A DNA stretch of 64,000 nt from Ruditapes philippinarum (taxonomy: Eukaryota), in contig NW_026865571.1 in the NCBI RefSeq assembly GCF_026571515.1, forward strand, positions 1 to 64,000. Reading direction: 5' to 3'. Below, in pieces: positions 1 through 64,000 of this stretch. The number at the start of each line of letters is the position of its first letter. Position 1 is the first letter of the stretch. The position numbers and the translations under genes are program-made. The notes below the pieces were generated by a model, which saw nothing but the letters and a program-made list of their open reading frames with translations, was not told where the DNA came from and searched no databases.

Positions 1-3000
1 TTTCTTTAACCAATGGTCTCTGAAGTCATCAGAAAAATCTGTATCTACTGTAAGGGATTCTAAAGGTTGGTCCAAATTTGCATGTAAATATCGTGCATAT
101 TCTGAAATAACAAATGTATCACAAATTACAATATATTCTTAACAAGAGCTGTCAATGGGACAGCATGCTTGACTATTTTTAGTGCTTGACAGTAAAACAA
201 GTGTCTGGATAATGTAAAATTTTCTATTCTCAAAAAGGGACATAATTCTGTCAAAATTCATGTTTGAGTTATGGGCCTTGGGTAGTGACCTCCTAATATG
301 CTCTCGAAAAAAGTGTGTGAAGTTTCAACCATTCCCTTAAGTACTTCTATATATACCAACTTGCATGCAAAAACTTAACAGAAGTGTGACGTCTGGGTGA
401 GTACTACAGTTCTTCATATTTTTCAATAAGTCTAAAAATAAATTAATTATACATGTGATAAATACACATAACCAGGCTTTACAAGGAACAAAACAAAGAA
501 AGTAACAAACTTGCATAACTTACCTCTGAGATAATGAGCTTTTAAAAAATCTGGACTAGCTTTTAACACTGGTCTATTCTGTACCATAACCTGTAACAAG
601 AGTGCATGATATTGATAATATATAAACTTAGTACACAGTGTTGTATTTACCTAAAATTGATGTTATGTTTTTATTACATATGAACCATCTGAATTTGCTA
701 ATGGGCCTGACCTTTGGTGATAAAAAGAAGTAAGGCCTAAAAAAAAGAAATGTTGTGTTTCCGGTGGCCCGACCGACCCTATTTTTTAGCGCCGACCCAA
801 AGTTTTTTATCGATGTACAAAAAAAAAAAAAAAATGGCGCCCGTACCGACCGTACCGAAGACGGGTTTTAGTATTGAGAGTCGACAACGATGTGAGGCAC
901 AGACGATTCGGGTTCCAATTACGTATTAACGCGCACCGGCTAATATGGCGGCACAACAAGCAGCCGAAGTGTCACTGCTGGCGATTTTCTTTAAAAATAC
1001 GATCATAGTTTGGCAAAACAGGAAATCAAATTAATAGACCACAGCAAAACAGCTCCGACCTACCGACCCTACTTTTTTTCGCCTCGCCACCAGAAACACA
1101 TCAATTTTTTTTTTAGGCCTAACCCTCTACAGGTTCCAAAGTTTTTAAATGAGGTGTGTCACAGGAGTCTTAACTGCCCATTGTTGATTAGAATATCAAA
1201 ATGCTGGCACACAGATAACTGAGATTGTATTTATTAAGCAGCCATCTGTATAAAGTCTGGTCAGAATGCACCAATGCTATCTCTGACCTGGCATTGGCAA
1301 GCCTACTAATGCCATTAATATTCAAATTTTATATGGCCGACATTATATCCAGTTTATACAAGAATGACGAAAACAGTAACAATTCCTTTTAAATTTGTTT
1401 ATCATGATTTATTTATGATATGAATCCTGCGTCACATGTTGCAAACATACATTTCAAACTGAAACTGTTTCATGTAAATTTTTCTAGCTATGATAGCTTG
1501 TATATGATTCTGTATAAGGATAAGTGACGCAGAAATATCAGCAAATTTTGCAAATTGACCAAAATCGCTAAAATTTCCTTTAACGTAAATATCACAAAAC
1601 CCGTTTTCAGTTTTCAAACTACACAGAGATTGGTGATTTGCAAATATTTCCACACAAGGAATGTCTCTAGTTTTAAATTTGCTAGCTTTTCGACATGCTG
1701 AAATATCCACCACAGTACTAAATGAAAGTGTAAAGTTAACAAATTGTTTCTTACTTTGGTTGCTGATTTAACACCATCATAAAATCTTCCTACTGCAGTA
1801 GCTGATAAGGCTTTCATGTAGGCACAATTAACATTATCTTTCTCCTCCTCTATACATTTCTAAAACATCAACAAAACAGTTTTAGTTATATTTCTTACTA
1901 CTTTTCTGCCCTCTCTTATTAACAAATTGGTTATTTTAATTTGAATATGTTTGTTACAAGAAATATTATCGGTTGATTTACCTGTTAGAAGCCCCTTCCT
2001 TTGCTGAAAAAGGCTTAAAATGTCAAATATACAACATTAAAACTGGCTCTTTATTTGTTTGTTTGTCTTAAATCCACTACAAAGAAAATTTCAGTCCTAA
2101 TAATCCCATAGAATGTTATAAGGACATTCAGTCAACATGTATATTTATGAATCATTTCAGACAACAGGCTTTGTCTTAGAAGAACAATAAACATTAAAGG
2201 CTCCATAACATTAAAGCAAAAATAACTTTCTCCTGCATCAATGTGTAGGATCAGCTTTTTTATGTCGCACCAATACAGTATAGGTCAATTGGCAACTTCA
2301 TAGCTTTACTGGTGAAAGAAAAAGACATCAAGTGCTCCTCTCCTCTTTACATTACTATTTCTGGCATTAATGGGCACCCGAGTAGAACCACTGATGTTAC
2401 ATAAGCTATTAGAATCAGCTAATTTAACTGTTATGTAATCTAAAACTGTATCACACTAGAACTAATTTATTCCTCAAAATTTCATACTTATATACACTCA
2501 TACCATACCTTGAAATCTTGGATAGATGTTTGTGGTTCCCCACTATGATATAAAAGATTTCCTCGTAACTGTAAACTCATCACATGATCTTTGTTAATAC
2601 CTAGTGACTGGTTAAATTTACTTCTAGACATTCTTAAATTTCCAATTTCTCTGAAAAGTGAAATAAAGAGGAAACAAATAATACAATATGTTAACAAGCA
2701 AGGTTTAATGCAAGTGTAAAATGACTGTGAAGAAATAGTGTAACACCACAGCTGTGCACTGTGTACCTTAAGAAGAGCAAAATAAAATGATACCTTTACA
2801 TCTGCACAAAGCCCTTCTGCATTTTATTTTTTCACTTATAATAATAGTCTATAATCAAATCATTCTTATTTGGGCAATATTTCGATCTTAGTTAACAAGG
2901 CAGAACCAACTGTATATATAATAGAATGATGCTTCTTTCCTCAACATAACAGCTATTTTGGACCACTAATTGGACTACTACACTGCATGATGTTAAATTT

Positions 3001-3773
3001 TTATTTTACCTAAAAGCTTGAGCAAGACTTGTGCAGGCATCAAGATGATCTGGATCTTTACTCAAAACTTCTTTAAACACTTCAATTGCATTCTGCAAAC
3101 AAACAATTTTTTGGTATTTAACTCCATTCAAATTTTAAAGGATTTCAATAACATTTTAAGTTCCCAACAGTATCCAAACAGTTGACTGGTCAGACAGCAT
3201 GGATGTTAAGGCTGGGTTAGTGTTATACTGGTGGCAAAAAAAAGCTTACTACTTTTGGTTCCAGCAGACTAGGGGTTAATTGCTATGTCAAGTGTGCCGA
3301 GAATTTTTTATGGCATACTTATAATGACTGAAAGTGAAGACAGAAAATAAAATATTTCACATTTCCATGGATTTTTCCTTTCCTTACTCAACATTTAAGA
3401 GAAATAGCAAGGGCAAACTCTTACATTAACAATATCAAATCATAAAAGTTTAGTTATAAGACTTATAGAGAAACTTACCCTAACTTTTCCGCGATAGTAT
3501 TGAGAAAGTCCTAAATAAAACAAACTCTGTAAATCATTGCCATCACTATCAATATTCTTCTTAAAATCTTCCTCTGCAGCAAAATAATCCTGTAAAACAA
3601 AATTATATCATCAGTTAATCACATATGAACACTGTACAGGCAGAGATCTGTGACCTAAAATCAACCACTTTTGTAATTTTCATCTCAGCATACCTTTTAC
3701 AATCATGTCAACCACTGGAATTCTAGCAGCAATGATGACTTGCTGTTGGCACCTGTGAATACCTAGGCCAGTC

Positions 3774-3819
<46 letters not shown>

Positions 3820-6800
3820 ATATGACCTAGCTGCTGTTTTCTGGCAGCAGTATGGGATCAAATTTACCATAGACATTACCAAATTTGAACCAGAACAAGT
3901 CAGGTGAAGGTTAAAAGATTTTTATCACATGCTTTTCGGTGGTTTATAGAAATATATCAGTGTTATAAAACTGGTAATTTCACTGTTTGAAACAGTGAAA
4001 TTACCACTTTGATAATTTCACTGTTTTGAATTTAAGGTAGTACACCCCTAATGGGCACTATAAGGAATTGTAAATTTGACAACATAGGACAGTTATATGC
4101 CTTAAATGCCACCTGTATGCAAAATTTAAACAAAATTTACCGTGTGGTTTATGAGTTATAGACATTTTTATGAACTAAAACTTTGCCATTAGAAGGGACT
4201 TTTTCAGAAATGAGGAAACTCTAAATAATCTATAATATCATCATTATGAAAAATGTTTTCCTTTTGCTCATTGTTAAGAAATAAATAATGACATTTAGGT
4301 AACAAATTAAACAAGCAAAATGATTGTTTTTAAACGAAATGTTTTTAATATGTATAAAAATGTAACCCTACCCCACCCACTTTTAACACTAATTTGACCA
4401 TTTCCCTATGTAAAAAGCCTTATTTAAAATATCTCTAAAATTTTCCAAAATGAGGGGCTATTTTCAAAGTTTGCCTAAATTTTCTTTAATGTATATTGGT
4501 TGGTCTTGCAAAATATAAAATACTTTTACCGTTTAGTTTTTATTTTATTAAACTTTGAAAATATCTGGTATCATATTTGCTATTAAATTTGGCATTATTT
4601 AGTAAATAAATACCTACAATAATTATATAATTAAAATAAAACACTTTTTTCTTCCATAGGGGGTCTGAGAGATTAATAAAAAATGTTAAAAAGAAAAAAA
4701 AGAAAGAAAAAAAATTGCCCCTTCTGGGGTTTGAACCCACGCCCCCTCAGTTTCAATACACTTTACAGTGATTTTAGCCTATTTGAAATACTCTTCAAAG
4801 TGGAGACAGTGATTAGGGGTGTACTACCTTAAGCCCCTTACGTTGTTTTCAGTGAAATACCAGCGTGCACAATACTGGGTACCAACTTAATACGTGACGT
4901 CGTAAAATGACGTCACGTTGTATTATTATTTGGCGCGCTTTTCATTCCGTAATGTCTTTTTTAAAACGTTTCTTTGCATGTAATAAAAAGAAAATTTGTT
5001 TAGTTTAGTGTAAGATTGAAATATATTTCACCTTGTGAACACCAAAAGTTCATATTTCACTCGTGGCTGCGCCACTCGTGAAATATTCCTTTTGTTGCTC
5101 ACTCGGTGAAATATATTCCGATCTTACACTGAACTAAACAAATATCCTCTATGACTTCATATGAGCTGGCGCACTTATATCATTTCTGCCTTTTATGCCA
5201 TTATATTTACAAACAACATCTTCTAAAAAAATCTGCTCATTTCTTCAATGTAGAATTTAAATATGTGATCAAGTAAAAATGGCCTTATACCTATGGTTTC
5301 AATAAATGATTAAAGGTGAATATACACCAAATGTTCAAATTTAATAACCAATAGTGAGTACAATATTGACTTCATTAAAATAAGTGAGCTTTTGTAAGCT
5401 GTTACAAGAAATATATGACTTCAAACAAACAAAAATTATCAATACAAACTTGTAAAAGAAGGTAGACAACTCCTCTGGCAAACAATATTTTACTGCTGGA
5501 CTTCAGCTCAATAACTTTAGTTAGATCATCTATTGCTTTGGTATAGTGCTGTAATGCTATGTATGCCTGAAATATATTGTATCATTTAATCATCTAGACG
5601 TAGAAGAATGGGTGTGACTGCATTTCTCTGTGACAATTATTCTACATTATTATACATTGAATCTTATGGTCATTTGTCTCTTACTGCTGATTCAGAAATC
5701 ATTTGTGATAAGTAGTCTGCCACTTGACAGAGATGCTTTTTTCTGTATTTTACAACTGAATAAAGGCTGTTTCCCCTAGCCCAAAACAGGTATATTTTCC
5801 CATAAAAATGCTTATATTTTCCACTGAAATGCCCTGTGCACTTCTTCACCAGAACCATGACTTAACAGCAGCTGACTTATATCAGGTTATTGATAAATTT
5901 AATTGACTGAAAGACAGAAAGCTGTCCCTACAGATACATGTAGCCTCTATTATATAGCATGCATGTTAAATTGAATTAAAACTGAAAATTTTAAAAAAAA
6001 ATGTGGGTAAATTCCATTCTCAGTTATTGAAATGTATTTTGATTCCAGATTTTCCCACTTTTCTGATATATTGTGCTATATTTTTTCCCTATTAGAAAGC
6101 CACAGGTTGTTTTGAAAATTAAAACAAGAGGGCCATGATGGCCCTGAGGTCGCTCACCTGTATATAGGCCCCCCAACCCCCACCCCCCCCAACGTTGCAG
6201 AGCCAATTTAACCCAAGGGCTTTTATTTGCACAAACTTGGTAGACACCCATAAGAAGACGTTTCATGCTAAACATTTAAGCTCTAGCTCATTGGGCTTTT
6301 TAAAAGAAGATTTTTTTAAAGTTTTTACTATACACATATAGTTAAAAACAATGACACCCCTTGGGCCGGGCCAGTTTTGACCCCAGGGCTTTTATTTGAA
6401 CAAACTTTGTAGACACTTACTAGAAGATGTTTCATGCTTAATATCTAAACTCTAGCTATTTGGGTTTTTTCAAAGAAGATTTAAAGTTTTTGCTAAACAC
6501 ATATAAAGAAAATCAATGACCCCCGGGGCGGGGCCAATTTTGACCCCTGGGCTTGTATTTGAACAAACTTGGTAGACACCTATTAGAACATGTTTGATGC
6601 TCAATATCTTGGCCATAGCTCTTTGAGTTCTTTAAAAGAAGATATTTTAAGTTTTTACTATATGCATATAGGGAAAATCAATGACCCCCGGGGCGGGGCC
6701 AATTTTCACCCCAGGGCTTTTATTTGAACAAACTTGGTAGACACCCATTAGAACATGTTTCATGCTAAATATCTTAGCTCTAGCTCTTTGGGTTCTTTAA

Positions 6801-9800
6801 AAGAAGATTTTTTAAGTTTTTACTATATGCATATAGGGAAAATCAATGACCCCCCAGGGCGGGGCCAATTTTGACCCCAGGGCTTTTATTTGAACAAACT
6901 TGGTAGACACACACTAGAAGATGTTTCATGCCAAATATCTAAGCTCTAGCTCTTTGAGTTCTTTAAAAGAAGATTTTTAAGTTTTTACTATATGCATATA
7001 GGGAAAATCAATGACCCCCGGGGCGGGGCCAATTTTCACCCTAGGGCTTTTATTTGAACAAACTTAGTAGACACCCATTAGAAGATGTTTCATGCCAAAT
7101 ATCTAAGCTCTAGCTCTTTGAGTTCTTTAAAAGAAGATTTTTTAAGTTTTTACTATATGCATATAGGGAAAATCAATGACCCCCCGGGGCGGGGCCAATT
7201 TTCACCCCAGGGCTTTTATTTGAACAAACTTGGTAGACACCCATTAGAACATGTTTCATGCTAAATATCTTAGCTCTAGCTCTTTGGGTTCTTTAAAAGA
7301 AGATTTTTTAAGTTTTTACTATATGCATATAGGGAAAATCAATGACCCCCCGGGGCGGGGCCAATTTTGACCCCAGGGCTTTTATTTGAACAAACTTGAT
7401 AGACACTCACTAGAAGATGTTTCATGCCAAATATCTAAGCTCTAGCTCTTATGGTTTTTTAAAAGAAGATATTTAAAGTTTTTTCTTTCGGTTGCCATGG
7501 CAACCAGAGTTTTGCATGGAATTAAATTCTTTGAACAATTTTTAAAGGTGACCACCAAAGGAACATTCCTGTGAAGTTTGGATGAAATTGGCTTAGTGGT
7601 TTATGAGGAGATGTCATTTAAAGTAAAAGTTTACGGACGGACGGCCGGACGACGGACGGACGGACGCCGGGCGAAAAGCGATCACAAAAGCTCACCCTGT
7701 CACTTTGTGACAGGTGAGCAAAAAAAATCACTGCTTGAGGAGAACTTGGTAATCACTTTGGTTATCCAGGAAAGCCGGTCAGGTGGATCAACCACCGAGA
7801 TATTACCAGAAAAGAGTTAAAATCATCACATAAAAACACAGAAAGAAAAACAAGCAAACACAGAAAATAGTGATGCACTACATTGCATATGTCTGCACAT
7901 AAAAACCATTTTTACCAAACAATAAAATCTTTAAAAAAAAACCTTCATTATTAATATATAAATATTGACACTGTTAGCAGACGAAGGATGGCTTACCTCT
8001 GCTCTTCTTTCATAGGCTTGTATAAATTTGTTATCTCTTTCTATTGTTTCTGTAAAGTCATCTATTGCTTTGTCAGCATTATTCTGGTCCTGTGTTAAAA
8101 TGGAAATGAAATTTACATTATCAAAACAACAACAACAACAAAACCTAAAATACTAGCATACACACAAAAAAAAAAATGTACAATACAATAGCTATCATGT
8201 TACTTAGTGTCATCAATGGACCATGGTCCCATTCTAACACTGTTTGTTAATAACATTGCTTATTCCATTTTGACTGCTTTTGCTGAAGTTTATGTTACTC
8301 CAAAACTAATAGTAGTACTCGTATAATTGCTTTCTGGCTAAAGAAGACCTCGCAGAATTATTCTATGCATTATTTAAGGCACAAATGGACACCAGATTAA
8401 AACAGGAGACTGTCAGACTAGCTGGACAGCTTTCTGACATGAAAGAAGTTAAAATTCCCGTGCATGATTCCAACCCAAAACTATATAATGAAACATTGCA
8501 GTACTTTTTTTGGTTTATATAGAATTTATTTTAGTTTGATTGTGTAGGAAGTTATAAGCTTATTGACACTCCTTCGAATTTGGAACCAACCAGCACTGAG
8601 CAATGAGTGAAGTTTCTTGCTCAAGAAAACAACAACTTGCCCTTGCTAACATATTGACTTAAATATCTCATTTTAAAAGAAAATATCATAATAAAGTTAT
8701 ACTGTAAGATTACCTTTAAACCTTTTCGTGAATAAGCCACACCTCTCATGAAATAAGCAGCAAGTGTATTTGGTCTGTTACCTATTAGGCCATCATAGGT
8801 ATCAATTGCTGCATCAATATTACCAGAGTTCAGTAACACAAGACCTAACCCTGAAATAAGAAACATATTTTATTAAAAATCATTTAAACAAAACATCTGT
8901 AAGTTTTAAATTAAGATTTCATTCCAAGATAAATCACAACAAAAGTGTAATCTATAGGGGACTGGAGGTCTTGGGTTTAGAAATTTTGTGTTTAGAATAA
9001 ATCAAAAGGGGAATTTAGCCTGTCACCAATGATACTAATAATTCTATGTAGTATATATTTCATTTTGCAAAACACAGATTAAATTAGCATTTAAAGGGTT
9101 TCATGCTAAAATTAAACAAGAGCTGTCGGTAGGACAGCAACGCTCGACTATTCTTAGTGCTTGATAGTAAAAGAGCCTTGATAATGTAAAATTTTCTATG
9201 TTAACAAAAGGGCCAAATTTTCCTTTAAATCAATGTTACTGTTATAGGCTTTGAAGAGAGTCCTATTATGCTCTAAAATAAGAGTATAAAATTTCAACTT
9301 GTTTCAAAGCCAGATGTCAATAGTATATGAAAAAATCTGAGGTGGTATGCAAACTTTAACGTAAATTGTAAGTCAGAAAAGGGGTACAATTCTGTCAAAA
9401 TACTTGATACAGTTATCTCCTCCTGTCTACAGGATAGGGTCATGATTGTGAACAAGTGTGCAAAGTTTCAAAGCCATATGTCAATTGACTTTGAAAATAT
9501 TTGAGGTATTACAAAAACTTTAACATAAGTGGTTACGCCGACGCTCAGGTGACTACAATAGCTCTACTTATTCTTATCGAATAGTCGGGCTAAAAAATAT
9601 AGTGAGGGGAACTTTTTCAAAAAATAGGAGAAAAACATATATTCAATGGTAAGAGGTATGGACACAAATTACAGGCTCATAAACATGAAATGAGGGCCCA
9701 GTATCTTTTGTATAAAATCCTACAAATCTCATACTTTTCTTTTTCATAATATTCAACATGGCACTAAAATAATCATATCATCTAATATAGACATAAATGA

Positions 9801-12508
9801 ATTCTTAAAATAGTACAATTCAACTTTACCTAATGTTTTGTCAATGTCATCATCTCCAGTTGCAAAAGGGAGCACTTTTCTTTGAACCAAATCTTCTCCA
9901 AAATTCTAATGAAAACAAAGAAATAAATATATTCATATTAGTTACAAATGACATCTAAAATCTATGCCTTTTTCTTTCATCAAGTTATTCATAGGTTTCT
10001 AATCGAAGATTAAAAAATAATCATTTAATTATTTGGTAAATACAGTAGAACTTCTGTAAGTCGAAGTTGAACGGACTTGCGTAAAAACTTCGACACATCG
10101 GGACTTCGACTCATGAATCGCTGTCAATTCCATGACACAATTTTGACCCGCGACTAGTCCTAATTATAAGATCTATAACGAAACCTATTTCATGTTTTTC
10201 CATCATTAATCTGATATTTTCATTTTACAATGATAAATATAGCATGTTAAATAACGTTTTTCACGGCTAATTATTTGGATTACCCCTAGACGTATACAAT
10301 AGAGTTACAAAAGGCGTAACAATACGAAAGGGCGATAACTAAACCAGGTTATAGTAAAAATTTTGTGTGTTATTCTCACGCGACACCGGGTCAAGGATGT
10401 TTTCAAATGAAAGTAGTTCCAAATACCACTACAGCAATTAAAATTGTAACGATTAAAGCATTTTATCACACATTTTATCGCAAACAAAGGCTGTTTGAAC
10501 ACACAGCTGTGTCACAATAGTTGAATGGAAATCGTCTTCACAACAAGATAAGGTGTGAAAAATGTCTCGACGGATCGAAGGTGTCAAATAATCGAACGAC
10601 TTCGATTTACTTGTGGTAAATTGCACTAGATTTACTTGATACGGACAACGGAAAAACTTCGACACATCGAAAAATTTGACACATAAATTCTCGTCTCATA
10701 AATAGGTTTTTATAAGGAATATATAGGGAGAAAAGTTGGGACTTTCATTTTTTTTCAACACATCGAGGAAATCGACTAATCGAGGTTCGACTCAAAGAAG
10801 TTCTACTGTAAATTAACAAATTTTAGTTTCATATGATTAGTAGCTCAAAATGACATTAAATGAAACATTTTTATTTGTTATCACAAACTTGATTTCATAG
10901 AAGCCAAAGCTTGTTGCTGTCTCTTTTATATGGTCATGACTCATCAAGCACAACCATTACATATCCCTTACTTCTGCAATGTCATTTGCTTCAAATTCAT
11001 ATTTTGTATTCTTTTAGGTTATCTTGTAATATGATGTCCAATACCTCTGATATTTGGTAACAATGATCCAGTTCATGTTTCTGACATGTACTCAAATCTG
11101 AATGGAATGTACAGAGACCCAATGGCAAGTCATCTCTCACAGGATCTGAAAGATAATAATAATTAAAGTGCCTATCAAAATATGTCACAGAAATACGAAG
11201 ACCTATGGATAATTTACTGAACAAACTTACATGAAGAAAGAAGGGCTGATCAGAACCAAGTGCCACACTGAGCAATTTATCAAGACCTTAAAAAGCCATT
11301 CCGAAGTTGTATGTTTATACGGGGAAGTCAAAGACCGGGCCCGCTAAGCGGGTCCGGGCTTTGGCTTGCCCGGCTATAGACTACACGTGTATATTTAAAA
11401 GAAAATCAAATAAAAAAACAATAAAAAAATATGTAAAATTATATACCTGTCAATGAAATTTTCAGTGTCAGTTCAAGTCGGGTGCCGCCATTTACAATGT
11501 AACTCAATGATAATAGGCGGGGTATTCCGATAACGGAACAAATCTCAACTTTTCGGATTAATAATAATCGCCGAGTGTTCCGAGTGTAAACGGAAGCGAT
11601 CCATTAAATACCGAATGATACCTTTAAAACGGAAAGAATGAAAATATTTTTTTAACGGCTTCCCCGTTCACAGGCTTTGCCTAATTTCATATTAGCTTAG
11701 GTAATTTTCAACCATCTACTTTCTCTGCAAAACTTTCTCTTCAGAATAGTGTGACACATGGAGGTATCATCATTTTGAGCATGCAACCTATGCCGGTAGT
11801 GAAATGCTACAATAGTGAATCACTAAATGAAATTCTATTGCTAATTTACTTAAACATGTGGCCGCAAGTGGATAACGACTCGGACTAGTGATTGCTAGCT
11901 GCATTGGTTCAAACCCTGTCAGGGGCAAGTTGTTGTTTCCTTAAGCAAGAAACTTTACACTCATATCTCAGTACTGGTTGGTTCCAGGAATGGATTCAAG
12001 TGTGCCTATAAGCTTAAAGCTTCCTACACAATCGAACTAAAATAAATTTTGTATAAATCAATAAATCAAACTATGAGCATTTTCAATATAAAGTTGCTTT
12101 GCCAAGAAGTAAAAATATTTTAAAGCAACCTCATAAATTTTATAGGAATAGGCCCTTGCCTGATAAGAACAGATTAATTCTAAAAATTAATGAACGAGTT
12201 TATACATTCTCAAAATCAAAATTTTGTTCACCACAATCAGGAGAAAGTTCTTTCTCAGATATATAGAGGGTCAACTGTGACTTTAAAGCTGACAGTTCAG
12301 GTGCATTGTTGACAGCGGGGAATGCGCATAGAGAGCAAGCCTCCCCCTTTACTGATTCAAGTCTCTTCATCTCAAACGTCTGCGTCCTGCCATCTTCACT
12401 TTCCACTTTAACATTTGCAACTTCGCACATTAGTTCCACCTGTGATGTTAAAGCGAATGCATAGTTTAAAAGTATAAAAAGAGTTGTTAAGCGTTTGACC
12501 CGCGCCAT
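1..12508 (-). CDS. TTC13: Tetratricopeptide repeat protein 13 ortholog, 5' part (continues beyond window start)
   Basis: GT-AG exons on minus strand: 12508-~12206 (signal peptide; donor uncertain), 11145-11045, 9905-9830, 8850-8714, 8089-7997, 5566-5450, 3589-3479, 3092-3010, 2650-2509, 1859-1755, 590-524, 101-<1. Phases are consistent from 11145 onward. Peptides LPFATGDDDIDKTL, SLQLRGNLLYHSG, YMKALSATAVGRFYDGVKSATK, KASPDFLKAHYLREYARYLHANLDQPL and FRDHW are colinear with vertebrate TTC13 as I recall it (FPFATDND, TLQLRGMMLYHHG, KASPEYLKVKYLREYSRYLHAHLDTPL). Confidence 0.92.
141..436 (-). mobile_element. Short non-autonomous Helentron-type (HINE-like) element, degraded
   Basis: Begins AACAAGAGCTGTC-n5-GACAGC (hairpin) followed by GACTAT; homologous to the element at 9114-9595. 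Confidence 0.6.
734..1119. mobile_element. PIF/Harbinger-type MITE (386 bp)
   Basis: TIRs GGCCTAAAAAAAA..TGTGTTTC(C/T)GGTGGC at both ends; TAA at 731-733 and 1120-1122 (3-bp TWA TSD); internal CCGACC repeats. Confidence 0.75.
2258..2408 (-). mobile_element. Degraded SINE fragment
   Basis: Motifs TGTCGCACC..TATAGGTCA..GCTTT..GGTG..GGGCACCCGAGTAGAACCAC resemble the antisense body of an abundant clam tRNA-SINE; recognition only. Confidence 0.4.
3777..3817. repeat. (TA)n microsatellite
   Basis: About 20 perfect AT units. Confidence 0.95.
3925..5151 (-). mobile_element. Hairpin-terminated non-autonomous element (Crypton-like), interrupted by a TTAA MITE
   Basis: ~160-bp imperfect palindrome at 4990-5145 ending ATATCCTCTAT; the whole body has an inverted homolog at 49841-51490; no TIR pair or TSD seen. 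Confidence 0.6.
4036..4828. mobile_element. TTAA-target MITE (Kolobok-type), 793 bp
   Basis: Perfect 17-bp TIR GGTAGTACACCCCTAAT; TTAA at 4032-4035 and 4829-4832; the paralogous host copy has a single TTAA (GGGGCTTAAATTC, ~51382-51394), i.e. the empty site. Confidence 0.85.
6124..7722 (-). mobile_element. Non-autonomous Helentron (HINE/pearl-like) carrying a ~165-bp tandem array
   Basis: Terminal hairpin AGGGCCATGATGGCCCT; subterminal inverted repeat GCTCACCTG (6152) / CAGGTGAGC (7711); (GGAC)n microsatellite ~7633-7665; A/T-run insertion site. Confidence 0.85.
6200..7485. repeat. Tandem repeat, ~8 units of ~165 bp
   Basis: AATCAATGACCCCC(C)GGGGCGGGGCCAATTTT recurs at ~6511, 6676, 6841, 7006, 7171 and 7337, with diverged edge units. 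Confidence 0.95.
8513..8644 (-). mobile_element. 5'-truncated CORE-type SINE copy
   Basis: Reverse complement of the 3' two-thirds of the SINE at 11858-12071. Confidence 0.7.
9114..9595 (-). mobile_element. Non-autonomous Helentron-type (HINE-like) element
   Basis: Hairpin GCTGTC-GGTAG-GACAGC; subterminal IR CTCGACTATTC / GAATAGTCGGG; two internal ~150-bp repeat units. Confidence 0.75.
10043..10808. mobile_element. Tc1/mariner (pogo/Tigger-type) MITE, 766 bp
   Basis: TA|CAGTAGAACTTCT..AGTCGAA at the left and TTCGACT..AGAAGTTCTACTG|TA at the right; multiple subterminal TTCGAC repeats. Confidence 0.9.
11316..11680. mobile_element. GC-richer repeat-like segment with terminal palindrome (possible Crypton-like element)
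   Basis: Imperfect palindrome TATACGGGGAAGTCAAAGACCGGGCCCGC-TAA-GCGGGTCCGGGCTTTGGCTTGCCCGGCTATA at 11316-11379; right boundary uncertain. Confidence 0.4.
11858..12071 (+). mobile_element. tRNA-derived CORE-type SINE
   Basis: A-box-like TGGCCGCAAGTGG, B-box GGTTCAAACCC, CORE-like CCTTAAGCAAGAAACTTTAC..CTCAGTAC, A-rich tail; second copy at 8513-8644. Confidence 0.75.
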
Positions 12509-12958
12509 GTCATCGTCTGTAACCGTTTTCTACCTCCGAGATAGAAGAGTATTCCCAGATAACCTCCCTTAGTAAAGGGAAATAATCAAGAGGCCCGTCC
12601 GCAAACGACTAAACTGCTCTGGGGTAGGGAGTATGGCTACTGGTTCCAGTGGTATACCGTCCTAGGAAAGAATGAGTATTTATAATAGTCTGAGGTTGCT
12701 GTGAATAACCTATAACATAAGGGATGGCCATGGCGTGATGTTCGGGAGAGGGGTGTCAAATATTCTTCTATGGGGACCCAGCAGTGTTGGGATAGTGTAA
12801 AAAAGTAGAAAAAAATATATACTGTATATATAATATATAGAAAGTAATTCTAGAAAAATATATACTGTATATATAATATATAGACTATATATTATGTATA
12901 CAGTATATATATATTTTTTTCTAGAATTACTTTTCTAATGAAGCTAAATTTGTTTATA

Positions 12959-15559
12959 TCCTACCGTGACCCAAATTCGGCGTTCTCCTAAATTCGGCGA
13001 TGTTTTGTTTTTCGTCATTCACGCGAGATTTCAGAGGTGAAGGTCAATCATGTTTATTTCCCACGGTCAATTTTTACAACTCGAGTGATTTTTCTGCGCT
13101 AAAGATGGAGATACGGCAGGTAAACATTAAAAATTGTATGACATGGAGAAAAATGTGTGTTTTACCTGATTCAATTTCAAGTTTATCTATACCTTCCTTT
13201 ATTTGATTGATATTGTTGCTTAAAATAATTTGACAGTCGTCGTCTGTTACCTTACTATTTTTACTGCCGATCTAGGTCAACATACTACGTCACACTCCCG
13301 CCAAAATGAAAAAGTACGGAAGCGTAAAAGAGACATCATATTAAAATTATTTTTTTTTTATTTCAGAAACATGATTCAAAAAGAGGTCCATATCGAACGG
13401 GCTATGACCAGACATCCATTGAGAATGCTTTTATTGAAGTAAAATTAAACAAAGTATCTATTCAAAGAGCAGCCAAGTCTTATGGTATCCCTGTATCAAC
13501 TTTGAAGGACAGAGTATATGGTAATGTTCCTGTCCATAATGCAAAGTCTGGTCGAACCCAGCTGTTTTCAAAAGAGCAAGAATCTTTACTTGCTAATCAT
13601 CTTAATACAATGGCTGAGATTGGGTATGGATATTCCCGAACAGAGACTATAAATCTGGCATCTGATTATGCTGTCCATTTGGGACTCAGAGACAGAGAAC
13701 ACCCACTAAGTTTGCGTTGGCTTTACAAATTTTTGAATAGATTTCCTGAACTGTCTGTCAAAAAGCCAAGAAGTCTTGAAGCAGCTAGAGCTAGAAGTGC
13801 TACAAGACAAGCTATCACAAATTACTTCAAAGAGCTGAATAAAATCATAGTTGATAATAATCTTCTTAAAAGACCTGAGGCCATATATAATGTGGATGAA
13901 AAGGGACTATCAACTAACCACAAACCCCCTAAAATTGTAACTGGTGCAGTATATAAAGCTCAAGCTGTAACTTCTGGTAAATCACAAACTGTAACTGTTA
14001 TAGGCGGGGTAAATGCTATGGGGAATCAAGTGCCACCATTTTTCATATTTCCAGGCAAGAGAATGCTACCTGAATTACTGGAAGGGGCTTCTGCAGGGGC
14101 AACTGGAGTTGTTTCAGAATCAGGATGGTCCAACACTGATATATTCACCCAGTACATGAAAGAACATCTTGTAAAATACTTACCAGAACACAGTGCAACA
14201 GACCCAGTTCTTGTTCTATATGATGGACATAAGAGTCATATCTCATTAACACTTATTGATTGGGCAAAAGAAAATCATATAATCCTATTTGTTTTACCAC
14301 CACACTGTAGTCATTTGCTACAGCCTTTAGATATCAGTTGCTTCGGACCCTTTGAAGTTTCGTGGAACTCAACATGCCACAACTACATGAGGGAATCTGG
14401 TGGAAGAGTAATAAGTAGGTATGATGTTTGTAAACTTGCATGCAAGGTATACTCAAGCACACTGACACCAGCAAATATCCAGGCAGCTTTCAAGAAGAGT
14501 GGTATATACCCTTTTAATCAAGATGTAGTGAATGATTCTGATATTGCACCATCTTTGAGTTTCCCTGCCAGAACAGTTGAAAAGCAATGCATGTCTTCTC
14601 CACCAGAAAAAGCCTCTAGTAAAGAGAATTCTGGTTCTTCTGTAAAATTCCTTGAATGCAGAGGTGGTGAAGTTTTGAAAAATGTTCAAACAGCTAAAAT
14701 TAGAAACACATTAAGCAAAGTTGTTGGTGGCAAAGCTATAACAAATGAAGATGTTAGTGAAAAAATAAAAGATCACATTGAAAAGCAGACAAGCTCCAAA
14801 AAACGAAAATTCATCCCACCTCTAAAAGTAAAGGTACCTGAAACACAAAACATACCTGAAAAACAAAACAAAGGACAGTCAAAATTAAACAGTTCAAAAT
14901 GCAAACAACCAAAAGTTAAATCAAAGCAACCTAGACTTGAACTTTCTGAAGATGTCTCTGATGAAGATTCTGAAACAGAAGAAGAAAAATGCAGTGTTTG
15001 TGGAAAATTTTTCCCAGACAAACAGATTTGTGATGAAATTAGAATTGTTCAGTGGGGTCAATGTGACAAATGTGACCTATGGGTTCACCTCAAATTCTGC
15101 TCCCCAGTGAAAGTGTTGCGCAGAGGTGACAGTTTTCTCTGTCCAACCTGTAGCCAGTCATAAATTAAAACAAACAAAAAACAATTTGTAAATATGTTAT
15201 CAGTTTAAACAGTTTAAAATGTTCCAGTTAAATACTTTCTTGTCAGTTTGGAATTCAAGTAACATTTACATTATTATGACACTTTTAAGACACCATACTT
15301 AATGATATTTGTGATGATTTACTGCAACCAATCAAATCGCCGAATTTAGGTGACGTGTTCAGATCGAGGTAAGATTTTACATCCGCCATATTTGTTTATG
15401 TTTGGCAACTCTGAACGATAACATTGTTTGAAATTAACTTAAAGTAACTTTTAAATAGTTGTAGTAAAATTATATCAAGTATAATTATAGATTACTGTAG
15501 TTTATTGAAAATGCCATTGACATTTGTTCTTATATCGCCGAATTTGGGTTACACCGGGA
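12959..15559 (+). mobile_element. Autonomous pogo/Fot-like DNA transposon, ~2.6 kb
   Basis: Imperfect TIRs TA|TCCTACCGTGACCCAAATTCGGCG vs TA|TCCCGGTGTAACCCAAATTCGGCG (right, reverse complement); extra subterminal AAATTCGGCG copies at ~12990 and ~15338; contains an intact transposase gene. Confidence 0.9.
13105..15163 (+). CDS. pogo/Fot-like DD35D transposase with psq HTH, CENP-B HTH and C-terminal PHD finger (~603 aa)
   Basis: Predicted exons 13105-13119 (MEIRQ|gtaaac) and 13367-15163 (tttcag|KHDSKRGPY..SIQRAAKSYGIPVSTLKDR), in frame with the 553-aa ORF. Triad YNVDE / LYDGH / QPLD with 35 residues between D2 and D3; C4HC3 CSVC..QCDKCDLWVHLKFC..FLCPTC. Confidence 0.93.
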
Positions 15560-16193
15560 TATATCTGTGCTTTTTTACACTATCCCAACACAGTGCTGGG
15601 CCCCTGTAGGGATAACAACCAGACCATGGTGAATCTTATAGAAAAGGGATAACCTAGCATCTGTACCTCTGAAGGGAGTGAAACATGTCCGTGACGCTAT
15701 CTAGAGGTCTGACCATAATCTAGCTTAATCCATCGGGCTGCTCTTCTTTGGACATTTTCGATTTGATCTATTTGTGTTTTGGTGTGGGGAGACCTTACTT
15801 CAGAACCATATTCAAGCTGGGGTAAGCAATAGACTGGTAAGCATTGGACTTAATGGATTTGGATTTAACCTTTATGTTTCTACGCAGGAATCCTAAGGTT
15901 TTGTTTGCTTTCTTGGATGTCCAGTCTATATATGGGCACCCCACGTGAGGTTGCGTTCATTGAACGCCGCCTTTCCTTGTTGATCTTGTTTATCATACTT
16001 TCTGATATATCCACGCCTAGGTATTTAGCTGAGGTAACCAATTCTAATTGAACTCCATGAAGGTATATTTTGTTGGGATAGGATGTTTCCTTTTTGCGAC
16101 GTGGATAACTTGACACTTGGATGGGTTAAATTCCATATCCCACTCCAACTCCCACTCTTCTAACCGATTGACGGACCAAGTGGGAGACTCTAT

Positions 16194-17312
16194 GTACATT
16201 TAATCAATGATGTTATATTTTTGATCCTTGAAGATCGTTCAGCACGACATTATTGTTGTGCTTGTGGTATTTTTAGTTTCAACTTTTCGGCATTTTCTAG
16301 TTGGGTGGTTCCAATATTCCTACTTGAATAATGTTGAATCACCCTTAGGATATGTTGCCTGCTTTTTAAATTTGTCTTTTGACGTCTTATCTGTGATACG
16401 CAGGCTTCATAACCTCTGATCCCCTTTCAAAATTCCATTTTATTTAGTTCCGCCCATTGTTTTCTCGTTTAGGGCACACGCTTTTTATTACTTGGGGACC
16501 TTACGCCGCTTTTCATGGAATGGCACGGAAGTGTCACATTGAAGGTTCCATGATAACCGCCGTATGACCACATCTGCGGATGTTTCTAAATTCAAAATTT
16601 TACTATTTCATGTTTAAATGTTGAATTCTGCTTAAGCCGGTGCTAGGGGGCGTGGACGGTAACTTGCACTTTTCAGTACCGTCCATGAACAGGCTCAATC
16701 AAACCGAGCCTGCAACATTTTCAATTTTGCCGTGTTGGGCTTTCTTTAGGGATTCTGTATTTATCTATTTGAAGATCACATCCGTGTTATTTGTGCCGTG
16801 TGGCGGCTGTAAAAAGTCTCCCCGTACATTTAATCAATGATGTTATATTTTTGATCCTTGACGATCGTTCAGCACGACATTATTGTTGTGCTTGTGGTAT
16901 TTTTAGTTTCAACTTTTCGGTTTCGGCATTTTCTAGTTGGGTGGTTCCAATATTCCTACTTGAATAATGTTGAATCACCCTTAGGATATGTTGCCTGCTT
17001 TTTAAATTTGTCTTTTGACGTCTTATCTGTGATACGCAGGCTTCATAACCTCTGATCCCCCGTTCAAAATTCCTTTTTATTTAGTTCCGCCCATTGTTTT
17101 CTCGTTTAGGGCACACGCTTTTTATTACTTGGGGACCTTACGCCGCTTTTCATGGAATGGCACGGAAGTGTCACATTGAAGGTTCCTAGGGGGCGTGGAC
17201 GATAACTTGCACTTTCCAGTACCGTCCATGAACAGGCTCAATCAAACCGAGCCTGCAACATTTTCAATTTTGCCGTGTTGGGCTTTCTTTAGGGATTCTG
17301 TATTTATCTATT
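16194..17312. repeat. Near-identical 630-bp tandem duplication (second copy internally deleted and truncated)
   Basis: 16194-16548 repeats at 16824-17186 (with an extra TTTCGG) and 16643-16770 repeats at 17186-17312; near-identical ORFs at 16228 and 16858. Confidence 0.9.
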
Positions 17313-19494
17313 CTATGATGGACAGTTCTTAAAGCCCTTTGAGATTGAATTGCCTTAATGTTCGTCTTCTGTCTTGCTTCGTCGGGCCCTTGTAGGTGAT
17401 CTTCTTGTTGCTCTGCCTTCCTTTAAGACATTGAGTACTTTTGTTATGGTCATTGGGTTTTCTTTTGTATGTTTCTACATGAGCATTTCGATGTTTTACT
17501 TATTTCACCTTTTGTAACCATGACAACTGTTTGAATTTCACTTGGCGGGGATTCATTTTATTTACACTGTCTCGTTTATAGGAACAAGGTCGGGCTAAGT
17601 GTGAGGTTTGGTGCACCATTAAACTCCCCAGCAGTATTTATGCTGCTGACCGTTCCAAGGCAGCGCCCCTCTGTGTGCCTCAGATGTATGTCTATGTTGT
17701 GTCATACTGTTTTGGTGACACTTTTGTGTCCCTTGTTGTTTTCTCGTCTACGGCAAGTAATTTCCCCTTCGCCCCTAGTTTTTATTTATTTTATTTATTA
17801 CCCCCCCCCCCCCTTCCCCGGGTCTCATTTCCCCTTCCCCTGTGCCCCTTGAGTTTATGGGCGTATTATTCAATCATTTGTTTTGTTTTTTTAGTTCCTT
17901 ATCAGTTACATGTACTAATTATTTATTCTTATGTATGGTTTTAGTGGTTAGCCTGCCCATGCTCTTCCTTGTGTCCTGTCCTGTTTTTGTTTGGGGTCCT
18001 CCTGGGCTCCTTGCCACTGGCTCTTGTTACTGGGTCGGGTAGGGTTTGCGTTCATTGAACGCCGCCTTTCCTGGTTGATCTTGTTTATCATATATTAGGT
18101 CATTTTGGAGGGTGACTGGTTTGCAGATGTCAGAGCAATGTATGTAGCAGTGTCGTCTGCAAACAAGATTATGAGAAATGCATATCATATATGTCCGTGT
18201 TACCATATATGTATCCCCAGTATGACTAAATGATTCTGGATTGAGATTTTCTATCATCTGTTTTAATTTCATGTTTAGTTTATATAATAATTTGTATTTT
18301 TCTATTCTGTTTTCAGAGAAAGTTGACAAATATAAATCTTTGATAAGCTATGAGTCATAAGGATATATATAATATACGACATAGCACTTAAGTTCAAAAG
18401 GTCGGTGTAAAAATGAATTTAATAAATATAACGTGTATGAATGTTAGAAGAAAAAACATAAATTTATACAAGGTTTAAGTTATCCGACTGCATTTTTTCA
18501 AAAATCCCTTATATAGTGCCTTCATTTTATATTTCCCTAAGTGCCTTTAAATTCCTAAAGTAGTGATTTGTGTTTTTACATATTACGTTAAAGATGAAGA
18601 TAAGATCCCCCGAAGCCGGAAGGGCCTCTTAATCTAGCTGACTTATTGATTTCATTTTTTGAAGAATAAGATCACAATAACTTCAATAAGGCTTTTTCAT
18701 TGATTTTTTTTGTCCTTATATAATTATTGATTTCAGACCATTTATATAGTTTAGTTTACCATGAACATTGCGAAGTAAACACGTCTTAAGTAATCATTTT
18801 ACATTAACTCTATATTTGCAATCTCTTAAACAAATACACTCTGTGTCCTCGTGTATTATTGATTTCAGAAGGTATTTGATAACTATGTTGAATGAAAGAA
18901 AACTGTACAATTTAGCTCGATTTCTGAAATGTAGCACTGATAGAATTTTGTTTTAAAATATGGAGATTCAGTAAGACATATCCTCTTTTTCAGGAATTCT
19001 GTTGAAGATTAGTTATAAAGAGACAACATAATAACTTAACTGGAGATTTATATTTTTCATATAACAGTTCGTAACCCATTAATTTTGTATTGTCTTTATG
19101 CAATGATTCACATGTCCAATGTCCAGTTTTTACATTCGACGTTTAAACAATCCCTCTATAGATTATGTAGCAACCAATTAAACTCCGAAAAAATAGTACG
19201 CCAATCACAGTTAAAAGGAATTACTATATATTAGTGTAGGTCTACATGTATTTGATATATAAAGTATGATTTACTAAAGTCCTCAACATGCAAAGTTGCG
19301 CAATGTTTTAATTCTTTTTCACGAAAAACATGTACTATACACCGGAATTGTGAATGTGTACAGCAAGCTAGATGTCAGGGTATGTAAATATTAATTATTA
19401 ATACGCCCATGATGGTGTAAGACTGGAGATCTACTTTGCACGTAGAGTGACCATTACACTAGATAAACATAGTGATTACATAGTGACTGTATAT

Positions 19495-20104
19495 CACCGA
19501 GTCCAATCGTTCACTATGTTTCCCAGGCGGAGAACGCATGAAGAGATCAATTTTACAGGTGGAAAACCGATACTGTGGTAAAAAAATTGTCTTCAATTTC
19601 TTTGAAAATGCATATTTCACAAAACTTTATAGCCTATTCTGATCTCGTATGATAACTTTATCCGACAGGCATCTCAAACTCGCCAAATCTTTGTTAACTT
19701 ATTAGATCATTATCGACAACTGCACAAGAATAATCACAAAATTGGTAAAATCGCTCTTTGATAGCCAATAACTTGACATCCAAGCAAACTTCTAAACATT
19801 TGTTACGCTCTAAAGGTTCTTTATTAACATATCCTCATCCACCAAAAGCCTGTTCTATTTCTATTCCGTATTTTTGGAGTATAATATCGTTTAAGGGAAT
19901 TTTCAAAATGAACGCATGAGCCGAACTTTTCATGTGGTTTCATAGGTTTGCAAAGTAAACGCATGAGCAGGTGGTATTTTTAAAACTCCGGTTTTTCCTA
20001 ATTATCTAACAAATTTAACATATTCAAACTTTAAAAATTTCAAATTTTATTCCAAATAAGTGAGAGACACTTCTTTTTTTAAAAATTAAAATATACTTTG
20101 TACG

Positions 20105-20184
<80 letters not shown>

Positions 20185-22551
20185 GCTAATAAGCAAAAGT
20201 ACGAGGTCTGTTGGGAAAGATCGTGTGAAATTGAAGTAATTCCTCGTTTTTAATATTTGCAAAAGCAGTGGTTAAGACGACAAAGAAAAGCATAATAGTT
20301 CCTCGAAAACTTGTAAACGATTGTAGCATTGATGTAATTTCTTGAATTTCTCCAATACATGTTATTTTGTACAATTATTTCTTCCCTGTTTTTATAGTAT
20401 GAGCATATGAAAATATATTATACACGAATCACGTTTAAATATTCAACATTCGATATAAATTTCCCTTTTTAAACGACGAATTACAAGTTTTTAGAATATG
20501 TTTATGTAAGCCCAGTAAATCTTGGTAGTGTATGGTGCTATATGCCGTCCAATGCAAAGCAATTGGTAAAGGTACAAATAATTAATAACCAAATTAAAGC
20601 CATTTTAATGCGAAATTTATGTAGCATGTCGACATGCTTATGATTGGTAAAAAATAATAATTGCACTGTGCAAATTGTCTTGTATACTTAATATATACGG
20701 AATTGCTGTTGTACTTGTTAAACAAATAAAAAAATTGCGTAGAAGAGAGCTGATCCATTTCACCTAAGAACACAAAAATTATCACTTAGAATGAAGTGTA
20801 TTTTTATCAATATTACAGAATATGGAAGAATACGACGCCATAATACCCGTGGAGGAACAACCTCTTATTGAATAACTTAAACAAATGAATATTGTTTAAT
20901 ACATAAAACGGAGAGATAACTAAGTCTTGTCATTTTGAATAAAATCAACAACTGACGACATTAAGCTGATTTACATAATAATCTTACATGACACTTTGGA
21001 ATAGTCCTTGATTTTTGCACGCATTGTAAATGATTGTTTTACAAAATATGTACTTTGATAACTAAATCATGAATCCTGAATAATTGTATACAATTACTAT
21101 CATACATGCATAATATTAAACAACAAATACAACGAAGGACAAATGACAAATAATAGCGTATGTATACTCTTTTAAAGTCCCTAGACCTCGAAACTTTAAT
21201 AGTCTAATATAATAAACCTGATACTCAAATAAAGAATTACCAATATTACAAATCTTACATAGATATTATCGAATTTAACAAGTTCTGTAAATAAAGGGAG
21301 GTAATTAGAAACACACTTTGCCTATTCTTCATTAAAATAAACAGTGTATTATTTCTAAAAGAAAAACTTATAATGAACCTAAAAAATATGTGTTATTTCA
21401 ACATTTTCTTGTATGTTCATTTTGTTGTAAGGAAGGTGATATATATTCTTGCTTAAAGATCCTGTATGTTATAAATAAGGATGTAACATCCTTGCGAAAT
21501 ATAAAGTCAGTTCTTATGAAAAACATATACTTAAGAAGTTGACATTATTAAACACATTATATGATATTTCTTGAGGAAAAAAGGTTGTGAAATTTTTATT
21601 TGAATGCAAAACTGATTTTTTTTACCAAAAACAGATTTCTAATTATCTCCTTTTATTATCGGAAATTTTAAATTTTGGCAATATCCTTATCAAAAAGGGT
21701 TTCTGTAACTTTTAACATTGTTAATTCTTTATTTAAGCCAAAGATTTTTCATATAAGAACATAAAATTTTGAGTCACAGGATCTTTAAGTGTATGTTACA
21801 TCTTTAATTATTACATACAGGAAATTTAAGTCCCATCAACCGATGATGTTGTATTTTGCAAATATTTTACTCAAAGTTTTAGCAATCAGGATTTATTATA
21901 TTTTCACAGAATCGAACAGACCTTCATCTATTGCTTATAAGCAATTCGTCATAAGGTATGAAAATAGGGACTTCTGTTTGCTCAAACATTTGAAACGAAA
22001 ATTTTGGAATTTAAAGGTTCTGTGATCGATAACATGTGAGATATCCATGAAAACTGGAGTATCCAAAAATTCCGCCTGCTCATGCGTTCATTTTGCAATC
22101 TGATGAAACCACATGAAAAGTTCGGCTCATGCGTTCATTTTGAAAATTCGCTTAAACAATATTATACTCCAAAAATACGGAATAGAAAAAGAACAGGCTT
22201 TTGGTGGATGAGGATATGTTAATAAAGAACCTTTAGAGCGATACAAATGTTTAGAAGTTTGCTTGGATGTCAAGTTATTGGCTATCAAAGAGCGATTTTA
22301 CCAATTTTGTGACTTTTCTTGCGCAGTTGTCGATAATGATCTAATAAGTTAACAAAGATTTGGCGAGTTTGAGATGCCTGTCGGATAAAGTAATCATACG
22401 AGATCAGAATAGGCTATAAAGTTATGTGAAATATGCATTTTCAAAGAAATTGAAGACAATTTTTTTACCACAGTATCGGTTTTCCACCTGTAAAATTGAT
22501 CTCTTCATGCGTTCTCCGCCTGGGAAACATAGTGAACGATTGGACTCGGTG
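19495..22551. mobile_element. Unclassified non-autonomous DNA transposon with ~480-bp TIRs and 6-bp TSD
   Basis: 19495-~19975 is a near-perfect inverted copy of ~22075-22551; termini CACCGAGTCC...GGACTCGGTG; GTATAT at 19489-19494 and 22552-22557; no recognisable ORF inside. Confidence 0.9.
20108..20181. repeat. (TA)n microsatellite
   Basis: About 37 perfect TA units. Confidence 0.95.
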
Positions 22552-22697
22552 GTATATGCTATATACATGTATGAACACCGTGTGTGGCTAGAGGCTTAGT
22601 CTTAGCGTTCTATATATTGACAGTTATTTCAGTTTTAGAAAAAAATTTGTTTAAAAACTTGGGACTTAAAGACGGTCACTATAGCTGTCGATGCAAA

Positions 22698-24761
22698 ATG
22701 CATTATTTATTTGTTGCATATTGGGTGTTTCTTGTCGGATATGTGTGCCTTGAACATGCACCAAGTGTGTCAACCAAACTTGGAGTTATAAATGGAGTTT
22801 TTAGTGAAGTATCATTTAAAAATGAAGCATATACAGTAAAGAGATTCTTAGGAGTACCATACGCCAAGCCGCCTGTTGGAGAACTTAGATTTAATTAAGA
22901 AACCGGAAGCCGCTGGGAAATTATTACCGGATCCATTTCCAGCTGACAAATTCGGATCACCATGCGCCCAAATTGACATTATGGGTGAAAAGTTTTCAGA
23001 AAATACTAATACAGAAGATTGTTTATTCTTAAACATCTATGTCCCGGACCAGAAACCAGAAAGCACGACAGGTCATGCAGTCATGGTATTCATCCACGGC
23101 GGAGGCTACAATCTTGGCACGGGAAATCGGTACATTGCCGATCGTTTGGCGTCCGTTGGTAACGTTATTGTCATCACGATCAACTACAGGCTCTGGATAT
23201 GGGGTTTTCTTGATTTCAATGATGAAAGGGCGCAAGGAAATATGGGATTATGGGACCAACCAATGGCATTTAGATGGGTACAAGAACACATTAGTTCTTT
23301 CGGAGGAGATAAGGGTGACGATATTTGGAAAATCTGCCGGGGCAGTAAGTGTCGGGTTACACTCCTTACATCCGGAAAATAAAGGACTGTTTACAAATGT
23401 TATTTCTGAGAGTGGTTCACCATCGTTCACGCATGTCTTCCAAACTGACAATAACATTCAAGCTGCAACATTTCTTGCTGAGTTACTCAACTGTTCTACA
23501 GACAATCCAGATCCAGTGTATGAATGTATTAAAAACAGTGACAGTGCAGCAATGCTAGATGCTTTTAAAAGCGCTTTAAACGATCCGGCTAAGTTATGGC
23601 AAATTGTTTTCACCCCAACGGTTGATAACGACTTTGTCAAGCAGCCACCATTAGACTTAATAAATCTTGCTAAAACCACTGTTCCACCTGAAGTAGAATT
23701 TCTTAGATCTTTGAATTTGATAAACGGATTGAATGGGGCAGAGGGCGCCATGTGGCTTTTTATGGTGGAAGGACCGAAGGATAACTACGATGATTTACTG
23801 CTGTCAAAAGAAGACATGGATAACAGGATTATCCCGACAGTTCTCCCAACAGCTCCTGAATTGCTAAAGTCACTCGTTAGATCGAGGTATACAGACTGGA
23901 GGAATCCGAATGATCCCAAATTGGTACGAAAACAATTCGTCAAACTGTTAGGTGACCTTTATTTTAACGTTCCGGGAATAGAATTCAGTCGTCTGCATGC
24001 TAATGGATCAAATCCAGGGAGTTACATGTACAGGTTTACTCCTCTCGTGGAGCAACACTTTGTTAGAACACCAGCATGGTCGGAGTCTGCAAATCATGCA
24101 GACGAACTTGGACCCGTGTTTGGCTATAACTTTGACTATGAATGGGCAGCCGACATGAAAGGATATACACCACCTGACTGGGAATTGAACATGTCCGAGC
24201 GTATGATGGTGTCGTGGACAAATTTTGCGAAAACTGGGTAGGTCTATTAATTCTGTTATAGAAACCTAAACAAGAAATATGCAATTCAATGTGAATATTT
24301 TTCATTCTTTTCAAATAGTCAAGTCAACCTGAGTTATTGTTATTATATTTTGTTATTATTAACTGATAACCAGATGATGAAATGAAATTTTATTGAAGAA
24401 AAAAGGTTTGCATACTTTTTGAAAGAAACTCATTCTGTCTTACTTTACTTGAAGGTATAAATATGAAAATTAGCACTTTTGAAATGAAGTTTTTTAAGAT
24501 GCATGTGTAGAGAACTAAAATTCAATACTAAACAAATGCTTATATTTTAGAAATCCGAACAGGGAAGGGGAAACACAATGGCCTAAATATAGCATCGATG
24601 ATGAATATTATTTAAATATAGATAAAGAAGACACCGTAGGTCAATTTTTACACGCAGCCGATATGAACTTTTGGCGGGAAATTGAGCTAAAGTCAGCTAA
24701 GGTTAAAGGGACTCCACTGATTATTTTTGACATGACAGAAATACCATTTGAAACAGGATGA
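22698..24761 (+). pseudogene. Type-B carboxylesterase / cholinesterase-like pseudogene
   Basis: Signal peptide, FLGVPYAKPPVGELRF, EDCLFLNIYVP, VMVFIHGGGY, NYRL, GNMGLWDQ, FGGD, G-K-S-A-G, NGAEG, ANHADEL, WTNFAKTG|NPN (intron 24238-24550), QWPKY, FW. Frameshifts at 22891-22898 (+4 with stop) and ~23311 (about -5); the 3' end runs into a TTAA-AGGG repeat at ~24703. Confidence 0.88.
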
Positions 24762-25166
24762 ATAACTTGTGTACAAAATTTCAGATCATTCGCTTTATCT
24801 GTTTTCTAGAATAAAATATATTGTGCAAAATGACACAAAAAAAGGAAAAGCGTTTTAATGATTTTTTCTCGCATCGGGAAATGTTGGTTTTATTTTTAAT
24901 TTTCATTGCTTAGTATAATTATGTTGTTGTTGTTGTTGTTGTTGTTTTTCATTATCTTTTGCCGCTTCATTTGCAGGATATCTTAAATGTAGGAAGGAGC
25001 CAATCCTTGTATTGATTTAAATACTACTTATGCAATATAATACGTGCATCAATAATTTTAAATACGTTTGTCTAATCAAAGTAATAACCATAGGGGCAAA
25101 TCTGGTATTTTAATATTTAGGAACTTTCCAAAATGAGATAATAAGACGATTTTCTTTCCACTCTCT

Positions 25167-25213
25167 CCATGCGTTCTCCACCTTCGATCTGTGTTGAACG
25201 ATTGGACTCGGTG
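25167..25213. mobile_element. Orphan terminus related to the CACC...GGTG long-TIR family
   Basis: CATGCGTTCTCCACC..TGAACGATTGGACTCGGTG matches 22506-22551. Confidence 0.65.
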
Positions 25214-26238
25214 AAACCTACCAACCAAACAAACAAAAAATATTTTTTTCTTATAGATCTACAAACTCATTAATTTCAAACGCCCGTTCGAAATGATATC
25301 CAGAATGCATGACGTGGCAATAATGATACATGTTATCGTACAAATAACACACAAATTTGACGGAATTGATTTGTAAATTGGTGCACATGATGTTCTCCAA
25401 TTCTTTAATATTTAAACGGAGACAATGGTATACATACATTTATTTTTAGAATACGCTCTAGATCTCAAACTTAATTAACTATCTATAATATGGTGGCGAA
25501 AAACTTATCATTCGAAACTGCCTCGGCTATTATCTATAATAACCTCGGAAACAATACGGATTGAAAGTAGTTCTACCACGTGGTTTACAGATGTAAACAG
25601 AAACAAAGATAATGTAAAACGAATGTATATATTTGACATCTAATGTCTGTTCCGGTACTCTTATGCTTGAAAATATGTCTGACAACAATTTGTAATTTAA
25701 ATATGCCCACCGATGTTCAATTTTAAAACAAATCCGACTAAATGTCAACAGGTTTGTTTTTTGTACTTTCGGTTTCTACGGCCATATTAATAAATATATA
25801 AAATAATGTATTGTTTGCTTTTTTGCCAATGAATTCACTTATTTTAGGTGAACTTTTACTACATATATTGGAAAAAAGCTTGTCAACAACTCCCGGGATT
25901 AAATTACTATTTGTTTACATGTTTAGTTTCTTAGCGTAGGTTAGACCGGGATACCGCATCCGTTCTGTGTATTCATACTATTGTGTTCGAGGTCCTTATC
26001 CGAAGACTGACGGAAAGGGCCGAGTAGTTGCGATTGAAAACGTATATAACTTTCTATAAGTCTATGCGTATTTATGCCTATAACTTGATTTTTCTAATTT
26101 GTTGTATTGTAAAGTGGTTTAATATAATGTATAAGTCCTAAAATGAAATATGACAGTCTAGATTTATATAATGATATTTTTACGTGTAAATTATACGATA
26201 CATTGACGTTAATTTTAACGGGAAACATATAGCCAACG

Positions 26239-26273
26239 TGACGTCATTTCCGATAACAAATCAAACAAAATGG
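26239..26273 (+). promoter_or_regulatory. Proximal promoter module (CRE + TCCG + AAACAAAATGG) of tetraspanin 1
   Basis: TGACGTCA-TTTCCG-n10-AAACAAAATGG, 50-85 bp before the ATG; the same module precedes the paralog (44636-44669). Confidence 0.5.
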
Positions 26274-26322
26274 CCGCGTAATAATGTATTTTTTAATTAA
26301 ACATGTGAACATTGTATAAAAT

Positions 26323-29300
26323 ATGGCCCTGTTAGCCTTAAAATTCAGCGAAGAGAAGCGCAGAAATCTTGCAATATTTATTGCAATATCACACTGGATG
26401 TGCATGCTACCAGCTTCCGTTTGTTTGCTTTTAGGAATATTAATTTACATAGATATATCGAACAAAATTTCGTTCATTGAAGACCACATTGGCAATGTGG
26501 TACCATTCTTTATTGCATTTTCAGGATTTTTTGGACTATTTTGTCACATATTTTGTGGGACAGTGGCATTTTCTAATAGAACATCTGTGAAGCAGGATAA
26601 ATGGAAGAAATTATTGCTGCCTGCATTAATCGCAACTGTTTTGCTCTTTCTTTTGGAACTCATCACTGGTATAATGTGTATAGTGCATTTCCAAGGTATG
26701 AAAGATTCCTTCATTACTGGCATAAAACGTGCAATGTCTTCCTACAAGGATCGCGTAACGGTCAAAGCAGAAGTTGACACGATGCAGATTTCATTTGAAT
26801 GTTGCGGTATAAGGTCATATAAAGATTGGTTCTATGTCACATGGATGCAGCCAGAGTTTGTTAGTTCGAAAAAGTCGCATGCAAGGTAATAGCAAAAAGA
26901 TTCGTTTGATAATATCATGATATCATAATTAAAAATTTCTTTATAGCGAGACAAACGCACTTTACCGGCCGTAAATTCCTTTAGCTAGCAATCTCTAATC
27001 TGGGCTATTCATTTTTGTTTATCATTTTATTGCTTATCTACTTCATATCATGGACTACTGTCCCTGAACCCCCGTTTTACTCTCACTAAATCTACTTGTT
27101 TCAATAAAAAAATGGCCGCCATATTTTTATTTCAGACATGCGCAATAAGCACCTCTACCGGTAAAATAAATGTTATCAAAGTCGTCCAGCTTGATTGCGT
27201 AATGAGCATGTAACTTCGTTATGATTTTTTATCTTATTTGTCTAAAAAAATAATGCAGTATTAGATATTTGCCATAAGGACATTTATAAATGATTACTAT
27301 TCGCAATACAAAATTCACTTACTGGCCAGCTTACAACAGAGACCTATCCTGCCAAAATCTTTAAAACTCGTAATTTTACGAAAATAAGTTACCATTCATC
27401 GAACTAAAATATGTAAAATAAAATGTAAATTACATCATCGTTTTTCAAAGAAACTTATTCGGTACACTTCCACAAAACGTATTCAAAAATAATTTCATGT
27501 TTTTGGGTTATTGATAAATTATTGTTGTACTTAATAGTTAAACATGAGAAAGTAATGCAAAAAAACGTGTTGTGTAATACATATATACAGGTGTAACTTT
27601 AGTTTCTATTTCTTTAGAATAGATTCCAGTGACATAATTATAGACGATGTGCCATTCAGCTGCTGCACCTCTCACGTGCTCCGCCCGTGCATTAATCATC
27701 ACGTGCATGACAACGCTCTTCACTTTAATTATGACTACCACGACAGTACTACATTATACAAGCACGGGTGCACGAACAAGCTGGTAGGGTTTTATGGGAA
27801 CCTTATATTGAAACGGACTGGAGCGCTGATGCTATTCTTGTCAGATATCCAGGTACCTGAACTTACTTCAACATTTACCATCTTTCTTTAAATAGTGTTT
27901 ATTTACACAAGTCAATAAAAACTCCGAAATGCATTAATACTACCTTTAATATATTATATCTCATCGGACTGAGAATAGCACAAACATATGATTTTCAATG
28001 TATTTCTTGTATATTTCTTTGTTATATTTTATTTATATTTCTATTTTAAGTGCTCATGTTTATCTATGTAAATAATTAAAATTTTATGTTTTTAGGTTTT
28101 GTAACACCGCACTTTGGGGTCAAACGCACTTTGGGGTCCAACCCCAAAGTGCGTTAAACTTCGCACCGCACTTTGGGGTCCAACGCACTTTGGGGTCAAA
28201 ATCGAGAAATTGACCCCAAAGTGCGTTAATATGCTACATATCAACGCACTTTGGGTTCAAGAGGTCTAAAGGTGTCATCTGAGTTCTGCTTAAATACTGA
28301 GTACTGACTTATTTTCTATCTGCGATATTGGAATATTTGGATGGAGTTCAAGATGGCGGTCAATACTTTATGATGCTTAAGTGATAAAAGTTTCATTAAT
28401 TTTACCACTTGAAATATCTAAAAATTGTGTTCATATAACAAAATTACGATGGCATAAAAGTGACATTTGCATTTTTTTGTTTTTAGTTTTGTATACATAT
28501 TTTATTTTAGTTTTGCATACATATTTTTCAGTTTTGCATACATATTTTTTTAGTCTTGCATTCATATTTTTTTTTGTTTTTCGTACATGTTTAATTTTTG
28601 TTTTTCATACATATTTTAGCCAGTCAAAACAGCCTTCAAATCTCATAACAGCCCATAGTTGAGTATAAAACTAGCACAGTGGTTTGGTCACATTTCGGCC
28701 CATTTTTGGAATCAGCCCAGTCGTTTTCGGCCGGGCAAGTCTGGTTTCGGCCGACCCTTTTCGGCCCATTTTTTTATATTATATGTATTTTATATAATTA
28801 TTGTTTTTATGATTATACTATTATATTAGTGTCTATTTGGAAAGGGCTGTTGATTGGTGATCAGTTATTATTCTATGAATATGCACCACTCAACCCCACC
28901 CCCTGAGAATTGAGAATTATAAAACTTAGGTGAATTCTTTAGCACATCCAGATAATGTGCAGAACTTATATGCCAGGTGTGCCGGCTCAAGATCGGGGTC
29001 ACACCTACAGGTCAAGGATAAAGACTTGGGTTCCATGTCCGCTCCTTATCTCCGAAACCCCATGAAGGATTTTAAGGCACCTTGTGACAAATGTTAACCA
29101 CATCGAGACCATATGCAAAACCTTTCTTTGTGTTACCGCGGACTATATATATACTATTTTTTTGATACCTCCAAAAATGAAAACGTTGGTACAAATGTAT
29201 TTGCAAATGGCAAATGGCATGTAATTTACAGACGGCGAAGTGTTTGAAAATGGTGTTTTACAAATGGTGTAATTATCCAAACCTCTACTTTGCAAATGGC

Positions 29301-32300
29301 GTCATGTAAGAATATGTACGAAAAAACAAAAATAAAATATGTACAAAAAAAACTAAAATAAAATATGTATGCAAACTAAAAAAGAATATGTATGCAAAAC
29401 TAAAAAAAGGTATATATTCAAAACTAAAAAAAATATGTACGACAAACAAACAAAAAATATGTACAAAAAACAAAACAAAAAGTATCAAAAAAATACAAAT
29501 GTCACTTTTATGCCACCGTTCAAAATACTCTAGAACAGAAATTGTGTATTCCTAGAATTAAAAGATACTGCTAAAATATTCCGTTCTGTCGGTCATTTAC
29601 TTGATAACTTTTGGTGCCATATTGAGCCCCATTTTAAATATGTTGGGAATGAAATAAAATTCAGTTAATATTTTTTCCAAAGAACTATAAATAAATTATA
29701 TTGCAATGTTCTGGTGAAACATCAAGTTTTTCGATCGGACTATAAATAGTGATTTTTACAAATACATTATTAAGCTTATCAACAAAACTTAAGGGTTTTT
29801 TGTAAGCTCCGTAACAACTGTTCGCCAGAGGCTTTTTTATGGAAAATCTTACATACTTCTTTAGAAAGAGCAAACATGAATTTTATAATGTTACAATAAT
29901 GGTATCAGAAAAATGTAAGATGCTTGTTACCTGAATAAAGTAGCGATAAATGTGAAATTATTTGTCATAAAAGAAGTCAAAACACTGTAGTATTTGACTT
30001 CCATATAAAATACTAATTCACTATAACTGTACTCATCATTGCCAAAAAGCAACAGATGAAAAATATGGTTCAGGTAATTGGCTAATGTGTATTTTTTTAA
30101 TAATATAGAAGAACATCAAAATAAAAAAGCTTTTAAGAAAAACAAATAAAAGCATAATGGGCCTTTAAAACATTATTTTTAACCCTGGGGGGTAGATACC
30201 CCACAATTCCCTCTATATCCCCAGTGAGAATTTTACATTATTCCGCTCTTAATGTGCGACTACTTAAACAGTTGATATAGTTAGAGTCCATCCGAGGGTA
30301 AAATACAAGAATCGTTCAGATAATTCTACAAGCAAACCACTTTGTATGTTAATAGTCTGATATCTTACCCATCAAATTTCATCGAGACCCCAAGCTCAAA
30401 ATCAATGTGGTTCCCAAAATTCAAAATGGCCGCCAAGATGGCGGCTGAATTTTCTTAAATATTCACATATTCTTTTTTCTATGTTTAAACTACCAAACTA
30501 GGATATTCTAATCTCTTTTGTTGAATATAAATATTGAACATAGAATGTTTTTTGTAAAATTCTTGATTTTTTATAAAAAAGAATTACATACAAAATTTTA
30601 AGCCATTTTTTAGTTGAAAAAAATATAAAAAAAATGATTTTTTATAACAAAAACAAAGTTTCAATTTTCCTTGTGCTTCAAATGAGCCTTCAAGTATATC
30701 AAACAACCATTAGTAAACTAGATTATAGTGTATTTTGCCATTTTAACAAAAGTTTGCTACACCTATCTCTATTTTCTTGTCTTCCTGGACGCGAATAGTG
30801 GGTGGGGTAAACAGACAAAAACTAATGACAAAAACTACTTTTGTTAACACAATAACTATATACATATATCTACATACTAATAGTGAAAATACATGACTAA
30901 CAAACACAGTTTGAAACCCTACTGATGCTTGGTGACATTGCAGATTTATTTATGTAAGTACAATTTTTCATTGTTACATATTTTCAAATAAGATAAAACA
31001 TAGCCACCCCACCCCATCCCCCCACCCTTTCATTGGTACCTGTGACATCATTTTCTAAAGTTAATCAAATTTTATTTGAGGTTTTGTTGCATTGTTACTA
31101 TAGTTCAATTGTTTTTTTTAATATTCTGGCTTTATATGAAGACCACTATAGTTTTCAATGCAATATTTTTGCTATACAGTAATATTAAAATCTTAGTTGT
31201 TTCCCTTTGTTACAAATACGCCATGAAATGTGCAGAAGAATACAAAATCTGAATGACAAACTAACATTATGTGATTGTTTCCCAATTTATTAAACCCTTG
31301 TAAGTTTGGTAAACAAACCATGTCAACCTTTTTTAAAGATTTAAATACAGTTTATCCCTATATATTTATCCCTAAAGGCTTACATCATCATTGCTTTGAA
31401 CTTGCATAAAAGTCGGATGAAGATAGTTCGGATGCATTTTTTTTCATTATCAATACAACATTTTTTTTTCAATAAACTCAATTTGAATTTAAATCAGGGA
31501 TGTCTGTGTTAACAACAAATAATGGCAAATTCTTTTTATTCCAGGATTTGAGCTTTGATGTGTGTCACATACTAACCAAATCTAACAAGATGTAACCTTG
31601 CAAATACTAACATTATTTACTAATACCATGTCATCGAAAAAGTTAAATTTGGTCCCCGTTGAAAGAAGTTGTTTACTCCCGTGCCAATCAGCAAGTTCTA
31701 AGGAAATTGACATAGACTGGGAAAAATGCATCCTGTGTCAACAGGAATCTGAAGATGCACTAGTTTGTCCGTTAATGAGTACAAAGAAAAATACAGATAC
31801 ACCTGTTGGTTATAAAACTATAGCTCATGATATTGAACGATTTGTTAAATCAGACATTTGCCCATTTAGACTTCACAGTTCACTTACAGATGATGAAGAG
31901 ATTGTTGTAAACTTACTTACTCAAAATAGTGCTAAATGGCACAAACTATGTAGAAATAAAATAGATTGTTACAAATATGATAGAGCCATAAAGCGTCAAG
32001 CATCTAGCTGCGCTTCTGGTGGAATACCTAAAAATTAACACGTTTAAGTAGTGGTGATGCTGCTGCCAAAATAGTTTATTTGTGTTTGTTTTGCAACAGT
32101 AACAATGGAAAATTGCGTAAGGTGTCCACACTAGAAATTGATCAGAAAATACGAACATGCGCTCTTGAAGTTCATGAAACGGTGCTTCAAGCAAAATTAA
32201 GTGCTGGAGATCTGATATCACAGGAAGCACAATGTCATTTAGAATGTTTATCTGCCCTGTATTACAAAGCATCTTCTATGAAGAAAGGATCTTCTGCAAA

Positions 32301-35300
32301 TACTGATTATTCACAGGCACACGGAATAGCTTTTGGTGAACTTGTGGCTTACATAGAAGAAACACAAAAAGTTACTGACTTTAAAGATATTCCCATCTTA
32401 AAACTGTTCGATCTAGCGAAATCATACAGTGTCTTGTATTACAAATGACATAACTTATAAAAAGGTCAATTCACCATATGTGAAAGAGCGTATTCACACA
32501 AGACTTCCATTTCTCGAGGCACATCGACATGGTAAGGAAGTTTTGCTGGTTCACAGGGAAAACATTGGTGAAATGATCAAAAGTGCATCTGAATATTCAT
32601 ATGATGAAGAGGGTATGTTGCTGACTAAAGCTGCAAATATAGTGCGAAGGGATATTCTTAAGAATGCAACAAAACCATTTCAGGGTGAATTTAATCAAAC
32701 AGTGACGATTCCCCAGTCACTAGTAACTCTTATTGCGACAATATTAGCCGGTTCAAGCATAGTTAATAAAGCAGATGATACATTGTTACAATCACAGAAA
32801 GTCACGAGTGTTTCTCAAATCATTGTTTATAATGTATCTGAAAGTAAAAATGCCCTTTCAAGTACATCTCATCATCTGAAAACAAGAGAAACTCATTTAC
32901 CAGTTTATTTGGGACTACTGATACATGCCGAAACGAGGAAGAGATCAATTATTGATAAATTCCATGCTCTAGGTGTTTGTATATCATACAAAAGACTGCT
33001 TGAAATTTCCACTAATATTGGCAATTATGTATCTGAGTGTTATGAGTCTGAGGGTATAGTGTGTCCACATTCATTGAAAATTGGTCTCTTCACTACATCT
33101 GCAGTCGACAATATTGACCACAATCCAACGTCTGTTACTGCAAAAGGGTCCTTCCATGGAACGGGTATATCAATATTTCAACACACCGAACATGATAAGC
33201 CCGGTATAAAGCGGCGTCTACATCCCTGGAATGAAATGAACTCCTCCTCAAAGTTCAAAATTAAAGAGCTTCCTGACTATTACTGCAGAGTTCCAAATGT
33301 TTCTGCAAAGCTGAAGGCAGATTGTCCTGAGCCGTGTGAGCCATTGACTACTCACAGTGACATTGAAAATGCTCTTGCCATAGAAAACAGGTACGCTAAC
33401 GTAGATCTTCATAAATTAATGCAGTCAGCTTAACAGACATAAGCATGCCTCCAGATTAAAGCTGATTTTTATGAAAATTTATAAAATGTAATAAAAAGTA
33501 AAGTATTTTCCAGTGAACAAAGAAAGTAATATATACATTGATATGATACTTAAAATCTACCAATATAGGCCTAATTGCGTTATTCGCGCATTTAAAATAT
33601 GATGATGTATAATCAGAAACAGTCATTTATTGCGTATCACATGTAATTTTTTTCCCGAATTGTGAATATTTTAATCTCTCTTAAGATCTAAATTCTTTTT
33701 TTTTTAAAGATGATTTTCTTGAAATGTTTAAGCTCATCTAGAGAAAGGCAGCTTTAACTTTTATTTAGTATTTTAACAATCTTACTGTCAGTTTGATTAA
33801 GAATCTCTGATTAAAATACTCACTGGCAAAAAAAAGATATTCAACCATATCAAAAAGTTATTTTTGATAAAATAATATATTAAACTCAAATGATTTTAAC
33901 TGTTGATACTTTGAACATGCATTGTAAGCAGTAATGTGCTGTCTTTTTTAAAATACTTAAGATAATACAGATTTAAAAGGATTCAAAGAAATACACTGTT
34001 TGATTATTTTCATTTATCTATCTGTCTTCAGTTGGTTAGACCATGTCAATTCTGTTGTAAAAGAAGATACAGAAGATAATAATATGTCATGGCCAGCGTT
34101 CCATGCAAATCGCATTGCGGAAACTTGTTCACCAATCAATCCTGGCATCAGTGCACTACTTCCACTATTCCCTGATCAAGCCAAGTCTGCTGCAATGATT
34201 CGCCATTCTATGACAGTTGTACAGAAAACAGTTCATTACTTAAATCCAGGTCAGATTCCTGTCATTGCAGCTGATCAGCCTTTATTTGCTTTAGCTAAGC
34301 AAATACAGTGGACATGGCCAAATGAATTTGATGAGGAGATGTTTGTCGTTATGTTTGGAGGCTTACACATCGAACTAGCTGCCCTGAAAACTATCGGAGA
34401 CCTGCTTGAAGATAGTGGTTGGAGTTCAGCACTCACACAGGCCAATATTGCTACTCCTGGTAGTGCAGATGCATTTGTGAAGGCAACCAATATAGCAAGA
34501 ACTAGGCATGCACACCAGATTACAGCAGCTGCCCTATATATGCTTCTAAAACAGCCATATAATGAGTATCTTGAATCATCCAGAGAACAAATTGGTCCTG
34601 AAATGTGTCTTGAAATTTGGAGTGAAATGCGAAAGCAGGAAAACCCAATGTTCTTATTTTGGTCGTTAATTTTGAAACTAGAGCTGATCATTTTTACTTT
34701 TGTTAGGTCACTTAGAGAAGGAAATTTTAATCTTTACATAAATTCTTTAAAGGCGTTGGTTCCCTGGTTCTTTGCCCTTGACCACAATCATTATGCCAGA
34801 TGGATTCCAATACATATCAAGGACATGCTCCTTCTTAGCAAAACCGCACCTGAGGTTGCTTCAGAGTTTGAAAAAGGGCACTTCTGTCTGAAGAAAACAG
34901 AGAGTAGATTTTCCTCAATACCGCTTGATCATGCCCATGAGCAAAATAATAAGTTGATTAAAGATGACGGCGGCGCAGTTGGCTTGACAGAGAATCCAAC
35001 GCAACTTCTACGTTGGATGCTGTGTGGTCCTGAAATAGCAAGGTTAGTTCATGAGTTTGAAGACCTAACAATCACCCCTACTACTGAAAACAGTTTTAAA
35101 CACCACGAGCAAACAAAAAGCGTGCAGGCTACTTTTAGGCAACAAGTGAATGACCTTGTTTCTGTTATTCAAAACTTAGGGAATCCATTTTCAGAGTATT
35201 CTAAAGATTTGCTTGTTCTAGATACAAGAGATATTGTAGATTCCGGCGTATCAGACAGCATTCGAAGTATGAGTACTTTAGGTAAACAGCAGTATGAGAC

Positions 35301-38300
35301 ATATGTGCATGAAAGACTTGAAACCAAGTCCAAATCAGTGATGGACACAATAAAACAGAACAAATTACCTTTATTTAGCAGACCTAAAAAACGCAAACTT
35401 ACAAGGCAAAAACTTGAAGTCTCATCCTTAAAAGAGAACTGTGCCCTTTTCTCACGCCTGTATGTGTCCTGCCAGGTTAGAAATGGTGACCTTAGTGAAT
35501 TTTTCTCACATGAAAATAGCAGCTATCCACCATCTTTGTCCATGTTTGGAGATTTACGCTCTGGGAAAAAATCAGATTTGCTGATGTGTTTGGAAAATTA
35601 CTGCAATGTAACAGCTTATGAAAAACCTGTTGTTGATGCACTACTGATTGATGGTGCGGCTATCATCAACATGCTGAAACCTCAAGAATCTAAAACATTT
35701 GCCGATTACGCTGAACATGTGTTTCTCCCATACCTTCAGATACTACTAAGTCATGTCCGTAGGGTTGATGTTATTTGGGATAGATATGTTCAAAACAGCC
35801 TAAAAGAAGGAGCAAGACAGAAACGTGGTGTTGGAGTGCGCCGAAGAGTGTCACCCGAGACAATGATTCCATCCAACTGGGAATCATTTCTTAGACATGA
35901 TGACAACAAGTCTGAGTTATTTGAATTTTTAGCCACTAGGATTAGTAACTTAAGTATAACAGATGAAAAGTATGTTATATCAACAAAGGGTGTTGATGTA
36001 ATAGCAACATCTGAAATTAGTAATGTATCATCCATTGCTCCTTATTCACATGAGGAAGCTGACACAAGGCTCATTCTTCATACAGCTCATGTTGGAAAGT
36101 CTGGAATAAAAAGCGCAATGATTAAAACAGTTGACACTGATGTAGTTATTCTTGCTGTGGGGATGTTCCAGGAGTGTGAAGTTGATAAATTGTGGGTTGA
36201 ATTTGGCACCGGAAGAACCCTTCGATATATTCCAATTCATACACTAGTTGAAAAAATTGGTCAAGACAAAGCAAAGGCCTTACCAGGGTTCCATGCATTT
36301 ACTGGCTGCGACCAGGTATCAGCATTTAGTGGCAGAGGGAAGCAGACAGCATGGAAAACTTTAGAATCTATGCCTGAATCAATACAGACATTCAAGACTT
36401 TAGGGAGCATGCCAAGTGACACTGACATTGCTGAAAACATGACAACTGTTGAACGATTTGTTGTTCTTTTGTATGATCGGTCAAGCGAATGCCAAACAAC
36501 AAATGATGCTCGACAGGAACTTTTCACACATAAAGGCCGCTCCATTGATTCTATTCCACCAACATCAGCGGCTCTCTATCAGCACACACGACGTGCTGTG
36601 TATCAAGCAGGTTATTGCTGGGGACAATCTCTTAATCCCTCGCCAACACTGCCCTCTCCATCTGAGTACGGCTGGACAAAAAAAGCTGATGAGATGTGTC
36701 CTTGGCAGCCTCTGTGGACAAATTTGTTGCCAGCAGCAAAATCGTGCATGGAACTATTAAAGTGTAGCTGTAACAAGGAGAAGGGCTGTCGCGGAAGATG
36801 TAAATGTGTAAAAGCTGACCTGCCCTGCACAGCGTTATGTAAATGTAACGGCTGCTGTGACAGGCTATGAAATGTTAAAAAGTTTGTTAAATATCATTAA
36901 TTGATCTTAAAATGTTACATTGTATTTTGTTGAATATACGTATTAAACCGAGAAACTGACCCTATTTATAGTTGAAATTTGTCATTTTATTGACGTTTAT
37001 AGTAAAAATTTGTCATAAAATTGTCTCTTCTTGAACAAGTCTTTAGTGGTCACAGTATAAAATATTGATTATTAACTATTAAGATTAATCTTTTAAACTT
37101 GGTTTTATTCAGGGTACTAAGGTTAAGTCCAAAATGTCGTAAAATTTGTGAATGAGTCATTAAATGCAAAACCATAAAAATCCTACACTTGTGACCATTT
37201 AACCGCAATTTCTTTAGTCAAAAATTATGTACAACTCTTCCTTTTGTTTAAAACACATAAGAATAATATTTTAATCTAGGTTTTGCATTATATTTAAAGC
37301 TAATGTATATATACTTAAGGATATTTCAAAATACCGGATTTTGGCGGCCATCTTGGCGGCCATTTTGAATTTTGGCCGCCATTTTGATTTTTAGGCTGGG
37401 GTCTCGATCCATATCAGCTACAAAGACATCAAACTAGAATAATCCAAAGTGGTTTGCTTGTAGAATGAATAGAACGATTATATGTACTTTGACTCTAACT
37501 AATATCTTTAGTATTGCCTGTACGGACTACTACTTAAAGCCGCATCTACACCTAGTCAAGTTTCTTATATGTCACATTTAGCTAAATAAATGGCTCTTTC
37601 AACATATTATTAGGCACATTTTTTACTGAATTGTCTTACTAAGATTTCCCAGAATTTATCCCTTTGTCTATGCTAAGACTATCATATTTCTATAAAATGT
37701 GTAAATAAATTAATGAAAGGTGTACATTCTTTTAAAATAAATGGAACATTTGAGAAAAAAATATTTTAAGCTTAATAATTGATACAAATTCTTTATTTGG
37801 TGATTTATTTGGTGAAAGTTCTTCACTTACTTATCAAGACCATTTAAATCCCTATTGATTCTACTATAATTCAGGGCACATGTTTGTGTCTATTTAATAC
37901 CCTGACTTTTTGTTTACCATTGGCTTTGACTACAATATATTATTTAAAACATAATGAACATTAATTTTCTATGACCCCAAAGTGCGGTCGTTTGCCTGAT
38001 GTTAAAAAATGCATATGTACCTGTTTAACGCACTTTGGGGTCGAAATTGGACCCCAAAGTGCGTAACGCACTCTGGGGTCGGACCCCAAAGTACGTAACG
38101 CACTTTGGGGTCGGACCCCAAAGTGCGTTTGACCCTAAAGTGCGGTGTTACAAGGCTTATAAACCTTAGTTGTGTTCCTTTAAAGGGAGACACAGTCAAA
38201 ATTTTCATTTCTTCCTTTTAAATGTTTCATTCATTATTCTGTAAATGTACTAAAAATCAATACACTATAGGCAGTCACAGGAACAAAACTTTTCTCCTTA

Positions 38301-41300
38301 TAAAGAATAAAATGGTGGTTTCCTAACTTGATCCATGTGGGTTAGGTTAGAGCGTTAATATTTCACAATAGTTGTCACAGTGAACTCTGAAAACGTTAAC
38401 ATGTCAAATGAATGACTTAGACTTGTTTCAATCATATAATATCCACAATATATGTTATTGTAACTTCAAGTCACATGCTACTCGGTGATTCAGTTGGCGT
38501 CTAAATTTCGTTCAAAATATTAAGAGGATATTTTTTTATTTAAAAAAAAAAATAACCTTTTTATTTAATCTCATTATCAAAGAAAATGGTTACGAACCCC
38601 CTTGCTTGCTACGCAACTGCAATTGTACAGCGCGCAGTAATAAAATTATTGTCTTGTTTTGCGCGCGATATTTAGCGCTACATTGTGACGTCACGTAAAC
38701 AACTCTTTAAACGTCTGTACAGCGTTAATGACTGAATTAAAGATATTGGTGTTCGGATTTATTTTCTTAGTTAGACCATTTTCTATCATTCTAGATAGTT
38801 TTCAAAACAAAATTCAACAAAAAGTTGTTTTGTATTTTCAGATTTTGCAAACAGAATGTCAAAAGAAGTCCGTTAAAATAAATATGAGTTTTGACTCCGC
38901 CTACTTTCATATTTATATTTCATATTTATTTTTAAAAAATATGAAATATATTTGACTGATATAGCACCATATTTCATGGGTAAAATTAAATAATAAGAGG
39001 ATAATTTTTCGTTTGAGTTAAATATGGAATATATTTTCACGAAACATGATAAAATGCCACATATTTTCACGAGCCGGGACGGCGAGTGAAAATATGTGGC
39101 ATTTTATCATGTTGAGTGAAAATATATACCATATTTCACGAAAAACGAAAAAATAACCTTTTTATTTAATCTCATTATCAAAGAAAATGGTTACGAACCC
39201 CCTTGCTTGCTACGCAACTGCAATTGTACAGCGCGCAGTAATAAAATTATTGTCTTGTTTTGCGCGCGATATTTAGCGCTACATTGTGACGTCACGTAAA
39301 CAACTCTTTAAACGTCTGTACAGCGTTAATGACTGAATTAAAGATATTGGTGTTCGGATTTATTTTCTTAGTTAGACCATTTTCTATCATTCTAGATAGT
39401 TTTCAAAACAAAATTCAACAAAAAGTTGTTTTGTATTTTCAGATTTTGCAAACAGAATGTCAAAAGAAGTCCGTTAAAATAAATATGAGTTTTGACTCCG
39501 CCTACTTTCATATTTATATTTCATATTTATTTTTAAAAAATATGAAATATATTTGACTGATATAGCACCATATTTCATGGGTAAAATTAAATAAATAGAT
39601 ATATTTACGCTTCGAACTCAATATACATGTACAGTGTATATAGAATTTAAACAGAAATTCATGCTGGGACTTTAAAAATGTCGTTTTTACGTGATTTGAG
39701 TACATAAGATCATTTTGATATTTGAGCCGCGTCATGACAAAACCAACCTAATGGGTTTGCGACCAGCATGAATCCAGACCAGCCTGCGCATCCGCGCAGT
39801 CTGGTCAGGATCCATGCTGTTCGCTATCAGTTTCTCTACTTGTAAATTACAAGTTGTAATAGGGTTTATAAATAATCAGTTTTTTTGTAATAGGGTTTGT
39901 AAGCGAACAGCATGGATCCTGATCAGACTGCGTGGATGCGCAGACTGGTCTTGATCCATGCTGGTCGCAAACGCACTATGTTGGTTTTGTCGTGACGCGG
40001 CTCATTTGTGTCTTTAATTTGCCTGAGTATCCCTTTAAACAACATCAACTTTGTTGAACTATATCACAACCGGATGATATACTTAAAGTATAATATTGAG
40101 ACATTTGCTTTTCATTTAAGTTCATGGTGATGATATGCACACGGTTTTTGCAGACATCTATAGTTTCAATGACGTCACAGGATAGAGGAAAAGGAGCATC
40201 CACCGGATATCTATTTACTGCTCCAAAAGAAGCTTCCGGTATATTTCGTTTAAGATAAATACACACAATAGTTATTCATGAAGTTAACATTTGTTATATT
40301 TTCGAAAGAGAACTTTTTATAAATGTTTACGAAAAATATTAAAATGATACTTTTCCGTTTAAGTGAAATACGAAATTATTTTTTCTCGAGACTTTATAAG
40401 CGTTCATATATTTTAAAGTTTAAGGATTTAGAAAAAATGTTGGGCAAAAATCCAATGTTATCTAGAGAACTTAGCTCTTTATAAAAGATTCATTTAGTTA
40501 CTAACAATAATAAATGTTTTGAATTTTCCTCAGTAAATCTTAAACAGAATCGTCCAGAATAATAATAAATTTGCAAAAGATATATTTATTTACCAACATT
40601 TAAATTGTTTTTATTTTTTCTAAAGAAATGTGTAACAAAGTCGTCTAAGTTCATTGGGCAATGGACAAGTAAGATTAAACGGTCATTTATTCTTTGACCA
40701 TTTGTTTCAAACTGAGAACTTCGTTTTCTGTAAATAAAAAGAGATAATGACCAATTTGTACAAAAACCGTAAAGAATTTAAAAATTATAAGATTTATTTA
40801 TATTTTTAATTCAGATTTCGACGTCAAAACAATTTGCAATAAATTGTCATTGGACTCATCTGTTAACAACACTGATGAGGCAAACATCAGTGGGAGTGCG
40901 AGCACACATTCTGGTGTAAAACGAGATAGAAATACGGACAAAGTTTATAATTTCGATCAAGAGTTTGAATTAGATGATCCTGTAGATCGTGTTATAAAAT
41001 TTAAAAAGAGTAGGGCGGATGCTAAAAAACAAAGACTGAGACTTCAAAGACACCGCAGCAACAGAAAACCAACTCCGAAAACTGAAAATTCTATTTCTAC
41101 AACAGAGTATAGTGCAACGACAGATATAGCGAAGAATGTGTTCAATGACAATTTTCCCAGCCTTGACAGAAAACCAACTTCGAAATATAATAGTTCATTT
41201 CCGACATTAAGTGACCATAATGCAAAAACTTCAACACCGTTAAAAGCGTATGGTTCGGTTCGCAAGATAGCCGAAGAAATAGGCCCAGTAATGATGCGGT

Positions 41301-41365
41301 CATTTACTAGATACTCAGATATTGAGCTTGTAAGACTGGTACACCAAAAAGCTTCCGGCAAATAG
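26323..41365 (+). CDS. Peripherin-2/RDS/ROM1-like tetraspanin, paralog 1 (~488 aa)
   Basis: Exons 26323-26885, 27618-27852, 40121-40238, 40815-41365 (phases 2,0,1; open). Four TM segments; MQISFECCG..YKDWF..W; DVPFSCC..RPC..HFNYD..LY..GC; RFLQTS..GYLF are RDS-subfamily signatures. Confidence 0.88.
28445..29520. mobile_element. IS3EU-like non-autonomous element (1076 bp)
   Basis: TIR TACGATGGCATAAAAGTGACATTTG / CAAATGTCACTTTTATGCCACCGTT extended by ~21-bp subterminal tandem repeats; perfect 6-bp TSD CAAAAT (28439-28444, 29521-29526); absent from the sister copy at ~43575. Confidence 0.8.
30278..37501 (+). mobile_element. AcademX DNA transposon, full length (7224 bp)
   Basis: Termini TAGTTAGAGTC...GACTCTAACTA; 3-bp TSD ATA (30275-30277, 37502-37504); ~170-bp block-conserved TIRs; empty site visible in the sister host copy (~42990-43000); encodes a DDE+XPG+Cys-rich protein. 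Confidence 0.92.
31628..36870 (+). pseudogene. Academ transposase (N-terminal Cys/His motifs, DDE, XPG/FEN1-like nuclease, C-terminal Cys cluster); two frameshifts in exon 1
   Basis: Exons 31628-33390 and 34032-36870 (phase-2 GT-AG intron). Motifs IDWEKCILCQ, AKWHKLC, SAVDNIDHN, IAADQPLF, GGLHIE, DHAHEQNNK, LIDGAA, WDRY, HEEADTRL, DTDV, HAFTGCD, CSC..C..RCKC..C..LCKC. Frameshifts at ~32033 and ~32430. Confidence 0.9.
38521..39595 (+). mobile_element. Head-to-tail dimer of a Crypton-like hairpin element (601-bp period)
   Basis: 38548-38991 is identical to 39149-39592; the junction carries TAAGAGGATA plus a ~150-bp palindrome (39003-39153); the first unit's palindrome is deleted; a related fragment lies at ~46420-46600. 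Confidence 0.7.
39723..40004. mobile_element. Palindromic MITE TGAGCCGCG...CGCGGCTCA
   Basis: ~100-bp TIRs; further copies at 41572-41688 (half), 53791-54027 and a fragment at ~63950-64000. Confidence 0.85.
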
Positions 41366-41571
41366 AAAACTGTCTACGAGCAAAGGAATATACATTAATA
41401 AAAATGATTTTTGTATCAGAAAATGTATTTATTCTTTCTTGCTTATTACGAAAGTAAGGTCATTTTTTCACACTTAATCCCTGTCCTATTGCCATTCAAA
41501 GAGGGAAACCATTCTCTGTAATTGTGGACGCCTGAACCTCTCCTTTTCATGTCGAGCAATGATATGTAAAT

Positions 41572-41688
41572 GTCACGACAAAACCAACATAATGGATTTG
41601 CGACCAGCATGGATCCAGACCAGCCTGCGCATCCGCGCATTCTGATCAGGATCCATGCTGTTCGCTATCAGTTTCTCTACTTGTAGTA
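41572..41688. mobile_element. Half copy of the TGAGCC palindromic MITE
   Basis: GTCACGACAAAACCAAC..GCGACCAGCATGGATCCAGACCAGCCTGCGCATCCGCGCA matches the left arm of 39723-40004. Confidence 0.8.
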
Positions 41689-42425
41689 ACCGTTAATCAA
41701 CCGAAATCACTGTAATGACGTAATAAAATTAGAATATTGAGTTATTTTATTATCAACATTAATTGTACGCATTTGCTAGCAGTGATGTATTTAAGTCATT
41801 TAATATAATTAATAAAACAGTCAAAATTGTTGATACATTCCTACCATATGATACAAATCACTTTATTGAAGCTACCTCAAATTATGAAAGAAAATAAAAT
41901 GTGTCGATGCAAAGCCCAAACCTGAGCAGGATGTAGCAAAAAAGCTTTGATTGTAAGGTTAAACAGGTCCACGGTTTATACAGAACGTATTTTTAAACTT
42001 TCCTGTGACTTAATTTGTTTATCAACAAAGCGCTTTGTAAATAAGTATATATTCTTCGACATAGAACAATTATTTCGGTATATGTATTTATATAGATATT
42101 CTGACAATATTTATTTTCTGTAGAATATATGCGTGAAATTGAGCTAAATCTCTAAATTTTGCATCTTTTGTAGGGCATTTTGAAAAAAAACTGCTAGCTT
42201 CTAAAAGTATTAAATTCATGTAAAACTTGTCAGGGGAGTTTAACTTTGTTCATTGTTCATTGTTTCATTTCTAACTGGGCTGAAATTGACATTAGTCTGT
42301 AATTGAAAATGGCAGATTTCAGTTAAAACTAGGTAAATTTGTCAGAAATCTTTCCCCAAATTTAAAACTTGCCATTCATATACACATTTTATTATTAAAG
42401 ATTAAGGTCTAATAATTTGGTTCAC

Positions 42426-43627
42426 TGTTACACCTCACTTTGGGGTCCAACGCACTTTGGGGTACAATTTCGACCCCAAAGTGCGTTAAACAGGTACATA
42501 TGTATTTTTTAACATCAGACAAACGACCGCACTTTGGGGTCATAAAAAATTAATTTTCATTATGTTTTAGATAATATATTATAGTCAAAGCCAATAGTAA
42601 ACAAAAATCAAGGTTCATGCATTAAATAGACGCAAAACATGTGCCCTGAATTATAGTAGAATCCATAGGGATTTAAATGATCTTGATCAGTAAGTGAAGA
42701 ACTTTCATCAAATAAAGAATTTGTATCAATTAATGAGCTCAAAATGTATTTTTTCTCAAACTTTCCATTTATTTTAAAAGATTATCTCCATTGTTTTTAG
42801 ATTATTGCATCATTTTCCCGTTTTTTATTTATACAGATAGTCTTAGCATAGACAAAGGTAAAAAATGTGCCTGATTATATGTTGAAAGAGTAATTTATTT
42901 AGCTTATCTAAATGTGACATTATAAGGAACTGGACTAGGTGTAGATGCGGCTTCAAGTACTAGTCCGTACATACAGGCTACAGTACTAGAAATATCATAA
43001 ACTATTTAAGTAGTCACACATTAAGAGGGTAGCTTCATAATAATGTAAAGTTCTCAGTGGGGGTCTACAGGGGGTAGTGGGGTATCGATCCCCCAAGGGT
43101 TAAAATAACATTTTAAAGGCCCATTAAGCTTTTATTTGTTTTTCTTAAAAGCTTTTTTATTTTGATGTTCTTCTATAATATCCAAAATTACTCACTGGCC
43201 AATTATCTAAACCATCTTTTTCATCTGTTTGTTTTGGCAATGATGAGTACAGTTATAGTGAATTAGTATGAAGTCAAATATTTCATTGTTTTAACTACTT
43301 TTATGACAAATAATTTCACATTGTAACAAGTATCTTACGTTTCTCTGATCGAGAAACTTACGTTTCTCTGATCGAGAAACTTGATATTTCACCAGAACAT
43401 TGCAATAGAGTATATTGATAGTTCTCTGGAAAAAATATATATGAACTGCATTTTATTTCATTCCCATCATATATAAAATGGGGCTCAATATAGCACTAAA
43501 GGTTATCAAGTAAATGACTGACAGAACGGGATATTTTTCGCAGCATCTTTTAATTTTAGGAATACATCAGTACTTTGTTATATAAACACAATTTTTAGAT
43601 ATTTCAAGTGGTAAAATTAATGAAACT
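42426..43627 (-). mobile_element. Second, inverted and truncated copy of the TGT...ACA element, lacking both nested insertions
   Basis: Reverse complement of ~38050-37505 joined to 30277-29527 joined to 28444-28390. Confidence 0.85.
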
Positions 43628-44001
43628 GGCTATAATAATGGCTATAAATGTGAATAACACGGGCTGTTTTTTTTTCAAAAAAAGGCGGACAAATCCTGTT
43701 GGTATGTAATCTTGAAAAATCATAGTATAGGTACAAAAGTAATACCTTTAGAAGCGGAATTTATTTTGGAAAAAATGATATATACTACAAGTTATTTGGA
43801 GTGTATGTAAGACCGTAAGTTATGATTAAACTGTGTTATTTAGTACCAGGAATACATGTTAACATATTAGACAGTGCTAATTGTGAGATATTCTACATGT
43901 ATATGTATATAGATTTATAATCTAACAACTTTTTCCTTGAATCGCTTTGGTGTATTTCAGCAATAACAAATTGAAAATGCATTTGTATTCAAGATACTTA
44001 A

Positions 44002-44520
44002 AGGAGACACAGCCAAAATTTTTATTTCTTCGTTTTGATTTTTTCATAGATTATTCAGTAAATATCCTCAAAATAAATGCACTATAGGTAGTCACAAGAA
44101 CAAAACTTTTCTCCTTTAAAAGAAGAAAATGGTGGTTTCTTAACTTGACCCACGTGGTTCAGGCTAGATTGTTAAGATTTTACAATAGTTGTCACAGTGA
44201 ACTCGTTAAAACTCGAGAAACGTTAAAGAACATATCAAATAAATGACTTAGACTTGTTTCAATCATACAATTGCCACACTTTCTGCTTTTGTAACTTCCA
44301 GGGTTTGTTCAAGTCAAATGGCTTGTTTTTAAACTCCTCGGTGATTTTGTCGGCGTCTATATTTCGTTCGATATATCTAGATATATTTACGCTTCAAACC
44401 TAAACTATATAGAATTTATACAGAAATTCATGCTGGAACTTAAAAAAAATGTCATTTTAGTGTGATTTGAGTACATTAAATCATTTTAATATTTTTGTCA
44501 TTTATTTGCCCGAGTATCCT
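44002..44520 (+). mobile_element. TTAA-target MITE, uninterrupted sister of 38184-40034
   Basis: TTAA|AGGAGACAC...GAGTATCCT; colinear with 38184-38520 + 39596-39722 + 40005-40034. Confidence 0.8.
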
Positions 44521-44635
44521 TATAAAAAGAGACCAGTCCCCGTTTTTTTTAGGAAAAGTTGGCAACGTCTTTATCAGATCCGCTCATCTAATTATGGCTG
44601 ACGTCGGATTTTACGCGAAATATCTCGATGTAATT

Positions 44636-44669
44636 TGACGTCATATCCGCAATCGATGAAACAAAATGG
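44636..44669 (+). promoter_or_regulatory. Proximal promoter module of tetraspanin 2
   Basis: TGACGTCA-TATCCG-n9-AAACAAAATGG, matching 26239-26273. Confidence 0.5.
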
Positions 44670-44740
44670 ATCTTTTAAGAAAAAATGTTAACCAACATGA
44701 TATTTAACAACAAAGGGCTTTGCTTTTGAGATGGATTGTC

Positions 44741-47700
44741 ATGGCAGGACCAGTTATTAAATTTACGGAACGAAAGCGTGAAAAGTTTGCAAAATTTGTT
44801 GGATTTACGCAGTGGGTTTGCATTTTACCATCTTTTATGTGTCTGGTGTTAGCATTATATGTACAGTTAGTGATAGAAGCTAAAATAAATTTCATTGAAG
44901 ACTACAACGGCACGATACTTCCTGGATTCCTTCTATTTTGTGGATTTTTCGGATTGTTTTCGCACATTTTATGTGGTAAAGTAGCTTATACCAACAGGTT
45001 ACCTGAAAAAAGGGAGAAATGGATGAAATTTTTGCTTCCTGCGCTAATTGTAACATTCGTCATATTCTTAGCTGAATTAATTTCTGGAGTAATGTGTTTT
45101 GCGCATATTCAAAATTTGGAGGAATCATTTCAATCCGGCATTAAGGCTGCGATGTCTGCTTACAAGGATGATGCGACAACTAAGGAGGAACTTGACATAT
45201 TGCAGTTCGAGTATGAATGTTGTGGTAGCAAGGATTATATGGATTGGTTTTCTGTTGCCTGGATTCATCCCGACTTCAGGAGTACAAAGTCACGAACAAG
45301 GTATACATGTATTTTTATGAAAACAGTGCATTTGTTTCCAAATACCGTAGGTGTATGTGTAGGCAAGATTTTAGTTTATGTAATATTCGACTTAAAAGTA
45401 GCCTTATATTGAATTATAAAATATCTATCTATCGATCGATCGATCGATCTCTATCGATCGATCTATAAAATATAAAATGACAAATGATCTTAATTGGCAA
45501 ACCCTTGAACAGCGTCGAAACATCATTGCTTTAACCTACTTGTATAAAATCCAAAACAACATTGTTTTTGTTGACCACCAACACCTTACTCAAACTACTC
45601 GAGGACACAATATCATCAAAATTCTTTCTTTCCTAGGAGATACGTCTTTGGAATAGCCTTCCTGTCTAGCCCCAGTTTAAACATCTTTACTGAGAGGCTT
45701 GACCCATTCTATGAATTCTAAATCGCACACTATGTCTTTTAAATTAATAGTCTTGTAGAACTTTTATTTTTTTAACTTTTTAAATTTGCATATCAATAAT
45801 TTCTTTTATTAACAAATCAGAATTTATTGTTAAGCAGTATGATGAATATGTAGATGTACATGCAACAAAATATCGACATTAATTGTAACAATATAGAAAA
45901 AATATCGAGATGAATCAGTACTGTAAACAAACAGTCGCCAATAAAATATATAAATAAAATAGTTTACATAAATATATTATAATTAACTATAGAAAATGAT
46001 AATAATTATGCTGAGCGCTATTGGCTGAAACAAAGTTTTTGCCCATAAAGACAGTGTGTTTTATTAAGATTACATGATCTTTACTCATTATTCAGCGACT
46101 TAAACAAGACGGTACTTGACAGCGTCCCATTTAGCTGTTGTAATCCACAAACTTTGCGCCCGTGCATTCAACATCACGTGCACGACAATAACCTACACTT
46201 CAACTACGACTATCGAAAGGAAACAACACTGTATAGCAACGGATGTACGGAAAAACTGATGTCGTTTTACAAACATTCAGTTCTGATGGTAGCTGGTGGA
46301 CTGGTTTTTATCCTGTCAAGTATAGAGGTAGGTACCAAACGTTTATCCTGTCAAGTATAGAGGTAGGTACCAAACATTTTTCTTATATATACTAACAGGA
46401 TATTTTTAATAACAAATATAATATATAATTGACTGATATAGCACCATATTTCAGAGGCAACATTAAATAATAAGAGTTAAATATATGGAATTTTATCATG
46501 TGAAGTGGTAATGATATCCATATTAAAAAAAAAGAAACACACACCTTTTTATTTAATTTTGCTACGCAGTTGCAATTGTACAGCGCGCAGCAATACATTA
46601 ATTAAAATTAGGTGCGGGACACAGTTAGAATCCAATACACAATTCATTACAGTCATCTTGAACTTTCTTTTAAAAACATAACCAGACAATTTCCGATGGT
46701 GAAATGCATTGCTGAAGCTACTGTCTGCAACAGAGAAACATCTGAGAAAGAAGTTCAAAAGAGAAATAGAGGATATTCAAGTTTTTTCTATAAATGCAAT
46801 ATTGCCGCTGGATAACAATTGTATATTAATGTTTATTTCACGTGAATAATTTGTATAAAGAACTGCATGTTCGTCTTTTTTTAAACATGAATTGCATGTG
46901 ACTTTTCTTTACAGTTTGAGCTGATTATATGTATGCGGTTACTTCAAACGGCAGTGGCGTCATCGCTAGAGTCCTATGATCAAGAAGGTCCATCATATGG
47001 GTATCTGTTCGGTAATCCGCAGAAAACAGGTAAATAAAAAAATAGAATCTACTATCCTTTTTTAAATTCTTAATTCGACAAACCTATTTGAGCTAAACTT
47101 TGATTAGAACTGAAATTGCAAGTTGGAGTTTGAGACGATATTTGTTTTGAGTGAATATATTATATACACATGTATCTCACAGAGAAGTGGGGAAAATTGT
47201 AACATTGTGAAAACAATAAGCGCGGGAAACATAAACTTGTTAATAAGATGACGTCAGACGATCAACGTTGCGGGAACAAAAATACAATTTTAGTGCTTAT
47301 ATATGAATCATTCTTGCATATTAGACAGAGCCGCGTTACCGCGGTAAACAGTTACCCTCGAGCTAGATATTCTGGTCTGTACCAACAGCCCCGGTATAAG
47401 ATATTTAACAAATAATACATGGCCTTAAGGGCAATATGCAAGTTTACGGACTGATTGGTCAGACTGAGGAAGGTATATGACCCGAAGCGCAGCTGAGGGA
47501 CATATACCTTCCGAGGTCTGTCCAACACACAGGCGCTAGTCACATAATCAAATATTTTACATAATCGGTCTATATATGTATATAAAGATATATCTTTATA
47601 TACATATATAGACCGATTATGTAAAATATTTGATTATGTGACTAGCGCCTGTGGTCCAACATGTCCGTAAACTTGCATTTAGCCCGAAAGGCCATGTTTT

Positions 47701-50700
47701 ATTGTCCCCCGCCTTTTCGAAGAAAAAAGGGGGATATAGTAATAGGCTCCGTCCGTCCGTCACACTTTCGTGTCCGGTCAATAACTTTGTCATTCATCAA
47801 AGGAATCTGAAATAACTTGGCACAAATGTTTGTTATAATAAGACGATGTGTCATGCGCATCAACCAGACCCCTTCCTCCAGGGTCAAGGTCGCACTTGCT
47901 CATTCAACGTCAACATTGTCCATTTGATGGTATACTTTGTGTCCGGTCCATAAATTTTTCATGGATCAAAGGATTTTGTAAATACTTGCCACAAATAGTC
48001 ACTATAATAAGACAATGTGTCGTGCGCAACACCTGCATCCCTACCTCCAAGTTCAAGGTCACACTTAGAGGTCAAAAGTTAACATAGTCTGTTTTAGGGT
48101 ATATTTATTGTCTGATCTAGAACTTCTTCGGTTTTTGAAATAACTAGGCACAAATAGTCACAATAAATAAGACAATATGTCAGGTACAACACCTGCACCC
48201 CTACCTCCAAGGTCAGGGTCACACTTAGAGGTCAAAGGTTAACAGTCTGTTATATGGTATATTTTGTGTTCAGTCCATAACCTTTTCATAGATCAAGGGA
48301 TTTTAAAAATACTTTGCACAAATAATCACATTAATAAGATGATATGTCAGGCGCAAAACATGGGTCCCTACCTCAAAGGTCACACTTAGAGGTCAAAGAT
48401 TGACATAGTCTGTTATAGGGTATATTTTTATGTCCGATCTATAACTTCTTCATAGTTCAAGGGATTTTGAAAATACTTGGCACAAATAGTAATAATAATA
48501 AGACGATATGTCATGCACAACACATGCACCCCTACCTCCAAGGTCAAGGTCACACTTAGAGGTCAAAGGTTAACATGATAGATTTTTAAATTCTGTGTTT
48601 CATTTTACTAGTTTTCTTTAATAAATTTATTGTTGCACTTGCAGATCTAGCATTGAAATAATTTTGGACTGAAAGTCCTGAGATTCATACCTCAATCTTT
48701 TGAAATAGCACAATTTTATGCTTCATATAAAACTTCCCCGAGGCGGGGGACGTTGGTAACTCTGTTACAAATTCTTATTTGTTATATTATACCGAATCTA
48801 AATCATTTTATCCCTTTTGTTGCTGACATTTTAACTATAATTTGCTTTCAAATAATAATTTATTTGTTAAGTGTGTGAAATATCTCAAACCCTAGTCGGA
48901 TTTATTATTATTATTTTCAAGCGATACAGAAAAAAAATCATGCTCTTCTTTTGTTATTCATTTTTTGTTAATCAAATTGAACAGGCAAAAAAACCCGAAA
49001 TTTAAGATTTTAAATGACGTCATCCAGGCAATATAAGAATTATGGACCGCCCCGGTCTTAATGCGGTTTATGTACCGGGTGGTGGCATACTAAATATAGA
49101 AAGACGTATGCAAATGAAATGTAATATATAGAGGATATTGAATGAGTGTAAGTTCAATACTGAATTTATTGCACGAGTTGAATAAAATTATATTATGCGA
49201 GCCTCTGGCGAGCATACTATTATTTCATTCCACGAGTGCAATAAATTCAGTAATGAACTTACACGAATTTAATATTCTACTTATCACACACCCAAAATAA
49301 AGATCGTTTAAAGTGAAATAAGAGTCATTTTTCATTGACGCGCCTATAGTATAACGCTAACATTTAGCGCGTCTTTACACTATGTTTGCATAACGCTAAT
49401 GACGTCACGTCAAAATATATGCTCTGCCGTGCAATACCCTATTTACGGAGTCGCAAAATCGGCACGGATGTTTGATAAATAAGATTTATCACGTACACGT
49501 GCCGCTTTTGCGAATCCGTAAAAATGGTATTGCACGGCCGTGCATATATTTTGACGTTATGTCATTTGCGTTATACAAACCTACGTAATTGTTAGTTACA
49601 TTATAAGCGCGTCAATGATAATACGATTTTTTTCGCTTTCAACGGTAAATTTATTGTGGGTATATGATAAATAGATAGAGAATATTCAAGTTTTTCTATA
49701 AATACAGTATTTATTTTCATCGAGTTGTATGAAAATAAATATTTCATGAGTGGCGGTAGCCACGAGTGAAATATTATAATTTTCATACTACAAGATGAAA
49801 ATAAATCCTTGAAAACTTGATTTTTCTGTTTATTATATACATAGAGGATATTTGTTAAGTTCAGTGTAAGGTCGGAATATATTTCACCGAGTGAGCACCA
49901 AAAGGTATATTGAGCGAAATGTGAACTTTTGGTGTTCACGAGGTGAAATATATTTCGATCTTACACTAAACTAAACAAATTTTCTTTTTATTACATGCAA
50001 TCAAACGTTAAAAAGGACATTTTTACCTATTAATACACTTGTTACTATATATAGTAACAAATTGCCTATGATTTCAACTGATTATGAGTGTCACGTGACC
50101 TATTATGAGTTTGCGGCCCGGGGCCGAGAACTAGTTATCAGCCCGCAGAACATGTGCACGTGCACAAACTGAAACAATGACGTCATATTTTACGTCATGA
50201 AACAGTTAACTGTAAAAGTGAAAGTAGACTGACAGCACATCGTATTTAGTACAAACACATTTTTGTTACTGTTGAAATTTGAAGAAATAATACGACAAAT
50301 TCAATCCGAAAAAAAAAGAAAATAAAACTTGCTTCTTTGAACACACAAACAGTAAACATCTCCGTACAGAACACAAGAATTTCAACCAAAGAACTTCAAA
50401 GTAGATTTCTATTTGTTGTTGTTGTTTTTTTTTCTTTTTTAAAAATGCTACTATTAGATCTACCAAGTGTCAGAGTAGGGCCGGAAGGTGATAATCGGCC
50501 CTGAATGAATAATGGCCCTCGGGCTAAAGCCCTCGGGTCCATTATTCATTTTGCGGGCCGATTATCACCTTCCTGCCCTCTCCTGCCGTGTATTAACCTC
50601 TTATTAATACACTTGTTACTATATATAGTAACAAAATCGCCTATGATTTCAACTGATTATGAGTGTCACGTGACCTATTATGAGTTTGCGGCCCGGGGCC

Positions 50701-51053
50701 GAGAACTAGTTATCAGCCCGCAGAACATGTGCACGTGCACAAACTGAAACACTGACGTCATATTTTACGTCATCAAACAGTTAACTGTAAAAGTGAAAGT
50801 AGGTTGTCAGCACGAATCGCTTTATTTCTATTATGAGAGCTTAAGCGTATTTAGTACAAACACAATTTTGTTACTATTGAAAATTGAAGAAATAATACGA
50901 CAAATTCATTCCGAAAAAAATGAAAATAAAACTTGCTTCTTGATTCTACTGCTTTGAACACACAAACAGTAGATTCTAAACGTCTCTGTACAGAACAGTA
51001 GAAGAGTAGACAAGAATTTCAACGAAAGAACTTCAAAGTATTTGTTGTTGTTG

Positions 51054-51084
<31 letters not shown>

Positions 51085-53784
51085 TGCTACTTTTATATAG
51101 ATCTACCAAGTGTATTAAAGACATTAATACACGTCAGAGTAGGGCCGGAAGGTGATAATCGGCCCTGAATGAATAATGGCCCTCGGGCTAAAGCCCTCGG
51201 GTCCATTATTCATTTTGCGGGCCGATTATCACCCTCCGGCCCTCTCCTGCCGTGTATTAACCTCTTAATAATAAATGAATAGCGCGCCAAATAATTATAC
51301 AACGTGACGTCATTTACGACGTCACGTTATTAAGTTGGTTTCCAGTACTGTGTACGCTGGTATTTCACTGAAACAACGTGAGGGGCTTAAATTCAAAACA
51401 AATTGATAATTTCACTGTTTCAAACAGTGAAATTATCAGTTTTAATTCACTGATATATTTCTATAAACCATCGAAAAGCATGTAATAAATTTTTCTCTTC
51501 TTTTTTTTAACATCTCATTTTTGTATATTGGCTGAATATTTAGCAGAAAGTAGTCCGGCAAGACACCAGTGAAAATACGGCAAATGAAAATACGCATTTT
51601 ATTTCATCAACATTTCTCAATATTTCATTGATATAAAATAAATAGAGGATTTCTGGTGTTCACGAATGAAATATTTTAATCTTACATGCAAAACAAATAA
51701 ATTATGCTATTTAAGTGATTTTAAGTATTTTTTTACTGATTTTGTCGCGTAACATCGCGCATTCTCCTTTGTGGCGTCATCACATCATGACGTCACATCA
51801 TCAATTTTGAAATATAGTTCTGTTAAACTTTCTTTATTTCATGCTTTCCAGTGTTTTATTGTAATATATCAGATGATTATATTCTGAAAAACCACTAGTG
51901 AAATTTATAAAATATAATTTTCACTGTAGCCGGACTATATCTGAATGCGGATGAAAAGAAAATCATAACTAAATGGAATAACAGGCAAAAATAAATGCCG
52001 TCGTACGTAAATTTTGCTTCTTTAGGAAAAGTAAGTCGAACTCACCATAAATCATGTTAAAAATGTAACAAAATTAGAGAAATTTAACAGAACTGTATTT
52101 CAAAATTGATGACGTGACGTCATGATATGATGACGTCACAAAAGAGAATGCGCGACGTTACGCGGTAAAATCAGTAAAAAAAATACTTAAAATCACTTAA
52201 AAAACATTAAATAAATAGAAAATTTATTTGTTTTACATATAAGATTGAAATATATTTCATTCGTGAGCACCAGCTATTATATTTTCACTCGTGGCTACGC
52301 CACTCGTGAAAATATTGCATCTGGTGTTCACTCAGTGAAATTATATTTCAATCTTACATGCAAAACAAACAAATATCCTCTATATATTTTTTTTTTACAT
52401 TTTTAACATGATGTATGATGACATGACTTTCTTTTCCTAAAGAAGCAAAATTTACGTAATGCGGCTTCTTTTTCTGCCTGTTATTCCATTTAGTTATGAT
52501 TTTCTTTTCATCCGCATTCAGATATAGTCCGGCTACAGTGAAAATTATATTTTATAAATTTCACTAGTGGTTTATCAGAATATAATCATCTGATATATGA
52601 CAGTAAAACACTGGAAAGCATTAAATAAAAAAATATATTCGTGTAGGTTCATTTCTGCATTTATTGAACGAGTTGAATAAAAATATATTGTTCGAGCCTT
52701 TGACTTACACTAATTAAACATCCTCTATATAAGCAACAACACATTAATCAATTAATATGCAAACTTACTTTATTTAATTACGTCATAAAAATAATGTTAA
52801 TACTATTAATACATTTATTATTTTTATCATGTTTGTGAAACTTTAGGCGCAGATTCAACTGGAGGAACGACGCTGCTTGATACGACAGGGGAGACCACTA
52901 CAGCGGATATCACGTTTAGTATGGAGGACGGAGAGTTTGACGAAGAACGTTACGTTAATTTGGATCCAGTTTACGAAAACGTTGGGCAGTTCGAAGTTGG
53001 AGCTGACGATGAACATATCTATAACGAAGGAGCTGTTGAAGGTTATCTTGCCGGAAAGTTTGCTCGATCAAAGGAAAGGTTTGAGCATCTTCAGGAAGGC
53101 GGATATGAGGCTCTACATCCAGCATACATGGCTCCAGGCATCCCTGTTGCCCCGCCGCCGCCACCGCTTCCTAATGTTAATTTCAACAGATCACCAACAA
53201 ATCTTCATGAAGTCCGGTCTAACTATGGAAGTTATTTGGCCATGGATTTTTCGAATTCGTCATGGGCAAAATATCTCCCCGCGACAGAGAAAGTACCAAA
53301 AAGATATAGAAAACACAACAAAGTTCGCGTAAAAAGGCATCCGTTTCCGAGCCCTAAACGTATGTCAAGCAGTCCAAAAGATACATCCGTTATAAATATG
53401 CGCCAAAGTAAATCACCATCTATATCTGGATCAGGTACTAGACAAAGGCATACAGAACCTGAACGCAGACGACTTTTAGATAGCAGTCCGCCTGATTTGC
53501 TATATAGATCTCCAAATAGATATCCAAATAGAGAGGAACATTTGCAAGAGCCACGACGTTCCCTTTTTGAACCTCATTGTTCATATAAACACAGTGCCAC
53601 TCAAATCTCTCCTAACAAGATCCTACCTTACGACCGGAATTCCAACATTTTCCCGAGCATGTTTAATTCCGTATATGGAAAACGAAAGTCTCCGCAAAAG
53701 AAGTCTCCAGATCGGCGCATTTCTCCTCAGAAAACAAGCTTCAAGTCCGGCGTTTCTTATAAATGTAATCATGCATATGATTAG
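44741..53784 (+). CDS. Peripherin-2/RDS/ROM1-like tetraspanin, paralog 2 (~614 aa, long tail)
   Basis: Exons 44741-45300, 46096-46327, 46915-47029, 52847-53784 (phases 2,0,1, same as paralog 1). LQFEYECCG..YMDWFSVAWI; SVPFSCCNPQTLRPCIQ; MRLLQTA..GYLF. Confidence 0.88.
46307..46375 (+). repeat. 35-bp tandem duplication spanning the exon-2 splice donor
   Basis: TTTATCCTGTCAAGTATAGAGGTAGGTACCAAAC at 46307-46340 and 46342-46375. Confidence 0.95.
47528..47653. mobile_element. 126-bp perfectly palindromic MITE with 8-bp TSD (P- or hAT-type)
   Basis: 63-bp arms with no spacer and no mismatch; CACAGG...CCTGTG termini; GTCCAACA at 47520-47527 and 47654-47661. Confidence 0.92.
47699..48780 (+). mobile_element. 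Non-autonomous Helentron (HINE-like) with ~160-180-bp tandem units
   Basis: Subterminal IR GTCCCCCGCC / GGCGGGGGAC; (CCGT)n at ~47748; GGTCACACTTAGAGGTCAAA recurs at ~48057, 48217, 48378, 48548; 3' hairpin GTAAC-TCT-GTTAC; T-run insertion site. Confidence 0.82.
50028..51265 (-). mobile_element. Head-to-tail dimer of a Crypton-like hairpin element nested in another hairpin element
   Basis: Units 50028-50601 and 50602-51265 both end GTATTAACCTCT and are diverged by indels; they split the 49841-51490 element. Confidence 0.7.
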
Positions 53785-53790
53785 AGTATA

Positions 53791-54027
53791 TGAACCGTGT
53801 CATGACAAAACCAACATAATGGGTTTGCGACCAGCATGGATCCAGACCAGCCTGCGCATCCGCGCAGTTTGATCAGGATCCATGCTTTTCGCTTACAAAC
53901 CCTATAACAAGTAGAGAAACTGATAGCGAACAGCATTGATCCTGATCAGACTGCTCGGATGCGCAGGCTGGTCTGGATCCATGCTGGTCGCAAACCCATT
54001 ATGTTGGTTTTGTCGTGACACGGCTCA
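53791..54027. mobile_element. Palindromic TGAGCC-family MITE 6 bp after the tetraspanin-2 stop codon
   Basis: TGAACCGTGTCATGACAAAACC...GGTTTTGTCGTGACACGGCTCA. Confidence 0.85.
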
Positions 54028-57000
54028 ATTATATTAAAGTGATATATTTTATGCCTTATATAAAAAATAATATTTATAGTGTCCAGAATATGACATTTTG
54101 TAGTACAAATATTGATAAAAATGCAAGAGTATTTTGAGTGGAAAGCGTCATTTGTATGAATATATCCGACTTTATGATCTGCTACATATATTTTACTGTG
54201 TTCTAACACGTGTATTTAGGACATTCTAACGTGCATGCTTACGGTCGGAATAAGACATAATAATGGGACATGTCAACGCAAAAATGCATTGCACGTAAAT
54301 TAAATTGTTCAAATCTGTCATAGTATATTTGATATCTTTTTACAAAGGCCAAGGAAGGATTTAAAAACTAGCACAGAAAATTTTCTTAAACTTTGCACGA
54401 CTTAAGAGAATCAGTTTTTAAACTACCCTGGAAAGTGTTGTTTTTTTCTCTCTGTCTCTCTCTCATGTATAGATTACTCAATGCTACATGACAAGCAACA
54501 CCTTATTTGATTTTACATGTATATACATGTATGTGTTTCTTAGTTTACTCCCCACCATGGGGCAAAATTTCGACAAATTTTATTCTATGGTTGCTTATGT
54601 CAAATGTTAGAAATATTCTTGGAGAAATGCCCCCTTTTGAAGAAAAATGCAGTATGTTTAGTCATTGAAGCATTGCAACATATATTTCCTAATTGAATAG
54701 TTTTAAACTTAGCATAGAAATTGAAAATGAAGATTGAAATAAAATGAAATACCGGTTTGCTTGATTTTAAAAGTTATCTGCTCCTGAATGTGACCAAAGT
54801 AAAGAAACTCACTTTTATCGGCAGATAGCTCAAAGAATCCCTATTTTTCCGAAACAATTTGTTTTAATCATGACTCTCTTTAATCATGCTTAGTTTGAGA
54901 AAAAAAATAATTGCTAGTTTAAAGTTTGTAAAAATATTATAGTAACATTTCCTATACGGGGCATTTTACCTTAGAAATTATTGGCTTAACAAATTCTGTG
55001 TATAAAGTTGGAAATCAAACAGTAGTGTCTTTACTATTTGTTTCCGTCTTGTTTTTTGAAAAATAAAACATGTATGGTCCTTCTTTTTTTTTAATTGCAA
55101 TGCAAAATTTCTTTCAGCTCACATACATTATGAGTTAAACATTCGCTGACGGAAAAGAACACGCACAAATCTGAAATGTTTCACAAAGCAAAAATCCGTA
55201 CATGTTTCTATTTCTTTACCTTATTGCAAAATATTTGCAAAACAAAATTCTTACATCTTATCAATACAAATAAAACTAATTATGCATGCATTACCGTATT
55301 TTCATACAAGTGTGGTCCAAAGGTCGTCTGCGTGGAGTACACATATCTAAATTTTATCTATTGCGAACAAGTATCATAGATAATTTCTAAAATTGCATGC
55401 AGATGGCTGGTCGTATGATATACTCTAAAGCACCGGATAGGACGAATATAAATCCTTCACAGAAGTTGATTGCTGTGTTTTTTCGTGATTCGGCGCGCAA
55501 ATGTTGCATTAGACAGCTTTACGTTTATGGCTCATAAACTACATGGAGTGCCAGAAATTAGATTTTATAAGAAATTATCAAGTAATAAGGATGCAATTAA
55601 AATGTCAATCTCTTTAAAAGGTATCGTATTATCGCAAACTGTGATAATTTTACATTAGAAATTAATGTCTGGGGCAAATTGGATTGAAACCGTATACGTG
55701 CGGAACACACGAATAGCAGATATAACGGGTGTTCCGTGAAATGTGAAACCAATTAAAGACCCGTATATGCCCAGTATCTTTCTCTTCCCTAGTAAAGATA
55801 CAAACAATCTGGAACTATTTACTGCGAAACAATGAGAAATCAAACGTCAAATTAACAGGAATGACTGTGTAAAATGTAATTTCAACCTAGTTTGTGGTGA
55901 ATTATCTCCGTAACTTTCATCTTCGTCACACATGGCCTTGCTGATAAACCTCCTACATAAATATATAGGTTTTTTGCTTGTAGATTTATGTATTGAATTA
56001 ATGGGAATGTCACGTTCTTTATCTCATTACTGGTCAATTCAATACGGTGCATTTCTATTATATTCAAACTCAGCCAAATGTTTCATTAGGAACATTATTA
56101 TATTTAGCCATAAATGTATCTATGTCTCTAGTTACATGCATCATTTAACCAGAAAGAATAACCCCGGCCCAAAATCATTTTGAACTAAAAAATATTTATT
56201 TCCAGTACTCATAGTTCTCATACCAATTTATTTTCTCTAAACTTGTATCTTTGAGCACGAATAAACCAAAATGTCAAACTAGATATGAATGCAGGCGTTT
56301 TCAACTTGTCCTGTTATCAATATTAGCATCTTCATAGTTTTTTCGCAATTCCAAAGATAGACAGTAACTTGCTAAAGAGACAGGCCAGGCTGCTCACCCG
56401 TGCATTCTGAGTGCAAGGCTCTTTACTATTGGTAGCTATATTTTTGTATCGAAATTAATTCATCTTCAAATGTTCTAAATTAAAAGCAGGACAAATGTAT
56501 TTCACAAATCAAGCAGGTTAAAAATTAAAAACGTTTCAATTATGCATTAGTGTCAGATCTTTACCGATTCCCAACAGTCCTCGGGACCGTTCAATGATGT
56601 GATGAAATGTCGCCCCAGGAGGAAGCATAAAGCGCGGGTTCTGTTTGTATAAGAGTGCCCGGATGGGAATTTAACGCCGGGTCTGAGATGCCTCTATGTC
56701 AGAAATGTTAGCATGCCAGGAATTATAACGGTATGTATAGCGCGATTGTACATTGGTACAGAATCACATCTTTAAATTTGACAATAAAAAGTCTTTTATA
56801 AATAAATTTAATGAAACCAGAGACTCTATGTCTCTGATCAAACTAGCAAAATTAGAAATTTTGAAGCATCATAATGAATTCAATTATTTCGATCATAGTG
56901 TATGCATGCTTTGGCAGAATTAATTAGTAAGTAAAGATAAAAGTAGTATTGAAAAAAACAAAACATATTAACTTTTAAATACTACTTTTATCTTAGTACA

Positions 57001-58789
57001 GTTATTTAAAATCCGTTCGTCGGAGACATTTTCGTCTTGATAATATGGTGTTAATAAAAATAAATGTATATTAGATTGAAATTGAAATTTATAAAATTCA
57101 TGTATGCATAATATTATTTTCACACCAATACAGCAATACGAAAAGTATAATTGCTGCACAACACTTAAAGTGATCATACCAAATTGTCAATTTGAATTTT
57201 TTTTCCATTAGCCCTAGATCTACTTTTTCGTCCAATGAGAAAACGTAAATTTGAGAAATTCTGACAGTCTGTTTCGCATAAAATGTCTTCAATAGCGTTC
57301 ATTTAACCGTCCATTTAAACGTTGTGTTGAGTCTACCCGTGCAATCATGCATACGAAAAGCGTTAACGTTAATAAGAAAAAAAAACAAAAAAAAACAATA
57401 AACGTCTTAAAACAGCTACAGTGGCTTCCACGTCTCTTTTTTGAGCATTTTCTTGATTTTTTTTTCTTATTAGAATCTTGATATTACTCAAACGAAAACA
57501 TAACGAAAATAGATATATCATCTTATTATGTTTCCTTTATCATGCCCTAAATACGGCCATCGCATATATGGTCAAAATCATAGAATAACATAATATTAAA
57601 TGTACGGAAATTTCTGTTCGAAAATACTGTAGAAAGTACCTTTTTTCATCAATACTAAATGTACAATGCAATTATTTATCTTCCTACATTCGCTTATTTT
57701 TTAAAACACGTAGAAATCCTTCTCTGAGAGAAAAAGAAAACGCAAAAAAAAAAACCACCAAAAAACGAAATCTGATAAGAAATAACCATAAAGATAACTC
57801 AAAATTCATAATCTTAAAACGTTTAAAGAAAACTTATTTTAAAAAAAAGTTATTTCTAAAACACCTGGAAAAAGCGGTTAAGGCTTATCGGGTCCATTAA
57901 TTTATATGAACTGTCAGCGTAGTAAATATAACACGATTCAAAACTTAATATTTTCAGACTTTATTGAAGTCCACAGCTGTCCACAGTTTCAAGAACGCTA
58001 TGAAAATGTGGTATATAAACATTAAATATGTACCTAGAACAGATAATGTCAGTATATTGAAGTAAAGCAAAACAATTTCATTGATAAATTAATATTTTCC
58101 TGTCATAAAAAATGCGCGAAGTGATGAGATATAAATGTAACACTACTTGGAAATTGCATTTATTTTCTTGTCAAATTGATTGACGGATTTTATAGAGTTG
58201 ACGTACTTGCAATTTTCATTTCCGTAGAGTTTTATTTTACAAATGAACTTGATGATTACATGTATTTGTAAAACTGTCATGCGAAAAATAAACACGCTAA
58301 AAAATGACGTTTAAACACATTAAACATACCAAAATTGTTATAATTATAGACTTTAGGACTGGCAAATTATTTGGAAAAGTCCGCATTATTAGAAAGCCTA
58401 ATAATTATATGGGTTAGTGTTTGTTAGTCAACATTGATAAGCACCATCTAATATGAAATAATGTACCTGTATATGCTAAAAAATCATTTCGATTTACAAC
58501 TGTTAATAACTCCCCATACCAGGGTCAATCCACAACAAAATATTAAAATCGTGTTACCGAGGTTACATTATTCATTCTATTTTCAAAATATTGTAAATTT
58601 AAGCAGTTAATTCTTAGACTTTAATTAAATGACCTTGTTTAAAATATTAATCGTAGCTTATTTTGAGTGCAGTTCGTCGAAATATTTATTTTTTATGGAA
58701 CTAATAGTACCACCAAAACAATCATAAATCGAAAAGATGTTCGTGAAATGTTTTCGTATCTATTTTGACTTTTTACAGCGAATCCACAG

Positions 58790-59040
58790 TGCCTAATTAA
58801 AGTGCTGCGGCCCCTCCTACTTTTGATAAGAAAACCTCCCAGTTCACGGCGGGGATATAATTATTCCTGTGTTTCACGCTTCTCACCTCATAAAATCCTA
58901 ATGATATATCTGATGGACCAATCAGAGGGCTTATTAACACTAATAGTTTATACAAAGCAACATCTGTGTGGTAACAAAATTCCACCAGTATTCGTCTTGT
59001 CAAAATCTTCTAGTCAAAATTAATTGGAATCAGTTTCAGA
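58790..59040 (+). promoter_or_regulatory. Probable proximal promoter of the Hlx-like gene
   Basis: TAATTA (58794), TGATAAG (58824), NF-Y-type GACCAATCAG (58916), Inr-like TCAGTT (59030); motif matches only. Confidence 0.35.
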
Positions 59041-59253
59041 AATACGATTTACATAGTCTGTAGACAGGTCGTGGAATCCAAGAAAATTTTAATCCGAAAA
59101 AGTGAGTTTCTTTACAGAAATTTTAGAAAGTTGATTAAATAAACCAATCTTTTAATCTTATTAAAAAAAAGAAAGAATAACATGTGTATGGAAATATAAC
59201 TGATTTTCTATTGGAATTTTACTATTTGTGACTGTGAGCCGACCAAAATATTC

Positions 59254-61689
59254 ATGAATTATAAAATGTTCTTAAGCACATGCTCCGGGTGCGTCGAGGT
59301 ACCAACCCCGATTTACTACTGGAACCCGTATGTTGCACATGCGTATTCAAAAAGTTCAGCGTTTCAAATTGCAAATATTTTACAATTGTCGCAAAATACA
59401 GCCGACGTTTCAAAACATGACAAAAGAACGACTGCGGAAAACTTGCAACAGCGTCGTCAGGAAGCCAGGCAAAACTATTTGTACGAACGAAAAAAGGAGG
59501 ACATAGAAACACGGAGAGATTTTCAGAGATTTGACGACTCTCTCTCTAGCCGCGTTTTAGACTTTTCAAGAAAGAAGGGTGATAAATGCACATTGCCATC
59601 TGCGCTCGAACCTCTTCAAGCATTGTGCAGCGAAGGGCCTCGTGGCTACAGAAGTTCATCTCCGAATACAACAAAAGGCTCGAACTGTACACAGGCATCG
59701 CCTACACCAACACGGGAACTTAAATTCGGTATCAGTCAAATATTGTCGGAGGACTTCGGAAAAGAAAAAACAGATAAAGGTATGTAAACAGAATATGCCC
59801 TAATTATTATCATATTTTCATATGTTGACAAACACATATTTAAGCCGAATACATTTTGACAGTAAAAATATGTATGTTGATTTTTTTATTACATATACAA
59901 TGAAGTGGTGTTCTTCGTTTATATCATTGAATGTTTGCGGTGTCTATGTTGAAAGAATTGAGCTACATTAATGTCATTTTATGTGACATTGTTTCTTTAA
60001 ATACATTTTTCTAAAACTATCGAATAATAATCAAACCCATATTCTAACTAAGATCTATGGCTTCTTCTACTTTTTTGTAAGAGTATGAAGTTTGTGTTAG
60101 ACATGACGACAATATACCAATTGACATAAATTACTTCCCCGATGGTTTTCAACCTTTTTTTATGAGCATATAAAAACGGAAATATAATGAAATTTTCTCT
60201 TGCATTATCTATTCGTATACGTTCTGCAGTGCACTATACCGAATTGGAAACAAGTACATTATTGTTGTTCAGAATTGCAATTACACATTATATCATTTCA
60301 GAAAAGATTAACCATGATAAATATATTACCAGTATTTGAATATCATTGTTCTTCGTGATATTTTTTCTTCTTTGGCTTAACAGAAATGAAAGTATCACAA
60401 ACAGTCCACGGACTAAGATCTGAACGTGCTGATGATTGCAGTATATTTAAGATGCCGAACATAACAAAACCGCGCCAAATGTATGACTTTTTTTAAAACG
60501 ACATAATGCCATACAGAATTTAAATCATAATAAACTAAAACACATTAACTTATAAAATTCACCACTCAGTGACCAAAACATCATTTTGATGAAAAATGAA
60601 TATTATTCAAATTGGACCTATCAAAGTAAAGAAGATAATTTGTTGTTAATCTAAAAATAAATACATGTATGACATGCAATTCTTGCACATTGGCTACATT
60701 TGCAGCCAATGTAGTTCTCAGCCTGAATAACCTTTCTGAGTAAAAATAAATGTGAAAAAAAGAAAATTTTTAGTAGGAAACAAAATTATAGTTAGTAAAA
60801 GTAAAAGAAAATCCGCATTTAAGACTATATAATAACAGTATCTAAATATATATTTTGATAAAGAACGATTACGAACTTCCACTATGATGCAGCTGGTTTT
60901 TCCCCTTATAAGTCTTCGGCTTCCTTTTCAATCCTGTTGTATCATAATTGTATATGTTGTCATTATATGAAATAAATACTCTTTAAACGTATATAAATAT
61001 CCATTCTGAGTAACGTTAGGTTAATGTAACCGTTGTTGGTCCGAATGGGGTAATATAAATTATTGCTATTTATTTGAAAAATGTCCGGCCAGACAAAACT
61101 TAAAACTTGTCCGTCATTTTTAAATATTGTACAAACAATAGCTATGATCTCATCATATTGTGATGGATTGAATAATGTGATTTAGGTTTTGGTCCTAAAA
61201 TATATTATACGAGCTGTAATATGTGTAAAATTTTCATTATATTTGTTAGATTTTGTAACATTATGTGATATTCCCATATTTTACTTTTTGCATTATACAA
61301 ATGTAAAACATGTATATATTGTATCAGAACCAAATTCAACAAAAAAGCATTCAGTGAAAAATATTTGAATAAAAATGTTTAAATGCAATAAACATTTTGT
61401 ATATCAATATTTCTTAGTACATTTTACTGTTGATAATTTTGACTGCACAGTCGCTTCATATTTTTAGTATGAAATGCATTATTGTTATCTCTTTAAATTG
61501 CAGAAAATTCTCCAGGCTATACTGAGACTGAGGATACTGTATACCGTCCTCGACGATGTGAATGCACGTATGATGGCTGTAACTTGTACCGAGAACATTC
61601 ACGGTACCCAGCTCACGCGCTGTCCGCCGTGCACGCGCTTCAACCTCCCAAATATCCTACCTCACCACTCGGAACTGACGTCTTACCTG
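59254..61689 (+). CDS. HLX: H2.0-like homeobox (Hlx) protein, N-terminal exons; homeodomain outside the window
   Basis: Exon 59254-59779 has two eh1 motifs, SAFQIANIL and RELKFGISQILSEDF (cf. vertebrate HLX SFCIADIL and KDLKFGIDRILSAEF). Exon 61504-61689 (phase 1-1) ends TDVLP|G (cf. QDTFP|G). Possible small exon 60384-60440. Confidence 0.72.
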
Positions 61690-61794
61690 GTATGTTTTTT
61701 TTACCAATCTATTGATTTGTTGAATTGATCTCTTTCTTTTACAAAATGTATGATCCTGCATCAAATTTATGTTTATAGTTTCTGCACAATTTAA

Positions 61795-62182
61795 AGGCAC
61801 ATTATGCCAACTTTAATGCCACATTATACCCCAGAAACGAATAAATTTTTACTTCTTTAGAAAAGGCAAACATGAATTTTATGTAACATTTAAATAATAG
61901 TGTTTTATAGCATGTAAGATGCTTGTTACCTGAAAAAGTGGTGCTAAATATGAAATAAGTTGTCATAATTTTAAGTAGCAAAATGTAATCAAAGTAGAAT
62001 TTTGACTTTCATTAAAATGCTAAATCCCTATAACTGAACTAATTGTGAAAAAACAATACAAAAAAAGCTTGTTTAGGTAATTGGCCAGTGCGTAACTTTT
62101 CTGAAACTGTAAAGAAACAACGTCAAAGATAAAAAACTTTCGAGAAATAAACATTAAAGCATTTCTGGGACACAATGGTCCT
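61795..62182 (+). mobile_element. Old TTAA-target MITE
   Basis: TTAA|AGGCACATTATG...CACAATGGTCCT|TTAA; homologous to ~29850-30164 inside the TGT...ACA element. Confidence 0.6.
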
Positions 62183-64000
62183 TTAAGAAGCTAGATATCT
62201 TGTATATCATGGGCATGTATATTTATGTACAAGAAGGGGTAAAAAATATCATACTTCAGTCTATAACACACTTTAATAAATATATTGCCCATTAATTATT
62301 AATTTAATCATTTTATTATTATATTGTTGTGGTTCTAAAAAATAATTCTTGTTTGCTGACAGGGGTCTCAAATATGTTTTTTGCAAGGACATAAAATTAG
62401 ATTGCAATTTGAACTTTAAATTAAATACCAAATCCAAAAAGCGAAGTACAATGTCCAACAGTAAAAAAAATCAGTTTTATACAAGAAAACAACTTTTTTT
62501 TCAAACATGCAGCGACAATGCTATAACATTTGTATTTTGGATACATGTATGACGTAAGGGTAGTCAAAATATTTAGACGAAAACCACGGATTTGAAGTGG
62601 TCAAATTCCGTAAAGCCTAATTTTTATTGGGTGAATTAAATATAGAATTCAGCAGACATACTTCTACAAAAATAAAAAAAAATCTTTGCACAATAAAGGT
62701 TATGGTTTGTTTATAATTATATAAAATATGCATGTATAAGAGTAAGAAAATTAGCAAATATTGTTATATGCTCATTTTTTCCTTTTCTAAAGATTGACTG
62801 TTATAATGGGGATTGACCAACAGTAACTGTTTTTAATGGAAAAATGTAAAGGATAAATTTAAATCTATAAAAAACATCTGCCCCACTCTTTTAATTAATT
62901 GAAAGTTACAGGTATTTTCCAATGGATATTTACAGAAAATCCCATGGACCACACTGCACCGTAAATCATAAAATTGAAATGAATTATGGCACCATGTAAA
63001 TTTATTTTGACTTTCACCTGTTCACTCAAAATATACCCTTTAATGGGCATTATATCGCTTTAATTTTAACACATTTTAGATGAACATGAATTATAAGCGT
63101 TGACTATAACCCTTTTCAGGAAATCCTCATACAATTGACATTTCTCCAACACATTATTGGCTAATTAGGCCTAAAACTGTATCATTTTTAAAGCTCTTTT
63201 CATTTGGTGTCCCGGTACAGTTTCAAGAAATGTTATTCATAATAGTGAGACATCTTATTTCTTTTCTCCATTTTGGCAATTAGTACACTTATAGTGAATT
63301 AGTATTTTGTATGGAGGCCAAAATACAACTTTGTTCATGTTGATATCATCACAGATCATTTCACATTCAGCGCTATTTCTTTGGGATGATAAAATCTCAC
63401 ATGTTCTAATTCCATTATTACATTTTAAAACACGTTTGTTCATTCTACAGAAAGAAATAAAATATTCATTTGTGAGGAATAATGTTTCTTTAAATATATA
63501 CATTGTATTGTAATATATATGTTACTCAGCATGATTTTATATCCGAAAGTATATAGCAGACTAGTTTTTAAATGTTCCGCCAAAAACAAGTGGAGTTAAT
63601 ATTAAGAGTTTAAACGACATCATCAAAAAAGTACTTTAAAAAAAATAAATTTATTTTCATAAGGCAATATTACAATAACTTATCTACGAGTATGCATCAA
63701 TTATTTCATTGCTATTTCTTTACATAAAAAGAAACATGAGAAATATCTGAACGAGTTTTTTTATTATTCTTTTACATAGGCCTGCTTTTATACATTAAGA
63801 GATGTGATCTCCTGAAATAAACATGTAACTTCGAATCAAAAGAGATATTCTCCGGCTTCAAGTCCAACTCATCAGTCCCCAGTCCCGTGTTTATTGTCCT
63901 TCAGATTTCTTCAATATTCCATAAGGCCATATGGTCCATGAGGAAATACACGATCCTGTTGCATGAAAGGTTTCGAACAGCAGCATGGACATGAAACACC

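Follow-up and report, generated by a model that had tools for sequence, protein, structure and literature searches.

Five families of elements from the clam Ruditapes philippinarum, called here the TAGAGG families, have a common layout, insert without duplicating their target and occupy dyad-symmetric target sites, and these traits are what is new in this work. The elements were studied in a window, by which we mean the whole stretch of 64,000 nucleotides analysed, and in further loci of the same genome. Their ends and insertion sites point to mobility through a folded single strand, a mode not yet described in animals. As far as can be read from the DNA itself, they would be non-autonomous transposons mobilised by a site-specific recombinase, for which a tyrosine recombinase of the Crypton type is the likeliest candidate, a reading to which we assign a probability of about one half.

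Layout of the Elements

All five TAGAGG families are built on one plan: a terminus, a hairpin, an inverted repeat of 11-13 bases, and the partner of this repeat at the 3' end of the element, over a length of 350-600 bp. The 3' end is ATAA or TTAA (AATAA, GATAA, AATAA(A), ATAAA and ATTAA in the different families), the hairpin is found at one end only, and the outer ends are not mutual inverted repeats. An earlier, sequence-only reading had described a palindrome adjoining the terminus; the palindrome is indeed present, and that description was incomplete, as a second inverted repeat, 3'-terminal, pairs just past the hairpin.

Family 1 is represented by a complete copy of about 600 bp on the plus strand (38994..39594), the boundaries of which were set from 29 other copies (97-98% identity). 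From the terminus TAAGAGG at 38994 it runs through a hairpin at 39003-39153, with GGA as loop and three GA/GA mismatches, to the inner inverted repeat (39159-39169), which is matched at the 3' end by its partner AAATTAAATAA (39584-39594). A second copy, its hairpin shrunk to a short remnant, lies head-to-tail upstream on the same strand (38521..38993); such direct junctions (AAATAA^TAAGAGG) were found in 6 of 30 family 1 loci, and copies of different families also occur side by side. The family 2 copy (about 350 bp, 49128..49478, plus strand) has the terminus (A)TAGAGG, a TCT-looped hairpin containing three GA/GA (49135-49275), an inner repeat beginning TTATCACAC at 49281 and a GATAA-ending 3' partner at 49466-49478. 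It is followed by an inverted, partial 3' copy of the same family lacking the hairpin (49484..49680, minus strand), the two forming a 100-nt inverted repeat (49381-49480 / 49484-49583).

The three remaining families are interleaved. Family cl4 is present on the plus strand as a 5' part (49675..49840; terminus ATAGAGA, hairpin 49700-49805 with GA/GA and loop GGTA), and its 3' end GATATAAAATAAA is found at 51630-51642, past later insertions, with the joint 49842 to 51538 observed in public contigs. The plus-strand cl2 element (49841..51488; terminus ATAGAGG) has a hairpin at 49842-49990 that has lost its apex in this copy, the family apex being revealed by the loose ends at 49911; its inner repeat TTATTACATGC (49988-49998) is matched by the 3' partner GCATGTAATAA (51478-51488). 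Nested inside it are two head-to-tail cl9 copies (50030..51267, i.e., 50030-50603 and 50604-51267), for which the GA strand is the minus strand; their hairpins (50477-50579 and 51113-51270) have GA/GA adjoining loop TTTA, and their ends are the terminus TAAGAGG, followed by TTAAT, and a 3' end in GTGTATTAA. A cl2-type terminus, ATAGAGGAT, is fused on the plus strand to a right hairpin arm (51642..51705), the left arm and apex having been deleted, as can be read directly. Hairpin and terminus of two subfamilies lie on the minus strand, cl2b at 52210..52383 (TC/TC on the plus strand, equivalent to GA/GA on the minus, where the loop is GTA) and cl2a at 4984..5152 (minus-strand GA/GA and loop GCA). 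In a degenerate copy near 52640-52745 the inner part is inverted.

Two other features of the window are of use for comparison. A 71-nt plus-strand hairpin without a TAGAGG terminus (47455..47525; cluster 32), with two GA/GA and loop GCA, sits within a larger inverted-repeat element (47411-47703). A canonical HINE, a Helentron derivative, occupies 47704-48772 and has a 5-bp stem-loop without the G·A motif.

Tandem G·A Mismatches

The GA/GA mismatch is a conserved, strand-polar feature common to unrelated families and far from chance, as is supported by the folding of 127 palindromes (25 pairs or more) drawn from the window and from 58 loci of the same genome. These long hairpins contain 225 two-by-two internal loops, including 105 GA/GA and 89 TC/TC; TC/TC being the same feature viewed on the opposite strand, GA stands opposite GA in 194 of them, compared with the 1.3% expected when perfect palindromes of window composition are decayed at random in simulation. 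The mismatches had been claimed to be non-random, and so they are. Their mirror positions were likewise correct in every case, both in family 1 (39015/39140, 39041/39114 and 39071/39084) and in family 2 (49144/49265, 49175/49234 and 49199/49210), with pair sums constant within each hairpin.

That families of little similarity have the motif in common is borne out by clustering: at least 11 hairpin clusters without mutual sequence relation bear GA/GA, which accounts for 21 of the 26 two-by-two loops in representatives of the 11 motif-bearing clusters. It was absent from the nine two-by-two loops of seven further palindrome families of this DNA, and from 28 palindromes in 569 kb of metagenome Helentron loci. 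Polarity is uniform inside 89 of 90 hairpins (45 with GA only, 44 with TC only, one mixed), and the GA version lies on the strand reading TAGAGG, as proposed earlier, in each of the five families whose TA(A)GAGG end was mapped. In each family one GA/GA sits 2-5 pairs beneath the loop-closing pair.

Insertion Sites and a Candidate Recombination Core

No target-site duplication was found in about 60 copies or in two reconstructed empty sites, and a MITE moved by a DDE transposase was rejected for want of a fixed-length duplication in this same material. At one locus (L013), family 1 exactly splits GGTGAAATAT^ATTTCG inside a cl2 hairpin arm; for the cl9 dimer, public contigs contain the empty form, joined 50027 to 51266, with an ambiguity of only 2 bases. 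The targets are dyad-symmetric (AATAW^N6-WTATT), and the joined ends of the element, AATAA^TA(A)GAGG-ATATT, have the same arm-spacer-arm plan. Information along the target has two maxima, at -5 to -2 and at +7 to +11, in families 1 and 2 alike, and dyad complementarity has its maximum at a spacer of 6 only (2.98 of 5 vs. 1.71 ± 0.16, z = 8.1; z = 5.7 for each of the two families by itself). In the junction products, the left arm of the target precedes the element spacer, and the left arm of the element precedes the target spacer. The 5' flank reads AATAN (84-100% per position) or AATAT(A), and AATAW in this flank duplicates the AATAA of the 3' end, leaving a short direct repeat at the borders. 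The element spacer has 7 bases in families 1 and 2 against 6 in the target, the left arm is weak in the eight cl2 targets, and the conserved arms, of about 5 bases, are short for a recombinase arm.

Ends and targets together fit a tyrosine-recombinase core site at the base of the hairpin. Once the ends meet, be it in a circle or in a tandem, the site would consist of a left arm (A/G)ATAA, a spacer TA(A)GAGG and a right arm ATATT, and would lie, on the GA strand, at the base of the long hairpin. The last 11-13 bases at the 3' end would pair with the stretch just past the hairpin and the right arm with the far hairpin arm, leaving the spacer poorly paired, with a bulged or wobble G; in predicted junction folds this is a GG bulge in family 2 and a wobble G in cl4. 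The recombinase would then cut between left arm and spacer and join the element to AATAW^N6-WTATT, presumably exchanging one strand only, so that unlike target spacers would be tolerated and no duplication would arise. Sheared G·A pairs (C-GA-G in both arms), G·T pairs and G...A loops, all on one strand, would mark the substrate strand, acting as folded single-stranded DNA or as a cruciform arm.

The attribution to a Crypton-type enzyme draws on several traits. Cryptons have been reported with a short direct repeat at their borders (PMC3212892), and a short direct repeat, which in Cryptons (4-6 bp) is taken as the recombination substrate, was found at both borders of the clam elements, which also insert without target duplication and without classical terminal inverted repeats. 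Phage_integrase matches are abundant in the genome (at least 733 candidates, many in open frames of 330-420 aa), and none of the 98 scored among these 733 is on a contig of the hairpin loci. Crypton movement is, to our knowledge, known only as a model, and the recombination site of an animal Crypton is not known to have been defined. We regard it as possible, at somewhat less than even odds, that animal Crypton-like elements and their gene-less derivatives recombine through a folded single strand, as a eukaryotic counterpart of integron attC, with G·A, G·T and G...A loops picking the strand; the placement of an arm-spacer-arm core at the hairpin foot is what makes this analogy concrete.

The same ends could also be those of rolling-circle or other HUH-nuclease elements, which we consider unlikely. 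The elements may belong to an odd Helitron2/Helentron lineage if they are read on the opposite strand: one inverted repeat would then form the 5' terminus, and its 3' counterpart would precede a stem-loop and a short final stretch that ends with CCTCTA. Alternatively, an IS200/IS605-like system may cut next to a hairpin, on the 3' side of AATAN. The asymmetry of the terminal inverted repeats (11-13 bases), one of which adjoins a hairpin, does match the Helitron2/Helentron plan (PMC3627910; PMC4067079; HELIANO preprint), and repeats of the HINE kind are seen on the TC strand in four families, the cl9 repeat lying past the hairpin. Target duplication is absent, as this explanation would have it, and tandems (6/30 family 1 copies) and families lying side by side have both been reported for Helitrons. 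In the Helentron orientation a T flanks family 2 on one side in 81% of copies and on the other in 100%, and both flanking sides of family 1 are mixed. Single strands are the substrate of HUH nucleases, which also read hairpins, and the genome contains at least 94 Helitron_like_N matches, in open frames of up to 2643 aa, with a product 93% identical to a Ruditapes philippinarum protein. However, the strand to be transferred in this orientation carries TC/TC and A·C rather than the fold-favouring G·A and G·T, the hairpin spans 100-160 nt as opposed to 5-20 bp in described elements, and the short 3' palindrome by which HINEs are recognised (5-20 bp, about 20-60 bp from the 3' end) was not found. 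The canonical HINE of the same window looks different, and HUH elements are not known to have dyad targets with a spacer of 6 bases. By tblastn, no RepHel fragment was detected in the window or in the 58 hairpin loci; conversely, no G·A hairpin was present in 100 kb around Rep domains or in the 569 kb of metagenome Helentron loci. Thirty Rep loci, which stop short of the element ends, had no non-coding DNA in common with the elements. Membership of IS200/IS605 was rejected, since it requires subterminal hairpins at both ends and here they occur at one end only.

Fold, Loops and Strand Choice

Returning to the recombinase reading, the hairpins comprise 100-160 nt and 45-80 pairs. Selection on the hairpin as a structure is supported, at the level of sequence comparison, by compensatory changes and by the wobble bias: the subfamilies cl2a and cl2b differ by seven compensatory pairs with GA/GA kept, and the strand carrying GA has 23 G·T wobbles vs. 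4 A·C mismatches. The loops read earlier were all recovered: GGA, TCT, GCA, GGTA, TTTA and, read on the minus strand, GCA and GTA. A GNA loop was too strict a description: G...A loops (GNA or GNNA) occur in 7 of 11 families, as a tendency rather than a rule. The idea that G·A allows one strand only to fold was not borne out: a fold of -40 to -65 kcal/mol is predicted for either strand, and with standard DNA parameters the two are near equal. It is for this reason that G·A appears more likely to be a strand mark than a source of stability.

The similar predicted energies also suit a less probable explanation, in which the palindrome functions as ordinary duplex and C-GA-G serves as a protein-binding motif in direct orientation or as a symmetry breaker that stabilises long palindromes; with both strands folding alike, stability alone selects no strand. 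The near-invariance of CGAG (26 of 36 arms) would suit a sequence-specific reader too, and wherever ends are joined the arm-spacer-arm core is present as duplex. Against a duplex role, the stems covary with pairing kept, the excess of G·T over A·C is relevant only if the GA strand pairs with itself, and the G-first, A-last loops lie on that same strand. The sheared tandem G·A pair in DNA is, besides, favoured by the Y-GA-R context, and this context is that of 34 of the 36 arms.

It is improbable that the hairpin acts as RNA, whether as a small-RNA precursor or as a transcript structure of a reverse-transcribing tyrosine-recombinase element of the DIRS or Ngaro type. RNA often contains tandem G·A and G·U wobbles, and for 12 of 13 hairpins RNA parameters favour the GA strand, by 1-21 kcal/mol, but no Rfam family was matched at threshold (weak generic miRNA-like matches only), both element orientations occur within a single host intron, and the exact two-sided ends, the 3' repeat pairing beside the hairpin and the dyad DNA target are better suited to DNA recombination than to reverse transcription.

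Significance and Comparison With Known Systems

We know of no eukaryotic recombinase that acts on a folded single strand. The elements offer a defined site, made up of a conserved core of 11-12 bases, a matching target consensus and a structural code of which every base can be mutated in turn. Should the proposed mechanism be true, the integron/CTX principle would be extended to animals, the spread of thousands of gene-less copies without target duplications would be explained, and a compact strand-specific recombination module could result. Even with a rolling-circle nuclease as the enzyme, sheared G·A pairs recurring periodically, as a code, in DNA hairpins of 150 nt would represent a recognition signal of a new kind.

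Among known systems, IS200/IS605 elements resemble those of the clam in acting strand-specifically, in having a hairpin immediately internal to the cut left end, in the absence of duplication and in a short 5'-side target resembling the element's own 3' end, but have hairpins at both ends, of about 20 nt, without a long palindrome. We are aware of no dyad target in IS200/IS605 and of no eukaryotic TnpA counterpart. Helitron2, Helentron and HINE elements have comparable asymmetric terminal inverted repeats (8-15 bases, one terminal and one by the stem-loop), no duplication, tandem arrays and AT-rich sites. In contrast to Helitron2/Helentron, the clam stem-loop is ten times longer and has periodic G·A pairs, the target is dyad-symmetric, and the fold is favoured on the strand opposite to the one that Helitrons transfer; the HINE of the window has neither long stem-loop, G·A pairs, strand-specific fold nor dyad target.

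Cryptons are alike in lacking target duplication, in a 4-5-base direct repeat in the 5' flank and 3' end, and in the predominance of non-autonomous derivatives over autonomous copies, tyrosine recombinase genes being abundant in the clam genome. Terminal repeats and hairpins are found in the clam elements only, as animal Cryptons have been described without either (PMC3212892; none mentioned in PMC13465315), and no strand-specific structure has been reported for Cryptons.

Integron attC with IntI, and CTX phage attP(+) with XerCD, likewise use an imperfect one-strand hairpin, of about 60-150 nt, with a core of two arms and a poorly paired spacer at its foot, a plan that the clam elements appear to fit. 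In these systems the strand is selected by non-Watson-Crick features, the exchange of a single strand allows spacers to differ, as is proposed for the clam, and mobile units accumulate side by side. The clam host is a eukaryote and its elements are without a gene; its strand marks would be tandem sheared G·A pairs and G·T wobbles instead of extrahelical bases alone, and its targets are thousands of loose AATAW-N6-WTATT sites instead of a single attI.

Sequence Data and Genomic Setting

The clam assembly comprises 1.4 Gb in 15,874 contigs. Every palindrome of 25 or more pairs was collected from the window plus 58 further loci of this genome, together 246 kb; the palindromes were folded with DNA parameters, and their internal loops were then read from the folds. 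As the hairpins are mostly copies of two families, they were clustered before the recount, and all G·A statistics refer to these 246 kb of clam genome and to 11 families. The target-site analysis covers families 1 and 2 (copies at 38994-39594 and 49128-49478, respectively), the only two with enough flanks. Public contigs were also aligned to 47300-52800, where repetitiveness hides circles and the alleles of single copies; this alignment yielded two empty forms and the family boundaries.

The hairpin elements are intronic, in a gene for a tetraspanin that has exons at 26320-26886 and 44708-45409. Other coding content includes a 611-aa open frame at 13328-15160 with DDE_1 and HTH_psq domains (pogo/Tigger-type transposase) and two carboxylesterase-matching frames at 22852-24238, probably exons of one gene. 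Elsewhere in the assembly, a Helentron protein is encoded with 93% identity to a Ruditapes philippinarum protein. One of the additional loci contains alternating homopolymer runs (A, T, G and C blocks of 4-25; L027:321-936), which look like an assembly or read artefact and not biology.

Tandem G·A Mismatches and Their Polarity

The sequence-only reading had proposed that hairpins of little mutual similarity share symmetric tandem GA/GA mismatches, confined to one strand, together with GNA loops. Its coordinates are all correct: in the hairpins 39003-39153 and 49135-49275, each GA has a GA opposite it at the exact mirror position, and the individual loops were found as it had described them. 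The excess over chance also holds, since 105 GA/GA and 89 TC/TC (equivalent to GA/GA read on the opposite strand) occur among 225 two-by-two loops, versus the 1.3% expected from random decay of perfect palindromes of the same composition. After clustering, the motif is present in 11 sequence-unrelated clusters and GA/GA makes up 21 of the 26 two-by-two loops of their representatives, the others being mostly one-step variants (e.g., GA/AA). Seven further families of palindromes from this DNA lack it, as do all 28 palindromes in eighty unrelated metagenome Helentron loci (569 kb), which are single copies with undefinable element ends.

Polarity is uniform within each hairpin: 45 carry GA only, 44 TC only, and a single one is mixed. 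The neighbouring bases are constrained as well: of 36 arms, 34 read Y-GA-R and 26 read CGAG. In established DNA chemistry, Y-GA-R is a context known to promote sheared pairing of tandem G·A. In each family, one GA/GA is situated 2-5 pairs below the loop-closing pair, on a short G+C-rich mini-stem, and in many families a second one lies 21-34 pairs lower. The loop rule stands in part: on the GA strand, the loops of 7 of the 11 families begin with G and end with A, and those of the remaining families do not. The idea that GA/GA arose from a palindromic unit repeated in tandem, with GA as spacer, was rejected: in most families the sequences flanking GA are not self-complementary.

The sole polarity exception seen is a degenerate family-2-like hairpin at 52640-52745, whose inner part is inverted with respect to the outer part and the TAGAGG terminus, so that GA stands on the strand opposite TAGAGG; the arrangement resembles a flip/flop inversion of the hairpin apex. 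Near-perfect palindromes of 280-350 bp with a G+C-rich interior (39723-40004, 53753-54067 and, outside the window, L012:233-582) form a family of their own, which has no GA/GA and served as control; it also adjoins one Helentron Rep locus (L084).

Element Layout and Insertion

At least 1968 candidate places in the genome were found for family 1 and at least 504 for family 2; their copies are 94-98% identical and define elements of ~600 bp and ~350 bp, respectively, rather than hairpins alone. Five families follow a common plan, in which the terminus TA(A)GAGG is followed by ATATT (TTAAT in family cl9) and then by the hairpin. After the hairpin comes an 11-13-base stretch whose reverse complement is the extreme 3' end of the element (AAATTAAATAA, GGGTGTGTGATAA, GCATGTAATAA, GATATAAAATAAA and AAGTGTATTAA in the five families). 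Where copies abut (6 of 30 family 1 copies), the 3' end lengthens the hairpin stem across the junction.

Insertion takes place with no target duplication. At one locus outside the window (L013), family 1 interrupts a hairpin arm of family cl2 exactly between GGTGAAATAT and ATTTCG, nothing being duplicated, and the empty form of a cl9 dimer is found in public contigs, with 50027 joined to 51266. The "train" of elements at 49.1-52.4 kb is partly nested, with cl9 copies within a cl2 element and cl2 within cl4, another hairpin family.

A cl2 copy at 49842-49990 lacks the hairpin apex, and public contigs ending at 49911 run on into the family apex CACGAGTGGC-GCA-GCCACGAGTG; collapsed hairpins also occur in a family 1 copy (38521-38993) and in the copy at 51642-51705, and therefore loss of long hairpins after insertion is frequent. 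Several unrelated hairpin-element families contain in their internal parts, often twice, the CRE/ATF-like palindrome TGACGTCA (39280-39300, 49395-49410, 50175-50200, 51295-51325, 51785-51800, and 52110-52130), perhaps a regulatory or accessory site common to them.

A perfect 126-bp AT-rich palindrome (47528-47653) directly follows the GA/GA hairpin at 47455-47525, both lying within the inverted repeat 47411-47458/47656-47703; they belong to a repeated element of another kind, and a canonical non-autonomous Helentron element (HINE) has inserted into it at 47704-48772. The HINE possesses an 11-base subterminal repeat (5' GTCCCCCGCCT, 3' AGGCGGGGGAC), a (GTCC)n tract, ~4.5 tandem repeats of ~190 bp and a 5-bp stem-loop, GTAAC-TCT-GTTAC; in its empty form in public contigs, 47703 runs straight into 48773, with a T on each side of the joint.

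Target Sites and the Putative Core Site

Upstream of the terminus, the targets read AATAN in family 1 and AATAT(A) in family 2 (84-100% per position), and both families show a second information peak, ATATT or TTAT(T), downstream of the 3' end at +7 to +11. Each block is the reverse complement of the other: when 5-base arms are compared, their complementarity peaks at a 6-base spacer only (2.98 of 5 versus 1.71 ± 0.16), giving z = 8.1 for the two families together and z = 5.7 for either one alone. Joined element ends, (A/G)ATAA^TA(A)GAGG-ATATT, repeat this arm-spacer-arm plan, and the junction products combine the target left arm with the element spacer, and the element left arm with the target spacer. 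In the textbook core of tyrosine recombinases, a spacer of 6-8 bases separates two inverted arms, and exchange occurs at an arm border (PMC3212892).

In the folded GA strand the spacer is poorly paired, with GG forming a bulge in family 2 and wobble pairs in cl4; on the opposite strand, its mirror copy has TAGAAT in place of TAGAGG. Integrons and the CTX phage exchange one strand; by analogy, one-strand exchange would fit the joining of unlike spacers without duplication.

Candidate Enzymes

A recombinase acting on a folded strand may move the hairpin elements, a reading to which we give about even odds (roughly 0.5). Helentrons are numerous in the genome (at least 94 matches to Rep, their rolling-circle HUH protein, with frames up to 2643 aa), and tyrosine recombinases are commoner still (at least 733 candidates, frames of 330-420 aa being frequent among them). 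Pfam searches of nine window ORFs returned neither a recombinase nor a Rep, and no shared neighbourhood emerged when hairpin places were compared by contig with Rep and recombinase places, among 40 scored candidates per search, too few to be informative. Thirty Rep loci, which stop short of the element ends, share no non-coding similarity with the hairpin elements, and no contaminating clam Helentron was found in the bacterial and archaeal genome contigs scanned.

An HUH or rolling-circle mechanism, such as the Helentron type, is rather doubtful. Asymmetric inverted repeats with a stem-loop are indeed the Helitron2/Helentron layout (PMC3627910, PMC4067079), but in that orientation a Helitron would transfer the TC strand, whereas folding favours the other; the hairpin is too long by a factor of ten; dyad-symmetric targets are not known for HUH enzymes; and the textbook HINE of the same window has none of the G·A features.

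The Proposed Folded Strand

As for whether the hairpin forms as a structure, subfamilies of cl2 differ at seven pairs in which both partners have changed and still match, the GA/GA sites being retained; the GA strand of the representatives contains 23 G·T wobbles versus 4 A·C mismatches (an A·C on one strand being a G·T on the other), and the G...A loops share the polarity of GA/GA. These three patterns indicate that the GA strand pairs with itself; that the palindrome acts as duplex only is a quite unlikely alternative. Predicted folding energies are -40 to -65 kcal/mol for both strands, differing by 0-5 kcal/mol between strands under standard DNA parameters, which do not model sheared G·A pairs. 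Since both strands are predicted to fold nearly equally, the G·A pairs more plausibly serve to label the strand than to make it fold. A role of the hairpin at the RNA level is highly improbable, and an Rfam search returned no family at threshold.

Comparison With Known Systems

The sequence-only reading had taken these elements for probable non-autonomous Cryptons. The Crypton traits compared here, namely insertion free of duplication and short direct repeats bordering the element, are shared; the defining trait of Cryptons is a recombinase gene. A literature search linked neither Cryptons nor any other eukaryotic transposon to tandem G·A hairpins. The hairpin elements would work like attC and CTX attP(+), bacterial recombination sites used as folded single strands; unlike these, they reside in an animal genome, bear G·A and G·T marks, and have thousands of loose targets.

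Follow-up and report, generated by a model that had tools for sequence, protein, structure and literature searches.

An intron of a tetraspanin gene of Ruditapes philippinarum is filled largely with hairpin elements, which raises the question of what these elements are and how they came to lie against one another. Within the window (the whole 64,000-nt stretch of contig NW_026865571.1 analysed here), the original prediction read positions 47395..52728 as a head-to-tail train of cassettes, built by integration of circles at the ends of resident elements and reminiscent of integron arrays.

The intron holds a nested pile of small mobile elements

We confirmed the host intron by its splice sites and by Pfam Tetraspanin matches on two exons, at 44744 and 46049. 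As predicted, elements of different families make up most of it, with hairpin-element families covering 4,138 of 5,817 bp compared with 3,478 of 370,000 bp of random DNA. All motifs named in the prediction were present, four as starts (49128, 49675, 49841, 51642) and two in reverse (ending at 52383 and 52728). Mapping onto intact copies ruled out a head-to-tail train and resolved the intron into approximately ten small mobile elements, lying in both orientations as a nested pile up to four deep and mostly not end to end:

47030..52846, + strand: host intron of the tetraspanin gene, 5,817 bp, GT at 47030 and AG at 52846, in frame with the flanking exons
47324..47404, - strand: J, outer hairpin arm left over from another high-copy family of hairpin elements, facing I head-to-head
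47405..49127, + strand: I, hairpin element with an intact length of 515 bp, split by X and by the Helentron-like element
47528..47653, no strand assigned: X, perfect 126-bp palindrome with an 8-bp target duplication, not a Crypton
47699..48774, no strand assigned: Helentron/DINE-like element with a T^T insertion, subterminal inverted repeat and GTCC microsatellite
49129..49479, + strand: A, 351-bp non-autonomous element, head-to-tail after I, 95% to other copies
49258..49293, + strand: complement, within A, of the element's own end-start junction, located at the 5' hairpin base; one per family folded
49485..49675, - strand: H, 3' part of an A-like element, lying tail-to-tail with A at a distance of 5 bp
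49676..51642, + strand: B (49676-49841 and 51490-51642), sitting in H beside the internal junction copy of H; contains C
49842..51489, + strand: C, 442-bp family (49842-50029 and 51268-51489), nested in B without duplication; contains D-D
50030..51267, - strand: D-D, head-to-tail dimer of a ~660-bp family (50030-50603 and 50604-51267), nested in C without duplication
51643..52629, + strand: F, E-family copy with a hairpin deletion (51643-51832 and 52383-52629), head-to-tail after B; contains E
51833..52382, - strand: E, complete copy of 550 bp, nested in opposite orientation in F, a member of the same family; 93% over 549 bp
52630..52727, - strand: H, 5' part (start and partly deleted hairpin)

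The same mapping gave the nesting orders H>B>C>D-D and H>F>E; end-to-start joins link I to A, B to F and D to D. New units were predicted to begin where the previous one ends; this held at 49128 (after I) and 51642 (after B) but not at 49675 and 49841, which lie inside H and B, and the supposed reverse ends are really the starts of E (nested in F) and of H. The D-D dimer is a further end-to-start join, absent from the prediction. The 3' end of I, which is the target of A, falls at the same base in 24 other I copies; intact B copies elsewhere measure ~398 bp, and read ends accumulate at 49841 and 51489, the boundaries of C. The stretch 49129-49675, considered as one long palindromic version of A, is actually two elements tail-to-tail.

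No target duplication was found for C in B or D in C, where other copies provide empty sites, and none was apparent for E in F or for B and F in H; the predicted lack of duplication fails only at X. A TA duplication for D was rejected, as its right flanks are not TA-specific. Elements A to I carry neither terminal inverted repeats nor target duplications, which separates them from DDE-type MITEs. Copying of the train as one composite block, the alternative that the prediction had named, was also rejected: the pattern of the B/C junction is found a single time in the genome, at the window, which excludes a block copy for at least this part. For presence or absence among individuals, other copies overwhelmed the reads and contigs: junction-crossing contigs had fewer than 31 bases on one side, and read joints such as 50027-51266 derive from other C copies.

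Element ends are favoured over chance but are not the usual target

Of 86 unselected starts sampled genome-wide, 79 were free-standing, 4 nested (1.0 expected) and 2 head-to-tail (0.06 expected). The head-to-tail figure exceeds chance but is a low count; the two cases resemble dimers within one family, and for one of them the library entry used in scoring came from the locus itself. The junction motif gave 398 matches compared with 0 for the reversed control, and 15/85 copies had a neighbour within 1 kb upstream compared with 11/370 random tiles.

A system that targets resident termini and builds ordered cassette arrays could draw on the three joins in the window, on the 4 of 30 junction-motif loci that join different families, and on an A copy lying head-to-tail before the coding element L126. 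As the main route it is largely refuted by the 79 free starts, by the nesting of most insertions in the window, and by the same 30 loci, of which 7 are end-like sites inside elements and 11 have no element upstream; we consider it very improbable beyond a residual preference for ends. Ends are favoured over chance but are not the usual target; their use follows from a match to a short target motif. The cassette train is a by-product and not a new array system. A simple attachment model yields only 0.2 to 6 piles of at least nine elements per genome, leaving a local cause of clustering unexplained.

Coding partners encode a DUF3504 tyrosine recombinase

We compared the pile elements with coding elements of the same genome and found that A matches both ends of the 2.17-kb L126 element, whose 495-codon recombinase frame is its one open frame of at least 120 aa, and that B matches both ends of a second recombinase-coding element, L138. 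The L126 protein matches DUF3504 (PF12012) and Phage_integrase (PF00589), and its residues R244, H376-x-x-R379, H402 and Y411 match the catalytic R-H-R-(H)-Y motif of tyrosine recombinases. Its fold is Cre-like (E 3e-8 to Cre, 5e-5 to integron integrase), and a special likeness to integron integrase was rejected. Searching solved structures by sequence returned QRICH1 as sole match.

Both ends are common to a coding element for A/H and B, and C, D, E/F, I and J are grouped by design only; no coding partner for C, D, E, I or J was found in the 30 of 149 DUF3504 loci opened. The coding partners (2.2-2.5 kb) contain the recombinase frame only, lacking the reverse transcriptase and RNase H of DIRS elements, and empty and filled sites show neither terminal inverted or direct repeats nor target duplication, as in CryptonA. 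Judged by sequence, the pile elements are putative non-autonomous partners of the DUF3504 tyrosine-recombinase (CryptonA-type) transposons of this genome, with the CryptonA placement resting on DUF3504. The predicted involvement of site-specific recombination, by a tyrosine recombinase, is supported.

The target is a two-fold site and the element keeps its own spacer

The flank logo revealed a short two-fold target, approximately AATAWA^N5 WTA, whose left arm the 3' end of the element resembles; three right flanks in the window are one base off this logo. The logo implied a 4-nt gap for opposed ends, and 16/23 pattern matches had 4 nt; only this spacing is informative, as the reversed control gave 20 matches compared with 23. 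Seven four-base tail-to-tail cases were opened, comprising 4 true pairs and 3 with one element only, and the A/H gap in the window is 5 nt, unlike the logo prediction.

Alternatively, a HUH enzyme of the rolling-circle type, from a Helitron or Replitron for instance, or one resembling that of IS200 might mobilise the small elements in trans. The lack of target duplication, the hairpins, the one-strand signature described below, the head-to-tail dimers and the Helentron-like element in the same pile would all suit such an enzyme, but the ends are common to tyrosine-recombinase elements, here and in metagenome contigs, and the target is built of two half-sites, with opposed ends in a 4-nt register, making this explanation highly unlikely.

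The spacers of element and target are not homologous. The element's own spacer was kept (at least 4 of 6 bases) in 100/100 A starts and carried by 0/96 free A ends. Cryptons reportedly move, in a model from Goodwin, as an excised double-stranded circle re-inserted via a short terminal motif. Under this classical model, re-insertion takes two strand exchanges, and the hairpin would be a cruciform or protein-binding array. Since the spacers are not homologous, roughly half of all insertions by two exchanges should carry another spacer in place of the element's own, yet replacement was seen in 0/100 starts, and the hairpin mismatches are one-sided in 15/15 families. We regard the model as unlikely, even with same-family dimers common (8/30 junction loci) and a 3' end resembling the target's left arm, as in CryptonF-1_cRei, for which the available text of PMC9977147 describes clean excisions.

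An internal junction complement in each family folded

In 15/15 families folded, 4 of them from metagenome contigs, the element contains an internal complement of its own end-start junction that is two bases short and changes in step with the element end across families. From this complement, at least 12 of 14 bases of the far end were predicted correctly in 38/53 hairpin-bearing unselected copies, compared with 3/53 upstream controls. Tandem GA/GA mismatches lie on the start-to-end strand in 15/15 families, and TC/TC in none. The GA-bearing strand is antisense to the recombinase gene, and the junctions seen are those that its exchange produces. The two strands have similar folding energies, with family I slightly favouring the other strand.

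The internal complementary region of DIRS elements has been proposed to splint the ends of a copied strand. The internal complement here could act likewise; the circle would next become double-stranded and, as in bacterial SE elements, be inserted by recombination with a strand bias. This would account for both the complement and the kept spacer; the layout parallels the DIRS region in the available text of PMC13465315, and SEs circularise one strand with tyrosine recombinases according to that of PMC9345347. A splint should match the junction exactly, yet the complement is two bases short in 15/15 families, and a 150-nt stem with strand-specific GA pairs is unneeded for this role; we consider the splint a less likely alternative.

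Probable insertion as a folded single strand

The design and the kept spacer are consistent with a folded single strand being exchanged alone, as happens at integron attC, and we infer that the pile elements probably enter their target as single-stranded circles in folded form, through exchange of one strand (probability about 0.6). The recombinase would act in trans on gene-less elements; one strand would be copied out, and its joined ends would fold into an attC-like stem. The folded strand would be exchanged at the left edge of the ~6-bp spacer, and the junction resolved by replication or repair. Each insertion would leave its own end as a good left half-site before the old right half-site, and would import further end-like sites inside. 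Residents would thereby attract newcomers, giving head-to-tail joins and nests without a dedicated targeting system. Reads showed no end-to-start circle joint on L126 among the joints listed (72 further joints lie outside the listing). The wider proposal, which we hold at roughly even odds, is that animal CryptonA moves by the integron route, with a strand folded across the circle junction into an attC-like site (2-nt bulge, sheared GA pairs) and a single strand exchange, the self-seeded mixed-family stacks being a eukaryotic counterpart of platform-less attC clusters.

Single-strand site-specific recombination is known from integrons and phage CTX. If the proposal is true, it also runs in animal genomes, on some 16,000 copies or more in this genome, and the nested repeat piles of mollusc introns would be explained. 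The design supplies a concrete substrate (a folded strand of ~170 nt), a target motif and an intact enzyme gene, making the question testable at the bench.

Comparison with known systems

CryptonA elements encode one DUF3504 tyrosine recombinase, lack terminal repeats and target duplication, and have abundant short derivatives, as far as described in the available text of Kojima and Jurka 2011 (PMC3212892) and, for Glomhopper, PMC13465315. The pile elements and their partners share the sole DUF3504 gene, the missing repeats and duplication, and the short derivatives; they differ in the terminal hairpin, internal junction complement, two-fold target and one-sided spacer, whereas the available text of the same two sources reports no terminal structure for animal Cryptons. 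The searchable literature contained no description of the hairpin and internal-complement design, for the novelty of which Repbase entries or Additional file 1 of PMC3212892 may matter, and no demonstrated movement mode of animal Cryptons was found in the literature searched.

The likeness to integrons is stronger in the putative folded site of each element, which the prediction did not include, than in the predicted array. By their sequence design, the elements would have in common with attC x attI recombination, as presented in the available text of PMC3458562 and PMC2727003, a single-strand site that folds across the circle junction, spacer bases left unpaired, selectivity for one strand and, putatively, one exchange. 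Unlike integrons, they have no attI platform, promoter, cargo genes or GTTRRRY core, their target is dispersed and of low specificity, and their enzyme is no closer to IntI than to Cre. Integron arrays run head-to-tail in a single orientation, in contrast to the mixed and mostly nested pile, which lies within a host intron with no integrase frame beside it in 40-60 kb.

CryptonF-1_cRei of Chlamydomonas also has one terminus resembling its target motif and rises in copy number, but it belongs to another Crypton group with a 5-bp near-identical core and clean excisions, and no hairpin is described in the available text of PMC9977147. DIRS elements share an internal region complementary to the ends (PMC13465315, available text), but the partners of the pile elements have no reverse transcriptase. 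Bacterial SEs share one-strand circularisation by a tyrosine recombinase but need four genes and a fixed target (PMC9345347, available text). CryptonV (Kapitonov and Jurka 2012) likewise comprises animal Cryptons with target specificity, but is described as microsatellite-specific; both points are as cited in the available text of PMC8869645.

Other elements in the pile

Two further members of the pile are the palindrome X, with its duplication of 8 bp, and the stretch 47699-48774, which is of a different class. By its features we take the latter to be Helentron/DINE-like; it contains five tandem units of 164-169 bp. The palindrome X is presumably a hAT-type MITE, by the length of its target duplication. 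J extends beyond the start of the predicted range, and its family has 1,524 candidates in the genome, with 19 other copies opened.

Structure of the pile in the tetraspanin intron

The original prediction described a head-to-tail train of abutting elements, free of target duplication, in one intron of a tetraspanin gene, and all six motifs that it cited were present in the sequence.

47030-52846, tetraspanin gene intron holding the pile

We mapped the pile to intact copies elsewhere in the genome of small, gene-less hairpin elements (families A-F and H-J, with E and F one family and H A-like). The order was a J remnant (-), I (+), A (+), a 5-bp gap and H (-). I was split by a palindrome (X, 126 bp) and a Helentron-like element (47699-48774), H held B (+) and then F (+), B contained C, C contained a D-D dimer (-), and F contained E (-). 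The D site was uninterrupted in other C copies and the C site in other B copies, indicating nesting, and I copies elsewhere ran unbroken over the positions of X and the Helentron-like element. The genuine joins of a 3' end to a 5' start were I>A, B>F and D>D. The predicted feature is real but was wrongly parsed: these joins stand as head-to-tail, whereas B, C, D-D and E are nested. The insertions were flush and without duplication, as predicted, except X, which has an 8-bp duplication. Hairpin families occupied 71% of the intron, compared with 0.94% of 370 kb sampled at fixed positions.

TGACGTCA palindromes, which we take to be CRE-like, were observed at 49399, 50178, 50753, 51305, 51787 and 52109-52138, in element bodies of several families that are unrelated to each other. 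An isolated 32-bp start of family B lay in the preceding intron (46767-46798), and the last tetraspanin exon (52847-53784) encodes a low-complexity tail of about 310 residues without a Pfam match.

Coding partners

A search of the genome (1.41 Gb) for DUF3504, the Crypton-type tyrosine recombinase domain, gave 149 matches, of which 30 were opened. At L126/L128 and L138, elements 2.2-2.5 kb long carried termini at both ends like those of A and B, and the L124 group formed a third coding family of the same design. The 495-codon frame of L126 matched DUF3504 and Phage_integrase, and its confident predicted model (mean pLDDT 86) had a Cre-like fold; residues 11-54, ahead of the recombinase core, were predicted to form a small all-beta N-terminal domain without a Pfam match. 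The recombinase gene is encoded on the opposite strand when the element is read from start to end, and homologues were found in molluscs and cnidarians, which makes a molluscan genome likely. We conclude that A, H and B are non-autonomous DUF3504 Cryptons (probability about 0.93). The same assignment is less secure for C, D, E/F, I and J, for which no coding partner was found among the 30 of 149 matches opened.

Target site

Left of the site, the flank logo was A-A-T-A-W-A; on the right it had T at +7 and A at +8, and the intervening positions carried little information. D and I flanks had the same pattern displaced by one base. This pattern comprises two half-sites flanking a spacer of about 6 bp. 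Half-sites around a spacer are the usual layout of tyrosine recombinase sites. If two elements enter one site on opposite strands, the logo predicts a distance of 4 nt between their ends, and a 4-nt gap was found in 16 of 23 matches to the opposed-end pattern (a reversed control gave 20 matches in total); four of the seven four-base cases opened were true pairs. The element's own 3' end appears to fit the left half-site, so that every insertion would leave a good target at its end.

Choice of insertion sites

The start motif occurred 13,805 times genome-wide (control, 591). We fetched the first 100 occurrences listed, of which 86 proved to be genuine starts of elements. Of these, 79 stood free, 4 were nested, 2 lay head-to-tail and 1 head-to-head, compared with 1.0 nested and 0.06 head-to-tail expected under a null weighted by target motif over random DNA. 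The end-start motif occurred 398 times (control, 0; the target motif by itself would account for about 81). Among the 30 loci opened, 8 joined members of one family and 4 joined different families; 7 were end-like sites within an opposite-strand element, and 11 lacked an upstream element. Scored by eye, a start directly followed 4 of 100 A ends. Taken together, these counts show that element ends are favoured some tens-fold as targets yet take up no more than a few per cent of all insertions. The predicted targeting of resident termini thus holds as a preference but does not describe most events. Local clustering was seen as well, a relative lying within 1 kb upstream in 15/85 starts versus 11/370 tiles.

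Several further arrangements were observed. In family A2 (L096, L097, L100, L117, L024), opposite-strand insertions recurred at an inverted end-like motif that is subterminal, about 36 bp from the 3' end (4/30 junction loci), and at L109, L110 and L118 (3/30) opposite-strand insertions lay exactly at A's internal junction copy. At L132 and L232, hairpin arms of C/E-type elements had been entered at similar points, without duplication, by a coding element and by a copy of C. Further mixed piles of the same families occurred at L096 and L021 (G000:C5395:8628-11991), the latter with about 13 segments within 3.4 kb.

Proposed folded site and one-strand exchange

Each family's end-start junction recurred as its reverse complement at the base of the 5' hairpin. 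This internal complement varied with the end sequence across 15 families, in every one fell two bases short of the junction, and predicted the far end in 38/53 unselected hairpin-bearing copies versus 3/53 controls (48 of 101 starts, lacking a scorable hairpin, were left out). GA/GA tandem mismatches occurred on the start-to-end strand in 15/15 hairpins and TC/TC in none; this strand is antisense to the recombinase mRNA. A folded strand can accommodate sheared GA pairs stably. In metagenome contigs (33 of 44 loci examined), a hairpin lay behind the gene in 17, of which 6 matched the far end at 13-14 of 14 positions, a count without a control in which several loci are one family. In a metagenome contig from another organism (L367), a Crypton gene was followed by an end-start junction in head-to-tail arrangement.

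The spacers of element and target were unrelated beyond about one base. Exchange of both strands would therefore put the target spacer into the element start in about half of events. By eye, however, the element's own spacer was kept at four or more of six bases in 100/100 listed A starts, and the A-start spacer was present at 0/96 free A ends. A crossover at the spacer's left edge would be the outcome of exchanging the start-to-end strand, which bears the GA pairs. We favour insertion by a folded single strand, which these sequences make the somewhat likelier route; no transposition intermediate was seen among the read joints listed.

This putative one-strand exchange parallels that of integrons, where, in the consulted parts of two papers, attC (the cassette site) recombines with attI (the platform site) through a single folded strand and the junction is resolved by replication (PMC3458562; PMC2727003). 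In the available text of Kojima and Jurka, terminal repeats were not found in animal Cryptons (PMC3212892), and that of the Glomhopper paper (2026) mentions neither hairpins nor palindromes. For an active CryptonF, the sections consulted describe a model based on a short core, together with an increase in copy number (PMC9977147), and for Starships the use of circles (bioRxiv 10.64898/2026.09.21.753150). No published account of a hairpin with an internal junction complement was found in the literature searched. The pile locus contributes a stack resolved to four levels, a measurement of how often ends are used, the 4-nt spacing of opposed ends and the test on spacers.

Other elements in the window

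A C-family copy (3921-5151, -) was split by an element of about 790 bp (4037-4828) with inverted ends of about 35 bp. A second tandem array of 166-bp units, presumably Helentron-like by its features, lay at 6202-7483, with a GACG microsatellite nearby.
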